Positions 1 to 64,000 of a stretch of DNA of 64,000 bases are shown here, piece after piece; positions within the stretch are counted from its first letter, which is position 1, and the number at the start of each line of letters is the position of its first letter. Both the position numbers and the translations under genes were made by a program. Source of the stretch: Nitriliruptorales bacterium (GTDB taxonomy: Bacteria > Actinomycetota > Nitriliruptoria > Euzebyales > JAHELV01); contig JAHELV010000005.1 in the NCBI GenBank assembly GCA_024644015.1, positions 13,297 through 77,296 on the forward strand, written 5' to 3'. The notes below the pieces were generated by a model. That model did not search any database. It had not been told where the DNA came from and was given only the letters and a program-made list of their open reading frames with translations.

Positions 1-244
1 GCTCAGGCGGATCTGCCGACGCCTGGAAGCCGTCGGGCCAGCGGACTTCGACCCGTTCGCCGGTGTCGGTCTCGAGCCACACACAGCCACCCTCGAGCTG
101 CGGGTCGCCGCCGAGTGTGCCGCTTCGCACACCGGTGTCCGCCGTCGGGTCGGACGCCGCACCCGTCGGCGCAGACGTCCCCGTGTCGGTCGCCGCGCAT
201 CCGGCCACCACCATCAGCACCATCAGCACCATCGTCGTACGCAT
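1..244 (-). CDS. putative secreted lipoprotein, partial (3' end lies outside the window)
   Basis: Own translation of the minus strand from ATG 244 gives MRTTMVLMVLMVVAGCAATDTGTSAPTG... This has a basic n-region, a hydrophobic core and lipobox VVAG|C. The frame stays open to the window edge. GAAGGGG lies 6-7 nt upstream. The ORF is absent from the track because it runs off the window. The track ORF 3..569 is in a different frame. Confidence 0.55.
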   Translation of the reverse strand, partial: MRTTMVLMVLMVVAGCAATDTGTSAPTGAASDPTADTGVRSGTLGGDPQLEGGCVWLETDTGERVEVRWPDGFQASADPPE

Positions 245-333
245 GCGCACCCCTTCTGCCGGCTGTCCCGACCTGTCTGACGTCCCCGCGCACGACAGCG
301 TTGCGGGCGGCACACGATGGCACACTTCGTGGT

Positions 334-2085
334 GTGGTCGAGTCCGTCGTCGCGCGCACGGAGGCCGCCGTGCGCTCGTGGCTGGCGGCCCTCGGTCGCC
401 CTGCGTTCGTGGCGGTCGACACCGAGACCTCCGGCTGGGACCCATGGCGTGACCATCTGCGGCTCGTGCAGGTCAGCGCGGGGCCGCACCGTCCGGTACT
501 GGTGGTCGACACCGGCCGGGTCGATCCGGCGGTACTCGATCCGCTCCTGCTCGACAGCACCGTCGCCAAGGTCTTCCATCACGCCGCGTTCGATCTGCGC
601 TTCCTCGCGCGGGCGGGCCGGCGGGTCGTGCGGGTCGCCGACACCATGCTGGCGCAGCAGCTGCTCGACGGCGGGGAAGCGGCCGCCGGCCTCGGGCTGG
701 CCGACATGGCGGCGTTCCGTCTGGGTATGACGCTGCGCAAGGACCTGCGAACCGAGTTCGTCGATGGCACCGAACTGTCGCAGGAACTGATCGACTACGC
801 GGCAGCGGACGCGGCCGCGACATGGGGGGTGTTCGATCAGCAGCGCCACGAACTGGTAGGCCATCGCCTCGGCCCGATCGCACGGCTGGAGTTCGCCGCG
901 CTCCCGGTGCTGGCCGACCTTGCGCTCCGGGGGATCGGCTTCGACGCGTCGCGCTGGCAGCGGCTCGTCGCCGAGGTCGAGCGGCAGCTGCCGGGGCTCG
1001 AGCGCGCCGTCCAGCGTGCGTTGCTGACAGACGACAGCCCGCGCAACCTGTTCGGTCCCGAGCCGGTCAACCTCGAAGCACCCGAGCAGGTCCGCGACGC
1101 GTTGGAGCGGGTCGGTGTGGTCCTCGAGTCGACGCGTGAGGACCGGCTGCGCGACCATGCCGAACATCCCGCGGTGGCTGCGTTGCTGGCCTACCGGCAG
1201 GTCAGCAAGCTGACCAGCAACTGGGGTGGCGACTGGGCCCGGCGCGTGACACATCCGGCGACCGGCCGGATCCACGCCGACTGGCGTCAGATCGTCGGCA
1301 CGGGCCGTATCGCGTGCCGCGATCCGAACCTGACGCAGATCCCGAAGCAGGCGGGGTGGCGTGCCTGCTTCACGGCGGCGACCGACCACACGCTCATCGT
1401 TGCCGACTACTCGCAGCAGGAGCTGCGGATCCTCGCCGCGGTCTCGGGGGATCCGGCACTGGCTGAGGTCTTCCGCGGCCGCGGTGATCTGCATCGTGCG
1501 ACTGCCGCGCTGGTGTTCGGCGTGGCCGAGGACGAGGTCCGCCCGGAGCAGCGCGACGCCGCGAAAGCACTCAACTTCGGCCTGATGTACGGGATGGGTG
1601 CTGCGAGCTTCGCGCGCAGCACCGGGATGAGCCACGACCAGGCGGCTGCAACGATCGAACGCTACTTCGCGACGTTTCCACAGGTCGAACGGTGGCTGAC
1701 GGGCGCGGAGGCGGCCGGGCGACGTGCCGGCCAGGTCCGTACCGCGCTCGGACGGATCCGCGTGCTGCCCCGCGACGACACCGTGAGCGTCGCCTTGCTC
1801 GCCCGCAACGCACCCATCCAGGGCGCCGGCGCCGACATGACCAAGCTGGCGCTGGCCGCGGTCGAGCGTCGGCTTGCCGCGCGCTACGGTCCCGGTCCGG
1901 GGAGAACCCCGGGACTGGTGTTGACGGTCCACGACGAGCTGGTCGTGCAGGTGCCGACCGTCGACGCGGACGAGGTGGCCGGCGAGGTCGTCGGCGCCAT
2001 GCGTGAAGCCGCCGCCGAACTGCTGGGACCGGTGCCCGCCGCGATCGACGTCGCGGTTCGGCCGTGCTGGGGCGCAGCCACCTGA
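334..2085 (+). CDS. family A DNA polymerase with 3'-5' exonuclease domain (PolA-like, no 5' nuclease domain)
   Basis: ORF 115..2085. Exonuclease motifs are AVDTETSG (Exo I), HHAAFDLRFL (Exo II) and YAAADAAATW (Exo III). Polymerase motifs are ADYSQQELRILA (A), RDAAKALNFGLMYGM (B) and LTVHDELVV (C). The first ~70 codons of the ORF are Pro/Ser/Arg-rich filler, so the start is placed at in-frame GTG 334. Confidence 0.85.
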   Translation: MVESVVARTEAAVRSWLAALGRPAFVAVDTETSGWDPWRDHLRLVQVSAGPHRPVLVVDTGRVDPAVLDPLLLDSTVAKVFHHAAFDLRFLARAGRRVVRVADTMLAQQLLDGGEAAAGLGLADMAAFRLGMTLRKDLRTEFVDGTELSQELIDYAAADAAATWGVFDQQRHELVGHRLGPIARLEFAALPVLADLALRGIGFDASRWQRLVAEVERQLPGLERAVQRALLTDDSPRNLFGPEPVNLEAPEQVRDALERVGVVLESTREDRLRDHAEHPAVAALLAYRQVSKLTSNWGGDWARRVTHPATGRIHADWRQIVGTGRIACRDPNLTQIPKQAGWRACFTAATDHTLIVADYSQQELRILAAVSGDPALAEVFRGRGDLHRATAALVFGVAEDEVRPEQRDAAKALNFGLMYGMGAASFARSTGMSHDQAAATIERYFATFPQVERWLTGAEAAGRRAGQVRTALGRIRVLPRDDTVSVALLARNAPIQGAGADMTKLALAAVERRLAARYGPGPGRTPGLVLTVHDELVVQVPTVDADEVAGEVVGAMREAAAELLGPVPAAIDVAVRPCWGAAT

Positions 2086-2114
2086 CCCCCGGCCATCCGT
2101 TACGCTGCGCGACC

Positions 2115-3326
2115 ATGGAGCCATCGGTCACCAGCGAGATCGGTCAGTTGCGCGAGGTCATTCTGCACCGGCCCGGGCGTGAGCTCCGCCGCATCACCCC
2201 CGCGAACCGCGAGGACCTGCTGTTCGACGAGTTGGTGTGGGTCGACCGGGCGCAGCAGGAGCACGACGCGTTCGCCGAGCTGTTGCGGTCCGAGGGTGTG
2301 CGGGTCCGGCTGCTCGACGCTCTCGTCACCGAGACGCTCGCCGACCCGCAGGTCCGCACGGCTGTCATCGAGCGGCGGGCGACGCTGGACAGTTGCGGCG
2401 TGGAGCTGGTCGACCGCGTGCGCGAGCATCTGGGCGAACTGGCGCCCGACCAGTTGACGGACGCGTTGATCGGCGGGGTCACGGTCGCCGAGGTGCCGGG
2501 CGCTCGCGACGGGTTCGTGGGCGGCGTTCTCGGTCCCCACGCCTTCCTTGTGCCACCGCTGCCCAACGCGGTGTTCACGCGGGATCCCAGCGCGTGGATC
2601 GCCGGCGGCGTCGTCCGTTCGCCGATGGCGATGCCCGCCCGCCGCCCGGAACAGGTCCTGTGGGAGGCGGTGTACGAGCATCACCCCGACTTCGCCGGCC
2701 GGGCGCCGGTGTGGTACGGCGACGCGCGCGGCCTGCACTCGTCGCTCGAGGGCGGTGACGTCCTCGTGCTGTCGCCGCGGTGCGTCGCGATCGGGCTGTC
2801 GGAACGGACCCACCCGATCGCTGTCGAGAACCTGGCGGCGCGGCTGTTCGAGGTCGGTGCCGCCGCGTACGTCCTGGCGGTCGAGCTGCCGAAGACGCGT
2901 GGAACCATGCACCTCGACACCGTGCTCACCGTGGTCGACGTCGACGCCATCGTCCTGTGGCCCCGCATGCGCTCGGGTGCCAGTGTGCGGCGCATCGAAC
3001 CCGGCGTCGATGGGCGCATGCGCGTCACCGAAGAACCCGATCTGGTCGCGGCGATCGCCCACGGCATGGGTGTCGACCGGTTGCGGGTCGTCACGACCGC
3101 CGAGGACGAGGTGGTTGCCGACCGTGAGCAGTGGGACGACGGAAACAACACGTTGGCTGTGCGGCCCGGCCTTGTCTTCGCCTATGACCGCAACGTCGAC
3201 ACCAACCGCCGGTTGCGGCTGGCGGGCATCGACGTGCACACGATCGAGGGCTTCGAGCTGCCACGCGGTCGGGGCGGGCCGCGATGCATGTCGTGCCCGG
3301 TCGTGCGTGACCCGATCGCGGGATGA
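2115..3326 (+). CDS. arcA: arginine deiminase
   Basis: ORF 2064..3326. From ATG 2115 it reads MEPSVTSEIGQLREVILHRPGRELRRITP..LLFDE, the typical ADI N-terminus. The C-terminal GGPRCMSCPV carries the catalytic Cys. Confidence 0.9.
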   Translation: MEPSVTSEIGQLREVILHRPGRELRRITPANREDLLFDELVWVDRAQQEHDAFAELLRSEGVRVRLLDALVTETLADPQVRTAVIERRATLDSCGVELVDRVREHLGELAPDQLTDALIGGVTVAEVPGARDGFVGGVLGPHAFLVPPLPNAVFTRDPSAWIAGGVVRSPMAMPARRPEQVLWEAVYEHHPDFAGRAPVWYGDARGLHSSLEGGDVLVLSPRCVAIGLSERTHPIAVENLAARLFEVGAAAYVLAVELPKTRGTMHLDTVLTVVDVDAIVLWPRMRSGASVRRIEPGVDGRMRVTEEPDLVAAIAHGMGVDRLRVVTTAEDEVVADREQWDDGNNTLAVRPGLVFAYDRNVDTNRRLRLAGIDVHTIEGFELPRGRGGPRCMSCPVVRDPIAG

Positions 3327-3332
3327 TGCGTG

Positions 3333-3812
3333 CTAGACGCGCTCCTCGAGCCCGCGCAGGCCCGTGATCTTGACGGTGAACGAACCGGCCGGCGCCTGGT
3401 AGCTGACCTGGTCGCCGACACGGGCGCCGATGAGTGCCCGGCCCAGGGGTGAGTCGGCGCTGACGACTGTCAGCCCGGTCGTGCGGTCCTCGCGGCTGCC
3501 GACGAGGAAGGTCTCCTCATCGCCGTCCTCGTCGACCGTGGTCACGACGCTGCCGCCCGAGACGACGTCACCCTGCGGAGCCGAGCCGACCTGCGCACGC
3601 TGCAGCATGTCGTCGAGCTGGCGGATGCGGGCCTCCATCTTGCCCTGCTCTTCCTTGGCCGAGTCGTACTCGGCGTTCTCCCGCAGGTCACCGTGCGCAC
3701 GGGCGGTCTTGATCGCCAGCGCGGCCTGCTCGCGACCTGTTGTCTTGAGGTGGTCGAGTTCTGCCTGGAGCCGATCGTAGGCAGACTGGGACAACCAGAC
3801 CGTGTCGCTCAC
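3333..3812 (-). CDS. greA: transcription elongation factor GreA
   Basis: 159 aa. WLSQSAYDRLQAELDHL...GDLRENAEYDSAKEEQGKMEARIRQL is the coiled-coil region, followed by a C-terminal FKBP-like domain. Confidence 0.95.
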   Translation of the reverse strand: MSDTVWLSQSAYDRLQAELDHLKTTGREQAALAIKTARAHGDLRENAEYDSAKEEQGKMEARIRQLDDMLQRAQVGSAPQGDVVSGGSVVTTVDEDGDEETFLVGSREDRTTGLTVVSADSPLGRALIGARVGDQVSYQAPAGSFTVKITGLRGLEERV

Positions 3813-3904
3813 TGCTAGTCACCCCGGTGCGGTCGGCGGCGGTTGACGAGCGCGTAAGTGTAGACGCACGCTGACCGCTCCGCGGCGAGGTAAGGGAGAA
3901 TCAC

Positions 3905-4777
3905 GTGCCTGAGTTACCGGAGATCACTGCGCACGCCGAACGGCTCGAGCGTCTCATCGGCGGCACAATGCTCGAGCGTTTCGAGCCGCTGTCGTTCACC
4001 GCGCTCAAGACCTTCTCGCCGGCGCCGGAACTGGCGCAGGGCGAGGCGCTGCGACACGTCGGTGACCGGGGCAAGCACCTGCTGCTGGGGTTCGGCGACA
4101 TCACGTTCGTCGTGCATCTGATGCAGGGGGGACGCCTGCGCCCCGACACGGGCAAGGCTCGGCGCCCGCGCAACGGGGTGGCCCGCTGGTACTTCGGTGA
4201 CGGCCAGCGGTTGCTGCTCACCGAGGCCGGAACCGAGCGACGGGCCGGTGTCTGGGTCGTCAGCGGCGATCCGCTGGTCTCCGCTCCGCTCGCCGACCTG
4301 GGGCCGGACGCCGACGAGATGACGGCTGAACAAGTGGCCGCGGCGTTGGCCGAGCACTCGATGCGCCTGCACACGTTCCTGCGTGACCAGCGGGTGATCG
4401 CCGGTGTCGGTCGCCGGCTGGCCAACGAGATCTGCCATCGCGCGCGCCTGTCACCGTTCGCCCAGACACGGGCTCTGGGGGCGGCCGACGTCGCCACGCT
4501 GCATGCCGCCCTCCGCGAGACGATCGCCGAGGGCCTCGCCGACGAGCGTGGCCGCGACGAGATGAGCGCGTCGAAGGACCGACCCGCACAGGTCCACGGC
4601 CGGACAGGTCAACCGTGCCCCGTGTGCGGTGACGAGGTGCGGGAGATCACCTACAACCGCTACACCGTCAACTACTGCGCGACCTGCCAGACGGGCGGGA
4701 AGATCCTGGCGGACAACGCGCTCAGCCGGCTCGGGGTGCCAAAGGAGCAGTGGGGCCGCGGGCGGCAGCACGGCTAG
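3905..4777 (+). CDS. Fpg/Nei family DNA glycosylase (formamidopyrimidine-DNA glycosylase / endonuclease VIII)
   Basis: GTG start followed by PELPEI, the catalytic N-terminal Pro-Glu. An H2TH region is present (LRDQRVIAGVGRRLANEICHRARLSP). The C-terminal zinc finger is CPVCG...CATCQ. Confidence 0.88.
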   Translation: MPELPEITAHAERLERLIGGTMLERFEPLSFTALKTFSPAPELAQGEALRHVGDRGKHLLLGFGDITFVVHLMQGGRLRPDTGKARRPRNGVARWYFGDGQRLLLTEAGTERRAGVWVVSGDPLVSAPLADLGPDADEMTAEQVAAALAEHSMRLHTFLRDQRVIAGVGRRLANEICHRARLSPFAQTRALGAADVATLHAALRETIAEGLADERGRDEMSASKDRPAQVHGRTGQPCPVCGDEVREITYNRYTVNYCATCQTGGKILADNALSRLGVPKEQWGRGRQHG

Positions 4778-4852
4778 GCTCCGGGACGCCGGCAGCGGGA
4801 ACTACGGACCGGATCGTGTCCGTGTCCGTGTCGCTGCGATGTGGAGGCACCG

Positions 4853-5653
4853 ATGCGCCTGATCACCTACAACGTCAACTCGATCAGCACGCGCCTCCAG
4901 CGGGTCCTTGCGCTGCTCGACGAACACGACCCCGACCTCGTGTGCCTGCAGGAGACCAAGTGCGCGCCCGACAAGTTTCCACACGTCGCGTTCGAACGCG
5001 CGGGCTATGTGGCTGCTGAGCACTCCGCAGGGCGGTGGGCCGGTGTCGCTGTGCTGGCGCGAGCCGCTCTCGGCGTGGCCGACATCGCGCGGGGCCTGCC
5101 GGGCGAGCCGTCGCCGGACGAGGCTCGCTGGATCGAGGCGACCGTCGGCGATGTGCGGGTCGTGAGCACCTATGTGCCCAACGGGCAGGCGGTGCACAGT
5201 CCAGCGTTCGACGAGAAGCTCACCTACCTCGAGGCCATGGGGGCGCGCGCAGCGGAGCTGGCCGGGCAGCCCACCATCATCGCCGGCGACATGAACGTGT
5301 GCCCCGCCGATCTGGACGTGTGGGACCCGGCCGCCGTGCATGGCGCCACCCACATCACCGCTGCAGAGCGCGGCCGGCTGCGTGCGGTGCTCGACACCGG
5401 GTACGTGGACGCGTTCCGGCGGCTGTTCCCCGACGAGACCGGGTTCACCTGGTGGGACTACCGCGCCGGCCACTTCCACAAGGGCTTCGGCCTGCGGATC
5501 GATCTGGCACTCGTTGCCACGCCATTGGTGCCCCGCCTCGTCGACAGCCTGGTGGCTCGGGACTACCGCAAGCCCACGAAGGTGCCGGGCACGAAGCCGT
5601 CCGATCATGCGCCACTGCTGGTGGACCTCGCCGGCGCCGCAGCCGTCCGGTGA
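4853..5653 (+). CDS. xthA: exodeoxyribonuclease III (AP endonuclease)
   Basis: MRLITYNVNSISTRLQRVLALLDEHDPDLVCLQETK, then GDMNV and a C-terminal SDHAPL. GGAGG lies 5 nt upstream of ATG 4853. The track ORF begins at 4841. Confidence 0.9.
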   Translation: MRLITYNVNSISTRLQRVLALLDEHDPDLVCLQETKCAPDKFPHVAFERAGYVAAEHSAGRWAGVAVLARAALGVADIARGLPGEPSPDEARWIEATVGDVRVVSTYVPNGQAVHSPAFDEKLTYLEAMGARAAELAGQPTIIAGDMNVCPADLDVWDPAAVHGATHITAAERGRLRAVLDTGYVDAFRRLFPDETGFTWWDYRAGHFHKGFGLRIDLALVATPLVPRLVDSLVARDYRKPTKVPGTKPSDHAPLLVDLAGAAAVR

Positions 5654-5663
5654 GATCCGGCTG

Positions 5664-6782
5664 TCAGCCGGCGGTCGGCGAGGCGGCCAGCCGCGTGCAC
5701 GACCGCAGTGCTTGCCACGTGTCGACTGCCGCGGCGCGCTCCTCACCGCGCAGCGGTGTTGCGACGCCGCCACGCAGCACCGCCGGGCGCCACTCGCTGC
5801 GGGTCGTGTCGTCCGGCGCGATCGTGACGGCGAACGCGCCACTGGCCGTTCCGGGACCGTCGCTGGAGTAGAAGACGAGGTTGCCCAGGCCGTAGTGGAC
5901 GACCGCGTCGCCGAGGTAGCCGCCCGGTCCGAGCCGATGCGCGTGGCCACCGACGATGACGTCGGCGCCGGCAGCGGCCAACTGCGCGGCGAGGCGGCGC
6001 TGACGAGGCAGCGGGCACACCCGTCGCTCGCGGCCCCAGTGCAGCATGACGACGACGGTGTCGCTCGTTTCGGCCGCTCGTCGGACGGACGCCAGCAGGC
6101 GGCGCAGGCCGGCACGCGCGTGCTTCGCCGACGCCAGACCGGGGCGGTCCGGACCGGGGTTCCAATCGTCGATCGCGAACGGGTCGAGGACCTGTGTCGC
6201 GCCGAGCACGACGATGCGGCGGCCGTTGATCTCGGTGCGGTGCGGTGCGTAGGCGGCGGCCTCGGTCATGCCGCCACCGATCAGTCCGAGCCGTGCCGCG
6301 GCGATGTTGCGTACCGTGTCGCGCAGGCCGTCGGTGCCGAAGTCCATGCCATGGTTGTTTGCGATCGACACGACATCGACTCCGGCGGCGGCAAGGGCCG
6401 TGAGCGCCGCCGCCGGCGCACGGAACGTGTGGCGTTTCGGCGCCGGCGCACCGCGTTCGGTCACCGCGGTCTCGAGGTTGACCACCGCAAGGTCCGCGTC
6501 GGCGAACAACCTGGCCATGCCGTCGAGCGCTCCTGGGGGATCGGCGAGCACGCGGTCGCGCAACCACGACTCGAAGTGCACGTCCCCGCCGAACACCAGC
6601 GTGACCGGCGCGGTCGGCGGATCGCGCGGCTCCCCGGCGGCGGAACGTCCGACCGCGCGCAGATGTGTGACCGCGTGCACCGATACGGTGGCCATCAGCG
6701 CAAGGGCGAGCAGGACCGCCAGCGGCGCGGCAGCGGTCAGACGCGCCGCAACACGCGTCGGTAGGTGATCTTGCGAGCCCAC
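5664..6782 (-). CDS. CapA family protein (PGA_cap metallophosphatase-like), membrane anchored
   Basis: N-terminal TM segment. Motifs VFGGDVHFE, NLETAVTERG, ANNHGMDFG and HWGRE are typical of the CapA / poly-gamma-glutamate capsule synthesis family. Confidence 0.8.
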   Translation of the reverse strand: MGSQDHLPTRVAARLTAAAPLAVLLALALMATVSVHAVTHLRAVGRSAAGEPRDPPTAPVTLVFGGDVHFESWLRDRVLADPPGALDGMARLFADADLAVVNLETAVTERGAPAPKRHTFRAPAAALTALAAAGVDVVSIANNHGMDFGTDGLRDTVRNIAAARLGLIGGGMTEAAAYAPHRTEINGRRIVVLGATQVLDPFAIDDWNPGPDRPGLASAKHARAGLRRLLASVRRAAETSDTVVVMLHWGRERRVCPLPRQRRLAAQLAAAGADVIVGGHAHRLGPGGYLGDAVVHYGLGNLVFYSSDGPGTASGAFAVTIAPDDTTRSEWRPAVLRGGVATPLRGEERAAAVDTWQALRSCTRLAASPTAG

Positions 6783-6828
6783 CCGTCAACCCCGATTCGG
6801 TGCGCGGCAAGTCTACGGCCGTCGACCG

Positions 6829-7701
6829 GTGGATGAGCGCACGGGCAACGCGCGTCGGGTTGCGCAGCCTGTAGGCCGCGTTCCACGGCGCGTCGCAGCC
6901 GCGTTACGTAGACTCCACGATCCAGTGGTACGCAAACTGCTCTACCGGATCTACGAACGACGCCTTGCGGCGTCGCTGCCGCCCGATGCACTGCCACAGC
7001 ACGTCGGCGTGATCCTCGACGGCAACCGCAGGTTCGCCCGCGAGCGGGGCCTGTCGACAGTCGCCGACGGACACCGCCTCGGTGCCGGCAAGATCCAGCA
7101 CCTGCTCGACTGGTGCCACGAGTTCGGCGTCGCGTACGTGACGCTGTGGCTGCTGTCGACAGAGAACCTGTCGCGTGACGAGCGGGAGCTCGCGGAGCTG
7201 ACCGCGATCATCGCCGACACGGTCACGGCGATCGCCGACAACCCTCGCAATCGCAGCCGCGGATTTCGGATCACGCCCGTCGGTGCGCTCGACTCGCTCC
7301 CCGACGAGCTGCGGCTCGCGCTGAAGCGCGCGGCTGACAGCACGAGCTCGGGCGGCGAGCTGCACGTGCAGGTCGCGGTCGGCTACGGCGGTCGGCAGGA
7401 GATCATCGACGCTGTCCGGGGACTGCTGCAGCAGCGGTTGGCGGCCGGGCAGACGCTCGAAGAGGTCATCGCGGGCTTGACGCCCGAGTTGCTGGCGCCG
7501 CATCTGTACACCACGGGAACGCCCGATCCCGATCTGATCATCCGCACGTCTGGCGAGATCAGGTTGTCGGGCTTCCTGCTGTGGCAGTCCGCGCACTCCG
7601 AGTTCCATTTCACCGACGCCTACTGGCCCGCCTTCCGCAAGATCGATTTCCTGCGTGCGCTGCGCGACTTCGCGGGCCGCAACCGCCGCTTCGGTCGCTG
7701 A
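6829..7701 (+). CDS. uppS: isoprenyl transferase (cis-prenyl / undecaprenyl diphosphate synthase family)
   Basis: HVGVILDGNRRFARERG, then TLWLLSTENLSR, then IRTSGEIRLSGFLLWQSAHSEFHF. These are canonical cis-prenyltransferase motifs. Start is GTG. Confidence 0.88.
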   Translation: MDERTGNARRVAQPVGRVPRRVAAALRRLHDPVVRKLLYRIYERRLAASLPPDALPQHVGVILDGNRRFARERGLSTVADGHRLGAGKIQHLLDWCHEFGVAYVTLWLLSTENLSRDERELAELTAIIADTVTAIADNPRNRSRGFRITPVGALDSLPDELRLALKRAADSTSSGGELHVQVAVGYGGRQEIIDAVRGLLQQRLAAGQTLEEVIAGLTPELLAPHLYTTGTPDPDLIIRTSGEIRLSGFLLWQSAHSEFHFTDAYWPAFRKIDFLRALRDFAGRNRRFGR

Positions 7702-7820
7702 CGGTACCGAGCTGAGACGCGTGCGCCCTGCGTACGTCGCCGTGCGTCTGCCGTGCGGGACGCTGACGTGCAAAGAAAACGCCGGTATGGCCGCTGACTC
7801 GTATATGCTGCAAAGCGTCA

Positions 7821-8357
7821 ATGACCGATGCGGCCACCTCCATACAGCTCTTGCGCCACGCGAAGGCGCAGCGTCGTGATCGGTGGTGGGGCAAGCCCGA
7901 CCGCGACCGCCCGTTGACGAAGATCGGCACGGCGCAGTCGAAGAGCCTCGCCGTCGATCTTTCGACGCAGGGGATCACGCGCATCCTCACGAGCCCGTAT
8001 GCCCGATGCGTGCAAACCGTGGAACCGCTGGCCGACCGGTTGGGCATGGAGATCGGCCTGGCAGAGGCCCTGGGTGAGGCACCGTCGGTGCCGCTGCTCG
8101 ACGCCGGCGACACCTGGGTCACCTCCGCGTGGCTGGGCGGCCGGGCGCTCGCCCTGGTCGACCAGGTGATCATCGACGACGCCGGCGGCCACATTCTCAT
8201 GTGCTCGCACGGTGACATCTTCCCGTCACTCATGGCGACTCTTGCAGGCCGCGACGGCCTCGAGATCGGCGACGTCCACCTCAAGAAGGGCGCGCGTTTC
8301 CGGCTGCAGTTCAAGGGTCAGAAGTGCGTCTCCGTCGAGGTGGTGCCACCGCCGTGA
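7821..8357 (+). CDS. histidine phosphatase family protein (SixA / phosphoglycerate-mutase-like)
   Basis: LLRHAKA, the RHG-type catalytic motif, sits near the N-terminus. SPYARCVQTVEPL and a downstream CSHGD follow. 178 aa. Confidence 0.75.
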   Translation: MTDAATSIQLLRHAKAQRRDRWWGKPDRDRPLTKIGTAQSKSLAVDLSTQGITRILTSPYARCVQTVEPLADRLGMEIGLAEALGEAPSVPLLDAGDTWVTSAWLGGRALALVDQVIIDDAGGHILMCSHGDIFPSLMATLAGRDGLEIGDVHLKKGARFRLQFKGQKCVSVEVVPPP

Positions 8358-8394
8358 TGCAGGGCGGTACGACGTCTAGGGAAGAGGATGCGTC

Positions 8395-9735
8395 ATGGGC
8401 TCGACGTTCGTGCTCGACACGTGTGTACTGCTCGCCGACCCCCGCGCGCTGTACCGCTTCGACGAGCACGACGTGGTGCTTCCGCTCGTGGTCGTCGAGG
8501 AGCTCGACCGTCAGAAGACGCGGATGGACGAGGTCGGACGCAATGCTCGGATGGCGCTGCGCCTGATCGAGGAACTGCGGGTCCGCAGTTCGAACGGATT
8601 GCGCGACGCCGTGTCGCTGCCGAATGGTGGCACGATCCGGGTCGAGGGCAATCACGTCGACAGCACGCTACCCCCGTACCTGGACCCGGCGAAGCCGGAC
8701 AACCGCATCCTGTCAGTTGCGGTGGGCCTCGGCGGCACGCTGGTCACCAAGGACGGCGCGTTGCGGATCAAGGGCAGCCAGCTCGGTGTGGACGTCGAGG
8801 ACTACCGCGCCGACACCGTCGAGGTCGACGAGCGCTACACCGGTATCGCCGAGCTCGACGTCGATTCGGCGTCGCTGGATCTGCTGCACCGGGACGGCAA
8901 GCTGGAGCTGTCGGCCGCTGCCGCCGCGCGGGTCGGAGCATGGGTGAACCAGTGCCTGGTGCTGCGCGCGGGCACGTCGGCGAGTGGCCTTGCGCGGGTG
9001 GCGTCCTGCACGCCCGGCGAGCCGGTCGTGGTCGAGCGGGTCGGTGGACGACCGCGGGTGTTCGGTGCCAGCCCGCGCGACGTGCGCCAGACCTTCGCGC
9101 TGGATCTGTTGATGGACCCTGCGGTGCCATGCGTGTCGCTGATGGGCATGGCGGGGACGGGCAAGACGTTCCTCGCGCTTGCGGCGGGCCTGGAACAGGT
9201 GGTCGAGGCCGGTGCGTACCGTCGCCTGTCGGTCTACCGGCCGCTCGTCGCCGTGGGGCGGCAGGAGGTCGGGTACCTGCCCGGCGATCTGGACGAGAAG
9301 CTGCAGCCCTGGATGGCCGCCGTGCACGACAACCTGTACTCGCTGTTTCGTGGCGATGATCAGGCGGGTGGCCACGGCACGAACGGACACCGCGGACTGC
9401 AGTCCGCCGTCGACGCGCTGCTCGACCGCGGACAGCTGGAGATGGCCGCCATCACGTATCTGCGTGGCCGGTCGATCACCGACGAGTACGTCATCGTCGA
9501 CGAGGCACAGAACCTCGAACTGCCGACGCTGAAGGTGATTCTGACGCGGATGGCGGCCGGGTCGAAGGTGGTGTTCTGCGGCGACCTGTCGCAGGTCGAC
9601 AACCCGTACATCTCCCCATACGGCGGGCTGGCGGCACTGATCGAGAAGATGAAGGGTTCTGCGCTGTTCGGCCATGTCACCATGTCGAAGGGCGTGCGCT
9701 CCCCGCTGGCGGAGCTGGCGGCCACAACCTTCTGA
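8395..9735 (+). CDS. phoH2: PhoH2-type protein (N-terminal PIN domain fused to PhoH ATPase)
   Basis: The PIN N-terminus is FVLDTCVLLADP...VVVEELD. The PhoH domain has Walker A GMAGTGKT and Walker B YVIVDEAQN. Confidence 0.88.
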   Translation: MGSTFVLDTCVLLADPRALYRFDEHDVVLPLVVVEELDRQKTRMDEVGRNARMALRLIEELRVRSSNGLRDAVSLPNGGTIRVEGNHVDSTLPPYLDPAKPDNRILSVAVGLGGTLVTKDGALRIKGSQLGVDVEDYRADTVEVDERYTGIAELDVDSASLDLLHRDGKLELSAAAAARVGAWVNQCLVLRAGTSASGLARVASCTPGEPVVVERVGGRPRVFGASPRDVRQTFALDLLMDPAVPCVSLMGMAGTGKTFLALAAGLEQVVEAGAYRRLSVYRPLVAVGRQEVGYLPGDLDEKLQPWMAAVHDNLYSLFRGDDQAGGHGTNGHRGLQSAVDALLDRGQLEMAAITYLRGRSITDEYVIVDEAQNLELPTLKVILTRMAAGSKVVFCGDLSQVDNPYISPYGGLAALIEKMKGSALFGHVTMSKGVRSPLAELAATTF

Positions 9736-9799
9736 TCGCGTGGGTGCGGTCGCGCCCTGATGCCGGCGGAAATGTCGCCGAGTCGCACGTGCGGGCCGG

Positions 9800-10663
9800 T
9801 CAGGACGTAGGGGAGAAGTCCAGACCGACGTCGAGCGCCGGAGCGCTGTGCGTGACCCAGCCGACGGAGATCAAGTCGACGCCGCTCGCCGCGACGGCCC
9901 GGACCGTCGCAGACGTGACGCCGCCCGAGGCCTCGGTGATGATGCGCTCGGGTGTGCGGCGCACGGCGGCCGCGAGTGTCGCCGAGTCCATGTTGTCGAG
10001 CAGTACCGCGTCGATGTCGAGAGCGACCGCCTCCTCGAGTTGCTCGAGCGTGTCGACCTCGACCTCGATGTTGACCATGTGACCGACCCGGTCGCGGGCC
10101 CGTCCGACGGCCGCGGTGATGCCGCCGGCGACCGCGATGTGGTTGTCCTTGATCAGCACGCCGTCCGCGAGCCCGAAGCGATGGTCCATGCCGCCGCCGG
10201 CGCGTACCGCGTACCGCTCGAGCAGGCGCAACCCGGGAGTGGTCTTGCGCGTCGGCACGATCTGTGTCCGCTGGTCGTCGACGGCAGCCACGAGCGCAGC
10301 GGTTGCTGTGGCGATGCCGCTCAGGCGCCCGAGCAGGTTCAGCGCAACACGCTCGGCGGTCAGGATCGCACGTGCCGAGCCGCGGACGGTCGCGAGCACG
10401 GTGCGTGCTGTGACGTCGTTGCCGTCGCGGACATTGCGGTCGACGGTGATGTCGTCGTCGAGCAGGCCGAACGTGGCGGTGGCGACGTCGAGACCCGCGA
10501 CGCGGCCGGCGGTCCGTGCGACGACGTCGGCGCGCGCCGACGTCGCGGGGTCCACGATGGCGTCGGTCGTCAGGTCGCCGGCCGCACCCAGGTCCTCGGA
10601 CAACGCCGAGCGCAGCATGGGTAGATACTGCATCCTGTGCAACGGCGCGGGTGTGGCGCTCAT
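9800..10663 (-). CDS. nadC: nicotinate-nucleotide pyrophosphorylase (carboxylating)
   Basis: 287 aa. DLTTDAIV...ARTAGRVAGL...TRKTTPGLRLLERYAVRAGG...HR.GL.D..LIKDNH. The start overlaps the nadB stop by 4 nt (ATGA). Confidence 0.92.
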   Translation of the reverse strand: MSATPAPLHRMQYLPMLRSALSEDLGAAGDLTTDAIVDPATSARADVVARTAGRVAGLDVATATFGLLDDDITVDRNVRDGNDVTARTVLATVRGSARAILTAERVALNLLGRLSGIATATAALVAAVDDQRTQIVPTRKTTPGLRLLERYAVRAGGGMDHRFGLADGVLIKDNHIAVAGGITAAVGRARDRVGHMVNIEVEVDTLEQLEEAVALDIDAVLLDNMDSATLAAAVRRTPERIITEASGGVTSATVRAVAASGVDLISVGWVTHSAPALDVGLDFSPTS

Positions 10664-12303
10664 GACGCGAGCGCCGCGGCAGAGCGGCCGGATCCGGGCG
10701 CGGTCGCAACCAGCGGGTCGCTGCGGCCGGCCGCCGTTACGACGATGCGCGGTGCCGCCGGCAGGCTGCGTTCGGTGTCCTCCCGCCAGTGCGCCCCGCG
10801 GCGCTCGCGGTGCGCCAGCGCTGCCGTCGCGACCATCCGCCCGACCACCGCCAGCCAGCCGCCGGTGTGTGGCTGTGACAGGCTGCGCAGTTCGTCGAGC
10901 GCGGTCCGCAGACCCACGTCGCTGCGCACCACGCCAACGTGTGACGTCAGCACCTGCCGTACCCGACGCACGGCAGCGCTCGAGGGGGCGACCAGCAGCC
11001 GCGGGTCGATCGCGGTGACCGCTCGGGCGACGGCGTCAGCGCTCGGATGGCTCGCGACCCGCACCGCGCGGCCGACGCGTTCGCCGAACACGAGCGCCTC
11101 GAGCAGCGAGTTGCTGGCAAGCCGGTTCGCGCCGTGCGCGCCGGTGCAGGCGACCTCACCGCCGGCGTACAGCCCCGGCACGGTGGTCCACCCGTCGCGG
11201 TCGACCGCGACACCACCCATGTGGTAGTGGGCGGCGGGTGTGATCGGCACCGGCGTGACGGTCGGATCGAGTCCGTGGCGACGGCACGCTGCGACGGCGG
11301 CGGGGAAGCGGTGCACCAGGTCTTCGACCCGGCGTAGATCCAGCAGGACGCGCTGGCCGTCTTCCCGGCGTTGCCAGATCGCGCGAGCCACCACGTCGCG
11401 AGGTGCCAGTTCGGCGTCGGGGTGCACCGTGTCGAGAAAGCGCCGGCCGCGCGTGTCGAGCACGGCCGCGCCGGCGCCGCGCAGCGCTTCGCTCAGCAGC
11501 GGCAGCGGATCACCACCGCAGTCCAGCGCCGTGGGGTGGAACTGCAGGTACTGCAGGTCGACGAGTCGGGCGCCGGCATCGGCCGCGAGCACCAGGCCGC
11601 TGCCGCGAGATGCGCGCGGGTTGGTCGTGGCGCGCCAGGCGCCGGCGCACCCACCGGTGGCGAGCACGACGGCACCTGCGACGAACGCGACCAGGCCAGC
11701 GTGGCGCGCCGGCGGACCGGCCGTGCCGGTGCGGGCATGCGAACTGACAGAGGTGCCGGCGGCCACGCGCTGTGCGAGCGCGCCCACGACCGCACCGCGG
11801 TCGACGAGCAACGCCACGACCTTCATTCCCGCGAGTGCCGTGACGTGCGGTGCCACCGAGACCGCGGTCGCCAGCGCCCGGGTGATCTCTCGTCCGGTCC
11901 CGTCGCCGTTGGCGTGCAGGATGCGGTCCCGGCTGTGGCCGGCTTCGCGGCCGAGCAGCCAGCCTGTGCCGTCGCGGTCGAAGCGCGCGCCGAGGGCGTC
12001 GAGCCAGTCGACCGTGCCCGGGGCCGCCGCCGTGAGCAGGTCGACGATGGCCGGATCGTTGGCCTGACCGCCGACCGCGAGTGTGTCGACGGCGTGGGCC
12101 CGGGGCGAGTCGGCCCCGGCCACCGCCGCGGCGATGCCGCCAAGTGCCGCAGCGCTGGCACTTCCCGCGCCGACCTGCGCTTCCGTGAGCATCGTGACGC
12201 TGCGCCCCGCCGCGTGCAGCGCGGTCGACAGGCCGGCCGCGCCGGAGCCGATGACGACGACGTCGGTGTGGATGACGTCGGCGATCGTTGCGACGTCGCT
12301 CAT
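10660..12303 (-). CDS. nadB: L-aspartate oxidase
   Basis: ORF 10660..12708, but the conserved N-terminus [26 protein letters not shown] (FAD GxGxxG) starts at ATG 12303. That codon overlaps the nadA stop as TGATG. The upstream 135 codons overlap nadA and look non-coding. Confidence 0.92.
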   Translation of the reverse strand: MSDVATIADVIHTDVVVIGSGAAGLSTALHAAGRSVTMLTEAQVGAGSASAAALGGIAAAVAGADSPRAHAVDTLAVGGQANDPAIVDLLTAAAPGTVDWLDALGARFDRDGTGWLLGREAGHSRDRILHANGDGTGREITRALATAVSVAPHVTALAGMKVVALLVDRGAVVGALAQRVAAGTSVSSHARTGTAGPPARHAGLVAFVAGAVVLATGGCAGAWRATTNPRASRGSGLVLAADAGARLVDLQYLQFHPTALDCGGDPLPLLSEALRGAGAAVLDTRGRRFLDTVHPDAELAPRDVVARAIWQRREDGQRVLLDLRRVEDLVHRFPAAVAACRRHGLDPTVTPVPITPAAHYHMGGVAVDRDGWTTVPGLYAGGEVACTGAHGANRLASNSLLEALVFGERVGRAVRVASHPSADAVARAVTAIDPRLLVAPSSAAVRRVRQVLTSHVGVVRSDVGLRTALDELRSLSQPHTGGWLAVVGRMVATAALAHRERRGAHWREDTERSLPAAPRIVVTAAGRSDPLVATAPGSGRSAAALAS

Positions 12304-13271
12304 CAGCTGGCGGCCAGCATGCGATCCACGGCGCGACGGGCCCGGTCGGCCAGCGCCGGTTCGATCTCCACGGGGTACCGCAGGTGCTCGAGCGCGTCGG
12401 CGATGCCCTGCAGGGTGATGCGCTTCATGTGCGGACACAGGTTGCACGGGCGGACGAACTCGACATCGGGGTACTCGGCGGCGACGTTGTCGCTCATCGA
12501 GCACTCGGTGACCATGACCACGCGGGTGGGTCGCGTGCGTCCGACGTGTCTGATCATGCCCGAGGTCGAACCGACGAAGTCGGCCTCGGCCAGGACGTCG
12601 GGCGGGCACTCGGGGTGCGCGAGGATCTCGAGCCCGCCCCACGCGCGGCGGTAGGCGCGCAACTCGTCGGCGGTGAACCGCTCGTGGACCTCGCAATGGC
12701 CGGTCCACAGGACGAGGTCGACGTCGGTCTGCGTCGCGACCCAGCGACCCAGGTACTCATCGGGAAGGAAGATCACGCGGTCGACCCCGAGCGACTCGAC
12801 TATCTGGACCGCGTTGGCCGAGGTGCAGCAGATGTCGGACTCGGCCTTGACCTCCGCGGACGTGTTGACGTACGTCACGACGGGCACGCCGGGGTGGCGC
12901 TCGCGCAGCAGCCGGACGTCGGCTCCGGTGATCGACGACGCCAGTGAGCAGCCCGCCCGCAGGTCGGGGATCAGCACGGTCCGGGTCGGGTTGAGCAGCT
13001 TGGCGGTCTCGGCCATGAACTCCACACCGGCCATCACGATGACGTGCGCGTTGGTCTCGGCGGCCTGCCGGGCCAGGGCGAGCGAGTCGCCTGTGATGTC
13101 GGCAACGCCGTGGAAGATCTCCGGGGTCATGTAGTTGTGGGCGAGCACGATCGCGTCGCGCTCACCCTTGAGTCGCGTGATGCGTTCGACCAGCGGCGCG
13201 TGTGTCGACCATTCCGCCGGCGGCATGATGTGCAGCAGCGGCTGTGGCATCGGCGTGGCGGTCGCGGTCAT
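12303..13271 (-). CDS. nadA: quinolinate synthase
   Basis: Conserved AHNYM, FMAETAK and TSGMI-type motifs, with conserved Cys residues. The track start 13274 is TTG. The adjacent ATG at 13271 is preferred. Confidence 0.92.
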
Positions 13272-13300
13272 CAAGACGCCTTCCCTCGGAGCGGCATGGA

Positions 13301-13344
13301 TATGCTATATGTGAGCATAAGCAATTGCTGCTTGTGAGCAGAAG
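13301..13344. promoter_or_regulatory. two tandem operator-like half-palindromic sites in the nrtR-nadA spacer (candidate NrtR boxes and nadABC promoter region)
   Basis: Site 1 is TATGCT-ATATGTG-AGCATA (13301-13319). Site 2 is CTGCT-TGTG-AGCAG (13328-13341). Aligned as 20-mers (ATGCTATATGTGAGCATAAG vs TTGCTGCTTGTGAGCAGAAG) they match at 15/20 positions and lie 23 bp apart. This is the most AT-rich patch of the region. Confidence 0.4.
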
Positions 13345-13453
13345 TTGGTGGCGGCGTACCGGCAGCACCCCAGCGGCATAGCACCACGACCTACCGCTGT
13401 CGCTACTCGAGGTCGCGCGAGCCGAGCGATGGCCTCCGGCACGCTACCGGTGC

Positions 13454-14425
13454 TCAGCTGCGGCGTGGCAGCCCGAGACCCGGCCGGGGACGCTCGAGCA
13501 CGACTTCCGGGCGAAAGCGGAACCGCTCCGCCGGGCGGCCACCCGTCTGTTCCTCGAACTCGCCGGTACCCTCCACGAACCGACCCCGCTCGACCAGGCG
13601 GCGGAAGTTCTGGGTGTGCAGGCTGACCCCGGCGAGCGCCTCGACGACCTGCTGGAGGCGGCGCAGCGTGAATGTCCGGGGCAGCAGCTCGAACACGACC
13701 GGACGGTAGGTCAGCTTGCCGCGCAGCCGACCCAGCGCGGTCGCCGCGATCCGCCGGTGATCCAGCGCGAGCGGTTCGCCCTGCCAGCGCCGGTCCAGAG
13801 CGGTCGACGGCACGGGGGCGCCGTCGGCGCCGCGATCCCGCTGGGCTTCGGGCACGAGGCCGGCCTCCCACAGCAGCTCGTACCGATCGAGGACGCGAAC
13901 GCCGTCCCACTCCGGATCGACGCCGAAGGCGATGTCGACGCGATCGCGTCGTCGTCGGCGGCATGCAGGATCTGGGTCGGCGTCGACCCAGGTTTCGAGC
14001 GCCGGTCGCAGGGCAGCGTCGAGGAACGGTGGTGCGCCGGCACGCCAATCCTCCCATGGCAGCAGGCCGTACCAGTCGATCCACTCGGCATCGCCACGCG
14101 CGGCTGTTGGCTGCACCAGCGCGAGATACGCCACCGACAGCGTCCGGGCGGTCTCATCGGGGTCCCTGCCGACATCGCCGAACGTGTAGAGCTGTTCGAC
14201 GTAGCCGAGCTCGAGCCCCGACTGCTCGCCGACCCAGCGTCGCAGTGCGCGGTCGAGGGTGCGGTCGTCGTCGCGCAGCAGGCCGTAGGGCAGTGCGGGT
14301 CGACCGTCGGCATGACGCACCGTGAGGACGCGTGGTGTGGTGTCGACGACGCTCACGATGACGGCGTTGAGGCGCAGCGTGGCGGGCGCTGCCACCGACC
14401 CGGTGCTGCGCCGCTCGACGTCCAC
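13454..14425 (-). CDS. nrtR: NrtR-like transcriptional regulator (Nudix-like domain plus C-terminal winged helix) of NAD metabolism
   Basis: 323 aa. The N-terminal Nudix-like fold (LNAVIVSVVD..RVLTVRH...GLLRDDDRTLDRALRRWVGEQSGLELGYVEQLYTFGD) lacks a clean Nudix box. The C-terminal region is wHTH-like. The gene sits directly upstream of nadA-nadB-nadC, as in known actinobacterial nrtR/ndnR operons. Confidence 0.75.
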   Translation of the reverse strand: MDVERRSTGSVAAPATLRLNAVIVSVVDTTPRVLTVRHADGRPALPYGLLRDDDRTLDRALRRWVGEQSGLELGYVEQLYTFGDVGRDPDETARTLSVAYLALVQPTAARGDAEWIDWYGLLPWEDWRAGAPPFLDAALRPALETWVDADPDPACRRRRRDRVDIAFGVDPEWDGVRVLDRYELLWEAGLVPEAQRDRGADGAPVPSTALDRRWQGEPLALDHRRIAATALGRLRGKLTYRPVVFELLPRTFTLRRLQQVVEALAGVSLHTQNFRRLVERGRFVEGTGEFEEQTGGRPAERFRFRPEVVLERPRPGLGLPRRS

Positions 14426-14582
14426 GGTGCTGCCCTCCTCAGTCGCGTCCCGCGCGATACGTGACGCTACCGGACGCCGGCGCGGGCAGCAGCATAAGCC
14501 GACGCGGCGCTACCGCCCGATCGACCGGGCGGGAGGCGGCGAGACGTTCCGGGAGACCGGACACCGTGACGTCGGACGGGAC

Positions 14583-15323
14583 TCAGTCCGTGTCGTTGCG
14601 ATCAGACAGGCGGTCCCCGGTCAAGAAGAACGTCAGGTGCCTGGCCATCTCCACCGCGTGGTCGGCGGCGCGCTCGTAGTACCGGGCGATCAGGCCCAAC
14701 GACACGGACTCCTCGATCGACTGCGCGCCCGTGTACAGCTCTGACAGCACCATCTTCTGCAGCAGGTCGGCCTGGTCGTCGTGGCGCTCGAGATCCTCGG
14801 CCGCGAGGGGATCGTGCTCGGTCCACGCTGTCGCGGCGTCGTTGAGCATGTCACCGGCGACCGCTCCGAGCTGGCGGATCGTGTCACGCAGCTCGAGGGC
14901 AAGGGACGGCGGATGCACCCACGACAGCGACTCGACGACGTGGGCCATGAGATTGCCTGTCCGCTGCACGTCGTTGACCGACCGCAGCACTGCGATGACA
15001 CGCCGCAGGTCCGTCGCGACCGGGCTCTGTGTCGCCAGCAGCAGGTATCCAGCCTCCTCGAGGGCGGTGCACTCGTGTGTCAGCCGCTTGTCCGCGTCGA
15101 TCAGCGCCGCCGCCGCGTGCGTGTCCGCCGCGAGGAACGCATCGGTGGTCGGCACCACGCGCTCGGCGGCGGCGCGCATCAGCTCGATCAGTTGGCGGTC
15201 CAGCTCCTCGAGCATGTCGTGCAGGCCGTGGCGCGCGGCACCCGGCTCCCTGCGCTCGGCTTCGAGCCGTCCGAGGGGATTGTTCGTCATCTTCCGTACA
15301 TCCGCTGACGTCTGTGAGTCCAT
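14583..15323 (-). CDS. phoU: phosphate signalling complex protein PhoU
   Basis: Two PhoU repeats are present (DLRRVIAVLRSVNDVQRTGNLMAHV and ...SLGLIARYYERAADHAVEMA). The start is placed at ATG 15323 (MDSQTSADV...). The track ORF extends to 15401. Confidence 0.88.
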   Translation of the reverse strand: MDSQTSADVRKMTNNPLGRLEAERREPGAARHGLHDMLEELDRQLIELMRAAAERVVPTTDAFLAADTHAAAALIDADKRLTHECTALEEAGYLLLATQSPVATDLRRVIAVLRSVNDVQRTGNLMAHVVESLSWVHPPSLALELRDTIRQLGAVAGDMLNDAATAWTEHDPLAAEDLERHDDQADLLQKMVLSELYTGAQSIEESVSLGLIARYYERAADHAVEMARHLTFFLTGDRLSDRNDTD

Positions 15324-15409
15324 GATGGCAGTGTGTCTACTGACCACAGTAACCGGCCGACGGCTCGATACACATCGCGGAGACGTCAGGTAGCCGGGCA
15401 CCAGCCACG

Positions 15410-16786
15410 GTGGAGCCCTGGTTCCACGAAACGCGTGGCCGACCGGCTGCGCGGGGCACCCTCATGGAGGTTGGTGAACGCAGTGCATCGATCGCGGGAC
15501 CTCACATGACGACGTGCGCGCCGACGGGCGATCTGCGACTGCTGGTGCGACCCGGGCACCCGGACTTCCTGGACCTTCCGTGGAAGCAGCCGCTCGACGA
15601 GTGGGACGACGAGCGCATCGTTGACGTCGCCGCGGGGATCCACCGCCACGTCGTGCGATTCGTCGACATCAACGGCGTGCTGTACGCACTCAAGGAGCTG
15701 CCACACCGGGTCGCCGAACGCGAGTACCGGGTGCTGCGACGGATGGCCGAGGAGCAGATGCCGGTCGTCGACGTTGCCGGCATCGTCCACCGCAGCGGCC
15801 TGGAGGACGTCGTCATCACGAAGTACCTGCAGTACTCCCTACCGTTCCGCGTGCTGTTCACCCACCGCCGGCCGGCCGCCGAGGAGGACTCCGACCCACA
15901 CAGCCTGACCGGTCTGCACCGGCGGCTGCTCGATGCGATGACGCTGCTGCTGGTGCGACTGCACCTCGCGGGGTTCTACTGGGGGGACTGCTCGCTGTCC
16001 AACACGCTGTTCCGGCGCGACGCGGGCGCGCTGGCGGCCTACATCGTCGACGTGGAGACCGGCGACTGGCACGCCGAGCTGAGCCCCGGGCAGCGTGCCG
16101 CCGACCTCGAGGTCGCACAGCTCAACGTCGCCGGCGGGCTCATGGATCTGCAGGCCCAACTGGACCTGCCGCCCGAGCCGGACCCCGTCGACATGGCCGA
16201 GCGGCTCGGACTGCAGTACGGGCGGCTGTGGTCCGAGTTGACCGAGGACGACGTGATCGGGGTCGACGAGCGCTACCGCATCGACGCGCGTCTGCGCCGG
16301 CTGAACGAACTCGGCTTCGATGTGGACGAGGTCGAGCTGGTGGCGACCGATGGCGGGCATCGGCTGCGGGTCCGAACCAGCGTGGCCGAGCAGGGGCATC
16401 ATCGCCGCCGGCTGTTCGAGCTGACAGGCCTGCACGTGCAGGAGAACCAGGCCCGTAGCCTGCTCAACGACCTCACCAACTTCCGCGCCGCCGTCGAGCG
16501 GCAGTCCGGCCGGCCGTTGCCCGAGGCGGTCGCCGCGTACCGCTGGCTCGACGAGGTGTACGGCAGGGTCGTCGCGGCGATCCCGCCGACGCATTCGGAT
16601 CGCCTCGAACCGGTCGAGGTCTTCCACGAGGTCATCGAGCACAAGTGGTACCTGTCGGAACAGCAGGGTGGCGACGTCGGTGTCGACCGCGCCCTCGACT
16701 CGTACCTGACCTCGGTCCTGCCGCGGTCCGCGGACGAGAAACAGCTGCGTTCCGACGCCAGCGACGGGTGGATCGGCTGGGGCTGA
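15410..16786 (+). CDS. DUF4032 protein with N-terminal Kdo/RIO-like kinase fold
   Basis: LDLPWKQPLDEW, then VLYALKEL (Lys), then HLAGFYWGDCSLSNTLF (catalytic D..N) and YIVDVETG (metal-binding D). The long C-terminal region is typical of DUF4032. The start is uncertain: GTG 15410, ATG 15464 or ATG 15506. Confidence 0.75.
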   Translation: MEPWFHETRGRPAARGTLMEVGERSASIAGPHMTTCAPTGDLRLLVRPGHPDFLDLPWKQPLDEWDDERIVDVAAGIHRHVVRFVDINGVLYALKELPHRVAEREYRVLRRMAEEQMPVVDVAGIVHRSGLEDVVITKYLQYSLPFRVLFTHRRPAAEEDSDPHSLTGLHRRLLDAMTLLLVRLHLAGFYWGDCSLSNTLFRRDAGALAAYIVDVETGDWHAELSPGQRAADLEVAQLNVAGGLMDLQAQLDLPPEPDPVDMAERLGLQYGRLWSELTEDDVIGVDERYRIDARLRRLNELGFDVDEVELVATDGGHRLRVRTSVAEQGHHRRRLFELTGLHVQENQARSLLNDLTNFRAAVERQSGRPLPEAVAAYRWLDEVYGRVVAAIPPTHSDRLEPVEVFHEVIEHKWYLSEQQGGDVGVDRALDSYLTSVLPRSADEKQLRSDASDGWIGWG

Positions 16787-16873
16787 CCGTCTTCGTCGGG
16801 CGGCGCGCATGGTTTCGTGGCCCCGCGCCGGGCGGTCGTCGTATGCTCGTCACACCCTCACAAGGAGTCGGAC

Positions 16874-17854
16874 GTGGCGCAACCGGATCGCGAACTGGCG
16901 CTTGAGCTCGTGCGGGCGACCGAGGTCGCCGCGTTGGCAGCTGGCCGCTGGATGGGCAATGCCAACAAGGAGGCCGGCGATCAGGCGGCCGTCGACGGCA
17001 TGCGCGAGATGCTCAACGAGGTTGCGATGGACGGGATCGTCGTGATCGGCGAGGGCGAGAAGGACGAGGCGCCGATGCTGTACAACGGCGAGCGGGTCGG
17101 GAACGGCTCGCCGCCGCTGGTCGACCTGGCCGTCGACCCCGTCGACGGCACGCGGCTGCTCGCAGAGGGCCGTCCCGGCGCCATCGCGATGATCGCCGTC
17201 GCGCCACGCGGAACGATGTTCGATCCCGGTCCGTGCGTCTACATGATGAAGTGGGTCGTGGGGGAGGAGGCCGTCGGCGCGATCGATCTGGACGCCAGCG
17301 TCGCTGACAATCTGACGGCCGTCGCCGCGGCCAAGCAGACCTCCGTGTCGAACCTGACCGTGATCATGCTCGACCGCCCGCGGCACGATGAGCTGGCCGC
17401 GCAGGTCAGGGAGACCGGCGCACGGTTGCGCTTCATCATGGACGGCGACGTGGGGGCCGCGCTGCTCGCGATGATGCCCGACCGTCCGTTCGACGTTCTG
17501 CTCGGCATCGGCGGCACCCCCGAGGGCGTCGCAACCGCCTGCGCCGTCAAGGCGCTGCGCGGCGAGATGGTCGGTCGTCTGTGGCCTCGCGACGAAGACG
17601 AACGGCGACGGGCGCTGGAGGCCGGCTACGACCTCGACGAGCAGTTGACCACCGACCGGCTGGTGCGCAGCGACAACACGTTCTTCGTCTGCACCGGTGT
17701 CACACCCGGCGAGCTGTGCGACGGCGTCACCTACGGCCGGCACGGCGCGACGAGCGAGTCGCTGGTCATGCGCGGCAGGTCCGGCACGGTGCGCTACGTC
17801 CAGGCGCGCCACTTGGCGGGCAAGCTCGAGCAGTACGGGATCGTCGCCCGCTAG
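16874..17854 (+). CDS. glpX: class II fructose-1,6-bisphosphatase
   Basis: ELALELVRATEVAALAAGRWMG...DQAAVDGMR...VVIGEGEKDEAPMLY. AAGGAG lies 6 nt upstream of in-frame GTG 16874. The track ORF starts at 16817. Confidence 0.92.
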   Translation: MAQPDRELALELVRATEVAALAAGRWMGNANKEAGDQAAVDGMREMLNEVAMDGIVVIGEGEKDEAPMLYNGERVGNGSPPLVDLAVDPVDGTRLLAEGRPGAIAMIAVAPRGTMFDPGPCVYMMKWVVGEEAVGAIDLDASVADNLTAVAAAKQTSVSNLTVIMLDRPRHDELAAQVRETGARLRFIMDGDVGAALLAMMPDRPFDVLLGIGGTPEGVATACAVKALRGEMVGRLWPRDEDERRRALEAGYDLDEQLTTDRLVRSDNTFFVCTGVTPGELCDGVTYGRHGATSESLVMRGRSGTVRYVQARHLAGKLEQYGIVAR

Positions 17855-18072
17855 CCGGGCCCGAAACCCCAGAACGGGGCAGCCTCCCCGGGCCGCCCCG
17901 ACGACCGGCCGGGCACCGCTCGACGCCGTTGTCGCCGTGCGGGTCAAGATCTGGCCACGCAGCATTCATCTCTTCGTCACTCGCAGGTCCGCCATCTGAC
18001 AGACAGCGACGGCATCAAGGGTGGCAGACAGGGCCGAGGGTTCGCGCCCGTAGCCCGGTCGGACCCGACGGA

Positions 18073-18094
18073 GTTCGACAGCCGTTCATCGCGA
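18073..18094 (+). promoter_or_regulatory. candidate PHO box (two 11-nt direct repeats) upstream of pstS
   Basis: GTTCGACAGCC-GTTCATCGCGA sits about 90 nt upstream of the pstS ATG. It resembles the GTTCACC-type 11-nt direct repeat units bound by actinobacterial PhoP/RegX3. A weaker triple unit, ATTCATCTCTT-CGTCACTCGCA-GGTCCGCCATC, lies at 17964-17996. Confidence 0.35.
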
Positions 18095-18183
18095 TGCCAC
18101 CGGTGCGCTATCTGGCGCACCTACGGTCGCGGTCGTATGCGGTCGGACAACACACCGTGACGCGACAGAGGAGACATGGGTGT

Positions 18184-19212
18184 ATGCGTGTGAACTGGCG
18201 ATTGACGGTCGGCCTGGTAGCGATCCTTGCGCTGCTGGCGACGGCCTGCGGTAGCGACAGTGCGACGGAGGACGCGCCCGCGCCGGAGGCCGGCGGCGAG
18301 GCGGCGGGATCGGAAGGCGGGTCCTCGGGTGGTGGGGACCTGTCGGGAGCGATCGAGGTCGACGGGTCGTCGACCGTCGGGCCGCTCACCGACGCCATCG
18401 CGGAGGAGTACGTGACCGTGCAGCCCAACGTGCAGGTCAACGTCGCGATCTCGGGCACCGGCGGAGGGTTCGAGCGGTTCTGCGGGGACGGCTCCACCGA
18501 CATCTCCAACGCCTCGCGTCCGATCAAGGACGAGGAGGCCCAACTGTGCGCGGACAACGGCATCGAGTTCACCGAGATCCGGGTCGGGACCGATGCGCTG
18601 ACGATGGTCACCAACCCCGACACCGAGGGGGTCGCCTGCCTGACCACCGTGGAGGTGACCAAGATCTTCGGTCCCGAGTCGGTCCGCAACTGGAGCGAGG
18701 TGAACCCCCAGTTCCCCGACGAGCAGATCCAGGTGTTCGCGCCGGACACCGATTCGGGCACCTATGACTTCATGGTCGAGGACGCGCTCGGCCTCGAGGC
18801 CTCGACGCAGGACTACAACGCGTCGGCTGACGACAACATCATCGCCCAGGGCGTCCAGGGCACGCCGTACTCGTGGGGCTTCTTCGGCTTCGCCTACTTC
18901 ACCAACAACCAGGACGGCCTGCAGGCGATCGAGTACGACGGCGGCGAGGGTTGCGTCGGGCCCAGCGTCGAGACCGCCCAGGACGACAGCTACAAGCTGA
19001 CCCGGCCGCTGTTCATCTACCTGAAGAACAGCGCCGTGCAGGACAAGCCGCAGGTCGCCGACTTCGCGCAGTACTACCTCGCGACGGTCAACGACGTGAT
19101 CGAGTCGGTCGGCTACATCCCCGCGCCCGACGACACGATCGCCGAGTCGCAGTCGACGCTCGACTCGCTGATCTCGGGTACCGGTGGTGGAACGTCGGAG
19201 GCCGCGTCGTAA
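18184..19212 (+). CDS. pstS: phosphate ABC transporter substrate-binding lipoprotein PstS
   Basis: ORF 17581..19212, but the signal peptide with lipobox MRVNWRLTVGLVAILALLATACGS starts at ATG 18184. The mature part has GSSTVGPL and ISGTGGGF.RF motifs. Confidence 0.92.
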   Translation: MRVNWRLTVGLVAILALLATACGSDSATEDAPAPEAGGEAAGSEGGSSGGGDLSGAIEVDGSSTVGPLTDAIAEEYVTVQPNVQVNVAISGTGGGFERFCGDGSTDISNASRPIKDEEAQLCADNGIEFTEIRVGTDALTMVTNPDTEGVACLTTVEVTKIFGPESVRNWSEVNPQFPDEQIQVFAPDTDSGTYDFMVEDALGLEASTQDYNASADDNIIAQGVQGTPYSWGFFGFAYFTNNQDGLQAIEYDGGEGCVGPSVETAQDDSYKLTRPLFIYLKNSAVQDKPQVADFAQYYLATVNDVIESVGYIPAPDDTIAESQSTLDSLISGTGGGTSEAAS

Positions 19213-19380
19213 GGCAATGGCCGTGCGGACGTCACCGGCCGTTCACCACCCGGCCATCGGCCGTGCGCGCGCCGAGCCTACCTTGAGTGCGGTAGCACGG
19301 TTCGGTGGCGACCGCGGCGCAACGCGACCGGCCCCCGCACGGCTCGTGTCAACGGGAGCAGTGGTGCACATGGATGCAGC

Positions 19381-20331
19381 GTGACCAGTGACGTTCGTGG
19401 GGCCGGCGGTCCCGCCGTCGACCTGCGGGCCGGTAGCCGCCGCCTTGGCGAGAAGCTCGTGCTCACGCTCCTGTGGGTCTGCGCGGCGGCGTCGATCCTC
19501 ACGACCGTCGGCATCGTGGTCATCCTGTTCAGCGAGGCAGCGGGCTTCTTCCGCGAGGAGGCGGTGTCGCTTCGCGGGTTTCTCACCGGAACGACCTGGC
19601 AGCCGTTCGGCGGCGCGCAGGGCAAGTTCGGGGTCCTGCCGCTGGTCGCCGGCACGCTGCTGGTCACCGTCATCGCGCTGCTGGTCGCCGTGCCACTCGG
19701 CCTGACCAGTGCCGCCTACCTGTCCGAGTACGCGTCGCCGCGGACACGCAGGATCCTCAAGCCGGTCCTCGAGGTACTGGCAGGCGTTCCGACGGTCGTA
19801 CTCGGCTACTTCGCCCTGACGTTCATGACCCCGCTGCTGCGGGCGACGGTGGGGCAGCTGACCACGATCTCGGTATTCAACGCGGCGTCCGCCGGCATCG
19901 TCATGGGCATCATGATCGTCCCGACCGTCGCATCGCTGTCAGAGGACGCGATGTCGGCGGTGCCCCAGGCGCTGCGTGAGGGCGCGTACGGGTTGGGCGC
20001 GACGAAGCGCCACGTCGTGCACAGCGTCGTGATGCCCGCGGCGCTGTCGGGCATCGTCGCGGCGATCATCCTCGCGCTCGGCCGGGCGATCGGCGAGACG
20101 ATGATCGTCGCCCTGGCCGCCGGAAACCTGCCCAACCTCACATACAACCCGTTCGAGCAGATCCAGACGATGACGGCCTACATCGTGCAGGCCGTGCAGG
20201 GTGAGGCGCCGCGCGGATCGCTGACCTACGAGTCGATCTTCGCGGTGGGGGCCCTGCTGTTCGTGATCACGCTGCTGATCAACATCGCCGCCGCGCGCTT
20301 CGTGCGCCGATTCCGCGAGGTGTACTCATGA
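19381..20331 (+). CDS. pstC: phosphate ABC transporter permease PstC
   Basis: 316 aa and multi-TM, with the EAA-type loop SEDAMSAVPQALREGAYGLGATKRH. It follows pstS. Confidence 0.92.
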   Translation: MTSDVRGAGGPAVDLRAGSRRLGEKLVLTLLWVCAAASILTTVGIVVILFSEAAGFFREEAVSLRGFLTGTTWQPFGGAQGKFGVLPLVAGTLLVTVIALLVAVPLGLTSAAYLSEYASPRTRRILKPVLEVLAGVPTVVLGYFALTFMTPLLRATVGQLTTISVFNAASAGIVMGIMIVPTVASLSEDAMSAVPQALREGAYGLGATKRHVVHSVVMPAALSGIVAAIILALGRAIGETMIVALAAGNLPNLTYNPFEQIQTMTAYIVQAVQGEAPRGSLTYESIFAVGALLFVITLLINIAAARFVRRFREVYS

Positions 20332-20359
20332 CGTTCACCACGCCTGCCCAGGAGCCGTC

Positions 20360-21268
20360 ATGGCGGTGAGCACGCCCGAGCGGATCTCCCGCGACGCGGT
20401 GCAGGCCCTTCAGGCTCCGCCCGGGCGCAATCGCAGTGAGCGCGCGTTCAAGATGGTGCTCCTCGTGACAACTGGCATCGCCGTCGTCATGCTGGTGGTG
20501 CTGCTGCTCGACATCCTCGTCGACGGCGTCGCGTTCGTGACCGGTCAGCGGTTGCTGCAGTACTCATCGCGGTTCCCAGATCAGTTCGGGTTCCGGTCAG
20601 GCATAACCGGAACGCTGTCGCTCATGGTGCTCGTCGCTCTGCTGTCCTTCCCGATCGGGGTCGGAGCAGCGACCTACTTCGAGGAGTTCGCGCCACAGAA
20701 CTGGTTCACGCGGCTCGCCGAGGCGAACATCTCGAACCTCGCCGGCGTGCCATCCGTCGTCTACGGCCTGCTCGGCGCTGGGGTGTTCGTCTACTTCTTC
20801 AGCCTCGGTCGCTCGTTGATCGTGGGCGCGATCACGCTGTCGCTGCTGATCCTGCCGGTGATCATCGTGGCCTCGCGGGAGTCCTTGCGGGCCGTGCCGC
20901 GCACGCTGCGTGAGGCCGGCCTCGGCCTGGGAGCCACACCGCTGCAGGTCACCTGGCGGCAGGTGCTCCCACAGGCGCTGCCGGGGATCCTGACGGGCAC
21001 GATCCTCGCGCTGTCCCGCGCGATCGGCGAAACCGCGCCGATCCTGGTCGTGGGCGCGCTGTTCTCCCGGCGCGCCGACAACGTGCCATGGGACATCAAC
21101 GACGCGTTCTCGGCGCTGCCCATCCAGATCTACAACCTGGTGTCACGCCCGCAGCAGGAGTTCCAGGCGCAGGTCGCACCCGCAGGGATCATCATCCTGC
21201 TGGTCCTGCTGCTGCTGATGAACTCGATCGCCATCATCCTGCGCAACCGGAGCTCGAGGAGCAACTAG
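20360..21268 (+). CDS. pstA: phosphate ABC transporter permease PstA
   Basis: 302 aa and multi-TM, with the loop SRESLRAVPRTLREAGLGLGATPLQ. Confidence 0.92.
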   Translation: MAVSTPERISRDAVQALQAPPGRNRSERAFKMVLLVTTGIAVVMLVVLLLDILVDGVAFVTGQRLLQYSSRFPDQFGFRSGITGTLSLMVLVALLSFPIGVGAATYFEEFAPQNWFTRLAEANISNLAGVPSVVYGLLGAGVFVYFFSLGRSLIVGAITLSLLILPVIIVASRESLRAVPRTLREAGLGLGATPLQVTWRQVLPQALPGILTGTILALSRAIGETAPILVVGALFSRRADNVPWDINDAFSALPIQIYNLVSRPQQEFQAQVAPAGIIILLVLLLLMNSIAIILRNRSSRSN

Positions 21269-22204
21269 ATGGACCAGCAGCACGAGCAGGCTCGGGTCGA
21301 CGGTCACGCCCGGACGCCGGTCGCGACGATAGCGGACGAACACCGGCGCAACGGCGCGCGGCTCGACAGCGACCTGGCCCGCCAGGCCGCCGCCGGACGA
21401 ACGGTTCGCGATGACGCCGCCGTCGTGTTCGACCTCGACGACGTGACCGTGAGCTACGCGGGCTTCCCGGCCATCCGCAACGTCAGCATGCAGGTGCGTG
21501 AGCGTATGATCACCGCGCTCATCGGCCCGTCCGGCTGTGGCAAGACGACGCTGCTGCGCACGCTGAACCGTATGAACGACCTGATCCCGAGCGCGTCCGT
21601 CGAGGGGACCGTCCGCTACAAGGGTGCCGACCTGTACGCCAGGCACGTCGACCCCGTGGAGGTGCGGCGCCGGATCGGCATGGTGTTCCAGAAGGCCAAC
21701 CCCTTCCCCAAGTCGATCCGCGACAACATCCTGTTCGGACCGAAGGCCACAGGCATGACCTTCGATGCCGATGACCTGGTCGAGAAGTCGCTGCGCGGCG
21801 CCGCGCTGTGGGACGAGGTCAAGGACAAGCTCGACTCGAGTGCGCTCGGTCTGTCGGGTGGCCAGCAACAGCGACTGTGCATCGCCCGGGCCATCGCTGT
21901 CGAACCCGACACGATCCTGATGGACGAGCCGTGCTCCGCGCTCGACCCGATCGCCACCGGTGCGATCGAGAACCTGATGCGTGAGCTGCGGGAGCACTAC
22001 ACGATCATCATCGTGACGCACAACATGCAGCAAGCGGCGCGCGCATCCGACATGACCGCGTTCGTCACGACCGAGGTGAGCCACGACGAGGACGGCCGGG
22101 ACCGGCGCTCGGGACGGCTGATCGAGTACGACCGCACGGAGGTCATCTTCGGCGACCCCCGCGACACGCGGACCGAGGACTACGTCAGCGGGCGGTTCGG
22201 CTGA
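21269..22204 (+). CDS. pstB: phosphate ABC transporter ATP-binding protein PstB
   Basis: Walker [10 protein letters not shown], signature [14 protein letters not shown], Walker [12 protein letters not shown], and C-terminal [10 protein letters not shown]. The ATG directly abuts the pstA stop. The N-terminal ~50 aa are longer than usual. Confidence 0.93.
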
Positions 22205-22229
22205 GCCACCCCATACGCGCCGCCGCCGG

Positions 22230-22919
22230 TCAGCCGGTCGCCCGAGCCAGCGTCGCCGCCGGCAGCTCGAGGTCGGTGATCAGACCGCGCTGCACGGCCG
22301 GGTCGCCGACCACCTGCTCGTAGACCACTTCGATCGGCCGGACCCCGATCGCCTCGAACCACTGGGCCCACGCGGCATCGGTCGCGTCGAGCAACGCTCC
22401 GATCCGGTCTGCCTCGGCAGGCGACGGAGTTGACACGCCCCCGCCCGGCCGTTGCGGCGAGCGTGGTCGCTGCAGCCAGCCGTGCAGTGCGCGCACGTGC
22501 GGTGCCCGGTCGGTGCGCTGCAACCGCACGAACGTCGGTTCGGGGGCGATCGCCTGCACGATCTCGAGCAGACGGCCCGGAGTCGACTGTCGCGGTCCGG
22601 CGACCTGACGGTGCAGCCGACGCAGCTCGTGCCAGTGCAGCACGAGCCCGAAGACACCGTTCGCGGTCGTGCAGTGGCGGTGCAGGGCGGTGATGTACTC
22701 GTCGAGGTTCGCGATCTCCCACCGTGCGAGCAACGGGCGTGCGACCGCCTCGGTGTCGAAGTACGCGCGCGGGATACCCGCGCCGTTGCTGCGCAGCAGG
22801 TCGGCGACGGCGTCCTCGCCCGCACCCGGCACCGCGCACAGCACGATGCTGCGGACCGGTCGTTCGGTCGCGTCGAACTGGTCGTCGGGCTCTGCGGCCC
22901 GTGCCGGTGAGATGCTCAC
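22230..22919 (-). CDS. Stf0-like sulfotransferase family protein (cofactor loop degenerate)
   Basis: Recalled similarity to the trehalose 2-sulfotransferase Stf0 architecture: IVLCAVPGAGEDAVADLL..G..PRAYF, then TANGVFGLVLHW, then WAQWFEAIGVRPIEVVYEQV. The start is placed at GTG 22919. The longer track ORF would run into the divergent regulator gene. Confidence 0.6.
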   Translation of the reverse strand: MSISPARAAEPDDQFDATERPVRSIVLCAVPGAGEDAVADLLRSNGAGIPRAYFDTEAVARPLLARWEIANLDEYITALHRHCTTANGVFGLVLHWHELRRLHRQVAGPRQSTPGRLLEIVQAIAPEPTFVRLQRTDRAPHVRALHGWLQRPRSPQRPGGGVSTPSPAEADRIGALLDATDAAWAQWFEAIGVRPIEVVYEQVVGDPAVQRGLITDLELPAATLARATG

Positions 22920-23023
22920 ACCGGGTCCTGTCGGCGAAGCGTCCTCGGCGTCAACCAGTCGCTTGGAGGTATCGTCTGGGCAGTGCCCACGTGAACGGGT
23001 GGGTAACGACGGAGGAACTCGCG

Positions 23024-23782
23024 ATGAAATCCGAGGATGCGAAGCGGCTGCGTCCTCGCCGCGCGCCGGGCCGTCCCTACACTGATTCACGGATGCCGAA
23101 GCTGCTCATCGTCGAGGACGAGCCTTCGCTGGTCGAAGCGCTCGAGTTCGCGCTGGCCGAGGAGGGCTTCAACGTGGTGTCGGCCAGCGACGGGGAGACG
23201 TCGCTCGCGCTCTTCGACCGTGAGCGTCCCGACCTGGTGCTGCTCGACCTGATGCTGCCCAGCGTGTCGGGCACCGAGGTCTGCAAGCGCATCCGTGCGA
23301 AGAGCACGACACCGATCATCATGCTGACCGCGCGGGACAGCGAGATCGACAAGGTCGTGGGACTCGAGGTCGGCGCCGACGACTACGTCACCAAGCCGTT
23401 CTCGATGCGTGAGCTGGTGGCCCGCGTCAAAGCCGTGCTGCGCAGGGCAGGTGAGCTGGTGGTGGAGCCGAACGGCGCGGGTCCCATGGAGATCGCCGGT
23501 ATCCGGGTCGATCGTGAGCGGTACCAGGTATCGGTGCGCGGCGAGGACGTGCAGGTGCCCCCCAAGGAGTTCGCGCTGCTCGAGTTGCTGGTGCGCAACG
23601 CCGGCCGGGTGCTCACCCGCGAGGTCCTGATCGATCGCATCTGGGGTGCCGACTACGTTGGTGACACCAAGACGCTCGACGTGCACATCAAGCGGCTGCG
23701 CGGCAAGGTCGAGCAGGATCCGCACGATCCGCGGCTCATCTACACTGTGCGTGGTGTGGGCTACAAGTTTCAGGACGGCTGA
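23024..23782 (+). CDS. OmpR/PhoB-family response regulator (PhoP/RegX3-like)
   Basis: Receiver domain KLLIVEDEPSLVEAL...DLVLLDLMLP...MLTARD, then winged helix LTREVLIDRIWG...LDVHIKRLRGK...TVRGVGYKF. GGAGGA lies 7 nt upstream of ATG 23024. The alternative canonical start MPKLLIVEDE is at ATG 23093. Confidence 0.9.
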   Translation: MKSEDAKRLRPRRAPGRPYTDSRMPKLLIVEDEPSLVEALEFALAEEGFNVVSASDGETSLALFDRERPDLVLLDLMLPSVSGTEVCKRIRAKSTTPIIMLTARDSEIDKVVGLEVGADDYVTKPFSMRELVARVKAVLRRAGELVVEPNGAGPMEIAGIRVDRERYQVSVRGEDVQVPPKEFALLELLVRNAGRVLTREVLIDRIWGADYVGDTKTLDVHIKRLRGKVEQDPHDPRLIYTVRGVGYKFQDG

Positions 23783-23857
23783 GCAGGTCGGCGCGCCTCC
23801 TCTGTCGCTGCCGGTGACCGGCGCGCACACACCCGCCGAACGGCTTGGGCGCCGTTG

Positions 23858-25210
23858 ATGCGTCGGCTGCTCCAGTTCGCCGACCGGTCGGACCTGGGCC
23901 TGCTGTTCGTCATCGGCTTGCCCGTACTGACGGTCACCGCCGCGCTCGCAGGGGCTCTGCTGGGAGCCGTCGTACCGGCGATGGTCATCGCAGTCCTCAT
24001 CGGGATTGCCGGCGCGTGGCTGGTCTCGTCTGTCTTCGCGGCACGGATACGTGCGCTTGCGTTACGCATCCACGAAGCCGCCGGTCACAGGCCCGACCCG
24101 CGCGGCATCTTCGAGGGACGCCGCGAGTGGCGCGAGCTGGCGGACGCCATCGATGACGTCGTTGACTCGTTGGATGCGCAGGCCGGCCAACTGGCCGACG
24201 AGCGCGTCCGCAGCACGCGGTTGCTCGAGGAGCTGCCGTCGGCGGTGCTGCTGTTCGGGGGCGAGGACATCGTGTACGCGAACGAGGCTGCCAGGGTCAT
24301 GTTCGGCGGGTCGGCGCAGGCCCCCGGCACCCCACCGGTCGAGATCTTCGTCGACCCGACGTGCAAGGCGCTGCTCGACGCGGTCGAGGAGACGACTGAG
24401 GTGGGTCGCGCGATCGATGTCGAGATCGAGCGCGGCGGCGCGATCCTCGCCGCCCGCGCGTCGACTGTCGGCTCCGGTGAAGCGGTGCTGGTCATCCGCG
24501 ACGTGACCGGAGCCCGGCGGTTGGCGGCCGTCCGCCGGGACTTCGTCATCAACGCGTCACATGAGCTCAAGACCCCGGTGGCGGGTATCCAGGCGCTCGC
24601 GGAGTCGCTGGCGCTGGCATTGCGACACGACCCGCCGCGGGCCGCACGCATGGTGGCGCGAATCGAGCAGGAGGCCGGGCGCCTGGCTCGGCTGGTTCGG
24701 GACCTGCTCGACCTCGCGCGGCTCGAGGAGCCCGACGCCCCCGACGAACGGCGCAGGGTGGACCTCGTGGACGTCGTCCACGCGCAGATCGAGCGGCTGC
24801 ATTCAGCCGCGCTCGACCAGAACATCACCATTGCGACCGACCTGCCCGAGCGCAGCGTCGTCGTGGCGGTACCCGAGGACGTCCGGTCCATCGTGGCGAA
24901 CCTGCTCGAGAACGCCGTGCGCTACAACCGCCCGGGCGGCACCGTCGCGGTGCGACTCTCCGGCGTCGCCGGGCGGGTCGAGCTGGAGGTCGCCGACACC
25001 GGCGAGGGCATCCCACCGCACGAACGGGACCGGATCTTCGAGCGCTTCTACCGCATCGACAAGGCGCGCAGCCGCGCGGCCGGCGGCACCGGGCTGGGGT
25101 TGTCGCTCGCGCGTCACGCGAGCGAGCGGCTTGGCGGGACGATCACGCTCGACAGCGAGCTCGGCGTGGGCTCGACGTTTCGGGTCGTCCTGCCGGTCGC
25201 CCGCGACTGA
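23858..25210 (+). CDS. sensor histidine kinase (PhoR/SenX3-like; 2 TM, PAS-like region, HisKA, HATPase_c)
   Basis: Two N-terminal TM helices. H-box FVINASHELKTPVAGI, N-box LLENAVRYN, G-boxes DTGEGI and GGTGLGLS. It follows the response regulator. ATG 23858 is preferred over TTG 23855. Confidence 0.88.
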   Translation: MRRLLQFADRSDLGLLFVIGLPVLTVTAALAGALLGAVVPAMVIAVLIGIAGAWLVSSVFAARIRALALRIHEAAGHRPDPRGIFEGRREWRELADAIDDVVDSLDAQAGQLADERVRSTRLLEELPSAVLLFGGEDIVYANEAARVMFGGSAQAPGTPPVEIFVDPTCKALLDAVEETTEVGRAIDVEIERGGAILAARASTVGSGEAVLVIRDVTGARRLAAVRRDFVINASHELKTPVAGIQALAESLALALRHDPPRAARMVARIEQEAGRLARLVRDLLDLARLEEPDAPDERRRVDLVDVVHAQIERLHSAALDQNITIATDLPERSVVVAVPEDVRSIVANLLENAVRYNRPGGTVAVRLSGVAGRVELEVADTGEGIPPHERDRIFERFYRIDKARSRAAGGTGLGLSLARHASERLGGTITLDSELGVGSTFRVVLPVARD

Positions 25211-25242
25211 ACGCCCGGGTCCGGGCGTAGACTGCCCGGACC

Positions 25243-25965
25243 ATGCTGATCCCCGACGGTGTGCACCGCGACAGTGGCAAGACCAAGCGCGCCCCGGCGG
25301 TCATGGCGACGCTGCTCGACGTGTACGACGGCGGCGTCGTCGAGCTCGACTGGACGACCCCCTTCGAACTGCTGATCGCCACCATCCTGTCCGCGCAATC
25401 GACCGACAAGAAGGTCAACGAGATCACGGCGGAGCTCTTCGCGAAGTACCCGGAGCCGGCCGCCTATCTCGCCGTCGACGAGCGCGAACTCGAGGAGGAC
25501 ATCTACCAGACCGGCTTCTACCGGCAGAAGACACGGGCGATCCGTGGGGTGTGCGCCGCGCTGCTCGAGCGGTTCGGCGGCGAGGTGCCCGCAACGATGG
25601 CGGAGCTGATCACCCTTCCGGGCGTCGCCCGCAAGACGGCGAACGTCGTGCAGAGCGCAGCGTTCCCCACGACGCACGCCGACGATCCAGACGCCGGCGT
25701 CGCGGTCGACACCCACGTACGGCGGCTGTCGCGCCGGTTGCTGTTCACGCGCCAGGACGATCCCGTAAAGATCGAACGGGACCTGCAACGACTGCTGCCA
25801 CGCCGGCAATGGGGTCCGGCCAGCCTGTGCATCATCCTCCACGGCCGGCGGGTGTGCGACGCGCGCCGTCCCCGCTGTCGCGACTGCGTGATCGAGCCGT
25901 TGTGCCCCTCGTCACTGATCGCGGGTCGCCGGGACAAGGCCGGCCAGGCCGTGGGCCCCGGCTGA
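25243..25965 (+). CDS. nth: endonuclease III
   Basis: FELLIATILSAQSTDKKVN, HhH motif LPGVARKTANVV, catalytic D in VDTHVRR, and the 4Fe-4S cluster loop C..RRPRCRDCVIEPLC. Confidence 0.92.
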   Translation: MLIPDGVHRDSGKTKRAPAVMATLLDVYDGGVVELDWTTPFELLIATILSAQSTDKKVNEITAELFAKYPEPAAYLAVDERELEEDIYQTGFYRQKTRAIRGVCAALLERFGGEVPATMAELITLPGVARKTANVVQSAAFPTTHADDPDAGVAVDTHVRRLSRRLLFTRQDDPVKIERDLQRLLPRRQWGPASLCIILHGRRVCDARRPRCRDCVIEPLCPSSLIAGRRDKAGQAVGPG

Positions 25966-25970
25966 CCACC

Positions 25971-26702
25971 TCACCGCCGCCACGCGACCATCCGCTCGGC
26001 CGTGACCACGCCGACGGCGACAACCATTGCGAACAGTGCGACGATCTGCCGGTCGACCAGCGGGGGGTCGGGAAACGGCCGACCGCGAACTGCCACGTCG
26101 CCCGCGTCGGCGCGGATGACGGCGACTTCGCCGGACGGATCAACCCGGTGGAACACGCCGCGCACCTCGAGCACGTCGCCACGCGTCTGTGGCCCCCCGA
26201 TGTACGACACGTCCCCGGCGACCTGCGTCGGCAGCAGGACGCCGACGCCCGCGTTGCCGCCGCGGTAGTCGCGGTGCGCGGGCAGCGGACCGACACCCTC
26301 CGCGTAGACGTCGTCGTTGAGCTGCGTCCACACCCCCGAGCCGCGCGCCATGAGCGCTCCGACCACCTCGCCGCGATAGAGCACCTGCCGACCGTCGAAG
26401 GTCTGCGGGCAGTCGAACAGGTCGTTGCTGGTGACGCGGACGGGTTCCAGCGTGTTGCCGACCGAGTCGCGCGCCTGTCCCTCCCGCGGCTGCGGTTCCG
26501 GGCACAGCAGTTCGACCCGGGGGTCGCCACCTGCAAGTTCGGCCTCGGGCACCACGGTCGGCGACCCCGGGTGGCGCAGCAGCTCACCGGTTCCGACCAC
26601 GGAACCGAGCACCGTGATCAGCGCGAGGGCCGCCAACGCGATGTTCAGGCGGGGGATGGGCCGCCGCCGCAACGGGGTGCTCACCGGAGTGCCCGCCGAC
26701 AC
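25971..26702 (-). CDS. hypothetical bitopic membrane protein (TM at both ends, ~170-aa exported middle)
   Basis: 243 aa. N-terminal TM is LNIALAALALITVLGSVV and C-terminal TM is IVALFAMVVAVGVVTA. The central domain has two Cys (LLCPEP, FDCPQT). The gene starts 22 nt after the trkH stop on the same strand. I recognise no family. Confidence 0.55.
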   Translation of the reverse strand: MSAGTPVSTPLRRRPIPRLNIALAALALITVLGSVVGTGELLRHPGSPTVVPEAELAGGDPRVELLCPEPQPREGQARDSVGNTLEPVRVTSNDLFDCPQTFDGRQVLYRGEVVGALMARGSGVWTQLNDDVYAEGVGPLPAHRDYRGGNAGVGVLLPTQVAGDVSYIGGPQTRGDVLEVRGVFHRVDPSGEVAVIRADAGDVAVRGRPFPDPPLVDRQIVALFAMVVAVGVVTAERMVAWRR

Positions 26703-26724
26703 ATGGGGGCGTGCTGGACGGGTG

Positions 26725-28230
26725 TCATACCCGACCTCGGATGATTGCCAGCAGGTACCCGAACAGCGCGAACACGGCGATGAACTCGAGCCGGCCGATC
26801 ATCATCTGCGCGATGTAGACGACCTTCAGCGGCCACTCGAGCTCGGGTCGGACCAGCCCGACCGACAGCCCGCCCGACGACGCCGCAGCGACACTTTCGA
26901 ACAGCGACAGCTGCAGCTCGTAGCCGTAGAAGAGCCCGATCAGGCCACCGGTGAAGTAGAGCACCAGCCACAGCAGCAGGATCGTCGCGGCGGCCCTGAC
27001 CTGCGTGTCGGAAAGCGTCTTGCGTGTCGACGAGTGGAACGTCTCGACGACGATCGCGTCCTCGGGCAGCAGGACCTTGCGAACGTCGCGGATCACGCCC
27101 TTGAGGATCAACCCGATTCGCATCGCCTTGATGCCCCCGGCCGTCGACCCCGCCATCCCGCCCAACGCCATCGCTGTGACCAGGACCGCAGGCGCGAGCA
27201 CCCCCCAGTCGGTCACGTAGATGCGGCCGGGCACCGTCGCCAGCCCGGTTGTCGTGTGCGCGCTGATGAGCTGGAAGAAGCCCTGGCGCATCATGGTGTA
27301 GAAGGTGGTGAACGTTTCCGTGCGGCCGAGCCCGGCGGCCATGATGGTGAACATCACCAGTGTCGACGCGGCGATCGTGCGTGTCTCGATGTTGCGCACC
27401 AGCTCGGAGCGGCGGCCGAGCCACAGCTGATAGTGCAGCGCGAAGCTGAACGCGCCGGCGGTCATGATCGGCAGCAGCACGATCTCGACGACCACCGAGC
27501 GGTAGAACCCGACGCTGGACGACTGGGTCGCGAACCCTCCGGTGTCGAACGCGGCCATGAACAGGTTCGCCCCGTGGTACAGCGCCGTCGGTGCCGGCAG
27601 CCCCGCACCGACCAGCGCGAGCCACAGCAACGCCGTGCCGATGACGGCATACACGATCGCCACGCGCCAGATGAACCGTGACGTCCGGATCACGTTCGGC
27701 AGGATCTTCTCCTCACGTCCCTCGCCGGTGTACAGGTAGCCGATGCGACCGCCCGCACTCGCGAAGATCGTCAGGACGACCACGACGATGCCCTGCCCCC
27801 CGATGAACTGCATCAGGTGGCGCCACAGGTTGACGCTGCGGGCCATGTGATCCAGGTCGTTGGCCAGCGTCAGGCCGATGGTGGCAAAACCGCTCATCGA
27901 CTCGAAGTAGGCGTCCAGGTAGGAGGCATAGTGGCCGGACAGCAGCAGCGGCAGACCTGCGAAGACCGGCGCGAGCGTCCACGACAAGGCGACCGCCGCC
28001 AAGCCGTGACTGGTCGACAGTGGCTCGCGGGTGAACAGCAGCAGCTCGGTCGTGCGGCCGGCGGTGATGGCCAGGGCGGCACCCAACAGGAACGCCCACA
28101 GCTCGTTGCGCTCGCCGAGCGCGAGCGCCATCAACGCGGGCGCCAGCATCGCCAGGCCGACGCCGAACAGCACCTTCCCGGTGTAGAAGCCGATCAGGCT
28201 GAAGTCGCGGCGGTCGGGACGGAACAGCAT
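26725..28230 (-). CDS. trkH: TrkH family potassium uptake protein
   Basis: A polytopic membrane protein with repeated selectivity-like GxG loops (SGFATIGL, DTGGFATQ, HTTTGLAT, SSGGLSVG). The start is uncertain. ATG 28230 (MLFRPDRRDFSLIGFY) is preferred, with alternatives at 28275 and 28353. Confidence 0.88.
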   Translation of the reverse strand: MLFRPDRRDFSLIGFYTGKVLFGVGLAMLAPALMALALGERNELWAFLLGAALAITAGRTTELLLFTREPLSTSHGLAAVALSWTLAPVFAGLPLLLSGHYASYLDAYFESMSGFATIGLTLANDLDHMARSVNLWRHLMQFIGGQGIVVVVLTIFASAGGRIGYLYTGEGREEKILPNVIRTSRFIWRVAIVYAVIGTALLWLALVGAGLPAPTALYHGANLFMAAFDTGGFATQSSSVGFYRSVVVEIVLLPIMTAGAFSFALHYQLWLGRRSELVRNIETRTIAASTLVMFTIMAAGLGRTETFTTFYTMMRQGFFQLISAHTTTGLATVPGRIYVTDWGVLAPAVLVTAMALGGMAGSTAGGIKAMRIGLILKGVIRDVRKVLLPEDAIVVETFHSSTRKTLSDTQVRAAATILLLWLVLYFTGGLIGLFYGYELQLSLFESVAAASSGGLSVGLVRPELEWPLKVVYIAQMMIGRLEFIAVFALFGYLLAIIRGRV

Positions 28231-28403
28231 GCGGGTCAGTAGATCAGGCTGACGATCAGCGCGATCACGCTGCATGCCAGGCCGACGCCGAGCGTGGCCA
28301 ACGCCACCGACGCGATGCCCACGAGGCCGCCGGTGAACGGCGACCGCTCCCACCGGTGCCGGAGCTTCGAGAGTCGGCGGTACGGGCGACCCGACATCTA
28401 CGT

Positions 28404-29078
28404 CTACACCTCGCTGCCCAGGACGGCCGAGCGCAGCTCGCCCTCCAGCTCGGGTGTCGTCAGCGCGATCACCTGGTCTCCCGGCAGCAGCTCGGTGTCA
28501 CCACGGGGGATCACGATCTGATCCTCGCCGTCGACCATGCGGAAGATGCAGACGAGCACAGATTCGCGCGGCAGATCGAGGTCGACGACGTCCCGTGCCC
28601 TGTAGCTGCTGTCCGGTGGCAGGTCGATCTCAACAAGGTTCACCTTGCCCGCGCGCAGCGTGTACAGGTGGACGAGTTCGCCGACGGTCAGCTCTTCGCG
28701 GATCAGGCGTGAGATGAGGGTGGTCGTCGAGACCGCCTCGATGTTCATGCGATCGAAGATGTCTTCGTTGTGCGGCGCGTTGACGCGTGAGATCGCCCGC
28801 GGCACCGCGAAGGAGGCCAGTGCCAGCTGGCACGCGACGAAGTTGCTGTCGTCGTCGTGCGTCGTGGCGACGAAGACGTCGGCCCGTTCGAGCCGCGCCT
28901 GCTCGAGGTAGCGGACCTCGCACGCATCGCCATGGATGACCAGGAGGTCATGATCGCGCAGCAGCTCCTCGCACCGGTCCTCGATGCGCTCGATGATTGT
29001 CACCTCGTGGTGGTCGGCGAGCAGATCGACGGCGATCGACCGTCCGACCTTGCCTCCACCCGCGATCACGACGTACAT
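28404..29078 (-). CDS. trkA: Trk system NAD-binding protein TrkA (RCK domain), copy 2
   Basis: MYVVIAGGGKVGRSIAVDLL (Rossmann GxGxxG) begins at ATG 29078, with a C-terminal TrkA_C domain. The track ORF extends to 29222. Confidence 0.88.
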   Translation of the reverse strand: MYVVIAGGGKVGRSIAVDLLADHHEVTIIERIEDRCEELLRDHDLLVIHGDACEVRYLEQARLERADVFVATTHDDDSNFVACQLALASFAVPRAISRVNAPHNEDIFDRMNIEAVSTTTLISRLIREELTVGELVHLYTLRAGKVNLVEIDLPPDSSYRARDVVDLDLPRESVLVCIFRMVDGEDQIVIPRGDTELLPGDQVIALTTPELEGELRSAVLGSEV

Positions 29079-29082
29079 GTCG

Positions 29083-29754
29083 CTACACCCGCCTCGTCGT
29101 AGCGGGGCTGCTGAGCAGATCCCTGACCTTGCGGCCCGGACGGCCGCCACGGACGGCCGCCACCAGCAGGTCGTCGTGCAGCAGCCGGTCACGGCCGGCC
29201 GGAATGCGCGTGCGGCCGTCACGGACCATCGCCGCGACGCGCAGGTCGCCCCGGTTCTGCAGCTCGCTGACCGTGATGCCGCGGCCTTTCTCGGTGACCA
29301 CGAGCTCGACGATATCGATGTCGCCCTCCGCGAAGCCGACGTGCGGTGGGAAGGTGTGGATGTCGAGCTGCTTCATGATCGCCCGTGCCACCAGCCGCGT
29401 GCCAGACACATAGGTGACACCCATCTTGCGGTACGAGTCCTCGCGCTGCGGATTGAACAGCCGTGCGACCGTAACCCCGACAGCGAACAGCTCGCGTGCG
29501 ATCTGCACCGACATGAGGTTTGCGTTGTCCAGGTTCGTGACGGCAGCCAGCGCGTCGGCGTGGGTGATTCCCGCACGTTGCAGCGTCTGCTTGTCGATGA
29601 TGTTGCCGATCAGCGTTTCACCGTTGAACGCGCTGCCGATCCGATCGAACGACTCCGGGTTCGTGTCGATGATGACGACGTCGTGCTCCTCGCGCGACAG
29701 CTGATCGGCCAGCTGTGCGCCGACCCGGCCGCACCCGCCGATGATCACGTGCAC
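29083..29754 (-). CDS. trkA: Trk system NAD-binding protein TrkA (RCK domain), copy 1
   Basis: VHVIIGGCGRVGAQLADQL starts at GTG 29754, with AGGAGG 8 nt upstream. The track ORF extends to 29895. Confidence 0.88.
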   Translation of the reverse strand: MHVIIGGCGRVGAQLADQLSREEHDVVIIDTNPESFDRIGSAFNGETLIGNIIDKQTLQRAGITHADALAAVTNLDNANLMSVQIARELFAVGVTVARLFNPQREDSYRKMGVTYVSGTRLVARAIMKQLDIHTFPPHVGFAEGDIDIVELVVTEKGRGITVSELQNRGDLRVAAMVRDGRTRIPAGRDRLLHDDLLVAAVRGGRPGRKVRDLLSSPATTRRV

Positions 29755-29968
29755 GATGGATGCCTCCTGTCGCCCGCCGGCGGGCGCGATCCGTGGCCGC
29801 CTGGAGCTGTGACAAGCGACGCGGCAGGCGACCGGGCCTCCCAGGCGGCGCGGCCGATAGACGGCACCGTCCGGGCCGCCCGAGTATGCCACCATTGTGG
29901 CCCGGCAGGAGGCAGCGGGCCGCCGTGTCCCGTCCGCCCCCGCACGGACCTACAGATAGGGTGGCAGC

Positions 29969-30952
29969 GTGACTACGGGCAACAACACGGTCGACCAACC
30001 GCCGAGGACCATCCTGCTGGCCGCGCCGCGCGGGTTCTGCGCCGGCGTCGATCGCGCGATCAAGATCGTCGAGCTGGCGCTCGAGGCGAACGGTCCTCCC
30101 GTCTACGTGCGACATGCGATCGTCCACAACACCCACGTCGTGGCCGACCTCGAAGCGCGTGGCGCCGTCTTCGTCGAGGACGAGACCGAAGTCCCGCAGG
30201 GCGCGCTCGTCGTCTTCAGCGCGCACGGAGTGCCGCCGTCGGTCCGCGAGCGCAGCGAGCGACGCGGCCTACAGATGCTGGACGCGACCTGCCCACTGGT
30301 CACCAAGGTGCATTACGAGGCGAAGGAGTACGCGGCGCGCGGCTACGACATCGTCCTGATCGGCCACGCCGGTCATCAGGAGGTGATCGGCACCATCGGT
30401 CACGCCCCCGACGCGATCCACCTCATCGAGACGCCCGAAGAGGTCGCGACGCTCGACGTCCGCGATCCGGAACGCGTCGCCTACATCTCACAGACGACGT
30501 TGTCGGTCGACGACGCCAACCGCGTGATCTCGGCGCTGCGCGACCGCTTCCCCGCGGCGCGGGGACCGCGCGGCGACGACATCTGCTACGCGACCCAGAA
30601 CCGCCAGGACGCCGTGCGGGTGCTCGCGGAGCGAGCTGAGCTCATCCTCGTCGTCGGCTCGGACACCTCGTCCAATTCCAAGCGGATGGTCGAGGTGGCG
30701 CTCGAGCACGGTGCGCCGGCTGCGCACCTGATCGACACCGCCGGCGCCGTCGATCCGGCCTGGCTGGTCGACGTCGACACGGTGGGCCTCACCTCGGGCG
30801 CCAGCGCGCCGGAGCTGCTGGTGGACGAAGTCATTGCCGCGCTGATGACCCTGCCCCGCGGCGCGCGCGTCGAGACGTTGGAGGTCGTCGACGAGCAGAT
30901 GCACTTCGCACTGCCAGCCGCACTCCGGCGACTTCAGCTCGCAGGCAGCTAG
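29969..30952 (+). CDS. ispH: 4-hydroxy-3-methylbut-2-enyl diphosphate reductase
   Basis: [17 protein letters not shown] (Cys 1), [11 protein letters not shown] (Cys 2) and [11 protein letters not shown] (Cys 3). Start is GTG. Confidence 0.93.
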
Positions 30953-31233
30953 AACAACCCGTCGAGCGCCCGTGCCTGCTCGATGTCGGACTGCGTCACG
31001 CCCCCCGCCGAGTGTGTGACGTAGGTGACGGTCACGGTGTCCCAGCTGATGGCAAGATCCGGGTGATGCCCTGCCTGCTCGGCCTGCTCGGCGACGCGAT
31101 TGACGAACGCGATCGATCCTGCGAAGTCGGCGAACGTGTACCGCTTGGTGATGCCGTCGGTGCTGGTGCCCTCCCAGCCGTCCAGACGATCGATCTCGTG
31201 GTGAAGCGCATCGGGGTTGAGGACATCGGTCAT
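30949..31233 (-). CDS. 4a-hydroxytetrahydrobiopterin (pterin-4a-carbinolamine) dehydratase
   Basis: 94 aa from ATG 31233. LDGWEG....[33 protein letters not shown] contains the GHHPD signature. The longer track ORF (to 31617) overlaps the rnd gene and is rejected. Confidence 0.85.
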
Positions 31234-31252
31234 GAGACGATCCTTCGCTGCG

Positions 31253-32398
31253 TCAGCGTGCTGCGTCCGGTTCGGTGTTCGGTGTTCCCTCCGCAGCCGT
31301 CTCGAACGCGTCGGCGAACTCGTCGGCGAGCAGTGCCCACTGCCACGGCCGCAGGTCCAAGGTGACACGCAGTTCGGCGGCCGTGGTCGGCTGGCTGGCG
31401 ACGGCACGCTCCAACGTCCGGTTCGGGCACAGCACGCCTGGATCGATCGCAAGCTCGTCAGCGAGACGTGACCTGCGGGCACGCAGATCGTCGACCAGTG
31501 CGCGGTCGCGTTCATCGAAGCGTCGACCGCTTGGTCGCACCGGCGTCGCCGTGTCGCCGTCGCGCAGAGCCTCGAGCAGCTGCGGTCCGAACCTGCTCGC
31601 CGACTGACGTCGCACACCGGCCTTGCGCAGCGCGCTCACGTCGCTGACCGGTGTCGCCGCCAACTCCAGCAGCGCACGGTCGTGAGCGATGCGGTTGGGC
31701 GCGGTGTCGGTGTCGCGCGCGAGTGCCTCCCGTGCATGCCACAGGGCCCGCGCACGCGTCTGCGCGCGGCGGTTCAGTCTTCCGACACCACGCAGCCGGG
31801 TCCAGGCGCGCCGCTCCTCGAGCGGTGGCTGCGAGCGCACGGCGTCACGCTCCTGTACGTACCACGACCACCGTCCGGCCTGGGCGAGGCGGTCGCGCAT
31901 GGCGTGCCAAAGGCGCGGCAGGTCGGCGACATCGGACGCGGCGTACTCCAGCATCGCCTCGGTCATCGGCCGCTTCGACCAGTCCGCGCGCTGCATGCGT
32001 TGCTTGTTGCCATTCAACCGGACGTCGATCACCTGGTCGAGCAGCACCTCGAGCCCGGTCGGCAGACCGAGGATCGCGGCGGCGACGGCCGTGTCCTCGA
32101 TGTTGTTGACGGCGATCCCGACGCTGGCCAGCGGCGCGATGTCATTGTCCATGGCGTGCAACACGACGGTACGTGGGGCTAGGAACTCGTGGACGATCGA
32201 CAGGTCCATCGCCGCCAGCGGATCGGCGAGGACCACCACGCCGTCGTACCCCAGTTGAATCAGCGCCGGCCTGCGCCAGTACCGCTCCGAGTCGGCGCGC
32301 TCGACGTCGACGCCGACGATCGGTGCAGGTCCCAACAGCGCGAGCGATGACACCAGCTCGTCCGACGTGGTTGCGAGCACGCGCTGTCGTACTGGCAT
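31253..32398 (-). CDS. rnd: ribonuclease D-like 3'-5' exonuclease with HRDC domain
   Basis: DEDD motifs are VGVDVERAD, LHAMDNDI and EYAASDVADL. The HRDC-like region is RLRGVGRLNRRAQTRARALWHAREALARDTD. Confidence 0.8.
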   Translation of the reverse strand: MPVRQRVLATTSDELVSSLALLGPAPIVGVDVERADSERYWRRPALIQLGYDGVVVLADPLAAMDLSIVHEFLAPRTVVLHAMDNDIAPLASVGIAVNNIEDTAVAAAILGLPTGLEVLLDQVIDVRLNGNKQRMQRADWSKRPMTEAMLEYAASDVADLPRLWHAMRDRLAQAGRWSWYVQERDAVRSQPPLEERRAWTRLRGVGRLNRRAQTRARALWHAREALARDTDTAPNRIAHDRALLELAATPVSDVSALRKAGVRRQSASRFGPQLLEALRDGDTATPVRPSGRRFDERDRALVDDLRARRSRLADELAIDPGVLCPNRTLERAVASQPTTAAELRVTLDLRPWQWALLADEFADAFETAAEGTPNTEPDAAR

Positions 32399-32482
32399 GG
32401 CTGGTCGTCGCCTTCCGTCGCGTCGCCCGATGAGCATAGCGCCCTGTCGACAGCCGGCCCGCTGGCCCGGCCGACGCAGCGG

Positions 32483-33142
32483 TCAGGCGTCGCCGAACGT
32501 GCCGAACAGCCGATCTCCGAAGTCGCCGAGGCCCGGCACGATGTAGCCGACGTCGTTGAGGCGCTCGTCCACACCGGCCGTCACGATACGCACGTCGGGA
32601 TGGTCGGCGGTCAGGCGCGCGATGCCCTCCGGCGCGGCTACCACACACACGAGCGTCAGATCGGTCGACCCACGCTCGCGCAGCAGGCTCGCTGCGAAGC
32701 TCGCGGACCCGCCCGTCGCGAGCATGGGGTCGAGCAGCAGCACCGGACGGTCGTCGAGGGGCGGCACCTTGAGGTAGTACGACACCGGCTGCAGCGTGTC
32801 CTCGTCCCGCTCCAGACCCACGTAGCCCACCTGCACGTCGGGGAGCAGTCCGGTGACCGCTGTCAGCAGGCCGAGGCCCGCCCGGAGGATCGGCACGGCG
32901 ATGACGTTGCCGTTCAGCAGCCGTACGTCCGCGGGCGCCAGTGGCGTTGTCACGCTCGCCGAGCGCGTGGGCAGATGGCGGGTGGCCTCGAGCACCAACA
33001 CCATCGCCAGTCGCTCGGTCAGGGAGCGGAAGCGCTCGGGTTCGGTGTCGGTGGCACGCAGACCGGCCAGCAGATGCCCCGCGAGGGGATGGTCCACGAC
33101 GGTGAGCCGCTCGGCGGCTGAGGCGGAGTCAACGGTCTGCAT
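32483..33142 (-). CDS. upp: uracil phosphoribosyltransferase
   Basis: PRPP loop LLLDPMLATGGSA and C-terminal YIVPGLGDFGDRLFGT. Confidence 0.92.
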   Translation of the reverse strand: MQTVDSASAAERLTVVDHPLAGHLLAGLRATDTEPERFRSLTERLAMVLVLEATRHLPTRSASVTTPLAPADVRLLNGNVIAVPILRAGLGLLTAVTGLLPDVQVGYVGLERDEDTLQPVSYYLKVPPLDDRPVLLLDPMLATGGSASFAASLLRERGSTDLTLVCVVAAPEGIARLTADHPDVRIVTAGVDERLNDVGYIVPGLGDFGDRLFGTFGDA

Positions 33143-33151
33143 CGGATGAGC

Positions 33152-34699
33152 TCAGCGTTCCCGGCCGGCCAGCTGGCGTCGCAGGATCTTGCCCGAGGCG
33201 GACTTGGGGATCTCGTCGACGAACTCGACCGCGCGGAGCCGCTTGTAGGGGGCGACCCGTTCGGCCACGAAGCTGAGCACCGCGTCGGGTTCCAGGCCCT
33301 GCGCGACGACGAACGCGACGGGGATCTCGCCGGCCTCCTCGTCGGGACGGCCGATGACCGCCGCGTCGGTGATGCGTTCGTGCTGCAGCAGCAGTGCCTC
33401 CAGCTCGGCCGGCGCGACCTGGTAGCCCTTGTACTTGATCAACTCCTTGACGCGGTCGACGACCGTGAAGTACCCCTCGTCGTCGACGATCGCGACGTCA
33501 CCGGTGTGCAGCCACCCGTCCCCGTCGATCATGGCGTCGGTCGCGGCCTGGTTGTTCAGGTAGCCCTTCATCACCTGCGGGCCGCGTACGCACAGCTCAC
33601 CGCGCTCGCCCGGGCCGGCCTCCCGTCCACTGGCGATGTCGACGATCTTGGCCTCGGTGTTCGGCAGCAGCACCCCGATTGTGCCGGGCTTGTTGCGCTC
33701 GATCGGGCTGACGTGCGTGACCGGGCTGGTCTCGGTCATGCCGTAGCCCTGCATGACCGCGCAGCCCAGACGCTGGCTCGCCGCCTGGCTCAGCTCACCG
33801 GACAGGGGGGCGGCGCCGGACATGACGAAGCGCAGGGACGTCAGGTCGAACTGATCGACCGCCGGGTGCTTGGCCAACGCGAGGACGATGGGAGGCACCG
33901 CGTAGCACTGGGTCACGCCGTGTTCCTCGTGCAGCCGGAGGAACTGCTCGAGGTCGAACCGCGGCATCGTGACCACGGTCGCGCCGTTGCACAACGCCAG
34001 GTTCATGATCACCGTCATGCCGTAGATGTGGAAGAAAGGCAGGACGCCGATCGCGACGTCCTGCTCGCTGGTCTCGAGAAGCGTCTCCGCCTGGACCACG
34101 TTGGCCACGAGGTTGCGATGCGTCAGCATCACGCCCTTGGGCAGCCCGGTGGTCCCGCTCGAGAACGGCAGCGCGACCAGGTGCTCGGACGGGTCGATCT
34201 CCACGTCCGGCGCTGCCGACGGGTCACCCATCAGCTCCGCGACCGAGGCCACACCGTCCGTCTCGCCGAACACGTACACCTGCTCGACACCGGCGTCTTG
34301 CGCCGCGGTCGTGGCGATGTCCGCGAACGGCGGCGCGGTCAGCAGGAGCCGTGCGCCCGCGTCCGTCAGCTGGCGGCTCAGCTCCTCGGCCGTCGACAGC
34401 GGGTTGACCGTCGTGACGGTGCCGCCGGCGCGCGCGATCCCGTGGAAGGCGACGGCGTACTCGGGCAGGTTCGGGCTGAAGATCGCGACCACGTCGCCGG
34501 GTTGCAGCCCGCGGCCGGCGAGGCCCGCCGCGAACGCCCGCACCTGCTGGGCCAGCTGGCCGTAGGTGATCGTTCGTCCCGTCGATCCGTCGACCAGGGC
34601 CGGCTTGTCGGCCCGCGACTCAGCGTGCTCCAGAACGAACTCGTGGAGCGGCAGGTCGGGGATCTGCACGTCGGACACCGGGCTGTGCAGCACCATCAT
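33152..34699 (-). CDS. AMP-dependent acyl-CoA / 4-coumarate-CoA ligase family enzyme
   Basis: AMP-binding motif LPFSSGTTGLPKGV, then GYGMTE, TGD..IVDDEGYF.VVDRVKELIKYKGYQVAPAELE, and C-terminal PKSASGKILRR. GAGGAG lies upstream of ATG 34699. Confidence 0.88.
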   Translation of the reverse strand: MMVLHSPVSDVQIPDLPLHEFVLEHAESRADKPALVDGSTGRTITYGQLAQQVRAFAAGLAGRGLQPGDVVAIFSPNLPEYAVAFHGIARAGGTVTTVNPLSTAEELSRQLTDAGARLLLTAPPFADIATTAAQDAGVEQVYVFGETDGVASVAELMGDPSAAPDVEIDPSEHLVALPFSSGTTGLPKGVMLTHRNLVANVVQAETLLETSEQDVAIGVLPFFHIYGMTVIMNLALCNGATVVTMPRFDLEQFLRLHEEHGVTQCYAVPPIVLALAKHPAVDQFDLTSLRFVMSGAAPLSGELSQAASQRLGCAVMQGYGMTETSPVTHVSPIERNKPGTIGVLLPNTEAKIVDIASGREAGPGERGELCVRGPQVMKGYLNNQAATDAMIDGDGWLHTGDVAIVDDEGYFTVVDRVKELIKYKGYQVAPAELEALLLQHERITDAAVIGRPDEEAGEIPVAFVVAQGLEPDAVLSFVAERVAPYKRLRAVEFVDEIPKSASGKILRRQLAGRER

Positions 34700-34757
34700 C
34701 GGCTCCTCGTTGTCGTCATGGACGCCGCCGGCCCTGATCTGCCCGCAGAGCCCACGG

Positions 34758-35669
34758 TCACTCCTTGCGGTACGGCCGACCGCTCGCGGCCGGCGGAACG
34801 GCACGGCCACCGAACCCGACGAGGGCCACGATGACCAGCACGTAGGGGAACATCTCGATGAACTCCCTCGGGATGGTGAACCCGATGCCGCCGCGGAAGA
34901 CGATCGCTTGCGCGAAACCGAACAGCAGGGCGGCGCCGAACGCGCCGACGGGGTTCCAGCGGCCGAAGATCAGCGCAGCGAGGGCGATGAACCCGCGCCC
35001 ACCGGTCATGCCCTCCGTGAACGCCGACAGCAGGCTCATCGACAGGAACGCGCCACCGAGACCGGCGAGCATGCCCGACAGGCCGACGCCGATGTAGCGC
35101 AGCCGGAAGACACTGATGCCGGCGGTGTCGACTGCCTCGGGCACCTCGCCGACGGCACGCAGACGCAGCCCGAAGCGGCTGCGGAACAGCACGTACCAGC
35201 TCAACGGAACCAGCGCGTAGAGCAGGTACACCAGCCCTGACTGGTCGAACGCGACGCCGATCACGGGGATGTCTGACAGCACCGGGATCGGCAGGCGCCC
35301 GAACGGTTCGATCCTCGGCGACGTCCCACCGGAGCCGAAGAAGATCACCATGAGCAGCCCGGTGCCGCCCAGCGCCAGCAGGTTGATCGCGATGCCCGAG
35401 ATGATCTGGTCGGCCTCGAAGGTGATGCTCGCCACGGCATGCACCAGCCCGAACAACAGGCCGACCAGCAGTGCTACCAGCAGGCCGACGATCGTGCTAC
35501 CCGAGAAATGGGCGCCGGCGACGCCGGCGAACGCGGATATCAGCATCATGCCTTCGAGGCCGATGTTGATGACACCCGACCGCTCGCTGAACAGACCGCC
35601 CAGCGCTGCGAACGCCAAGGGTGTCGCGTTGCGGATCGTCGACGCCAGTAACGCGGTGAGCTCGTCCAT
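34758..35669 (-). CDS. ABC transporter permease (BMP/nucleoside-type importer)
   Basis: 303 aa and polytopic. It belongs to the BPD_transp_2-like family seen with BMP lipoprotein importers. It is the last gene of a four-gene minus-strand operon. Confidence 0.85.
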   Translation of the reverse strand: MDELTALLASTIRNATPLAFAALGGLFSERSGVINIGLEGMMLISAFAGVAGAHFSGSTIVGLLVALLVGLLFGLVHAVASITFEADQIISGIAINLLALGGTGLLMVIFFGSGGTSPRIEPFGRLPIPVLSDIPVIGVAFDQSGLVYLLYALVPLSWYVLFRSRFGLRLRAVGEVPEAVDTAGISVFRLRYIGVGLSGMLAGLGGAFLSMSLLSAFTEGMTGGRGFIALAALIFGRWNPVGAFGAALLFGFAQAIVFRGGIGFTIPREFIEMFPYVLVIVALVGFGGRAVPPAASGRPYRKE

Positions 35670-35671
35670 GG

Positions 35672-36820
35672 CTAGCCCGCCAGTCCCTTCTCGAGCCGCG
35701 TGCCGACCGCCAACGACCGAGCGCGGCGGCCGAGCAGGAACTCGACGAGCTTCGTCGCGGTCACGAACAACAGCACGATCGCCAGCAGCACGTCCGCGAG
35801 GTCCAGGGGCACGCCGGTCGAGAACTGCATCTCCTGTGCGCCCGCCGCGAGCCCCCCGAAGAAGATGGCGCCGAGCACGACGCCCGCGGGATGGTTGCGA
35901 CCCAGCAGCGCGACACCGATGCCGTTGAACCCGAGGTTCGAGATGAACGGCACGCTGACCTTGCCGAAGGTGCCGAGCGACTCGAGGCCCCCGCCGAAGC
36001 CCGCGAACATGCCGCCGAGCGCGATCGCCAGGAAGCCGTTCGCGGCGACCGACATGCCCGCGTACCGGGCGGCACCCGGAGACAGGCCGACGGTACGGAT
36101 CTCATAGCCCTTGGTCGTGCGCCAGATCAGGATGTACGCGATGACCGCCGCGAGCAGGCCGAGTGCGAAACCCCAGTGCGCGCCACCGAGCCCACCGCCG
36201 AGGCGCGCGATGCGCACGTTGTCGGGGACGAAGTCGGTGCCGGGCACCGCACCCGTCCCGGCGAGGGGGTTCTTGGCGAGCCAGAACGCCAGGTTGATCC
36301 CGATGAAGTTCAGCATGATCGTCGTGATGACCTCGTGGGCGCCCCGGATCTTGAGCAGCCCGGGAATCGCGCCCCACGCGAAACCGGCCAGGCCTGCCAC
36401 GACGATGCCGACGACGGTGACCAGGGCGCCCGGGCCCGGCATCGTGAGCCCGACCCAGACACCGGCGATGGCGCCGACGAACAGCTGGCCCTCGCCGCCG
36501 ATGTTGAACAGGCCGCCGCGGAACGGGATCGCCACCGCCAGTCCTGTGAAGATCAACGGTGTGGCATTGGCGATGGTCCGTCCGAACGCGGCGCGGGAGC
36601 CGAACCCGCCCCGCAACAGCGCGGCGTAGGCCTCGAAGACGTTGTTGCCGGTCGCCAGGATGACCACGGCGCCGACCAGCAGCGCGATCGTGAGGGCGAC
36701 GGCGGGAAAGATCAGGGCCTGGCCGGCGCTCGCTGCCTGCTGGCGCAGGATGCGGCCGATGTCGGCGTCCGCACCCCCCTCGACGGGGTCCGGGTCGTAT
36801 GATGACCGGTCGTCACTCAA
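35672..36820 (-). CDS. ABC transporter permease (BMP/nucleoside-type importer)
   Basis: Polytopic. The track ORF runs to 36994 but overlaps the ATPase gene. The first plausible start after the ATPase stop is TTG 36820, and this start is uncertain. Confidence 0.8.
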   Translation of the reverse strand: MSDDRSSYDPDPVEGGADADIGRILRQQAASAGQALIFPAVALTIALLVGAVVILATGNNVFEAYAALLRGGFGSRAAFGRTIANATPLIFTGLAVAIPFRGGLFNIGGEGQLFVGAIAGVWVGLTMPGPGALVTVVGIVVAGLAGFAWGAIPGLLKIRGAHEVITTIMLNFIGINLAFWLAKNPLAGTGAVPGTDFVPDNVRIARLGGGLGGAHWGFALGLLAAVIAYILIWRTTKGYEIRTVGLSPGAARYAGMSVAANGFLAIALGGMFAGFGGGLESLGTFGKVSVPFISNLGFNGIGVALLGRNHPAGVVLGAIFFGGLAAGAQEMQFSTGVPLDLADVLLAIVLLFVTATKLVEFLLGRRARSLAVGTRLEKGLAG

Positions 36821-36827
36821 GCGGTGC

Positions 36828-38462
36828 TCAACTCCCCAATCCGGTGCCTTCGTCGCCGGCCGTGCCCTCCTCCAACGCGCGCCGCCGCCCGGCGTCGCGC
36901 GCGGCCTCCTCGTCGCCACCACGGCCGGCCATCCACAATCCGAGCTGCTCGTCGGTGGCGTCGGCGGCGTCGACCTCGCCAACGATCCGGCCATCGAACA
37001 TCACGACGATGCGGTCGGCGAGCTGGTGGATCTCGTCGAGCTCGAGCGAGATGAGCAGGATCGCCGCGCCGCGCTCCCGTTCTTTGAGCAGTTGCGAGTG
37101 GATGAACTCGATCGCACCGACATCGACGCCGCGGGTCGGCTGGTTCGCAATCAGCACCTTCGGCTCGCCGGCCAGCTCCCGCGCGACGATGAGCTTCTGC
37201 TGATTGCCTCCAGACAGCGATTCTGCGTCGGTCTCGGGATTCGGCGGTCGCACGTCGAACGCCTTGATGCGCCGCCGCGCGAACCGCCGGATGGCGTCAC
37301 GCAGCAGCCATCCGCGCCGCGAGAAATCTGGTCTCCTGTAGGTCTTGAGGACGAAGTTCTCGGCGAGGGTGAAGGCGGAAACCAGGCCTTTGCCGCCGCG
37401 GTCCTCGGGAATGTAGGCCAGGCCCCGCTCGCGCCTCTCGGCCGAGTCGAGCGGCGTCACGTCGTCTCCGTCGAGCTCGACCCGGCCGGACCTCGCGGGC
37501 CGGACGCCCGCGAGCGCCTCGGCGAGCTCGACCTGGCCGTTGCCGTCCACGCCCGCGACGCCAAGGATCTCGCCGCCGCGGACCTCGATGCTGACACCGT
37601 GCACCGCGTCCGCGTCGACGCCGGCGACGACCAGATCGGACGCCGACAAGCGGACATCGCGCGCCTCGACGGCTTCCTTGTCGAGCTGCAACACGACGTC
37701 GCGGCCCACCATCAGTCGCGCCAGCTCGGACTCGTCGGTCTCGCTGGTCACCACCGTGTCGATGACCTTGCCATCGCGGATGACGGTGATGCGGTCGCTG
37801 ACCCCCAGCAGCTCACCCAGCTTGTGCGTGATCAGGATGACCGACAGCCCCTCGTCCACGAAGCTGCGCAGCACCGTGAACAGCTCGACGGTCTCCTGCG
37901 GCGTCAGCACCGCGGTCGGCTCGTCGAGGACCAGGATGCGCGCGTCCCGGTACAGCGTCTTGAGCACCTCGACGCGCTGCTGCACGCCGACGGACAGGTG
38001 GCCGACGTTGGCGCGCGGATTGACCTGCAGTCCGTAGCGGTTGCTCAGCTCACGGACGGAACGTTCGGCCGCGGCGAGGTCAAGTACCGGCCCATTGTGC
38101 GGCTCCGCACCCAGCACCACGTTCTCGGCCACGCTCAGGGTCGGTACCAGCATGAAGTGCTGGTGCACCATCCCGATGCCTTTTGCGACGGCATCGTTGG
38201 GGTTGTGGATCCCGGCCGGCTGACCGTCGATGTAGATGTCGCCCTCGTCGGCCCGGTACAGGCCGTAGAGGATCTTCATCAACGTGCTCTTGCCGGCACC
38301 GTTCTCGCCCAGCAGACCGTGGATCTCACCGTCGCGCAGGTCGAGGTCGATGTGGTCGTTGGCCACCACGGGGCCGAACGTCTTGGTGACGCCGCGCATC
38401 TCCAGGACCGGTGGGGTCCCGCCGCTTGCGGCGGAACCCCCCGTGGTGGCCGTGTCGGTCAC
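36828..38462 (-). CDS. ABC transporter ATP-binding protein with duplicated ATPase domains
   Basis: First domain: Walker [10 protein letters not shown], signature [10 protein letters not shown], Walker B LVLDEPT. The second domain has LSGGNQQK and a degenerate Walker A, as in sugar/nucleoside importers. Confidence 0.9.
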
Positions 38463-38485
38463 TGGTCAGCAGACCGGCCCGCGGC

Positions 38486-39592
38486 TCACTGACCCGGCTC
38501 TTCCGGCACCTCGACGTTGCCGTCGATGATCTCCTGGCGCGCCTGGTCGACCGCGTCGGTCACCTCGCTGGGCACGAGGTCGGCGAACTCACCGAACTCA
38601 GCCAGGTCGACGCCCTCCTCGGCGAGACCGAACGTCTGCACTTCGCCGCCGGGGAACTCGTCGTTGGCGTATGCCTCGACCGTCCGGAAGACCGCGTTGT
38701 CCACCCGCTTGAGCACCGACGTGAGGATCGGCACACCCGGGTTCAGTGCGGCCTGGTCGCTGTCCACGCCGATCGCGAAGAACTGGCGGTCATTGGCGGC
38801 CTCGAACAGGCCGGCGCCGGTGGCGCCCGACGCGTGGTAGATGATGTCCGCGCCCTGGTCGTTCAGGCGCAGCGAGATCTCCTGGCCCGCGGCCGGGTCG
38901 TTGAAGGCCTCCGGCGTCGTGCCGGCGTACTCGACGAGCACCTCGCAGTCCGAGCACACGGACTGCACGCCGGCGGTGTAGCCGGCTTCGAACCTCTTGA
39001 TCAGCGGACCCTCGAGGCCGCCGAGGAACCCGACGGTCTTGTCGTCGGGGTTGGTGAACTCGGTGTCCTCCTGCGTCATCAGGCCCGCCACGACGCCCGC
39101 GAGGTAGCTGCCTTCCTGCTCCCTGAAGGTCAGGCTCGCGACGTTGGGCTCCTCGACCACCGAGTCGATGATCGCGAAGGCCTGGTCGGGGAACTGCGGG
39201 GCGACCTCGGCGACGGCGTCCGTCATCAGGAACCCGACCGCGAAGATCGGCGAGAACGTGTTCTGTGCGAGCTGGGTCAGGTTGTTCGTGTAGTCGGTCG
39301 GCGCCGCGGACTCGAGCACGTTGGTGTCCGCGCCCATCTCGCTCTTTGCGCGCTCGAGCCCGGCGTTGGCCGAGTCGTTGAAGCTCTGGTCGCCCAGGCC
39401 GCCGACGTCGGTGACCATCGCGGCGCGCACATCGCTCGCTCCGCCAACGGCGGCTTCACTCCCGTCCGCGGCCGGCTCGCTCGTGGCCGGCTCGGAAGCG
39501 TCACCGGTTTCGGAGGTCTCGCCGCCCCCACCACAGGCGGTGATCAGCAGCGCCAGGGCGAACAACGCCGCCAGCAGCTTTCCTGTGCGCAT
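38486..39592 (-). CDS. BMP family ABC transporter substrate-binding lipoprotein
   Basis: The signal peptide with lipobox MRTGKLLAALFALALLITACGG starts at codon 84 of ORF 38486..39841. The mature protein has the BMP/PnrA-like pattern (MVTDVGGLGDQSFND, FAVGF, GVDSDQ). Confidence 0.88.
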   Translation of the reverse strand: MRTGKLLAALFALALLITACGGGGETSETGDASEPATSEPAADGSEAAVGGASDVRAAMVTDVGGLGDQSFNDSANAGLERAKSEMGADTNVLESAAPTDYTNNLTQLAQNTFSPIFAVGFLMTDAVAEVAPQFPDQAFAIIDSVVEEPNVASLTFREQEGSYLAGVVAGLMTQEDTEFTNPDDKTVGFLGGLEGPLIKRFEAGYTAGVQSVCSDCEVLVEYAGTTPEAFNDPAAGQEISLRLNDQGADIIYHASGATGAGLFEAANDRQFFAIGVDSDQAALNPGVPILTSVLKRVDNAVFRTVEAYANDEFPGGEVQTFGLAEEGVDLAEFGEFADLVPSEVTDAVDQARQEIIDGNVEVPEEPGQ

Positions 39593-39801
39593 CAGGGTTC
39601 CCTTTCGTTGGACGCGCGGTGCCCGCGATCCGCAAGGAGCGTGACTTCCGCGGGCTGTCGTGTGCGTGTGGGTTCGCGGACGGGTGGGCAGACCAACCGT
39701 TACCGCATGCAGCGACCGTACTCTAGGCGTAGTAGACCAAACGGCGCAATGCGTCCTCAGGCCCCGCGTGCTCGCTCGAACGGAAGGACGGCCGGCAGAT
39801 C

Positions 39802-41244
39802 GTGCGGAAGACCAAGATCGTCGCCACCCTCGGGCCGGCACTGGATGATCGCGACAAGCTTCGGGCCGCGCTCGAGGCGGGCATCGATGTCGTGCGCCTC
39901 AACTTCAGCCACGGCGACCACGACACGCACGCGCGGCGGCTGCGCAACGTGCGCGAGCTCGCCACGAACCTCGAGCGCAACATCGGTGTGCTCGCTGACC
40001 TCCAGGGCCCCAAGATCCGTCTCGGCCTGCTGCCCGACGACGGCATCGAGCTCACGAACGGCTCCGAGGTGATCCTGTTGCCCGGGCTCGAGGAACTCGA
40101 CGACTACCGCAGCGGGGGACAGGTCGCGCTCCCGGTCGTCTACGGGGCGCTCGGTGACGACTGCGAGCCGGGCGCCATGATCCTCATCGATGACGGCTCG
40201 ATCCGGCTGGTCGTGTCGCGGGCATCCCACGACGAGGTCGTCGCGCGGGTCGTCGCAGGCAACGTGGCCAAGAGTCGGAAGGGCGTGAACCTACCCGGTG
40301 TCCGTGTCTCGGCGCCGAGCATCACCGAGAAGGACCAAGAGGACCTCAAGGTCGCCGTCGATCTCGGGTGCGACTGGCTGGCGCTGTCGTTCGTGCGCCG
40401 TCCCGAGGACGTCGAGCAGGCGCGGGAGTTGGTCCGCCAGCAGGGCGGTGAGGCGCCGTTGATCGCGAAGCTGGAGCGTCCCGAGGCCATCGAGAACCTC
40501 GAAGCGGTCGTCGCCGCGAGTGACGCCGTCATGGTTGCCCGCGGCGATCTGGGTGTCGAGATCGGCCCGGAGCGGGTACCCGCCATCCAGAAACAGATCA
40601 TCGCCCAGGCCAACAAGGACGCCAAGCCGGTCGTGACGGCGACCGAGATGCTCGACAGCATGATCAACTCCCCGCGCCCCACCCGCGCGGAGGCCAGCGA
40701 CATCGCCAACGCGATCTTCGACGGCACTGACGCGGTGATGCTGTCGGGTGAGACGGCGGCCGGCAAGTACCCGGTCGAGGCGGTTCGCACGATGGCGCGG
40801 ATCTGCGAGGTCGCCGAGACGTCACCGCACCTCGTCGGCCCGATCGAGCATTCCCCCGTGGCTGCCGACGACGTCGTGAGCGTGGTTGCGCGTGCGGCTG
40901 TGGCGGTCTCCCGCGACGTCGAGGCCAGCGCGCTGGCGATCTACTCGATCACCGGCGCGGCGATCCAGCTCGTCAGCAAGTTCCGGCCGCCGGTCCGCCT
41001 CGTCGGGCTCACGCCGCAGGACACCGCTCGCCGGCGCACCGCGCTGATGTGGGGCGCCGAAGCGTTGCTCGTACCGATGAAGAGCGAGAGCGTCGACCTG
41101 ATCAGTGCCGCCGAGCGCGTGCTGGTCGACGGCGGCATCGCGCGGCACGGCGACCGCATCGTCATCGTGTCGGGCACCGCTGGCAGCTCCGGGAGCACGA
41201 ACCGCATCTACGTGCACCGCATCGGCGACCCGATGCGCGGCTGA
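39802..41244 (+). CDS. pyk: pyruvate kinase
   Basis: RKTKIVATLGPA...VVRLNFSHG, then MVARGDLGVEI, then ATEMLDSM and MLSGETAAGKYP. Start is GTG. Confidence 0.93.
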   Translation: MRKTKIVATLGPALDDRDKLRAALEAGIDVVRLNFSHGDHDTHARRLRNVRELATNLERNIGVLADLQGPKIRLGLLPDDGIELTNGSEVILLPGLEELDDYRSGGQVALPVVYGALGDDCEPGAMILIDDGSIRLVVSRASHDEVVARVVAGNVAKSRKGVNLPGVRVSAPSITEKDQEDLKVAVDLGCDWLALSFVRRPEDVEQARELVRQQGGEAPLIAKLERPEAIENLEAVVAASDAVMVARGDLGVEIGPERVPAIQKQIIAQANKDAKPVVTATEMLDSMINSPRPTRAEASDIANAIFDGTDAVMLSGETAAGKYPVEAVRTMARICEVAETSPHLVGPIEHSPVAADDVVSVVARAAVAVSRDVEASALAIYSITGAAIQLVSKFRPPVRLVGLTPQDTARRRTALMWGAEALLVPMKSESVDLISAAERVLVDGGIARHGDRIVIVSGTAGSSGSTNRIYVHRIGDPMRG

Positions 41245-41347
41245 TGCGTGTCTCGAACAGCAAGGCGCTCGGCACCGCCGCGCGCCTTCGGCCCACCCGT
41301 GCGTGTCGGCGACGACACCGTCATCGTGTGTGCCTCCGTGGTGCGTC

Positions 41348-42721
41348 GTGAGGCTGGTGGTCATCGGCGGTGATGCCGCGGGCATGACCGCCGCCAGCGT
41401 GGTCCGCCGGCGCCGTGACGACGCCGACATCGTGGTGATCGAGCGCGGTCACTACACGTCGTACTCCATGTGCGGCATCCCGTACTACGTCGCCGGGTCG
41501 ATCGGACAGCCCGAGGATCTGGTGGCACGCAGTCCCGCCGAGTTCCGTGACGCGGGGATGACCGTACATATGCGGACCGAGGCAACCGCGATCGATCCCG
41601 ACCGGCGGGTGGTCACGGTCCGCGATCTCGACCGCGACGCCGAGCGGACCGAGCCGTACGACGCGCTGCTGTACGCCACCGGTGCCCATCCGCGGGTACC
41701 CGACCTGCCCGGGCTCGACAGGCACGGATATGTCGTGCACACCCTCGACGAAGGCGCGCAGCTACGCGACGCGCTCGAGCGGCGTGATGACGTGCGCACG
41801 GTCGCGATCGTCGGCGCCGGCTACATCGGGCTGGAGGTCGCCGAGGCGCTGATCGAACGCGGCCTGGCCGTGCACCTCATCGATCGCGGCCCGCACGTCA
41901 TGCGCACCTTGGACGCCGACATGGCCGCCAGGCTCGAGAAGATCCTCTCTGACTTCGGCGTGCAGTTGCATCTCGGCGAGAGCCTCACGGCCATCCACGC
42001 CGACGGCTCGCACTGCCGCGAAGTGGTCACCGACCGTGGCTGCTACGAGGCGAACGCCGTGGTGCTCGCGATGGGTGGCACCCCCAACGTCGCGCTCGCG
42101 CGCGCGGCGGGGTGTGACGTCGGCCCATCGGGCGGGTTGGTCGTCGACAACCGCATGCGGACGACGGTACCGGGGGTCTGGGCCGCCGGCGACGTGGTCG
42201 AGTCGCGTGATCTCGTCGCGGGCCGGCGGCTCAACGTGCAGCTGGGCACGCACGCGAACAAACAGGGCAAGGTCGCGGGCATCGACATCGCGGCCCATCC
42301 CGGTGAGGGCGATGCGGCCTTTCCCGGCGTGGTCGGCACGGCCGTGACCCGGCTGTGTGACTGGGATGTCGCCCGCGTGGGCCTGACCGAACGGGAGGCC
42401 AAGGACGCGCGCATCGCCTACGGCGCGGTCAGCTTCACCGGAACCGCGACAGCGGGGTACATGCCCGACCCCGGCGTCGTGCACGTCAAGATGCTGGCGC
42501 AGCGGGAGACCGGCCGGGTACTGGGCGCACAGCTGTTGGGCACGGGCAATGTCGCCAAGCGCATCGATGTCGCCGCGGTGTGGTGCCAGCTCGGCGTGAC
42601 GGTGCAGGACGCGCAGTTCTTCGATCTGTCCTACGCCCCGCCGTTCGGCGGCGTCTGGGACCTCCTGCTGGTCGCTGCGCGCAAGCTGACCGCCGAGCTG
42701 GGCCTGTCGCCGCAACTCTGA
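41348..42721 (+). CDS. FAD-dependent pyridine nucleotide-disulfide oxidoreductase (CoA-disulfide reductase / NADH oxidase family)
   Basis: VRLVVIGGDAAGMTAA begins at GTG 41348. The single redox Cys motif is SYSMCGIPYY. The second Rossmann motif is VAIVGAGYIGLEVAE. GAGDV is also present. The track ORF begins at 41105. Confidence 0.85.
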   Translation: MRLVVIGGDAAGMTAASVVRRRRDDADIVVIERGHYTSYSMCGIPYYVAGSIGQPEDLVARSPAEFRDAGMTVHMRTEATAIDPDRRVVTVRDLDRDAERTEPYDALLYATGAHPRVPDLPGLDRHGYVVHTLDEGAQLRDALERRDDVRTVAIVGAGYIGLEVAEALIERGLAVHLIDRGPHVMRTLDADMAARLEKILSDFGVQLHLGESLTAIHADGSHCREVVTDRGCYEANAVVLAMGGTPNVALARAAGCDVGPSGGLVVDNRMRTTVPGVWAAGDVVESRDLVAGRRLNVQLGTHANKQGKVAGIDIAAHPGEGDAAFPGVVGTAVTRLCDWDVARVGLTEREAKDARIAYGAVSFTGTATAGYMPDPGVVHVKMLAQRETGRVLGAQLLGTGNVAKRIDVAAVWCQLGVTVQDAQFFDLSYAPPFGGVWDLLLVAARKLTAELGLSPQL

Positions 42722-42761
42722 CCTCGTCCGGCGTTGTGGAAGACCGTCACACCAACCACGC

Positions 42762-42806
42762 GGTGGTCGTCGTTTGGTGTCGCAGGCACCTCATACGACG
42801 ACCACC
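42762..42806. terminator. 12-bp perfect stem-loop between convergent genes (possible bidirectional terminator)
   Basis: GGTGGTCGTCGT (42762-42773) pairs with ACGACGACCACC (42795-42806), with a 21-nt loop. There is no U-tract. A third, 10-nt copy GGTGGTCGTC lies at 42824-42833 inside the neighbouring small ORF. Confidence 0.4.
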
Positions 42807-42818
42807 CCACGATTGGGG

Positions 42819-43094
42819 TCAAAGGTGGTCGTCATGTTGCGGGGTGGTTCGGGCGCGGCGGGGTGGGGGCGGTTGGGGGACCACGCGGGCCGCCAGCAGA
42901 TCCTCCTCGGTGACGATCGTGGTCGATCCGTTGCGCCGGGTGATCTGCAGCTGTCCATCGCGCCAGTCGCGCAGCACACCGACCACATCCACCGCCGAGG
43001 CATCCGGCCCATGGTGGCGCGCACGCACCGTGATCCGTGCGCCGATGTCGTCGGGTGTGATGCGGACCTCGAGCCGCGCATGAAGTGCTGCCAT
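42819..43094 (-). CDS. small hypothetical protein (91 aa)
   Basis: From ATG 43094 it reads MAALHARLEVRITPDDIGARITVRARHH...VDVVGVLRDWRDGQLQITRRNGSTTIVTEEDLLAARVVPQPPPPRRA. From memory, this resembles the N-terminal module that precedes the GNAT domain in some actinobacterial acetyltransferases. No GNAT domain follows here. Confidence 0.4.
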   Translation of the reverse strand: MAALHARLEVRITPDDIGARITVRARHHGPDASAVDVVGVLRDWRDGQLQITRRNGSTTIVTEEDLLAARVVPQPPPPRRARTTPQHDDHL

Positions 43095-43248
43095 CAGCGT
43101 CCATTGTGCGACGCTACGTTCCAGCGGCAGCCGATTGTGGATGCTGGGCTTGCGGTCGCGAGCGGCTAGTCTGTTGAGACAACGATCGACGGACGGACCC
43201 GTGTGCATGCACGGGCCACGCCCAAGGGCTGAAGGAGCACACCCACTC

Positions 43249-43572
43249 ATGGTGTACGTGATCGCCGAACCGTGCATCGACGTCAAGGACCGCGCCTGCG
43301 TCGAAGAGTGCCCTGTTGACTGCATCTACGAGGGTGAGCGGATGTTGTACATCCAGCCCGACGAGTGCATCGACTGCGCCGCATGTGAGCCCGTGTGCCC
43401 CGTCGAGGCCATCGCATACGAGGACGACATCCCCGACATGTGGACCGAGTTCACGGCCATCAACCGGGAGTTCTTCGAGGACAGCGTCACCGGCCTCGGT
43501 GCGCCCGGCGGCGCCGCTGTGGTCGGCGTCCAGGCGACAGACCACCCGAAGGTCGCCAACTGGAGCTTCTAG
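43249..43572 (+). CDS. fdxA: 7Fe ferredoxin (3Fe-4S plus 4Fe-4S)
   Basis: MVYVIAEPCIDVKDRACVEECPVDCIY...CIDCAACEPVCPVEAI. AAGGAG lies upstream of ATG 43249. The track ORF starts at 43135. Confidence 0.92.
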   Translation: MVYVIAEPCIDVKDRACVEECPVDCIYEGERMLYIQPDECIDCAACEPVCPVEAIAYEDDIPDMWTEFTAINREFFEDSVTGLGAPGGAAVVGVQATDHPKVANWSF

Positions 43573-43584
43573 GCACCGGTCATG

Positions 43585-44742
43585 TCATGATCCCGAGCTG
43601 ACCGCACGCAGGCCAGCTGTCGCCGAGCGGATCGGTTCCAGATCGTCCTCGCGTTCGACTCGCAGTTCGTCGAGTTTGTCGAGCGGACGTTCCAGTTGCC
43701 GCCGCCGCGTGGTGCTCAGCGCGTCGTACGTCTTCTGCGAGCGTGCGAGGTGCGTGCCCAGCTTGTCGAACTCGTCGCAGTACTTGTCCCACTGGGTGCG
43801 GAAGTCCGCCAGGAGCGACAGGATCTGGTCCGACGTCCGCTCGAGCTGGAAGTTGTCGACGGACTGCCGCACGACCGCCAGGACCGCGAACAGCGTGAGC
43901 GGTGAGCACAGCACGATCTTGCGCTTCAGCGCGTCGTCGACCAGGCCACGGTCGTGCTCCTGGATGAAGCCGAACAAGGCCTCGTTCGGGATGAACAGCA
44001 ACACGCAGTCGATCGCGCCGTCCGGGTCGCGGTAGCCGCGATCGGCAAGCTCCTTGACACGATCGCGCGCGTCCCGCAGAAAGCCCTTGCGGAAGCGCTC
44101 GCCGTCGGTGTCGTTGCCGGCGTCGAGGTAGCGCAGGTAGTTGTCGAGCGGGAACTTGACGTCCATGTGCAGCTCGAGCCCGCGGGGCAGCAAGAACGTG
44201 AAGTCGGGGATCCCGCCACTGTCCAGGCGCCGCTGCTTGCAGTAGTTGACGCCTTCGAGGAAGCCGGCGAGCTGCAGCACGTCCTCGGCCATGCGTTCGC
44301 CCCACTGCCCGCGGGCCTGGCTCGACGACAGCGCCTGGCGCAGGTCCTGCGTCGTCTCACTGAGCGCCCGCGTCTGCCTGCCGGTCTCGGCGAGCTGCTC
44401 GGCGAGCGTGCCGAGCTGTTGCGCACGGCTGGTCTCGAGCTGGCGAACGAGGGTCGTCACCTGATCGAGGTCGCCGCGCATCTGGTCGAGCTGGAGTCCG
44501 ATGCGTGACTCGGTGCCTTCGAGGCGCGCAGCGTCGTGCCCGCGTGCTGCGCTGAGCTGCTGCTGCGCGAGCGCGACGACCGTGTCGACGGTCTGGTGCA
44601 GCTGTGCCTGGTGATCGGACTGCAGACTCCGCTCGAGCTCGGCCGCTGCCGCTGCGAGATCACTGCGCTGGCGCGCGAGGCCGAACCAGACGACCGCGAA
44701 CGTGCCGACGATCGCGACGAGCACCGCCAAGATGGTGACCAC
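43585..44742 (-). CDS. rmuC: DNA recombination protein RmuC
   Basis: N-terminal TM, a long coiled coil, then the RmuC nuclease-like region GQWGERMAEDVL...PDFTFLLPRGLELHMDVKFPLDNY...CVLLFIPNEA. Confidence 0.88.
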   Translation of the reverse strand: MVTILAVLVAIVGTFAVVWFGLARQRSDLAAAAAELERSLQSDHQAQLHQTVDTVVALAQQQLSAARGHDAARLEGTESRIGLQLDQMRGDLDQVTTLVRQLETSRAQQLGTLAEQLAETGRQTRALSETTQDLRQALSSSQARGQWGERMAEDVLQLAGFLEGVNYCKQRRLDSGGIPDFTFLLPRGLELHMDVKFPLDNYLRYLDAGNDTDGERFRKGFLRDARDRVKELADRGYRDPDGAIDCVLLFIPNEALFGFIQEHDRGLVDDALKRKIVLCSPLTLFAVLAVVRQSVDNFQLERTSDQILSLLADFRTQWDKYCDEFDKLGTHLARSQKTYDALSTTRRRQLERPLDKLDELRVEREDDLEPIRSATAGLRAVSSGS

Positions 44743-44837
44743 GAACCACTCCTGAGAACGCGTGTGGCGAACAAACGTACGACGCGCCGGCGATCCGATG
44801 GTGGAACCCGTGTCGGGTCATGTGACCTATCGCTTCG

Positions 44838-45581
44838 CTACTTGAGGTCGGTCATGGTGGCCTGCACCACGGTGTTGGAGTCGTAGTGCCGTGTCGTGTG
44901 GTTGAACTGGCCGCCGCACGTGATCAGCGTCAGCACAGCGTCGCCGTTGCGGGTGAACAGTTCCTCGATCGGCAGCACCCGCTTGCGGTACATGGCCTGA
45001 TCGAAGACCTCGAAGGCCACTGTGGAGCCGTCGTCGAACTCGACGGCTGCGGTGTCACCTGGCCGCAATTCGTGGAGTGCGAAGAATGCTCCCGGCTTGC
45101 CGGCGTGGTCGACGTGGGCCGCAAGCACCGCGGAGCCCGCGCTGCCCGGTACGGAGCCCGACCGGTACCAGACGACCGTCGCTGGGTCGGGTGGCACGTC
45201 GAGCTGGCCGTCGGCGGAGCGCCCCCTCGCGACGACGGGCGCGTGAAGGTCGAGTGCGTCGATCCGCAGTGCCACCGGGCTGCGCGCGACATCTGCGAGC
45301 CGGGCCGAGCGGTGCGTGAAGCGCTGGCCATCGGCACCGGCGGGTTGACGCGCCACGATTGCGGTGTCGCGGGCGGGCACCGCGCCTCCCATGGATGCCG
45401 ACGCGGTGACCGCGGCGCTCTCCGCAACGTCCGAGCCAGTAGACGAGGGCTCGGCCCTGCGCTCGCGCAGCGCCTGGCTGACGGCCGGAGCGAGCGCGAG
45501 GCCGACGAGCAACCCGAGCAGCAGGGCGTACCGACGCACGCGCCGGGTTCGTGTCGGGGGCCCGTTCGTCCGCGTCGTCAC
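44838..45581 (-). CDS. class F sortase
   Basis: N-terminal signal anchor. The catalytic His is in VLAAHVDH, the Cys in LTLITCGG, and the Arg in TTRHYDSNTVV. Size and motif spacing fit class F. Confidence 0.85.
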   Translation of the reverse strand: MTTRTNGPPTRTRRVRRYALLLGLLVGLALAPAVSQALRERRAEPSSTGSDVAESAAVTASASMGGAVPARDTAIVARQPAGADGQRFTHRSARLADVARSPVALRIDALDLHAPVVARGRSADGQLDVPPDPATVVWYRSGSVPGSAGSAVLAAHVDHAGKPGAFFALHELRPGDTAAVEFDDGSTVAFEVFDQAMYRKRVLPIEELFTRNGDAVLTLITCGGQFNHTTRHYDSNTVVQATMTDLK

Positions 45582-45594
45582 GACGGCTCGGGTC

Positions 45595-46410
45595 CTAGTC
45601 GCCAGCCCGCGCCGTTGCGAGGGCGGCCCGCGCCGTGACAGCTGCGGTCAGCAGCGCGAGTGCGGCCGCCGCCCACGCCCACCACGGCATGAACGCCGTC
45701 GCCACGAGACCACTGTCGCCGGTTGGCACACCGACCGGCATTGTGGCTTCGCCGGTGTCGAGCCGCTGGCTCAGCCAGCCAAGGCTGTCGTTGTCCGCCG
45801 ACCCGATCAGATACACCGCAATCACGCTCTCGGGGTCCGCGTTGATGCGCGCGGGCGGCAGCAGTGGAGCGGAGGACGAGGCCTCGACCGTCGCGATGTC
45901 GTCGGCGCCGGGCTGCACGGTGCCGTCGCCCTCCTGACCGGGCTTCAGGCCCGTGACGACCGAGGTGGTGCCGAACGTGACATCGATCGCCGGCGCCATC
46001 GCGGTGTGTCGAACCACGACTCGCGCCGTGTCGGCGCCCGGTGCGTTGAATGCGTTGTCGAAGACCGAGATGGTCGGTTCGCCGTCTGCAGCGGGATGGA
46101 CCACAGCCGACAGGTTCGCGTCCGACGGCAGCTGCAGGGTCCCTTCGACGACCGGTGTGCTGTCAGGTGCGGCGTCTGCCTCGCGAACCTCCACGGTGTG
46201 CTCACCAGCGGGCAGCTGCGTCGGGTCCGTGGACCGTGCCGGCCTGAAGCCTTCCAGGATGAGATCTCCGTCGAGGTAGACATCGGCGAGCAGGCCACGG
46301 AACCCGTGGACCAACGTCACCGTGGCCGTGTCGGATTGTGCGGCGGCGCTGCCGGGCAGTACCAGGAACCACATCGCGAGCAGAACGAGTGCTGTTCGAC
46401 GCATGTGCAT
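45595..46410 (-). CDS. DUF4397 domain protein with C-terminal sorting-signal-like tail
   Basis: Signal peptide MHMRRTALVLLAMWFLVLPGSAAAQS. A DUF4397-like repeat pattern is present (VTLVHGF...ADVYLDG; VVVRHTAMAPAIDVTFG). The C-terminus is GVPTGDSG, then a hydrophobic stretch FMPWWAWAAAALALLTAAV, then TARAALATARAGD. Confidence 0.75.
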   Translation of the reverse strand: MHMRRTALVLLAMWFLVLPGSAAAQSDTATVTLVHGFRGLLADVYLDGDLILEGFRPARSTDPTQLPAGEHTVEVREADAAPDSTPVVEGTLQLPSDANLSAVVHPAADGEPTISVFDNAFNAPGADTARVVVRHTAMAPAIDVTFGTTSVVTGLKPGQEGDGTVQPGADDIATVEASSSAPLLPPARINADPESVIAVYLIGSADNDSLGWLSQRLDTGEATMPVGVPTGDSGLVATAFMPWWAWAAAALALLTAAVTARAALATARAGD

Positions 46411-46418
46411 TCCTTCGT

Positions 46419-48551
46419 CTAGACGGGCTGCGAGCTGGGCTCACGGTCCTCGGTCGATCGGGTGAACAGCGTCAGCACCTGGTCGCACACCCACGTGTCT
46501 GTGAGTTCCCGCTCGGGCTGCAACCAGCCAGCCTCGGCGGCGGTGACCAGCAGGCGTCGGGCCGCGTCGCCCGACACGGTCAAGCGGCGGGCCACGAGAT
46601 CTGCGTCGAGGATGGGCCGCGCCAGCGTGAGGTCGATCAGCGGGAGTACTCCGGCGTGGTCGGCGCGCTCCCGCCAGCGTTCTCGCAGGCCACCGAGCCG
46701 CTTCAGGCGGTCGGCGTTCTCGGCGGCTCCCTGTGCCACGCAGTCGCACAACAGCTGCAGCCACCGGTCACGTTGCGCGGCGTCGTGCAGGTCTGCATTG
46801 AGCGCTGCGCGGTAGCGCCGTGCCTCGTCGAGGAGCTGCGGGCTCAGCGTCAACACCGGGCGTGCGAGCCGCGCTGCCCGCATGATGTCGACGGCGGTCA
46901 CGGCCCGGGCGACAAGCTGGTCGTCGCGGCCATCCCGGTGTGAAAGGACCACGTGCTCGAGGCCGATCTCGACGAGCGGATTCAGTGCGCGCACCGGTGC
47001 GATGGGCCGCTGCGGGCCGGTGGTCCCGCTCGCCGCGCCACCGGTCAGCACCGCGTTGATCTCGACCACCGGCGGCGGTGCCGACCTGCGGCGGGCGGTG
47101 TGCTGCCAGCCGGTCGACAGCGCTGACGCGGCCCGGCGCACCAGCTCGACGTCGTCGGTGCGGTCGGTCTGCGACAGGTCGGCGACGAGCACGTCGTGCA
47201 AGGTGACCGCCCGCCCGCTCAGCGCGACGCTGGCACGCGCCTCGGTGAGGCGGAACATCTCATCGGGCACGCTGTCGGCCACCGCCCGCGAGGCCAGCGC
47301 GAGCTGGCGAAGACCGAGGTGCGCATGGGCGAGGGCCTCCCGCGTCTGCGGTGTCAACTTGGCGATCGGCCGGGTCGCACTCGTTGCGTGCCGCGGTGCC
47401 CTCGCCGTGCCTGAAGCGACTCGCGGCGGATCGTCGGGCGGCGGCTCGGGTCCGTGTCGAACCCGGCGCCGGAGCAGCTGGGTGCCTGCGATCAGCAGGG
47501 ACAACAACAGGACGATGACCGCCGCGGCCGAGAGCCATCGGGGCGCCGTTTCGCTGTCGGTCCCCGCTGGTTGCGCATCCGACGGCGGCGGCGCATCGGC
47601 CGCGACCGCAGCGTCGGGTTGCGCTCCAGCCGAATCGGTGTCGATCGGCCGCACGCTGTCGGGGTCGAGCACGACCGTGCGGGCCGGCACGTCCTCGCCC
47701 GCGACCGGGACCTCGAGCGTGAGCGTCTGCGCGGCCGCGTCGGGCGTCCCGATCTCGGCGCGGTACAGATTGCGGAGATCGTTCGCCATCTCATCGGTGG
47801 CCGGCAGGATCCCCGCCATCTCGTCGACGACGCTGACGGCGCCAGCCGTCCGCGGGCCGAGCAGGGTGTCCTCGCCGCCGGCGCCGACGCTGACGACGTA
47901 TGCCGTCGCGGTTTCCACCGGCAGGTCGTCAATCGGATTGATACGCCGATCCAGGTCCCGCCCGACGACGAGGAGCGCCGCGCGGTCCTGGGTGGACCCG
48001 GCAAGCAGCCGGGTCGCCTCGTCCACGGCGGCCCGGATGTCACCCTCGGAGTCCGGGCGCAGCTGTCTGATCTGGGCGATCGCCGGTCCGGGGACGGGCG
48101 CAGGCTGCATCGCGATGCCGTCCGCGCCGATGACGCGCATGGTGGCACCCGGGGGCAGATCGAGCGCGAGCTCGACGACGGCTCCCTGCAAGGTCCGCAG
48201 CTCGTCCGGCCCGAGCGTGGTGTCGACCACGACGGCGACCTCGACGTCCGTGGCGGAGAGCCGCTGCAGCCTGACCGGCTGCGGGACGCCGTCGACCGTC
48301 GCGACGATGTCGTCGCTGGTGAGGGTTTCCGTCACCAGCCGTGCTGGTGCCGCGAACAGCACGCGTGTCGGGTCACCGGCCTCGACTGCGAGGATTTCGA
48401 GCTGGTCGAGCGCGTCGGTGTCGACCAACGGGAGGCCGGTGGCGGGGGAGGCCCAGACCAGCATCGCTGCCAGCAGTGCGATCGCGACAGCAATGCGTTC
48501 CAGACGACCGACGACGCCCGGATGACGTCGTCGGTCAACGGTCAAAGACAA
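46419..48551 (-). CDS. bitopic membrane protein: vWA-like ectodomain (no MIDAS), TM, cytoplasmic Fic-like plus winged-helix region with degenerate Fic motif
   Basis: 710 aa with a TTG start and GAAGG upstream. Signal peptide spans aa 17-38. The vWA-like pattern is EVAVVVDTTLG...MRVIGADG...AALLVVGRDLD. A Pro/Asp/Ala linker follows. TM spans aa 339-360 (WLSAAAVIVLLLSLLIAGTQLL). Cytoplasmic region: TEARASVALSGRAVTLHDV (Fic_N-like), LEHVVLSHRDGRDDQLVAR (Fic position), LTLSPQLLDEARRYRAAL, and C-terminal LARPILDADLVARRLTVSGDAARRLLVTAAEAGWL (wHTH-like). Confidence 0.7.
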   Translation of the reverse strand: MSLTVDRRRHPGVVGRLERIAVAIALLAAMLVWASPATGLPLVDTDALDQLEILAVEAGDPTRVLFAAPARLVTETLTSDDIVATVDGVPQPVRLQRLSATDVEVAVVVDTTLGPDELRTLQGAVVELALDLPPGATMRVIGADGIAMQPAPVPGPAIAQIRQLRPDSEGDIRAAVDEATRLLAGSTQDRAALLVVGRDLDRRINPIDDLPVETATAYVVSVGAGGEDTLLGPRTAGAVSVVDEMAGILPATDEMANDLRNLYRAEIGTPDAAAQTLTLEVPVAGEDVPARTVVLDPDSVRPIDTDSAGAQPDAAVAADAPPPSDAQPAGTDSETAPRWLSAAAVIVLLLSLLIAGTQLLRRRVRHGPEPPPDDPPRVASGTARAPRHATSATRPIAKLTPQTREALAHAHLGLRQLALASRAVADSVPDEMFRLTEARASVALSGRAVTLHDVLVADLSQTDRTDDVELVRRAASALSTGWQHTARRRSAPPPVVEINAVLTGGAASGTTGPQRPIAPVRALNPLVEIGLEHVVLSHRDGRDDQLVARAVTAVDIMRAARLARPVLTLSPQLLDEARRYRAALNADLHDAAQRDRWLQLLCDCVAQGAAENADRLKRLGGLRERWRERADHAGVLPLIDLTLARPILDADLVARRLTVSGDAARRLLVTAAEAGWLQPERELTDTWVCDQVLTLFTRSTEDREPSSQPV

Positions 48552-48644
48552 AGCCCGCCTTCACCCATGTCGATTCCACGTACGTAATCGCACGCGGGGC
48601 GATACCCAGCGTGACGCCGAGACGATATCCAGGAACCCCTAAAC

Positions 48645-48684
48645 GTGATGATTTCACGGAAGACTGGTTCTCACTAGTGATCAC
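48645..48684. promoter_or_regulatory. palindrome cluster in the AT-rich leader of the 710-aa gene (candidate operator/promoter)
   Basis: GTGA-TGATT-TCAC lies at 48645-48657. The overlapping perfect palindromes TCACTAGTGA and GTGATCAC lie at 48671-48684. TACGTA (48581-48586) and GATATC are also present in the same 149-nt spacer, which is visibly less GC-rich than its surroundings. Confidence 0.3.
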
Positions 48685-48700
48685 ATGTACCAGCGGTTAA

Positions 48701-49630
48701 TCATTCATCACTCAGAGCTATGTATCGCGCGTACCGGCTCTGCGCGAGCCCGCGCTCGTCGACGGCCGCTCGTACGGCACAACCTGGTTCGTGTCGGTGG
48801 CTGCAGTCCGAGAACCGGCAGCCGGTCGCCAGGTCGGCGACGTCGCGAAAGGTGAGGGCGAGACCGCGCGCCGGCTCCCACAGGCCGAGCGCCCGGATCC
48901 CGGGCGTGTCGATCACGCTGCCGCCCGATACCAGCGTCAGCGAGCGGCGGGTCGTGGTGTGCCGGCCCATCGCGTCCCCGGCACGTACCTCACCGGTCAG
49001 CTGTGACGGCGAGCCAGCGAGGGCGTTGATGAGGGACGACTTGCCAGATCCGGAGCGCCCGAGCAGCGCGGCGCAGTGTCCGTGACGCAGCTGTTCCGCC
49101 AGCTGCGCGATGCCGCGCCCGTCGACGCTGCTGGCGGTCGCCACCTCCACGTCGGGAGCGAGCGCGGCGATGTCCGCGGTCACGTCTCCGGCGCCGCCGA
49201 GGTCGGCCTTGGTGACCACGATCAGTGGGGGCGCGCCGCTGCCGTGCGCGACAACCAGGGCGCGATCGAGCCAGCCGGCACGCAGCGGTTGGTCCACCGA
49301 GTGCACGATCCAGACCCGGTCCATGTTCGCCGCCAGCGTCTGCGGTCTGGCCGATCCGGGATCGCGTCTGGTCAGCGCCGTCCGACGACTCGTGATCGCG
49401 GTGATTCTCGGCTGCTCGCCGTCGGCTGTGAAGGCCACCCAGTCGCCGGTGATGACTGCGTCGCCGGAAGTCGGTGCGGTGACCGACAGATCACCGTCGT
49501 CGCGCAGCACTCGCAGCCACCCCCGGTCGACGCGGGCCACACGTGCCGGCAGGCCGGGCAGCGTGGCGAACGCCTGCGCCCAGCCGTCGTCCCATCCCAG
49601 CGCGGCCCAGCGCCCCTGATCGACGATCAT
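48701..49630 (-). CDS. rsgA: ribosome small-subunit-dependent GTPase A
   Basis: Circularly permuted GTPase with VVTKADL (G4), GRSGSGKSSLINAL (G1) and DTPG (G3). The C-terminal zinc motif is CRFSDCSHRHEPGCAV. Confidence 0.9.
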   Translation of the reverse strand: MIVDQGRWAALGWDDGWAQAFATLPGLPARVARVDRGWLRVLRDDGDLSVTAPTSGDAVITGDWVAFTADGEQPRITAITSRRTALTRRDPGSARPQTLAANMDRVWIVHSVDQPLRAGWLDRALVVAHGSGAPPLIVVTKADLGGAGDVTADIAALAPDVEVATASSVDGRGIAQLAEQLRHGHCAALLGRSGSGKSSLINALAGSPSQLTGEVRAGDAMGRHTTTRRSLTLVSGGSVIDTPGIRALGLWEPARGLALTFRDVADLATGCRFSDCSHRHEPGCAVRAAVDERGLAQSRYARYIALSDE

Positions 49631-49646
49631 GCTGTTGGCGCGAAGG

Positions 49647-50990
49647 TCACGCGGGGTTTCCTCCGTCGTCGCGCACGAGGCGTGGCTGCTCGGCTACCAG
49701 CGGGGTGGCGGCCTCCGATCCCCCGTACGACACCACGTCCCGTCGGAAGAACAGAGACAGCGTCCAGTCGGACAGCACGCGCATTCTGCGGGTGAGCAGG
49801 GGCATGGCATACACGTGGTAGCTGCGCGTGATGAGCCATCCGAGCATGCCCGAGAACCGCATGCCGAGCACCTCGGCGATCCCCCGGTAGCGGCCCAGCG
49901 TCGCGACCTGTCCGAGTGCACGGAAACCGTACGGCCGCAGCGCACCGCCGTCCAGCGACGCTCGGAGGTTTCCGGCCAGGTGCCGTGCCTGCCGGATGGC
50001 GTGCTGCGATGTCGGCGGATCCGTTTCGTCGGGTGTGCGCACGTTGACCACGCGCGCGATGTCACCAACCGCCCAGAGATTGTCGCGGTCTTCGACGCGC
50101 AGCGTCGCATCGACCCTGATGCGACCGTGCTCGTCGGTCGGCAGGTCCAGATGCGAGACCAACGGGTGTGGCGCGACGCCGGCGCTCCATACGACTGTGT
50201 GCGCCTCGATGGTCCGCCCGCCGGACAGCTCCACCCGGTCGGGGTACACCGCCTCGAGCCGCGTGCCGGTATGGATCTCGATGCCCCGGCGCGCCAGCAG
50301 CTCCGTCGCGTACTCACCCAGCCGGGAGGGGATCGCGGGCAGGATGCGCTCCCGGGCCTCCACGAGCACCCACCGCTGTGGGATCTCGCGCAGCCGAGGG
50401 TAGTCACGCAACGCGTCCTGCACGAGATCGTGGAGCTCCGCCAGCGCCTCGACGCCGGCGTAGCCTGCGCCGACGAACACGAACCCCAGGTGGGCGGCGG
50501 CCCGGTCCCGGGTCAACTCGTTGTCGGCCAGCTCGAGCTCGCGCAGCACGTGGTCACGCAGGTAGACCGCATCGTAGAAGGTCTTGAAGCCGACGCCGTA
50601 CTCGGCGAGCCCGGGGATCGGCAACGTCCGTGACACCGCGCCCAGCGCGATGACGAGGTGGTCGAAGTGATAGTGCAGCTCGCCGACTTTGTTGCGGACA
50701 ACCACCGTGCGGGCGTCGAGGTCGATCGCGCTGACCTCACCGAGAACCACGTCCGCGTGCGGGCACACCTGACGCAGCGGCACCACCACGTGCCGCGGCT
50801 CGAGGGTGCCGGAGGCCACCTCCGGCAGCAGCGGCGTGAACAGCAGCGCGTTCTCGTCGGACACGACTGTCGCCCCGACGCGACCCATGCGCCTCGCCGC
50901 AGTCGCGCCGGCGAACCCGCCGCCGAGGATCAGCACGCCGGACCGGGCGTCGCGAGGACCGGCGCCCGGGGCCCGGGGATGTCGCTGCAT
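49647..50990 (-). CDS. ndh: type II NADH dehydrogenase (NDH-2)
   Basis: VLILGGGFAGATAARR (first GxGxxG), FVFVGAGYAGVEALAEL (second), LWAVGDIA, and a C-terminal membrane-association tail. Confidence 0.88.
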   Translation of the reverse strand: MQRHPRAPGAGPRDARSGVLILGGGFAGATAARRMGRVGATVVSDENALLFTPLLPEVASGTLEPRHVVVPLRQVCPHADVVLGEVSAIDLDARTVVVRNKVGELHYHFDHLVIALGAVSRTLPIPGLAEYGVGFKTFYDAVYLRDHVLRELELADNELTRDRAAAHLGFVFVGAGYAGVEALAELHDLVQDALRDYPRLREIPQRWVLVEARERILPAIPSRLGEYATELLARRGIEIHTGTRLEAVYPDRVELSGGRTIEAHTVVWSAGVAPHPLVSHLDLPTDEHGRIRVDATLRVEDRDNLWAVGDIARVVNVRTPDETDPPTSQHAIRQARHLAGNLRASLDGGALRPYGFRALGQVATLGRYRGIAEVLGMRFSGMLGWLITRSYHVYAMPLLTRRMRVLSDWTLSLFFRRDVVSYGGSEAATPLVAEQPRLVRDDGGNPA

Positions 50991-51023
50991 CGGTCACACC
51001 AATCGTCGATAAGCTCTGCGACC

Positions 51024-52181
51024 ATGAGCCTAGGAGCATCGCTGCCCGCCGACGAGCCCCCTGTATCGCGATCCGCCATGGACGACGATGACGCTATCGT
51101 GCGTGCCGCCTACGGCGGCGCCTGGATCGGTGGGGTGCTGCCGGAGCTCCTGTCCGGCCGCGCGCCGTGTCCGATGCCAGATTGGGTCGCCGACGCCGGA
51201 CCGCGCGTCCTGCTGCTGATCGACGGCCTGGGCTGGGAGATGTATCAGCGCTTCCGCTCGCATCTGCCGGCACTCGAGCCGTTCACCCGCGCTGTGATCA
51301 CGTCGGTCGTGCCGTCGACGACCGCGGCCGCCCTCCCTTCGCTGACCACCGGCCACACCCCCGCCGCGCACGGCATGCTCGGTGACCGGATGCGGGTCGG
51401 CGGCAGGGTCCTGAGCGTGCTCGGTTGGACCGTGGCCGACGGCAGTCCGCCAGATCCGTCAGCGGTGCAACCGCATCAACCGTTTGGCGGCCGCGACCTG
51501 GTGGTCGTCAGCAGCGCCAAGTTCGTTGGCTCGGGGTTCAGTCGGGCGCATCTGCGCGGCGCACCGTTCCGCGGCTATGACACGCCCGATGAGCTGATCG
51601 AGCAGGTCGTCGCCTGCGTGCGCGAGCGGTTCCCCGTCGTGTATGCCTACCTGCCTGATGTCGACCGCGCCGCACACGAGCAGGGCTTCGAGCACGACGC
51701 GTTCGCTGCGGCGTTGACGCTGGCCAACGATGTGATCGCCGGCATCCACCGTCGGCTGCCACCGGCTGCGGCCATGCTGGTCACCTCCGACCATGGTCAC
51801 GTCACGACGCCCGTGTCAGGACGGGTCGACCTCACGCCGCTTGTTCCGATGGTGAGTGCCATGGCGGGAAGCACGCGCTTCCGCTACCTGCATGCGCGGC
51901 CGGGCGCAGCCGCCGACCTGCGGGCCGCCGCGGTTGAGCTCGTGGGACCGCACGCATGGGTACATGATCGCGCCGGTCTGATGGCATCCGGTTGGCTGGG
52001 CCCGCAGATCAGCCCTGTGGTCGCCGGTCGTCTTGGTGACGTGATCCTCGCGGCGCGCGGCGGCGCGACGATGGTCGACCCGTCGGACCTGCGCCAGGCG
52101 CAGCTCGTGACGATGCATGGCAGTGTGACGTCGGCTGAGATGCTCGTGCCGCTGCTGGCCGCTCGAGCCATGTCCCGATGA
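51024..52181 (+). CDS. alkaline phosphatase superfamily protein (nucleotide pyrophosphatase/phosphodiesterase-like)
   Basis: From ATG 51024: LLLIDGLGWEMY, then SVVPSTTAAALPSLTTGHTPAAHGM (nucleophile Thr region), YLPDVDRAAHEQG, and VTSDHGHV. The track ORF begins at 50658, antisense to ndh. Confidence 0.8.
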   Translation: MSLGASLPADEPPVSRSAMDDDDAIVRAAYGGAWIGGVLPELLSGRAPCPMPDWVADAGPRVLLLIDGLGWEMYQRFRSHLPALEPFTRAVITSVVPSTTAAALPSLTTGHTPAAHGMLGDRMRVGGRVLSVLGWTVADGSPPDPSAVQPHQPFGGRDLVVVSSAKFVGSGFSRAHLRGAPFRGYDTPDELIEQVVACVRERFPVVYAYLPDVDRAAHEQGFEHDAFAAALTLANDVIAGIHRRLPPAAAMLVTSDHGHVTTPVSGRVDLTPLVPMVSAMAGSTRFRYLHARPGAAADLRAAAVELVGPHAWVHDRAGLMASGWLGPQISPVVAGRLGDVILAARGGATMVDPSDLRQAQLVTMHGSVTSAEMLVPLLAARAMSR

Positions 52182-52832
52182 CTACGGCGCGAGGCGCTCT
52201 GCGATCCAGCGGGCGCCGCGACGTCGGTAGCGCAGCCGTTCGTGACGGCGGTCCGGTCGCCCCAGCCAGAACTCCACGGTGTCGGGCCCCAACCGGTAGC
52301 CACCCCAGTGCGCGGGTCGCGGCACCCGGCCGTCCGGGTGCCGCCGGCGCAGTCGCTCGATTCGTCGTTCGAGCTCGGCCGTGTCCACGATGACGCTGCT
52401 CTGCGGACTGGCCGCCGCGGCCAGCCGGCTGCCGACCGGCCGCGTCGTCCAGTACTGTTCGCTCTCGGCGTCCGACACACGCGTGCAGGTTCCGGTCACC
52501 CTGACCTGCCGCGCCAGCTCGAGCCAGCACAGCACGGCCGCGGCGTGCGGGTTGGCCGTCAGCTCCCGTCCCTTACGACTGTCGTAGTTCGTGTAGAAGA
52601 CCAATCCGTGGTCGAGCCCCCGCAGCAACACGATCCGAGCGGACGGCCGCCCGGCCGCGTCGGCGGTCGCAAGCGTCATCGCGTTGGGCTCGACGACGCC
52701 GGCTTCCACCGCGTCGTCGACCCACCGCCCGAGCTGCGTCAGCGGATCGTCGGCCAGGGCCGCGGGGTCGAGCGGGGGATTGCGGTAGTCGCGACGAAGC
52801 CGCGCGAGATCCCCCGCCCGGTCGTCACCCAT
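52182..52832 (-). CDS. pdxH: pyridoxamine 5'-phosphate oxidase
   Basis: EPNAMTLATADAAGRPSARIVLLRG...FYTNYDSRKGREL..NP.AA, then EFWLGRPDRRHERLRY. Confidence 0.9.
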   Translation of the reverse strand: MGDDRAGDLARLRRDYRNPPLDPAALADDPLTQLGRWVDDAVEAGVVEPNAMTLATADAAGRPSARIVLLRGLDHGLVFYTNYDSRKGRELTANPHAAAVLCWLELARQVRVTGTCTRVSDAESEQYWTTRPVGSRLAAAASPQSSVIVDTAELERRIERLRRRHPDGRVPRPAHWGGYRLGPDTVEFWLGRPDRRHERLRYRRRGARWIAERLAP

Positions 52833-52835
52833 GGT

Positions 52836-53183
52836 CTACGGTCCCGTCATCTCGGGTGGCCGCAGGTCGAACTCGGCATCGCCGATCTGCAGTTGCCGGA
52901 CCGGCGGCCCGCCCTGCAGGTGGTCCATCAACGCCGGCACGTCGTCGCCGATGACGCCGCCGTAGATGACGTCGTCGGGGAACACCGCGACGACGGGGCC
53001 GACCATGCATGCCTCGAGGCAGCCCGTGGCCACGATCTTGACGTCCGTCGCCAGACGGCGACCCTGCTCGTCGCGCAGCGCGTTGAACAGCTCTGCGCCG
53101 CCGTTGGATGCGCAGCTGGGGCGGGGGTGTGACCGATCCCGCTGGTTGATGCACACGAATGCGAACGTGCGGGGTCTGGGCAT
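52836..53183 (-). CDS. thioredoxin-like [2Fe-2S] ferredoxin family protein
   Basis: 115 aa from ATG 53183, with GAGGAAGG upstream. FAFVCINQR....PSCASNGG...ATGCLEACMVGPVVAVFPD shows a Cys pattern typical of the (2Fe-2S) ferredoxin-like family. The track ORF extends to 53417. Confidence 0.8.
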   Translation of the reverse strand: MPRPRTFAFVCINQRDRSHPRPSCASNGGAELFNALRDEQGRRLATDVKIVATGCLEACMVGPVVAVFPDDVIYGGVIGDDVPALMDHLQGGPPVRQLQIGDAEFDLRPPEMTGP

Positions 53184-53215
53184 GGTCTGCGCCTTCCTCG
53201 GGCTGTCCGCCACGT

Positions 53216-53380
53216 TAGGGCCTGTTTGGTGGTTCCGCTCGGCATTCGGCTGCGTCTGCATCCCTGCTCGCTTCGTTGCGGCTCGCGCACATACAAGCCC
53301 GGTATGCCGCGCTCGCCGCGCCTTGTGAGCCGGGCGCAGCCGCACCCTCGGTGCATGACCGGTCCACCAAACAGGCCCTA
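53216..53380. repeat. perfect 17-bp inverted repeat bracketing a 131-nt GC-rich spacer (intercistronic structured element or MITE-like insert)
   Basis: TAGGGCCTGTTTGGTGG (53216-53232) pairs with CCACCAAACAGGCCCTA (53364-53380). On the minus (mRNA) strand the 5' arm begins exactly at the folP TAG stop. The 3' arm ends 32 nt before the ferredoxin ATG. Inner complementary pairs are GGCTGCG/CGCAGCC and GCACC/GGTGC. Confidence 0.6.
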
Positions 53381-54238
53381 GTCCAGGCCGCGCAGCAGCG
53401 TCGACGGTGGGCGCCACCCGAGCACGACTTCGATCATCCGCAGGGCCTGGGAGGTCGCCGCGACGTCGTGGACGCGCACGATGCGTGCCCCACTGAGGAC
53501 GGTGAGGGTCGCGAGCGCCAATGACGCGGGTGTCCGCTGGTCCAGCGGTAGTCCGAGCGCCTCACCGATGAAGTCCTTGTTCGACAGCGCCACCATCACC
53601 GGATAACCAAGCTCGGCGATCTCGGAGATGCGACGGGTGACCTCGAGTGACTGGGCGGTCGTCTTGTACATGTCGTGGCCGGGATCGACGATCAACTGCT
53701 CGCGCGCGACACCGCGTGCGGCGGCCGCATCGGCAAGGGCGGCGCACCGTCCCCGGACGGCAACGACCACGTCCGGCTGGTAGTCGGGCCGGAACGGCCG
53801 CGACCTCGGCGGCCCTCCATGGTGCGTGAGCACGAGGGCGGTGCCGGGATGCGCCGCCACAGCGTCGGCGATCTCCGGCTCGCTCATGCCGGAGACGTCG
53901 TTGATCAGGTCGGCACCGGCTGCGAGCGCCGCGCGGGCGACGGCGGGGCGGAACGTGTCGACTGACAGTGGCACGGTCGAACGCCGACGGAACCCCTCGA
54001 TGAACGGCACGACCCGGTCGAGTTCCTCCTCGACGTCGACCGCGGGGCCGGGCCCGGCCTTGACGCCGCCGACATCGAGGATGTCGGCGCCCGCGTCGAC
54101 GTGGCGGTCTGCGAGATCCAGCGCGGCGCCGAGGTCGAACGTCGCGCCACCGTCGTAGAACGAGTCGGGCGTGCGGTTGACGATCCCCATCACTGCGATC
54201 CGGCGCGTGAGATCGAACGTGCGTGAACCAAGTCGCAT
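53378..54238 (-). CDS. folP: dihydropteroate synthase
   Basis: From ATG 54238: RIAVMGIVNRTPDSFYDGG, then ADILDVGG, SVDT, INDVSG, and DPG...K. The track ORF extends to 54313. Confidence 0.9.
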   Translation of the reverse strand: MRLGSRTFDLTRRIAVMGIVNRTPDSFYDGGATFDLGAALDLADRHVDAGADILDVGGVKAGPGPAVDVEEELDRVVPFIEGFRRRSTVPLSVDTFRPAVARAALAAGADLINDVSGMSEPEIADAVAAHPGTALVLTHHGGPPRSRPFRPDYQPDVVVAVRGRCAALADAAAARGVAREQLIVDPGHDMYKTTAQSLEVTRRISEIAELGYPVMVALSNKDFIGEALGLPLDQRTPASLALATLTVLSGARIVRVHDVAATSQALRMIEVVLGWRPPSTLLRGLD

Positions 54239-54322
54239 GGTGCTCCTTTGGCGTGCGTGACGCGCGAACCGTGCCGGCAGCGCCTCCACGCCGTCGATCG
54301 GTCTGCCGTGCATACTTCCGGC

Positions 54323-54625
54323 ATGCTCTTCATGGCCGTTTCAGGGGCAGTGGTCCTCGCGTTCGTTTCGTGGGTGTCGCTGCGCGAGGCACAACGCACG
54401 TCCGGGTCGTTCATACCCGATGGGCGCGCGCCCGCCGCACCTGCGGTGTCGGATCTGGTCCGGCTCGGCGCAGTGGACGATCCGCGTGTCGCTCGGACCT
54501 CCTCGCCGTCGCGGTCGCGCCTCGCCGCACTACGTGACGCGACGGTCGCCGAGGCCGACACCGAGGAGGCGCTCGCGGCTGCCGCGGCGCTGTGGCAGGT
54601 GGTCGTGCAGACCGAACGGGACTAA
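54323..54625 (+). CDS. small hypothetical membrane-anchored protein
   Basis: From ATG 54323: MLFMAVSGAVVLAFVSWVSL (TM), then a ~80-aa Ala/Arg/Asp-rich tail. There is no recognisable domain, and coding status is uncertain. Confidence 0.3.
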   Translation: MLFMAVSGAVVLAFVSWVSLREAQRTSGSFIPDGRAPAAPAVSDLVRLGAVDDPRVARTSSPSRSRLAALRDATVAEADTEEALAAAAALWQVVVQTERD

Positions 54626-54639
54626 CGAGCGCTTAGCGC

Positions 54640-54666
54640 CCCCCGATCGGGGGAGGGGCTAGCCCC
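54640..54666 (+). terminator. two adjacent perfect GC palindromes after the small ORF (hairpin terminator candidates, no U-tract)
   Basis: CCCCCGATCGGGGG (54640-54653) and GGGGCTAGCCCC (54655-54666). The G-run of the first could alternatively pair with the C-run of the second. Confidence 0.4.
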
Positions 54667-54826
54667 CTGACCGAGCGAAACCGCGGTGGGCTGCACCCGT
54701 GAAAGCCGTTTCGGGCGACAGCTCGTGCGTACAGTGTGCTCCGTGTCCGAGCCATCCCGCTTGAGCAGGACCGTCGATGGGTCGCCATCGCCGCGCTCCC
54801 AGCACTCCAGAACCCGGTGCGATGTG

Positions 54827-55855
54827 ATGCGTGCAGCGCTGATCGCGGTGCCGCTGCCACTGCTGCTCGTCGGGATCGCCGCGCAGCCTCTGCGCGCGCC
54901 GGCGATGGTGTGGGTCCTGGCCGTGGTGGCCGTCGTCGTGGCGGCGTTGTCTGCGGCCGTCGCCGCCCGCTGGTGTGCCGAGCGGCGGATGCGCAGCGAC
55001 GTCATGCAGCACGAGCGTGAACTGGCGTACACCAAGCGACAGATCCTCGCGCTCGTGTCCCACGAGCTGCGTACCCCGGTCACCGGAGTCGTCGGGTTCT
55101 CGCGGACCTTGTCAGGCCGCCTGGACCATCTGGATCACGACACGTTGCGTCTGTTCGTCGACGCGATCGACGAGCACTCGAACCGGCTCGCGCGGCTGAT
55201 CGACAACGTCGTCGTCGCGTCGCGCACCCCACTCGTCGTCGTCGGCGGGACCTGCCAGCTGTCGCGGGCGCTGTCTGAGGCGGTTGCCCGCGCCGGTGTG
55301 GGCAACGACGGAGGTTCACGGCTGCAGATCAGCTTGGAAGGATCACTCGACGCGCAGATCGACGAGGAGGCGGCCATCAGGATCCTCGCCAACCTGATCG
55401 ACAACGCGATGAAGTTTGGCGAGCCTGAGGCCCGCGTCCACCTCGACGGCCATGTGCGCGACGGCCGTGTCGTGTTGCGGGTCGCCAACGCCGGGCCCGC
55501 CATCCCGCTCGGCCTCCGGTCGGCGTTGTACGCGCCGTTCGTGCAGGGCGACATCACCGACACCCGTACCGCGGACGGCCTGGGACTCGGGCTGCACGTC
55601 TGCCGGCAGCTCGTCGAGGCCTACGGTGGCAGCATCGGCCTGGTCGACCACCCGCGCCTGACCGTGTTCGAGATCGCCCTGCCGGCGGCCCGTCGCCCGC
55701 CTGCCCGCCACCGCCGTCGGGATGATGCCGCCGCGGCCCCGCCCGGACACGTTGTCTCCCGCGCCGAAGGACCACGCGTCGCCGAAGCGGTCGAGTCCGC
55801 CCCGGTGGCGGCCCGTGACGACGTCGTCGAACGGGCGCGTGTCGGTTCGCGCTAG
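54827..55855 (+). CDS. orphan sensor histidine kinase (two TM helices, HisKA, HATPase_c)
   Basis: From ATG 54827: two TM helices, H-box LALVSHELRTPVTGVVGF, N-box LANLIDNAMKF, and G-box ADGLGLGLHV. No response regulator is adjacent. Confidence 0.85.
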   Translation: MRAALIAVPLPLLLVGIAAQPLRAPAMVWVLAVVAVVVAALSAAVAARWCAERRMRSDVMQHERELAYTKRQILALVSHELRTPVTGVVGFSRTLSGRLDHLDHDTLRLFVDAIDEHSNRLARLIDNVVVASRTPLVVVGGTCQLSRALSEAVARAGVGNDGGSRLQISLEGSLDAQIDEEAAIRILANLIDNAMKFGEPEARVHLDGHVRDGRVVLRVANAGPAIPLGLRSALYAPFVQGDITDTRTADGLGLGLHVCRQLVEAYGGSIGLVDHPRLTVFEIALPAARRPPARHRRRDDAAAAPPGHVVSRAEGPRVAEAVESAPVAARDDVVERARVGSR

Positions 55856-56625
55856 GTGAGGAACTGCAGGATCGCCGCGGCGAGGACGTCAGGGTGCTCC
55901 AGCGTCATCCAGTGCGCCGCGGACGGGACGACCTGAACGCGCGACACGGGGATCTGTCGGTGCAGCTGTTCGGTCATGCGCAACGGCGTCGAGCGATCGT
56001 GATCGCCGACGAGCAACAGCGTCGGCTGCCCGATCTGCTCGCGCTCGATCGCCGGCGCCCGCGACAGCGCGCGACACGCCTTCGCGTAGCTCCGGGGATC
56101 GTTGGACAGGAACATGTGGCGCAGCAGACCGCTGACCTGCGGCAGCCGGGCGTGGGTCCGCGGCGACAGCGCGCCGGCCAGCCAATCGTCGGCGATCTCG
56201 TCGAGACCCTGCTCGTCGACGATCTTGGCGCGTTGCTCATAGGCCTGCTTGTCGGGCGGCTCGAAGTAGCTGATGCCGCCAATCAGCACGAGTTGGTCGA
56301 CCAGCTCGGGGGTGGCGAGCGCCATCTGCTGGGCGATCAGCGAGCCCATGGAATGGCCGACGACGGTGGCGGCCGGCAGCTCGAGCGCTGCCATCAGGCC
56401 GGCGACGTCCTGGCCCCACGACTTGATGCTGAACTGCGCCCGGCCGGGCGCGGTACGCCCGTGGCCCCTGAGGTCGAGCGCAACCACGTGATGGTGCAGT
56501 GACAAGACTTGCGCAACGCCGTACCACATGTCGAGGGCACCGCCGAGACCGTGGATCAGCACGACCGGAGGCCCCTCGCCGATGCTGACGTAGTGATGGT
56601 TGACGCCGTTGACTTGGATGAACAT
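55852..56625 (-). CDS. alpha/beta hydrolase (3-oxoadipate enol-lactonase-like)
   Basis: VVLIHGLGG, nucleophile elbow VGHSMGS, and a C-terminal His in SAAHW. Confidence 0.85.
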   Translation of the reverse strand: MFIQVNGVNHHYVSIGEGPPVVLIHGLGGALDMWYGVAQVLSLHHHVVALDLRGHGRTAPGRAQFSIKSWGQDVAGLMAALELPAATVVGHSMGSLIAQQMALATPELVDQLVLIGGISYFEPPDKQAYEQRAKIVDEQGLDEIADDWLAGALSPRTHARLPQVSGLLRHMFLSNDPRSYAKACRALSRAPAIEREQIGQPTLLLVGDHDRSTPLRMTEQLHRQIPVSRVQVVPSAAHWMTLEHPDVLAAAILQFLT

Positions 56626-56824
56626 GTGCGCTCCGTGCGGTCGCGGCCGCCGGACGGCCGCGTCGCGATGGGAAGTGGTCAGTGCGCGACAGGCTAGCCC
56701 ACGTCGCTATCCGTTCGCTGCAGTCACGCCGCGAACGGCGTCGCACGCGCAGCCGCGACGGGCGCACTGCCGCGTGCGCGTAGGCTCGGCAGCTGTCAGA
56801 TGTGTGTCCACGGCCGCCGGTGTC

Positions 56825-57250
56825 TCAGTCAAGCTCATGATCGCGTGCAAGCTCCTGCAGGAACACCGCGCACCGCTGTGCCTCGTCCTCTTCGCCGATG
56901 GCGTCGGCGGCCCTGCCGAGGAGCCACACGCTCCGGAGGAAGCCGCGGTTGGGTTCATGCGACCAGGGCACCGGTCCCTGGCCCCGCCAGCCGGCACGGC
57001 GTATGGCGTCCAGACCCCGGTGGTACCCCACCCGTGCGCAGGCGTACGCCCCGACAGCGTCACCGCCCTCGAGGGCAGCCTGGCCCATGCGCGCCCAGGC
57101 GTCGAGGTAGGCCGGATGGGCGCGCACGACGTCGCGCAGCGCCTCGAGTCGTCCGTCGCGCAACGCGTCGTCCAGCGCCGAGCGTTCGGCGGCTCCCTCT
57201 GCGGGCAGATGGGTCGGCACGACCCCCTGCAGTGGTAGGTCAGACGTCAT
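56825..57250 (-). CDS. DUF3151 domain protein
   Basis: 141 aa from ATG 57250. HPAYLDAWARMGQAALEGGDAVGAYACARVGYHRGLDAIRRAGWRGQGPVPWSHEPNRGFLRS is the conserved actinobacterial DUF3151 pattern. The track ORF extends to 57652. Confidence 0.75.
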   Translation of the reverse strand: MTSDLPLQGVVPTHLPAEGAAERSALDDALRDGRLEALRDVVRAHPAYLDAWARMGQAALEGGDAVGAYACARVGYHRGLDAIRRAGWRGQGPVPWSHEPNRGFLRSVWLLGRAADAIGEEDEAQRCAVFLQELARDHELD

Positions 57251-57794
57251 GACTACTGCGCTCCTGTGGTCGGTGATGCCACGCGTCCGCGCGGTCTGCT
57301 CGGTGCTCGCTCTCGCGGTTCTCGCAGCGGCGTGCTGGTCGACGCCGGCGGGCACCGTGCAACCGCGCCAGGGTCGAGCCGGCCTCCAGCTCGCCGGTAC
57401 AGCCGGCGGCCGGCAGCTGGCCGTGAGCGACGGCGCTCCGAGGCTGGTCGTCGGCGACTGCGATCCGGATCCCGTGGGTGACGCCGACGTGTGTGTGATC
57501 GCCGACGACATCGACGGCCAGCTGGTCGTTGTCGTGTTCGAGAACCCCGACGTCCTGCGAGCGCCCGCGACGGTGCCGATCGTCGATCCGGGGTGCGGCG
57601 GCGCCTGTGACCGTGTGAGCGACGGGGCGGTGGTCGACCTGCAGCTGGGCACCGGCCCACGCGTCCGCGCGCGCGGTGGCAGCGTCGTGCTCGAGACCGT
57701 GCAGCCATTCGCGCACTACGCAGGAGAGCTCCGGCTCGAGCTCCCGTCGGGAGCGGCCTCCGGGACGTTCGATGTGGTGCCGCGCAGCGACTGA
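57249..57794 (+). CDS. putative secreted lipoprotein
   Basis: MTTALLWSVMPRVRAVCSVLALAVLAAACWS has a lipobox LAAAC. The mature part is Asp/Val/Gly-rich with 4 Cys. An alternative start is ATG 57276. Confidence 0.55.
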   Translation: MTTALLWSVMPRVRAVCSVLALAVLAAACWSTPAGTVQPRQGRAGLQLAGTAGGRQLAVSDGAPRLVVGDCDPDPVGDADVCVIADDIDGQLVVVVFENPDVLRAPATVPIVDPGCGGACDRVSDGAVVDLQLGTGPRVRARGGSVVLETVQPFAHYAGELRLELPSGAASGTFDVVPRSD

Positions 57795-58123
57795 GTCGCG
57801 ATCGGTAGGCTGCTGACCGTCTGCAGCAGCAGTGGATCCGGCGAGTCGTTGCGCACGCCGTGAGCCGTGCCGGCCGGGATGAGTACCGCCTGCAGCGGCT
57901 CGAGCGTCACCTCGCTGTCGTCGGTCGCAACCCACGCGCGACCACCGATCACGACGTAGACGGTGTCGGAGTCGGCGTGAGTGCGCGCTGCGAGCTGCTG
58001 GCCGGGTTCGAGGCACAGCATGTCGATGGCGACGAGATCCGTTTCGATCACTCGCGACCGTACGGCGCGGTCGGAGTCGAACGCGACGTAGTCACGCAGG
58101 TCGACGGCGACAGGTTCCGGCAT
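57716..58123 (-). CDS. cupin domain protein
   Basis: From ATG 58123: the cupin motifs are G..LAARTHADSDTVYVVIGG and IPAGTAHGVRN. The low-complexity C-terminal tail overlaps the convergent lipoprotein gene. Confidence 0.65.
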   Translation of the reverse strand: MPEPVAVDLRDYVAFDSDRAVRSRVIETDLVAIDMLCLEPGQQLAARTHADSDTVYVVIGGRAWVATDDSEVTLEPLQAVLIPAGTAHGVRNDSPDPLLLQTVSSLPIATQSLRGTTSNVPEAAPDGSSSRSSPA

Positions 58124-58215
58124 TGGCCGATTCTTCCATGCCCGGGACGCTCTACACTCGCCGGCACCGCGAAGGCGGCGGGGACCTTCGGTTGGGAGAG
58201 CGAAACGATGGTGCA

Positions 58216-59718
58216 ATGTTGATCGAGGCGGAGCTGTCCACCGCCGAGCAGTCGACCGCTGACGTGATCGCGTATCTGGTGGCAGCCGATGGCGACCGGC
58301 CAGTCATCGGTCGCGATCTCGCGCGAGCGGCCGAGCGCGCGCAGGTGGACATGGCGGCAGCGCTCGACGCGTTGCACGTCGGCGGCAAGGCCGGTGACGT
58401 CGGACGGGTTCCGGTGGTCATGGGGGACCGGACCGTGCTGATGCTGGCAGTGGGCGTCGGTGACAGCGGGGACGTCGATGCCGACGCGATCCGTCAGGCG
58501 GCGGCGATGGCCGCACGTCAGGCGCACAAGGACTCGACGTTGGCGTTGGTGGTGCCTGGTGACCTGGACCCGGGCCCTGACGTCGAGACGACTGCGCGCG
58601 CGATGAGCGAGGGCGCCGGCCTGGGCGCCTACACGTACACGACCTACCAGACCAAGCGTGACGATGTGCCACGCCTCGAGCGGATCGTTCTGCTGCCCGA
58701 CGACGGTGTCGACTTCGACGCCGTGTCGCGCGGCACCGCACGGGGGCGCAGCGTCGCCGCGGCGACCAACACCGCCCGGGACCTGGTCAACACACCGCCG
58801 GCGTTCAAGCGCCCTCCCGCGCTGGCCGACCGCGTCGTCGAGCTGGTCGAGTCCACTGGCATCACGGCCAAGGTGCGCGCCGGTGACGACCTCGCCACCG
58901 GTGGTTTCGGCGGGCTGATCGGTGTCGGACGGGGCTCCGCGGTGGAACCACGGCTTGTCGAGCTGTCGTACGCAGGCGGCGGCGACACCGGCGACCATGT
59001 CGTGCTCGTCGGCAAGGGCATCACGTTCGACAGCGGCGGGTTGTCGCTGAAGCCCACGTCGTCGATGGCGACCATGAAGAGCGACATGAGCGGCGCCGCG
59101 TCCGTCGTGGGCGCGTTGCTGGCCGCGGCCGAGCTCGGCCTGCGGCCGCGGGTCACGGGCCTGCTCGCCCTGGCCGAGAACATGCCAGGTGGCGATGCGA
59201 CGCGCGTGTCCGACGTGTTGACGCAGCGCAACGGCACGACCGTCGAGGTCATGAACACCGACGCCGAGGGGCGGCTGGTACTCGCGGACGCGCTGGCGTA
59301 CGGCCGGGAGCTCGATCCGACCGCCATGATCGACATCGCCACGCTGACGGGTGCGCAGATCACGGCACTGGGTGTTCGCATCGCGGCGATCCTCGGCACC
59401 GACGATGCGCTCGTGGGTGCCCTCGAGCAGGCGGCCACGCAGGCCGGAGAGCGCCTGTGGCGGCTGCCCCTGCCCGAGGACTACCGGGAGCAACTCCGCA
59501 GCGACGTGGCCGACCTGCGCAACATCGGCAAGGGGGGCCAGGCCGGGACGATCATCGCCGCACTGTTCCTTCGCGAGTTCGTCGGCGACGCGGCGTGGGC
59601 GCACGTGGACATCGCGGGCCCGGCATTCACCGACACGACAGACGGCACCCTCGGGCCGAAGGGTGCGACCGGGTTCGGCGTGCGGACCCTCGTGGCCTAC
59701 CTCGAGGCACTAGGGTGA
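58216..59718 (+). CDS. pepA: leucyl aminopeptidase (M17)
   Basis: VGKGITFDSGGLSLKP, MKSDMSGAA and NTDAEGRLVLADAL. The start is placed at ATG 58216. The track ORF starts at TTG 58123. Confidence 0.92.
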   Translation: MLIEAELSTAEQSTADVIAYLVAADGDRPVIGRDLARAAERAQVDMAAALDALHVGGKAGDVGRVPVVMGDRTVLMLAVGVGDSGDVDADAIRQAAAMAARQAHKDSTLALVVPGDLDPGPDVETTARAMSEGAGLGAYTYTTYQTKRDDVPRLERIVLLPDDGVDFDAVSRGTARGRSVAAATNTARDLVNTPPAFKRPPALADRVVELVESTGITAKVRAGDDLATGGFGGLIGVGRGSAVEPRLVELSYAGGGDTGDHVVLVGKGITFDSGGLSLKPTSSMATMKSDMSGAASVVGALLAAAELGLRPRVTGLLALAENMPGGDATRVSDVLTQRNGTTVEVMNTDAEGRLVLADALAYGRELDPTAMIDIATLTGAQITALGVRIAAILGTDDALVGALEQAATQAGERLWRLPLPEDYREQLRSDVADLRNIGKGGQAGTIIAALFLREFVGDAAWAHVDIAGPAFTDTTDGTLGPKGATGFGVRTLVAYLEALG

Positions 59719-59755
59719 AGGGTCGAGTCGGTCGTCGGCGTGCCGCACGAGCGAC

Positions 59756-60151
59756 CTACTGGAACTTCGCCCGTTCGACGATCGTACGCCGGTGGCGAAT
59801 GTGTGCGACCTCCTTCTCACCCGAGGTGACCGTGACCGAGAACTCGAGTCGCCGGCCGTGCACGCCGAGCAGCACGGCGTCGGCCCGCACGTGGTCACCC
59901 ACCCGCGACGCCGCCATGTGCTCGATCTCGACCCACGAGCCGACGCTGGTCAGCTCGGGACCGAGGCTGTCGCCGAGGGCTCTGCGCGACGCCTGCTCGG
60001 CGATCGCGAGCACCCGCGGGGTGCCCAGCACCGGCACGTCCCCGGAGCCCATCGCCATCGCGGTGTCATCCACACCCACGCGGAGTTCGACGCTGGCGCG
60101 ACGTCCAGGAACGCACGCTGCGGGCGGCTCGGCGACCACGATGTTCTCCAT
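59756..60151 (-). CDS. hotdog-fold thioesterase family protein
   Basis: 131 aa. AMGSGDVPVLGTPRVLAIAEQAS...SVGSWVEIEHMAASRVGD resembles FlK / 4HBT-like thioesterases. Confidence 0.75.
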   Translation of the reverse strand: MENIVVAEPPAACVPGRRASVELRVGVDDTAMAMGSGDVPVLGTPRVLAIAEQASRRALGDSLGPELTSVGSWVEIEHMAASRVGDHVRADAVLLGVHGRRLEFSVTVTSGEKEVAHIRHRRTIVERAKFQ

Positions 60152-60250
60152 CGATCGAGGGTGGGCGAGGCGATCGTGCGGTGATCTATACCCCGATCTT
60201 CGGGGCTGCGATCCCGGTCACCCGGACGCGTCGGCCGGGAGGCCGACATC

Positions 60251-61024
60251 GTGAGCGGACCGCTGGCGGTCATGGCGGTGTTGCTGGCCGAGACGGCTGT
60301 CGGCGGGACGGTCGTCACCTTGACCAGCGGCGTCCACGGCGTCGTGCGGCGCGGCTTCCTGCTGCTGTCCGGGCTCATCCTGACCGCGTGCGCGTGGGCT
60401 GCCTGGGCGTTGGCCAGGGCGGCGGTCGGTGGCGCGCCGACGCCGGCGCAGGGGCGGATGGTGCTGCTGCTGGGTGCGTTCGCCGGGCTCCTGGCGGTCT
60501 GGCAGATCCTCGTGCTGGCGCGGGCGGCCATCGAACACGTCGTCGGGCTCGGCGCCGCGGCCGTCGGTGTCGTCGCGCTGGTCACCGTCGCGCTTGCGCG
60601 CGACGGACGCGTGGTGCTGGCCGTGCTCGAGCTGGCGGCGGGCGCGTTCTTCCTCGGCACGGCCCTGTTCGGGCTGTTGCTCGGACACTGGTACCTGGTG
60701 GAGCGCCGGCTGTCGAACCGCTACATGGTGCGCAGCGCAGCGCTGTACGCGGCGGGCGTGGGAGCAGCGGTCCTTGGCGCGGTCTTGTCGGCGCAGAACC
60801 CGACGCCCGCAGCGACGGGCTTCTCGCCCTTCCTCGCCGTGCCCGGGTTCTCCGTGCTGCTCGTCGTCGGCCTGGTGGCGATCTGCGCGCTGATCGCGGG
60901 CTTCGTGTGGAAGCTGGCACAGGAGGGCGGTCGATCGATCCAGGCGGCGACCGGCATGTTCTACCTCGCGGTGATCATGGCCTTCAGCGCCGAACTGTCG
61001 AGCAAGATCGGGTTCTTCGGCTGA
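60251..61024 (+). CDS. hypothetical polytopic integral membrane protein
   Basis: 257 aa with a GTG start and about 7 hydrophobic helices. No motif is recognised beyond LLGHWYLVERRLS. Confidence 0.6.
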   Translation: MSGPLAVMAVLLAETAVGGTVVTLTSGVHGVVRRGFLLLSGLILTACAWAAWALARAAVGGAPTPAQGRMVLLLGAFAGLLAVWQILVLARAAIEHVVGLGAAAVGVVALVTVALARDGRVVLAVLELAAGAFFLGTALFGLLLGHWYLVERRLSNRYMVRSAALYAAGVGAAVLGAVLSAQNPTPAATGFSPFLAVPGFSVLLVVGLVAICALIAGFVWKLAQEGGRSIQAATGMFYLAVIMAFSAELSSKIGFFG

Positions 61025-61042
61025 GCGCTCCGCGGGTGGCCG

Positions 61043-61699
61043 CTACCGCGTGTCGCGCTGGCCGTCCGGCGCCGTGACGGTGGCGATCAGCAGGCCGTCG
61101 CCGACAGGCACGATCTGCGCGCACAGCGTGGGATCGTCCCGCACCGTCGCGGCACAGGTCCGCACGGCCGCCGTCTCGTCGTCGGTGGCGCTCGCATCGG
61201 CGACCTTGCCGCCGGCCAGGATCCCGTCGGCGATCAGCACGCCGCCGGGCCGCAGCAGACGCCGCGCATGGGACAGGTAGGCGGGGTACTCGGTTCGGGG
61301 GCCATCGATGAACACCAGGTCGTAGGCGTCGTCGGCGAGGCGAGGCAGCACCGTCAACGCGGCGCCGAGGATATTGCGCACGCGCTGGCCGTGGCCCGCC
61401 TGACCGAGCAGGCGCTGCGCGTGCGCCTGACGGTCGGGATCGACCTCGATCGTGGTCAGCATCCCGCGCGGATGCATGCCGGCGAGCAGCCAGAGCGCGC
61501 TGTAGCCCAGGCCGCCGCCGATCTCGACGACGTCGTGTGCCGGACGCAGGCCCGCACACCAGCGCAGCCATGTGCCCGCCACATGGCTGACCGGGCCCAC
61601 ACCCTGCTCGCTGCTGAGGGTTCTGGCGGCCGTGAGCACCTCGTCCTCCGGCTCAACGAATGAATCGATGTACCTGCTCGTCGCATCGGCGCTGTCCAC
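61043..61699 (-). CDS. class I SAM-dependent O-methyltransferase (caffeoyl-CoA OMT-like)
   Basis: From GTG 61699, with GAGGAGG upstream. The SAM motif is VVEIGGGLGYSALWL. TIEVD, DLVFIDG and GGVLIADGIL follow. Confidence 0.85.
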   Translation of the reverse strand: MDSADATSRYIDSFVEPEDEVLTAARTLSSEQGVGPVSHVAGTWLRWCAGLRPAHDVVEIGGGLGYSALWLLAGMHPRGMLTTIEVDPDRQAHAQRLLGQAGHGQRVRNILGAALTVLPRLADDAYDLVFIDGPRTEYPAYLSHARRLLRPGGVLIADGILAGGKVADASATDDETAAVRTCAATVRDDPTLCAQIVPVGDGLLIATVTAPDGQRDTR

Positions 61700-61930
61700 G
61701 TGGCCTCCTCGCGTCGAACCCGCCGGTCCAGCGGCAGCGTAACCGCCGATCGTCCGCCAGCGGGGAAGCGCTGACGGCCACCGGCGCCTTGACGCCCGCC
61801 GGCCGGCCAGCGATTGCGATCGGACCCGTTGTGGCACGTTCGGCGGTGGCGTAGGAGCATGGGTGGGGTACAGACCTCGCGCCGGAGGCTCCCTGGGGTT
61901 GGGAGCCGACGGGGAAGCGGGCAATCAGGG

Positions 61931-63139
61931 ATGAGTCAGCACGGTGACGGCAGCTTCGAGCCCGGTCGCCGCGAACCGCCCACGTCACCGTCACCGTCAC
62001 CGCCGGCCTATCCTCGGCTGCCCACGGTCCGACGGCGCCAGCGGGGCCGGCGTCTGGTCTCGACGATCGTGCTCGCCGGCTTGGCGGGAGGTGCGGCCGC
62101 CATCGCGGCGTACGTCGCCTTGGCACCGCCGGCGCCCCAGGCACCCGCACCCACGTCGGTGTCCGCACCGATCTCGAGCCGCGGGCCACAGGACGAGATC
62201 GCCGGCGGCACGGTCGCCCGCGTCGCCGAAGCTGTGCTGCCGTCCGTGGTGCGGATCAATCGTGCGACCAACGACCGCTTCGACGGCAGCGGCAACGGCT
62301 CCGGCGTCGTGTACCGCGCCGACGGGATGATCATCACCAACAACCACGTGGTCAAGGACCCCGGCGGCATCGAAGTGGTGTTCGCCGACGGGCGCGCGAT
62401 GCCGGCCGAGATCGTCGGGCAGGACTCCGTCAACGATCTCGCAGTGATCCGTGTCGACCGGGACGACCTGACTCCGATCGCGATCGACGGCTCCAGGGCG
62501 CCGCGGGTGGGCGATCTCGCCATCGCGGTCGGCAGCCCGTTCGGTCTCGATGCCACGGTCACTGTGGGCGTCGTCAGCGCGCTGGGTCGCGGCATCCATG
62601 CGGGCGCCGAGACCGGCGGCGGGACGGTCTATCTGCCCGAGGTCCTGCAGACCGACGCGCCGATCAATCCCGGGAACTCCGGCGGTGCGCTGGTCAACGG
62701 CGACGGGCGCCTGATCGGGATCAACAGCGCAATCCTGACGTCGGGTCAGGCGGCCAACGCCGGCGTGGGGTTCGCAATCCCCGTGGACACGGTGGTTGAC
62801 GTCGCCGACGAGTTGATCGCCGCGGGCAGGGTCCGGCATCCGCTGCTCGGCGTCAGCGGTGGCCCGGTGACCGAGCAGGTGGCCGAACGCCTCGGGGTGG
62901 CTTCGGGTGCGTGGATCCACGATGTGACGCCCGCCACGCCTGCCGCCGGCGCCGGTCTGGCCCCCGACGATGTGATCGTGCGCCTCGACGCCGATCGGAT
63001 ATCGTCAATGGAGGAGCTCAGCATCGCGATCCGCGATCGCGACGTCGGTGACCGGGTGACGATCACCTACGTTCGTGGCGGAAAGCGACGTACCGCCGAG
63101 GTCGTGCTCGCGGAGCGTTCGACCGAGGATTCGCAGTAG
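61931..63139 (+). CDS. htrA: HtrA/DegP family serine protease with PDZ domain
   Basis: N-terminal TM. The catalytic His is in ITNNHVV, the Asp in NDLAVIRV, and the Ser in GNSGGALV. A C-terminal PDZ domain is present. The start is placed at ATG 61931. Confidence 0.88.
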   Translation: MSQHGDGSFEPGRREPPTSPSPSPPAYPRLPTVRRRQRGRRLVSTIVLAGLAGGAAAIAAYVALAPPAPQAPAPTSVSAPISSRGPQDEIAGGTVARVAEAVLPSVVRINRATNDRFDGSGNGSGVVYRADGMIITNNHVVKDPGGIEVVFADGRAMPAEIVGQDSVNDLAVIRVDRDDLTPIAIDGSRAPRVGDLAIAVGSPFGLDATVTVGVVSALGRGIHAGAETGGGTVYLPEVLQTDAPINPGNSGGALVNGDGRLIGINSAILTSGQAANAGVGFAIPVDTVVDVADELIAAGRVRHPLLGVSGGPVTEQVAERLGVASGAWIHDVTPATPAAGAGLAPDDVIVRLDADRISSMEELSIAIRDRDVGDRVTITYVRGGKRRTAEVVLAERSTEDSQ

Positions 63140-63188
63140 CATCGGCCGTCGCACTGCACTGACGGCGAGGGCGACGAGGAGCGCGCAG

Positions 63189-63506
63189 GTGGACGTGGGG
63201 TTCGGCGAGATGCTGATGCTGGCGGTCCTGGCCCTGCTGATCTTCGGACCCGAGCGCCTGCCCGGCATCGCCCGCTCCGCAGGCCGCGTGATCGGCCAGA
63301 TCCGCCGCGAAGCGACCAGCACGTTCGACGCCCTGCGCTCGGAGGTCGAGCTCGACGAGCTCAAGTCGTTCAACAGCGACCTGCGTCGCGAAGGCGACGA
63401 GCTGCGCTCGCGGTCCCGGGTCGATCGCCGCTCGGTCGAGTGGCGCTCGAATCGGGAAGGATCTGAGTCCGTCGCACCGCCACCGTTCGACCCGCACGCA
63501 ACGTGA
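63189..63506 (+). CDS. tatB: twin-arginine translocase subunit TatB
   Basis: GFGEMLMLAVLALLIFGPERLP (the TatB-type GP..LP hinge) is followed by an amphipathic helix. GAGGAG lies 7 nt upstream of GTG 63189. An alternative start is GTG 63195. Confidence 0.8.
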   Translation: MDVGFGEMLMLAVLALLIFGPERLPGIARSAGRVIGQIRREATSTFDALRSEVELDELKSFNSDLRREGDELRSRSRVDRRSVEWRSNREGSESVAPPPFDPHAT

Positions 63507-63519
63507 CCGTACGCCGCTG

Positions 63520-64000
63520 ATGCTGGGTCCGGCAAAGGCCGCTTCGGGCGGCGTCCTGTTCGCTGCGCAGCGCAAACGGCGCCTGGGCGACACGGTCGCT
63601 CTCGGCGGGGGTGCGATGGTGGTCGCATCGCTGGTGCTGCTGTCGAGTGCGCGTCTGCGCAGGGCCGACGTCCGCCTGGGAGATCTGTTGCGCCGCGGCC
63701 GATCGAGCGGCCGAGCGGACCTCGCGGTCGCCGCCGCGACCGATCTGGGCTCGATGTACGGCGTGCTCGGTGTCGCGTCCGCCCTGGGCCTCGCTGGCCG
63801 CCGCAGACTGGCCCGCGACGTCTTTCTCGTCGGGTCGACGGCTTGGAGCGTGGCTCAGGCGGCGAAGACGCGGGTCAAGCGCGAGCGTCCCTACGACGCC
63901 GAGGGTGTGGTGCGGCTGATCCGTCCGCCGACCGGGTCCTCGTATCCCAGCGGGCATGCAGCGGTCACCGCTGCGACCATGAGCGTGGTCGCAACCCACG
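63520..64000 (+). CDS. PAP2 family phosphatase, partial (3' end outside window)
   Basis: Own translation from ATG 63520 stays open to the window end. It contains KTRVKRERP (KX6RP motif) and YPSGHAAV (PSGH motif) plus TM segments. The track ORF 63611..63919 is in another frame. Confidence 0.72.
   Translation, partial: MLGPAKAASGGVLFAAQRKRRLGDTVALGGGAMVVASLVLLSSARLRRADVRLGDLLRRGRSSGRADLAVAAATDLGSMYGVLGVASALGLAGRRRLARDVFLVGSTAWSVAQAAKTRVKRERPYDAEGVVRLIRPPTGSSYPSGHAAVTAATMSVVATH

Follow-up and report, generated by a model that had tools for sequence, protein, structure and literature searches.

Within the window (the whole stretch of DNA analysed, 64,000 nt), three genes lie close together on the minus strand, separated by gaps of 8 and 13 nt. 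The compact block of the preliminary description is reproduced at the same ORF coordinates:

46419..48551, minus strand: gene 1, ORF of 710 aa with a TTG start (34 homologs, homolog alignment, AF2 and Foldseek)
45595..46410, minus strand: gene 2, ORF of 271 aa with an ATG start (Pfam DUF4397 match, AF2 and Foldseek)
44838..45581, minus strand: gene 3, ORF of 247 aa with a GTG start (Pfam Sortase and NCBIfam class F)

The GC content of the trio is 0.70–0.71, similar to that of the remaining window, and the composition is unremarkable. The domain calls previously made by eye for all three genes are correct by profile, AF2, Foldseek and alignment evidence. The gene 1 product is a type I membrane protein: a pseudo-vWA domain lies outside, one TM helix crosses the membrane, and a pseudo-Fic domain and winged helix (wHTH) lie inside. 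The AF2 model has a mean pLDDT of 83, and both folded domains exceed 90. The following features are located along gene 1:

48453..48512, minus strand: N-terminal hydrophobic helix, aa 14–33, followed by VWA|SP (AF2 helix; conserved among homologs)
47637..48416, minus strand: ectodomain, aa 46–305, an N-terminal beta-sandwich and a vWA-like alpha/beta fold (pLDDT >90; Foldseek)
48210..48224, minus strand: degenerate MIDAS, aa 110–114, DTTLG replacing DxSxS (alignment with canonical vWA relatives)
47466..47540, minus strand: TM helix, aa 338–362, followed by RRRVRH, positive-inside (AF2 helix; sequence)
46656..47372, minus strand: Fic_N and Fic-like core, aa 394–632, starting with the invariant RPIAKL (profile, Foldseek and Fic_N matches)
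46905..46940, minus strand: Fic catalytic-motif remnant, aa 538–549, HRDGRDDQLVAR (alignment with intact Fic proteins P0117–P0123; invariant columns)
46452..46655, minus strand: C-terminal winged helix, aa 633–700, HTH_13-type (HTH_13 matches; aligned to the SoFic wHTH)

The helix at aa 14–33 is probably a Sec signal peptide, and the 681-aa start annotated by NCBI would remove it. The ectodomain matches ArnB (8s05_B, E=1.3e-8), the vWA structure 4fx5 (E=1.2e-6) and ITIH1 (6fpy, E=1.2e-6) in Foldseek, and its relatives clear the Pfam VWA_2/VWA thresholds. At the MIDAS position, canonical vWA relatives carry DTSGSM in an explicit alignment, whereas gene 1 carries DTTLG; the remaining MIDAS ligands, Thr and Asp, are also missing. 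Variable Pro/Ala/Arg-rich linkers flank the TM helix on either side in the homolog alignment. The pseudo-vWA ectodomain and TM helix proposed earlier are thus borne out by the AF2 and Foldseek results and the MIDAS alignment. Among more distant relatives of the ectodomain, fusions to modules without a regulatory role occur, for example to T2SSF and PASTA.

In the cytoplasmic region, a single-sequence Pfam search yields only sub-threshold HTH_13 and Fic_N matches. However, the profile of the 32-member gene 1 family matches the Fic adenylyltransferase 9vjc_A in the PDB (E=4.8e-5), and Foldseek aligns the endodomain with SoFic 3eqx as the same fold over approximately 350 residues (E=3.4e-11, TMt 0.63–0.65). 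Fic_N is matched in 9 of the 32 members and HTH_13 in 26 (best E=2.5e-5), while Pfam Fic (PF02661) matches none of the 32. In the alignment, the Fic motif HPFxDGNGRxGR is replaced by SHR--DGRDDQLVAR, in which the last Arg (R549) alone is retained. The catalytic His and the anion-binding GNG loop are missing or vary within the family, and the loop carries a two-residue deletion. R549, H533 and the post-motif helix are invariant across the family, and the motif is degenerate in all distant TM relatives (WPDEASREWLAR). The endodomain is hence a catalytically dead Fic fold composed of Fic_N, core and wHTH, and the earlier reading, including the substitution of the signature residues, is supported by profile, Foldseek and alignment. 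Both folds sought in the 710-aa protein, Fic-like and vWA-like, are found. In several comparisons the cytoplasmic domain, which contains invariant blocks, is 59–66% identical, against 41–50% for the ectodomain. The wHTH recognition helix is poorly conserved and not basic in gene 1's clade (homolog alignment), making DNA binding less plausible.

Gene 2 is a small secreted protein with two tandem Ig-like DUF4397 domains. The Pfam DUF4397 match (E=1.6e-20) reaches 74 bits against a cutoff of 30.6, and the AF2 model (pLDDT 87.6) contains two beta-sandwiches, at aa 28–118 and 129–217, with Foldseek matches to the PepT2 extracellular domain (TMt 0.68) and to AlgF domains. The C-terminal end contains two further features:

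45706..45738, minus strand: sorting motif, aa 225–235, PVGVPTGDSGL (column counts over 39 homologs; tails of 60 homologs)
45598..45684, minus strand: C-terminal TM helix and basic tail, aa 243–271 (AF2 helix 243–270)

The family consensus of the motif, P-x-[GA]-V-[PQRD]-T-G-[DN]-S-G-L, is not of the LPXTG type. The signal is conserved in 39–60 homologs with identity down to approximately 32%, G231 is kept in 39/39 homologs, and the motif is disordered in the AF2 model. Among 2,962 ORFs scanned, the pattern of motif, TM helix and basic tail is exclusive to DUF4397 proteins. The Pfam match and this family-conserved end agree with the secreted DUF4397 protein with a sorting-signal-like tail described before.

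Gene 3 is a divergent, membrane-anchored class F-like sortase, with an N-terminal membrane anchor and a catalytic domain at aa 100–244. It matches Pfam Sortase (E=1.2e-21) and covers the NF033748 profile end to end. Class F is the best-scoring NCBIfam class at 137.9 bits, although under the cutoff of 166, and the next class reaches 28.6; all six DUF4397-linked sortases likewise score 123–148 bits, below the 166-bit class F cutoff. Alignment to solved sortases supports His156 and Cys222, both of them invariant. Of the intact His-Cys-Arg triad claimed previously, these two residues stand, but the candidate Arg shifts between R231 in gene 3's clade and R234 in distant members.

Across its clade, which is related to Euzebyales, gene 1 occupies a constant syntenic slot flanked by RsgA and RmuC, with or without genes 2 and 3. 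Orthologous trios are spaced from 13 nt apart to a 4-nt overlap, and such gaps or overlaps argue for co-expression within the clade. At least five distinct syntenic loci lack genes 2 and 3; nothing of the two is left in L001, L002/L010/L012 and L003/L004, and two more loci (L005 and L007) hold only DUF4397 remnants, with gene 1 intact and conserved in all of these. In an NJ tree, intact trios lie on several deep branches. The trio looks ancestral within the clade; genes 2 and 3 were lost about four times, twice with remnants left, while gene 1 was retained, so that it is not strictly dependent on them. The trio had been regarded as an accessory block, which does not hold for gene 1, a fixed gene across the clade; genes 2 and 3 alone are variable. 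The expectation that the three genes would be neighbours in related genomes is partly contradicted, because the trio is unstable among close relatives, yet the association recurs in distant lineages.

The two-gene DUF4397–sortase cassette is widespread in Actinomycetota. Wherever the DUF4397 gene is intact and the contig continues (the window, L008, L013, L015 and L018–L022), a gene for a divergent class F-like sortase follows it immediately downstream. Judged from sequence, genes 2 and 3 are a dedicated sortase and candidate-substrate cassette. Five distant contexts were sampled, three of them from frameshift-prone assemblies of one study, and in four of the five an ectodomain-type gene is the immediate cassette neighbour, in two different orientations. 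Ectodomain HMMs searched against the 2,962 ORFs match only gene 1 orthologs and ORFs beside distant cassettes, namely in L021 (5e-27 and 4e-12), L018 (8e-19 and 5e-16), L020 (8e-11) and L022 (1.3e-50); L018 is also matched by gene 1 directly in tblastn (E=6e-10). The cytoplasmic end is readable in one distant partner, that of L020, in which HTH_28 (E=5e-10, a match above the cutoff) stands at the C-terminus in place of Fic/wHTH. The conserved cassette partner is therefore the vWA-like ectodomain with its TM helix, not Fic/wHTH. Hence, the earlier coupling of a sortase substrate to a Fic-like/wHTH protein is retained for the ectodomain and TM helix but not for the endodomain. In L019, the cassette has no ectodomain protein, and the position equivalent to gene 1, after the sortase, is taken by an ECF sigma factor and the anti-sigma factor RskA. 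Both the HTH_28 of L020 and the sigma/anti-sigma pair of L019 are transmembrane routes to transcription. In L018, L020 and L021, the HTH protein and the operon are laid out divergently; a divergent HTH gene and its target operon are the usual arrangement of a local regulator. The recurrence in distant lineages supports the functional envelope module suggested earlier.

The favoured reading, tentative and at somewhat under even likelihood, links a dedicated sortase/substrate pair to a regulator or scaffold tethered in the membrane, with an inferred signalling step. The sortase would split the T-G bond of the DUF4397 protein and attach the protein to peptidoglycan. Once anchored in the wall, this protein, or else the same feature of the wall, would be bound by the vWA ectodomain of gene 1 independently of metal, and the occupancy of the ectodomain would be transmitted through the membrane to the cytoplasmic pseudo-Fic/wHTH domain, attached by a long flexible linker. 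This domain would serve as a membrane-tethered regulator or scaffold, via binding of DNA or of a partner protein. The domain probably controls the cassette itself; because gene 1 persists after the loss of genes 2 and 3, it would also have to control something else. Against this mechanism stand the repeated loss of genes 2 and 3 beside a conserved gene 1, the small number of distant contexts sampled, and the motif of gene 2, which is not LPXTG, whereas the one class F sortase with a biochemical characterisation acts on LPXTG (PMC8225981).

A structural role is unlikely: the vWA membrane protein would dock or assemble wall-anchored DUF4397 as an envelope tether or surface layer, and the pseudo-Fic/wHTH part would merely oligomerise or anchor the complex without regulatory output. 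The adjacency of ectodomain and cassette fits this as well, vWA is a classic protein–protein adhesion module with adhesin-type and complex-forming proteins among the fold matches, the clade wHTH has no conserved basic residues, and the T2SSF and PASTA fusions of distant ectodomain relatives point the same way. However, the cytoplasmic domain is the best conserved part of gene 1, which is unexpected for a passive anchor, L020 carries a bona fide HTH_28 and L019 a sigma/anti-sigma pair, and gene 1 is retained where DUF4397 is lost. Rather improbable is that gene 1 is a lineage-core gene with its own function and the DUF4397–sortase pair an unrelated envelope cassette nearby. The constancy of the RsgA–RmuC slot, the conservation of gene 1 despite repeated cassette loss and the lone cassette of L019 would suit such independence, but the adjoining ectodomain gene in four of five distant loci, with no other match in the 2,962 ORFs, and the 8–13-nt gaps or overlaps indicative of co-expression argue against it. 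Covalent, pilus-like assembly, in which the sortase polymerises DUF4397 or ligates it to a Lys of the vWA ectodomain in the way class C sortases handle pilins and vWA tip adhesins, is highly improbable. A vWA protein, Ig-like sorted subunits and their own sortase do resemble Gram-positive pilus loci, and gene 2 weakly matches the Spy0128 pilin in Foldseek (probabilities 0.15–0.25). However, Lys stays below 30% in every DUF4397 alignment column, the sole conserved Lys of gene 1 is the cytoplasmic K398 and none lies in its ectodomain, the vWA protein is membrane-embedded without a sorting signal, and gene 3 scores 18.1 bits for class C against 137.9 for class F. Least credible of all is an active membrane-bound Fic enzyme (AMPylase or related transferase) modifying a cytoplasmic target, for despite the full-length SoFic-like fold and the invariant R549, H533 and following helix, the catalytic His is, like the GNG anion-binding loop, missing or variable, that loop is two residues shorter, the distant TM relatives are all degenerate, and PF02661 matches 0/32 members.

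In agreement with the preliminary description, which knew of no system with such coupling, a literature search found no published description of the trio. The recurrence in distant Actinomycetota provides a testable candidate substrate and partner for uncharacterised class F sortases. With class F sortases (P. acnes SrtF and the SrtF paralogs of Streptomyces and Actinoplanes), gene 3 shares the actinobacterial origin and the N-terminal membrane anchor, and class F is its best class by approximately 100 bits; its apparent signal differs from the LPXTG of P. acnes SrtF (PMC8225981). No physiological role is known for class F; in Actinoplanes, a quadruple srtF mutant shows no phenotype (PMC13251363).

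SoFic (SO_4266, PDB 3eqx/3zcn) and related Fic_N-Fic-wHTH adenylyltransferases share with gene 1 the same three-part fold over approximately 350 residues, comprising Fic_N with the inhibitory-helix region, the Fido core and the C-terminal winged helix (family profile against SoFic, E=0.01–0.06). In contrast to SoFic, gene 1 has no HPFx[DE]GNGR motif except the last Arg, lacks the inhibitory Glu (SxxL[S/D]G replacing SxxxEG) and has lost the helix between the flap and the active-site helix; SoFic is soluble, whereas gene 1 is membrane-tethered behind a vWA ectodomain. Kinch et al. 2009 (PMC2686095) describe DUF1612/HTH_13 proteins as a 'remote fic-like' N-terminal domain joined to a wHTH at the C-terminus. 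Gene 1 matches this group (Rhizobium Y4CF; NCBIfam RHE_PE00001) weakly (HTH_13, E=8e-4; RHE_PE00001, E=2e-4) and far below its cutoffs (20 bits against 250); unlike gene 1, these proteins are soluble, proteobacterial, approximately 370 aa long, and have neither ectodomain nor TM helix. ArnB, ITIH and Sec23-24 possess the same vWA domain with a flanking beta-sandwich as the ectodomain (8s05_B and 6fpy above), but the identity is 8–13%, the MIDAS is absent in gene 1, and the contexts are unrelated (an archaeal cytoplasmic regulator, a human plasma protein and the COPII coat).

Gene 1 shares with ToxR/CadC one-component regulators and RskA anti-sigma factors an extracytoplasmic sensor that one TM helix connects to a DNA-binding or regulatory domain in the cytoplasm. 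The topology is opposite to that of ToxR/CadC, with the sensor of gene 1 N-terminal and outside and the HTH C-terminal and inside; moreover, a pseudo-vWA domain serves as the sensor, a pseudo-enzyme forms part of the output, and the regulatory role is putative. The class GN sortase (TIGR03784) of marine proteobacteria lies adjacent to a VIT-vWA LPXTG protein (Haft & Varghese 2011, PMC3237569). Like the trio, this system pairs one sortase with a single neighbouring cognate target whose C-terminal end consists of a motif, a TM helix and a basic tail; each locus also includes a vWA/VIT-like protein. In class GN, however, the vWA protein itself is the LPXTG target, whereas the candidate target in the trio is the DUF4397 protein with V-P-T-G-[DN]-S-G-L, the sortase is class F-like, and the vWA protein is not a substrate but a partner that spans the membrane and has a cytoplasmic domain.

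The three genes of the trio lie on the minus strand of the window, exactly where the preliminary description had placed them, and are separated by intergenic gaps of 8 nt (genes 1 and 2) and 13 nt (genes 2 and 3). Genes 2 and 3 are referred to together as the cassette. The features of the locus are as follows:

43585-44742, RmuC, flanking the trio on one side
45581-44838, minus strand, gene 3, class F-like sortase of 247 aa, GTG start
46410-45595, minus strand, gene 2, DUF4397 surface protein of 271 aa, ATG start
48551-46419, minus strand, gene 1, membrane protein of 710 aa, TTG start
48701-49630, RsgA, flanking the trio on the other side
49647-50990, NDH-2-type oxidoreductase, beyond RsgA

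A syntenic block at about 41000-52000 of the window is kept across the gene 1 clade (contigs L002, L003, L005, L007, and L008), in the order HisKA kinase, Pterin_bind, PNPOx, phosphodiesterase, NDH-2, RsgA, gene 1, optional genes 2 and 3, RmuC, ferredoxin, Rv0428c_N-like protein, MarR, pyridine-nucleotide disulfide oxidoreductase, and pyruvate kinase. The GC content of the trio is 0.70-0.71, and both GC and skew are in line with the rest of the window. Together with the synteny of gene 1 throughout the clade, this gives no support to a horizontal island. The trio had been regarded as an accessory block; this does not hold for gene 1, a member of the conserved core block, in which genes 2 and 3 are optional. 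A scan of the locus detected no sigma-70-like promoter, the sigma-70 model being uninformative for an actinobacterium of 70% GC, and the terminator scan, likewise uninformative at 70% GC, gave one chance-level match inside gene 1.

In the case of gene 1, all single-sequence matches are sub-threshold (HTH_13, 8e-4; Fic_N, 5e-3; the NCBIfam RHE_PE00001 family, 2e-4), with Fic_N (PF13784) reaching 17.2 bits against a gathering cutoff of 26.7. Pfam Fic (PF02661) matches none of the 32 gene 1 family members, and a single-sequence phmmer search of the PDB returned nothing for gene 1, the family profile being needed for matches. A word-indexed search retrieved 34 full-length homologs, all unannotated, including a single named taxon, a Euzebyales MAG. 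The family alignment of 32 members (A1) runs from a conserved N-terminal hydrophobic segment through a conserved ectodomain to a variable Pro/Ala-rich linker with one TM helix; a second variable linker and a very well conserved cytoplasmic domain, which opens with an invariant RPIAKL, follow. Against the PDB, the A1 profile matches the Fic adenylyltransferase 9vjc_A (E=4.8e-5) and SoFic (0.01-0.06). The AF2 model of gene 1 has pLDDT >90 at residues 50-300 and 400-700, with helices at 14-33 and 338-362. Searched with Foldseek against the PDB, this model aligns with SoFic (3eqx/3zcn) over ~350 residues (E=3.4e-11, TMt 0.63-0.65), and together with the family profile this places a Fido fold, comprising the helical core, Fic_N, and the flap, in the protein. 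The vWA alpha/beta fold is also present, many vWA structures being matched at E values from 1e-8 to 1e-4; the ectodomain matches proteins combining vWA with a beta-sandwich, namely ArnB (8s05_B, 1.3e-8), a Catenulispora vWA protein (4fx5, 1.2e-6), and ITIH1 (1.2e-6). Furthermore, three relatives (P0105, P0199, and P0219) pass the Pfam VWA/VWA_2 cutoffs, and the C-terminal wHTH fold is recovered by HTH_13 profile matches and by Foldseek. Fic-like and vWA-like folds, which the preliminary description had proposed for the 710-aa protein, were thus both found, and every element of its by-eye domain parse proved right by profiles, the AF2 model, Foldseek, and alignments. The deposited copy of gene 1 (P0001, NCBI-sourced) has 681 aa and starts at Met30, within the N-terminal hydrophobic segment (window 48465-48551). 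This start is probably too far downstream, because the alignment of 32 homologs favours the longer N-terminus with a complete signal/anchor helix.

Both signature sites of gene 1 are degenerate, as had been claimed from the sequence and is borne out by explicit alignments. Intact Fic proteins carry HPFxDGNGRxGR, whereas gene 1 carries SHR--DGRDDQLVAR, with a two-residue deletion, and does not match the catalytic motif HPFx[D/E]GN[G/K]R. The last Arg (R549) is the sole conserved residue of the Fic motif, and the His of the window protein varies across the gene 1 family. The inhibitory helix motif (S/T)xxxE(G/N) is absent, SxxxEG being replaced by ASVALSG or ASAALDG with the Glu changed to Ser or Asp. 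In the vWA domain, canonical relatives show DTSGSM at the start of the MIDAS (DxSxS ... T ... D), and gene 1 shows DTTLGP-- in a shortened loop, with the Thr and Asp ligand positions also substituted. Domain identities and the loss of both catalytic/metal-binding sites are therefore established. An active Fic enzyme is rejected on the motif alignment, in which the TM relatives included have also lost the motif. Meanwhile, the recognition helix of the wHTH is poorly conserved and non-basic within the clade (A1).

For gene 1, an exhaustive profile search of 1.84 billion representatives gave only 18 proteins at E<1e-30. Distant proteins with the overall architecture of gene 1 (P0104, P0105, P0108, P0109, P0110, and P0111, plus P0106 at E=2.6e-31) show weak VWA_2, Fic_N, and HTH_13 matches in various combinations; in the ones that entered the motif alignment, the Fic motif is degenerate, e.g., WPDEASREWLAR. 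Matches of about 380 aa to the gene 1 profile are ordinary soluble Fic-wHTH proteins with intact motifs. Remoter relatives of the ectodomain (P0136, P0199, P0227, and P0204) combine a canonical MIDAS-bearing vWA domain with the gene 1-type N-terminal beta-sandwich; their fusion partners are T2SSF membrane domains (Tad/T2SS platform-like) or a set of three PASTA repeats, which suggests that the ectodomain is a reusable envelope module. Other remote relatives have C-terminal MarR- or DeoR-like wHTH matches.

Gene 2 matches Pfam DUF4397 (PF14344) in two stretches (E=1.6e-20; 74.3 bits, gathering cutoff 30.6). Its model (pLDDT 87.6) contains two beta-sandwiches (residues 28-118 and 129-217), a disordered segment (226-238), and a C-terminal helix (243-270). 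Among solved folds, the nearest are the two-lobed PepT1/PepT2 extracellular domains (TMt 0.68), with AlgF domains next; the DUF4397 profile found nothing among PDB sequences. Judged from this model, gene 2 is a generic Ig-like surface module and no enzyme. Its C-terminus has the tripartite layout of a sorting signal, formed by PVGVPTGDSGL, the helix 243-270, and the basic RAALATARAGD, although the canonical LPXTG/LAXTG pentapeptide (TIGR01167) is absent and no NCBIfam model matches. Across 39-60 homologs, down to ~32% identity, the tail follows the consensus P-x-[GA]-V-[PQRD]-T-G-[DN]-S-G-L-[AV], or more loosely [VIA]-x-[TS]-G-[DN]-S-G-L by column counts, ahead of a hydrophobic helix and basic terminal residues; 39/39 DUF4397 homologs have G231. 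Within a set of 2,962 ORFs taken from the window and every locus, only DUF4397 proteins encoded beside sortase genes carry this signature. The identification of gene 2 as a DUF4397 protein with a sorting-signal-like tail thus stands on Pfam, the AF2 model, and tail conservation. There is essentially no functional literature on DUF4397, and no description of a V-P-T-G-[DN]-S-G-L sorting signal was found in the literature.

Gene 3 scores 77.2 bits against Pfam Sortase (PF04203; cutoff 26.6). The class F profile NF033748 is covered end to end at 137.9 bits, below its curated cutoff of 166, and the five other DUF4397-linked sortases score 123-148 bits, all likewise under 166. The next sortase class reaches at most 36 bits, leaving class F ahead by about 100 bits, and by these sequence scores the DUF4397-linked sortases form a consistent divergent class F-like subgroup. 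A single-sequence phmmer search of the PDB returned nothing for gene 3; the sortase family profile gave matches. The intact His-Cys-Arg triad reported earlier is retained in part. His156 and Cys222 are invariant in the DUF4397-linked sortases and align with the His and the TLxTC Cys of solved sortases. The Arg is ambiguous: it lies at C+9 (TTR231HYDSN; window 44880-44894) in the window's clade and at C+12 (HHYR234SN) in distant members, whose R234 position is Asp in the window sortase (aa 230-234 region), and the profile alignments to solved sortases end at the Cys, short of either candidate.

Within the gene 1 clade, contexts were taken mostly from contigs encoding homologs, the genome-contig scan having given 1 locus and the metagenome scan 8. 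The gene 1 slot in the examined contexts reads NDH-2, RsgA, gene 1, optional genes 2 and 3, RmuC, and ferredoxin. Conservation of the three genes as neighbours, on which the preliminary description depended, held in part: the full trio occurs in the window, L008, L013, and L015. DUF4397 is present on contigs that then end in L006, L009, and L017; a DUF4397 remnant with no sortase is found in L005 and L007; and the gap between gene 1 and RmuC is empty in L001, L002, L003/L004, L010, and L012. The L005 remnant (8431-8757) is an internally deleted 96-aa ORF ending in ...GVPTGQRRR, and that of L007 (8572-8673) is a 34-aa fragment, 71% identical, both between gene 1 and RmuC; read from their sequences, they are direct traces of cassette decay. 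The Euzebyales MAG contig L006 (8302-8904), which ends before any sortase, encodes a DUF4397 protein only 33% identical to the window's, yet its gene 1 ectodomain is 61% identical; either replacement by a divergent paralog or a frameshift in the region may account for this. On the short contig L014 (1284-2560), a glyoxalase-like ORF follows gene 1, with no DUF4397, sortase, or RmuC, so the downstream context differs in at least one relative. An NJ tree computed from the cytoplasmic domain puts the trio loci on several deep branches, with the lineages that lost the cassette nested between these; hence, most parsimoniously, the trio was ancestral to the clade and genes 2 and 3 were lost about four times. 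Gene 1 stayed intact through these losses, which shows that it is not strictly dependent on the cassette.

Outside this clade, homologs of about 270 aa of the DUF4397 protein, with the same tail, occur in Acidimicrobiales, Geodermatophilus, and other genomes. The sortase gene directly follows DUF4397 in 5/5 distant loci examined (L018-L022), as in the window, L008, L013, and L015, an arrangement in which the sorting enzyme adjoins its target as in a dedicated sorting system (Haft 2011). Two ectodomain HMMs were run on the complete set of ORFs (50 aa or longer) from the window and the loci; besides gene 1 orthologs, they matched only ORFs immediately beside distant cassettes.

Ectodomain genes beside distant cassettes, with E values of the broad HMM and orientation
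L021: 5e-27 and 4e-12; divergent; split by a frameshift at contiguous HMM positions
L018: 8e-19 and 5e-16; divergent; frameshifted; direct tblastn against gene 1, 6e-10
L020: 8e-11; divergent; intact 523-aa protein
L022: 1.3e-50; co-directional, upstream; the gene called there is a spurious antisense ORF

A DUF4397 gene, a class F-like sortase gene, and a vWA-ectodomain gene are therefore adjacent in 4/5 distant loci. In the L020 protein, the ectodomain is preceded by a signal peptide and followed by a TM helix, and the C-terminal HTH_28 match (5e-10) exceeds the Pfam cutoff; hhalign aligned this protein colinearly with the A1 profile, though only weakly (E=0.069). The Geodermatophilus locus L019 lacks an ectodomain protein, and its sortase gene is directly followed by those of an ECF sigma factor and of an RskA anti-sigma factor. 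On this gene-order evidence, the association of the cassette with a vWA-ectodomain membrane protein is ancient and follows the ectodomain rather than the Fic/wHTH domain. Established for these loci are a dedicated sortase-target adjacency with a family-specific signal, a recurrent ectodomain-TM neighbour, and tight spacing in the clade.

Several features of the distant contigs were recorded in addition. The ectodomain genes of L018 (4397-5711, minus strand) and L021 (4990-5822, minus strand) each lie in two frames that meet at contiguous HMM positions. The two contigs belong to one metagenome series (ERZ250395xx), and the frame splits may be either assembly indels or true pseudogenes. In L022, the spurious antisense call (5152-6393, minus strand) is an Arg-rich ORF of 413 aa with no Pfam match, and the real gene (4371-7280, plus strand) encodes the ectodomain-TM protein, with the cytoplasmic part, DUF4397, and the sortase apparently frameshifted. 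Pfam matched nothing in the frameshifted cytoplasmic fragments of L018 and L022, and a by-eye resemblance of the L022 part to Fpg_N was not supported. In L019, the DUF4397-sortase pair and the ECF sigma and RskA-type anti-sigma genes (7566-8880) are preceded by an apparent ergothioneine (egtA-D-like) operon at 1417-5672 (GCS2, FGE-sulfatase, GATase, and Methyltransf_33). In L020, an encapsulin shell gene (Linocin_M18) and an EncFtn-like cargo gene (3109-4292) lie just past the vWA-TM-HTH_28 gene.

The preliminary description proposed a sensing or anchoring module at the cell envelope. In such a module, the sortase would cleave the DUF4397 tail at the T-G bond and join the protein to peptidoglycan, the candidate substrate peptide from the gene 2 tail being PVGVPTGDSGLV. 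The MIDAS-less vWA ectodomain may bind DUF4397 or the same wall feature, and the pseudo-Fic/wHTH region, on its flexible tether, could serve as a regulator or scaffold. A signalling role is considered because of the true HTH in L020, the sigma/anti-sigma pair in L019, and the divergent regulator-operon layout in three loci; a poorly conserved, non-basic recognition helix in the clade and the persistence of gene 1 after cassette loss speak against it. A wholly new kind of envelope-to-cytoplasm signalling in Actinomycetota is conceivable but rather unlikely: here, the presence or mechanical state of a tandem Ig-like DUF4397 protein, installed on the wall by a dedicated class F-like sortase, would be read by a metal-independent vWA single-pass receptor, with a pseudo-Fic/wHTH output in the window, HTH_28 in another lineage, and a sigma/anti-sigma pair instead in Geodermatophilus. 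Judged from the sequences, DUF4397 is unlikely to be polymerised as in a pilus or ligated to gene 1, since it has no conserved Lys and the ectodomain has none either.

Actinomycetota are rich in class F sortases, with five in Streptomyces coelicolor and four in Actinoplanes, yet apart from the LPXTG activity of the P. acnes enzyme neither a natural substrate nor a physiological role is known for them (PMC13251363, PMC8225981); a quadruple class F sortase mutant had no phenotype (PMC13251363). If true, signalling through sortase-installed DUF4397 would provide the first physiological role for class F sortases and the first Fic pseudo-enzyme serving as a transmembrane receptor output. The locus is chiefly of interest because class F-like sortases gain a concrete, testable substrate and partner: the locus and its relatives offer the DUF4397 proteins of about 270 aa as a candidate family of cognate substrates, together with a defined non-LPXTG signature, V-P-T-G-[DN]-S-G-L, and a recurrent transmembrane partner as further testable items. 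The new sortase motif could also serve orthogonal sortase-mediated ligation, if its specificity is confirmed. In addition, a bacterial receptor family that combines two pseudo-domains, a vWA lacking MIDAS and a Fic that has lost its catalytic motif, bears on the reuse of enzyme folds as binding or regulatory modules.

No report of the vWA-TM-Fic architecture, and no description of the three-component association or of a vWA-TM-pseudo-Fic receptor, was found in the literature, in agreement with the earlier statement that no comparable system was known. Each component of the locus belongs to a known kind, namely dedicated sorting, remote Fic-like-wHTH proteins, and class F sortases. 'Remote fic-like' domains fused to wHTH (DUF1612) were described by Kinch et al. 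2009, and Fic-HTH fusions are frequent (PMC2686095). Systems of a dedicated sorting enzyme with a single target are likewise known; in one of them, a VIT-vWA protein with LPXTG has a sortase of its own (Haft 2011, PMC3237569).

Follow-up and report, generated by a model that had tools for sequence, protein, structure and literature searches.

Does a protein in which only traces of a Fic signature can be read still belong to the Fic fold, and what would such a fold be kept for? Fic enzymes have mostly been studied as catalysts, be it as toxins, effectors, defence proteins or BiP regulators, and to our knowledge a non-catalytic use of the fold is documented in very few proteins (BepC, AvrB). The question is raised by an open reading frame of 710 aa in the window, the 64,000-nucleotide stretch of a Nitriliruptorales genome analysed here (46419..48551, on the minus strand as are all features below; GC by codon position 0.78/0.52/0.86). 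From the N-terminus it comprises a signal or anchor segment, a vWA ectodomain, a transmembrane helix, a linker and a degenerate SoFic-type Fic module with a winged helix (wHTH). The stretch HRDGRDDQLVAR (aa 538-549, window 46905-46940) had been taken by an earlier note for a Fic motif retained at its first His and last Arg only. In total 34 full-length homologs with 45-66% identity were available for comparison.

Searches with the single sequence gave little indication of the origin of the C-terminal module. In phmmer searches against the PDB we obtained only designed helical repeats, and the Pfam and NCBIfam searches yielded sub-threshold matches only: Fic_N reached 19.5 bits (cut-off 26.7) over aa 406-482, HTH_13 was matched below threshold in 18 of 21 members, and PF02661 was absent from the Pfam matches of the query at E≤10 and of 21 members at E≤1. 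Detection of Fic homology thus required a family profile; the profile hits numbered 1605. The profile matched the adenylyltransferase 9vjc in the PDB with an E-value of 5.4e-8 and SoFic with about 1e-5 (HMMER), the PADLOC SoFic model was matched at aa 548-697 with E 9.8e-18, and hhalign aligned the family to 25 canonical relatives over 304 columns with a probability of 99.9% (E 2.9e-32). The AF2 model of the module (pLDDT 87, pTM 0.88) was closest to SoFic in Foldseek (3zcn/3eqx, E 5e-10, TM 0.73), followed by M. marinum Fic 7cb8, C. burnetii Fic2 8cil and FICD, and the best 29 PDB matches are all Fic proteins. The Pfam check proposed in the earlier note therefore fails for PF02661 and remains below threshold for Fic_N, while alignments of the family profile and the comparison of predicted structures both place the module among the SoFic-type AMP-transferases, to which it is homologous and with which it shares the fold.

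The similarity is not limited to the Fic core. The hhalign alignment spans the N-terminal helix as well as the C-terminal winged helix (46464..46655), for which DSSP of the model gives the H-E-H-H-E pattern expected of a wHTH. Both elements mark the SoFic-type architecture, in which an IPR048770-like wHTH follows the Fic core. At the other end, the RPIAKL segment and the helix behind it (aa 393-423, 47283..47375; hhalign columns 6-33) are the counterparts of the PxPLP segment and dimerisation helix of SoFic-type proteins, and with top-residue frequencies of 0.90 and 0.86 they rank with the best-conserved regions of the protein. In SoFic this helix mediates dimerisation (bioRxiv 10.64898/2026.07.09.737422); in the present family dimerisation is predicted. 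Since residues 5 and 130 of the model form a beta-bridge, RPIAKL was considered as an intramolecular pseudo-substrate docked on the flap, an idea which was rejected because the segment aligns to the conserved N-terminal PxPLP of canonical SoFic-type proteins.

Three independent alignments (the HMMER profile against 9vjc, MAFFT and hhalign) locate the flagged stretch at the position of the Fic motif. In the AF2 model it forms a coil (538-543) joining two helices (525-537 and 544-559) that match Fic alpha4 and alpha5, so that the earlier placement was correct to within one residue. Its flanks are likewise as described: upstream, EARASVALSGRAVTLHDV is matched to EAxxSSxIEG from the inhibitory-helix region in canonical relatives and, downstream, LTLSPQLLDEARRYRAAL to PxLxLSxxxxxxRxEYYxxL. 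Of the motif HPFx[D/E]GN[G/K]R itself nothing is left. Column counts over the former active-site loop (aa 537-549, 46905..46943) show that the catalytic His, the Pro-Phe, the Asp/Glu, the Gly-Asn-Gly and the first Arg are absent from the whole family, as had been said of the anion nest for the single sequence, and that from the extended motif R549 alone is kept (34/34). Together with A548 it is the sole invariant residue of the loop. The first His, by contrast with the claim that it is retained, is a coincidence of one sequence: column 538 holds His in 1/34 members, Ala in 16 and Gly in 14. The segment from H533 to R549 measures 16 residues here and 18 in canonical relatives, and the H-x10-R pattern occurs three times in the protein against 1.08 expected in shuffles, which is not beyond chance. 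Without gaps, 2/9 specified motif positions match.

Because the segment is two residues shorter, the register within the loop is ambiguous. The catalytic His aligns to H538 by MAFFT and to S537 by HMMER, and hhalign sets R539 on the His and D540 on the Pro. The family counts favour the hhalign register, as Pro540 is found in 22/34 members and His539 in 3/34 (P0002, P0016 and P0017), in two of which (P0002 and P0016) Pro540 follows His539. Residues 537-545 have a conservation of 0.51 with no invariant column and are the least conserved part of the domain, flanked by its two most conserved helices: alpha4 with PVRALNPLVEIGLEH (aa 519-536, 46944..46997; 0.93) and alpha5, LVARAVTAVDIMRAARLARP (aa 546-565, 46857..46916; 0.92), in which R549, R558 and R561 are invariant. 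The loop evolves freely and the surrounding helices are nearly frozen. The invariant H533 lies on alpha4 and corresponds to the structural His in 'aLxHYQFexIHPF', not to the catalytic one; a migration of the catalytic site to H533 was considered and discarded, since the same His is conserved in canonical relatives too.

The decay extends further than the earlier note had seen, to the inhibitory Glu, to about 40 residues with the flap hairpin and to the basic wing of the wHTH. A remnant of the inhibitory helix, E437-A-x-A-S441-x-A-L-S445-G446 (aa 431-446, 47214..47261), is recognised by the alignments and by the sub-threshold Fic_N match. Class II Fic proteins carry the inhibitory motif [S/T]xxxE[G/N] on an N-terminal helix; here the helix is conserved, with S441 kept and G446 in 31/34, but the Glu is lost and its position is taken by S445 (Ser in 21/34 members, Asp in 7/34, Glu in 1/34). 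Both the MAFFT and hhalign alignments show a gap of about 40 residues where the flap should be, and a short loop (aa 504-518, 46998..47042; AF2 pLDDT 62-72) replaces the flap beta-hairpin and the next helix. The catalytic position lies 97-98 residues from the inhibitory-helix Ser; in canonical relatives the median is 137 (range 127-141). The wing of the wHTH falls 4 residues short of that in active relatives and is without their basic GRGGR turn. The net charge of this domain is -3 in our protein, with a family mean of -3.0 over 64 residues and values down to -8, compared to -5 to +5, mostly +2 to +5, among the relatives listed. Its recognition helix is variable and often acidic (e.g. PEDEAAAVAAKAEQVG), and at 0.59 the domain is far less conserved than the helices of the Fic core.

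The Fic module is predicted to form the cytoplasmic end of a membrane protein. An Arg-rich N-terminal segment with a hydrophobic stretch (aa 1-37, 48441..48551; hydropathy peak at aa ~20-40) is a predicted signal peptide or signal anchor, its TVDRR start being common to the homologs. It is followed by a predicted extracytoplasmic domain (aa 38-322, 47586..48440) with a vWA fold between two beta-sandwiches and, as had been noted, by a transmembrane helix in front of the Fic domain (aa ~338-362, 47466..47540), which gives the strongest hydropathy peak of the protein (2.41, window start 342) and is followed by RRRVRH on the putative cytoplasmic side. Hydropathy, charge and the positive-inside rule predict the vWA domain outside and the Fic module inside, across this single internal helix. 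The Pro/Ala-rich cytoplasmic linker (aa 363-392, 47376..47465) is poorly conserved and ranges from ~30 to >150 aa among homologs. The same architecture is present in two far-diverged proteins, P0044 and P0173; used as a search query, P0044 returned only itself. This domain architecture had been left without annotation because Pfam has no above-threshold match in any of the 710 residues. The membrane architecture is so far undescribed, and the Fic pseudoenzyme within it is real and selectively maintained.

Regarding the ectodomain, the AF2 model (pLDDT 89.4, pTM 0.86) gave 103 Foldseek PDB matches with E≤0.001, and the best 50 of these 103 are all vWA-containing chains, among the matches being ArnB (8s05, E 4.5e-11), the vWA protein 4fx5 (E 1.1e-8), ITIH1 and Sec23/24. 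Pfam VWA_2 was weakly matched in just 2/22 members (E 0.083). At the site of the MIDAS motif DxSxS we found D110-T111-T112-L-G, the fifth position varying across the family, and from this motif position the MIDAS is apparently degenerate. Sulfolobus ArnB (8s05/5a8j) and the Catenulispora protein 4fx5 are alike in that their vWA domain is flanked by beta-sandwiches, with Foldseek E-values of 4.5e-11 to 5e-8 for this group, but sequence identity is just 11-14% and the MIDAS is degenerate (DTTLG) in the present ectodomain. Furthermore, ArnB resides in the cytoplasm and has an FHA protein as its partner, whereas here the vWA domain is predicted to be extracytoplasmic and is fused to a dead Fic module.

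Six loci extend downstream of the gene, and in all of them, i.e. in the window and in L001, L002, L004, L005 (where it was judged from the positions of ORFs alone) and L010, the order is rsgA–gene–rmuC; L003 breaks off at the gene. The intergenic region between rsgA and the gene has 150 bp (window 48552-48700). Inheritance of the gene is vertical, at this fixed position, in Euzebyales-type actinobacteria. A scan of GTDB species genomes, in which exact peptide patterns alone were searched, yielded one locus. The carriers are mostly uncultured. A defence-system or toxin-antitoxin context was considered and is ruled out by the conserved housekeeping synteny, and with its dead motif and the rsgA–gene–rmuC order the protein does not belong to the SoFic anti-phage defence systems of PADLOC. 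No small regulator gene was noted. A DUF4397 and sortase pair occurs in 2 divergent loci and is absent from 4 or 5 others (L001, L002, L004 and, by ORF positions, L005; L003 ends at the gene), hence it is not required, and functional coupling to it was rejected. Adjacency to rsgA and rmuC is itself little informative because the whole region is syntenic within a narrow clade, and no candidate partner emerges from the gene context.

Taken together, we consider the flagged stretch to be the decayed remnant of the catalytic loop in a Fic module of class II and SoFic type, a module that has become a pseudoenzyme and would serve in a membrane adaptor or receptor, a reading to which we assign a probability of roughly 70%. 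By column counts and alignment all residue classes for nucleotide transfer are absent family-wide (the general-base His, the metal-binding Asp/Glu, the Gly-Asn-Gly nest and the first Arg), and the auto-inhibitory Glu and the target-positioning flap are gone as well. These computational tests support the earlier prediction of a non-AMPylating pseudoenzyme, and we infer from the sequence that the protein probably AMPylates nothing. As the catalytic residues are lost, it most likely works by binding partners instead of modifying them. Such a transmembrane adaptor or receptor would bind an envelope or external partner with its ectodomain. Its dead Fic module would probably dimerise via the highly conserved N-terminal helix, as SoFic does, and may bring a cytoplasmic partner to the membrane, or keep it there, via the conserved alpha4/alpha5 and inhibitory-helix surfaces, in the manner of the Bartonella BepC Fic domain. 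The latter acts non-catalytically and recruits GEF-H1 to the plasma membrane (PMC7842960), and AvrB is without a Fic motif (PMC2686095).

The invariance of R549, R558 and R561 leaves room for residual phosphate or nucleotide binding, and two alternatives build on these residues. A non-catalytic sensor could hold ATP or another phospho-ligand via R549 and the alpha5 arginines, with occupancy as the signal. R549 corresponds to the motif Arg with which active Fic enzymes contact the gamma-phosphate (PMC3667792), and it belongs to an invariant Arg stripe along alpha5; the Gly-Asn-Gly-Arg nest for the alpha and beta phosphates is gone, however, the loop sequence is variable and the flap region that would enclose the nucleotide is deleted, so we regard such a sensor as very unlikely. 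Alternatively, as already raised in the earlier note, the chemistry might have changed, with relocated residues such as the invariant H533, R549, R558 and R561 making up a novel catalytic centre within the Fic fold. That minor alterations of the Fic motif can switch the reaction is generally known, as in the kinase Doc or phosphocholination by AnkX (PMC4454073). Against this, the H533 counterpart is nearly invariant in canonical relatives, which makes this His an ancestral, structural residue and no new recruit; the acidic metal ligand, anion nest and flap are all missing, and of all segments of the domain the very loop that should form the active site is under the least constraint. A new chemistry is thus disfavoured and seems to us highly improbable.

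A membrane-tethered transcription factor of the ToxR/CadC kind, in which the dead Fic module is a dimerisation scaffold, the vWA domain exerts control and the wHTH binds DNA like that of CccR, Fic2 or SoFic at its own promoter, would fit the retained wHTH fold and the long flexible linker behind the transmembrane helix. SoFic-type wHTH domains bind DNA as dimers (PMC9755527, PMC10628234), and the distant P0044, of the same architecture, has a basic wing (net +4) and adjoins an OmpR-type regulator. In the family itself the wHTH is net acidic, with a variable recognition helix, a shortened wing without the GRGGR turn and far less conservation than the Fic-core helices, which disfavours DNA binding and makes this reading quite unlikely. 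That the C-terminal module is a functionless relic in neutral decay, and the ectodomain alone matters, could be read from the combined loss of catalytic motif, flap, inhibitory Glu and basic wing. The pattern of conservation already contradicts this: the module is full length in all complete homologs, its mean column identity exceeds that of the ectodomain (63% vs 55%), it has 59 invariant columns over the 34 sequences and its helices are conserved at 0.86-0.93. We find a relic scarcely credible.

Among known systems, the adaptor or receptor proposed here is closest to the SoFic-type class II Fic proteins with C-terminal wHTH, i.e. S. oneidensis SoFic (3eqx/3zcn), the E. coli defence protein 'Sofic' (9vjc), Y. 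pseudotuberculosis CccR, C. burnetii Fic2 (8cil) and M. marinum Fic (7cb8). It resembles them in its order of elements over ~300 residues, from the PxP segment, long N-terminal helix and inhibitory helix through the Fic core and PxLxLSxxxxxxRxxY to a long helix and the wHTH. It differs in the loss of HPFx[D/E]GN[G/K]R with the last Arg alone kept, in the exchange of inhibitory Glu for Ser and the deleted flap, in its acidic wHTH with shortened wing, in the fusion via a transmembrane helix to a vWA ectodomain and in its chromosomal, syntenic, non-defence setting. BepC and AvrB also use the Fic/Fido fold as a protein-binding module, in the case of BepC to move a partner to the membrane, but BepC retains a nearly complete motif (HxFxKGNGRxxR) and the flap, AvrB has an inserted lobe and is secreted as an effector, and neither is an integral membrane protein with an ectodomain or of the SoFic/wHTH type. 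The DUF1612/RHE_PE00001 family (Pfam HTH_13 at the C-terminus, Rhizobium Y4CF) was described to have a 'remote fic-like' N-terminus followed by a winged helix (PMC2686095). The query matches it weakly (HTH_13 E 2e-4 to 8e-4, RHE_PE00001 E 1e-4 to 2e-4), with 20.5-21.5 bits over the C-terminal ~65 residues only and far below the cut-offs (20.5 vs 250 bits for RHE_PE00001, NCBIfam NF040876; 21.5 vs 26.1 for HTH_13), and its proteins differ in being soluble, ~370 aa long and proteobacterial.

The target of SoFic is a translational GTPase such as EF-Tu. A more specific and speculative form of the receptor reading, which we consider unlikely as it stands, would be a new class of transmembrane receptor in which a ligand or envelope protein at the vWA domain alters dimerisation of the pseudo-Fic module and thereby sequesters or releases an ancestral-type Fic target at the membrane without modifying it, possibly the neighbouring RsgA. 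If true, signals from the envelope would reach translation or ribosome biogenesis through a pseudoenzyme. The case also serves as a warning that a His in a single sequence does not equal retention of the motif. As the carriers are mostly uncultured, the family is at present of limited practical use. A vertically inherited family has here shed every catalytic and regulatory SoFic element, with its scaffold remaining under strong constraint and linked through the membrane to a vWA domain, and it thus provides a natural test case for the role of the Fic scaffold once the chemistry is removed.

The studied gene is a 710-codon ORF on the minus strand (window 46419..48551), in which HRDGRDDQLVAR, residues 538-549, maps exactly to 46905-46940. 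The G+C content of the three codon positions (0.78/0.52/0.86) is what a genuine gene in a high-GC organism would show. Further ORFs of up to 547 aa overlap it on the opposite strand or in other frames (e.g. window 46882-48525, plus strand); these are typical high-GC shadow ORFs, for which neither homologs nor domain support were found. The identical protein in the database, P0001 (681 aa), takes a start 29 codons after the TTG at 48551 (window 48465-48551, minus strand), which would cost most of the N-terminal hydrophobic segment; the upstream start is supported by the TVDRR N-terminus common to the homologs. In total 34 homologs have the same full-length architecture (45-66% identity), one of them named as a Euzebyales MAG. 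The family is rare: at 50% identity it forms 12 clusters, and a pattern scan of 185,579 GTDB species genomes gave one locus. Its sole annotation in the sources is one precomputed PF11972 (HTH_13) entry on the database protein P0010.

Single-sequence tools nearly overlook the Fic relationship. Of the two Pfam models named in the earlier note, PF02661 gave no match to the query and Fic_N matched aa 406-482, though sub-threshold (17-19 bits against a cut-off of 26.7). HTH_13 was likewise sub-threshold (aa 638-668), NCBIfam RHE_PE00001 reached 20 bits against a cut-off of 250, and phmmer of the single sequence against the PDB gave no relevant match. A family profile built from the C-terminal 319 residues found the protein adenylyltransferase 9vjc (E 5.4e-8) and SoFic (E about 1e-5) in the PDB, and the PADLOC SoFic model matched aa 548-697 with E 9.8e-18. 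In an exhaustive profile search over 1.84 billion representatives the family itself made up 12 clusters (E<1e-30), followed after a gap by about 1600 proteins from E 4e-19 on, typically 380-400 aa long and carrying HPFxDGNGRxGR and SSRIEGT. Alignment of the family with 25 such canonical relatives by hhalign (probability 99.9%, E 2.9e-32) covers 304 columns, beginning at the N-terminal helix and ending with the winged helix's last strand. The resemblance proposed for the flanks of the motif is borne out, with EARASVALSG aligning upstream to the inhibitory-helix motif and LTLSPQLLDEARRYRAAL downstream to PxLxLSxxxxxxRxEYYxxL. The AlphaFold2 model of aa 392-710 (pLDDT 87, pTM 0.88) is likewise closest to SoFic (3zcn/3eqx, E 5e-10, TM 0.73), followed by M. 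marinum Fic (7cb8), the entry 7xux, C. burnetii Fic2 (8cil) and FICD from eukaryotes.

The motif itself was first described as retaining its first His, its last Arg and the spacing between them. The bare H-x10-R pattern is uninformative: the protein is rich in Arg (72) and contains the pattern three times, where 1.08 occurrences are expected from shuffled sequences. Only 2 of 9 specified motif positions match, and any significance must rest on homology. There only the Arg stands: R549 is invariant, while His538 is present in the window protein alone (1/34; Ala in 16, Gly in 14). The segment is also shorter than in canonical proteins, as H533, invariant in the family and equivalent to the conserved alpha4 His of canonical 'aLxHYQFexIHPF', lies 16 residues from R549 instead of 18. 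Loss of these two residues makes the register within the loop ambiguous. MAFFT places the gap before H538, as in the earlier note, HMMER puts S537 at the catalytic His position, and hhalign aligns the catalytic His with R539 and the Pro with D540. The hhalign register is favoured because Pro is commonest at 540 (22/34) and three homologs carry His539 (P0002, P0016, P0017); in P0002 and P0016 it is followed by Pro540, likely a relic of 'HP'. In any register the 34 sequences show no conserved His or acidic residue, no Gly-Asn-Gly and no first Arg, so that the anion nest is indeed lost family-wide. The clearest result is the segment-wise conservation: where the loop of an active enzyme would be the peak, here it is the trough. 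Mean top-residue frequency in aa 537-545 is 0.51 with zero invariant columns, whereas alpha4 (0.93) and alpha5 (0.92), which flank the loop, are conserved more strongly than any other segment of the protein; over the full ex-active-site stretch (aa 537-549) only A548 and R549 are invariant.

Decay extends beyond the motif. The inhibitory Glu of [S/T]xxxE[G/N] is replaced by Ser445 (Glu in 1/34), with S441 invariant and G446 present in 31/34. About 40 residues are missing between inhibitory helix and motif, the distance being 97-98 residues, where 19 canonical relatives range from 127 to 141 (median 137). Both MAFFT and hhalign assign the deletion to the flap beta-hairpin (…RxxqVWIG…AxFVPPpp…) and the following helix, a region modelled as a short loop of lower confidence. 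The module thus shares homology and scaffold with SoFic-type class II proteins, differs from the catalytic Fic family in motif, PF02661 match and flap, lacks the inhibitory Glu of class II regulation, and is best regarded as a pseudoenzyme with the Fic fold and SoFic ancestry. Decayed motifs such as SPIA-GSMAVAR and QPLRRGNPAVAR were also noted in several soluble SoFic-type lineages unrelated to the family (P0084, P0111, P0117, P0124, P0165), where decay was independent; catalysis was therefore lost repeatedly in the clade.

Hydropathy shows an N-terminal hydrophobic segment preceded by an Arg-rich start and, near aa 338-362, a single strong transmembrane segment with RRRVRH after it, in agreement with the proposed fusion to a membrane anchor. 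The domain between the two segments is not recognized by Pfam; its AlphaFold2 model (pLDDT 89.4) is a vWA domain with beta-sandwiches on both sides, best matched in the PDB by ArnB (8s05, E 4.5e-11), a Catenulispora vWA protein (4fx5), ITIH1 and Sec23/24 trunk domains. The MIDAS DxSxS position reads D110-T-T-L-G (aa 106-110 region; window 48222-48236, minus strand), its last position being variable in the family, and the ectodomain is therefore probably no classical metal-dependent adhesin. By the positive-inside rule the vWA domain would lie outside and the Fic module inside. The membrane helix is joined to an invariant RPIAK by a Pro/Ala-rich linker that is poorly conserved and measures from about 30 to >150 residues. 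The far-diverged P0044 (640 aa) and P0173 (679 aa) repeat the order of ectodomain, transmembrane helix, degenerate Fic and winged helix, so the fusion predates this family. The family member P0037 (385 aa) comprises helix, linker and degenerate Fic module without ectodomain; the gene call may be truncated, or the variant may be natural. No description of the vWA–TM–dead-Fic architecture was found in the literature searched.

The gene has a fixed chromosomal position, with the order Pyr_redox_2 – rsgA – gene – rmuC – ferredoxin in the window and at the homologous loci L001, L002, L004 and L010; L005 is consistent by ORF positions only, and L003 stops at the gene. This synteny rules out a defence island or toxin-antitoxin pair. 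The neighbours say little about partners, since synteny extends over the entire region in a narrow clade. Immediately after the gene, before rmuC, lie a DUF4397 secreted protein (45595-46410, minus strand) and then a sortase (44838-45581, minus strand). The pair recurs between gene and rmuC as orthologs in the divergent L010 (3650-5364; 60% and 53% identity, respectively) and is absent at L001, L002, L004 and, by ORF positions, L005. The genes are tightly packed (8-nt gap in the window, 4-bp overlap in L010). At the C-terminus of the DUF4397 protein a conserved PV(G/A)VPTG and then PWW precede a hydrophobic stretch and, last, an Arg-rich tail, an arrangement that resembles a variant of the cell-wall sorting signal, here for the adjoining sortase. 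At L008 an OmpR-type response regulator (1155-1883, plus strand; Trans_reg_C E 2e-25, receiver domain weak) lies 45 bp upstream of P0044 (1928-3850), a single case that hints at a signalling context.

Catalytic, auto-inhibitory and target-registering elements have all been removed from this SoFic-type module, which forms the cytoplasmic end of a membrane protein whose ectodomain is of vWA type; strong purifying selection maintains the scaffold. The module is very probably catalytically dead, and the non-AMPylating pseudoenzyme expected in the earlier note remains the prediction, every catalytic element being gone family-wide; an altered chemistry is improbable. With the anion nest lost, we also give little credence to a phosphate or nucleotide sensor, and with alpha4 and alpha5 so well conserved, a neutral relic seems remote. 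A membrane-tethered transcription factor would draw on the C-terminal winged helix, whose fold is kept. This domain is net acidic (family mean -3.0 over 64 residues, range +6 to -8) compared with +2 to +5 in most canonical relatives and the other degenerate branch (0 and -5 in two listed relatives), its recognition helix varies, and the wing, shorter by 4 residues, has no basic turn of the GRGGR type; we hold such a role to be improbable too.

Instead of transferring nucleotides, the Fic module probably works as a binding module. The N-terminal helix is nearly fully conserved (0.86; 8/23 positions invariant), and SoFic dimerises through this helix, which there runs on into the inhibitory helix (bioRxiv 10.64898/2026.07.09.737422); by analogy, dimerisation has probably been kept. 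For a cytoplasmic partner, the conserved alpha4/alpha5/inhibitory-helix face offers the most evident candidate surface. The nearest mechanistic precedent for a non-catalytic Fic module is BepC, whose FIC domain acts non-catalytically in bringing GEF-H1 to the plasma membrane (PMC7842960), and AvrB is a precedent for motif loss (PMC2686095). Taken by itself, the adaptor or receptor role is roughly an even call; for the combined statement, a dead Fic module acting as membrane adaptor or receptor, we estimate a probability of about 0.7. The family offers a clean case from nature of a Fic scaffold put to new use.
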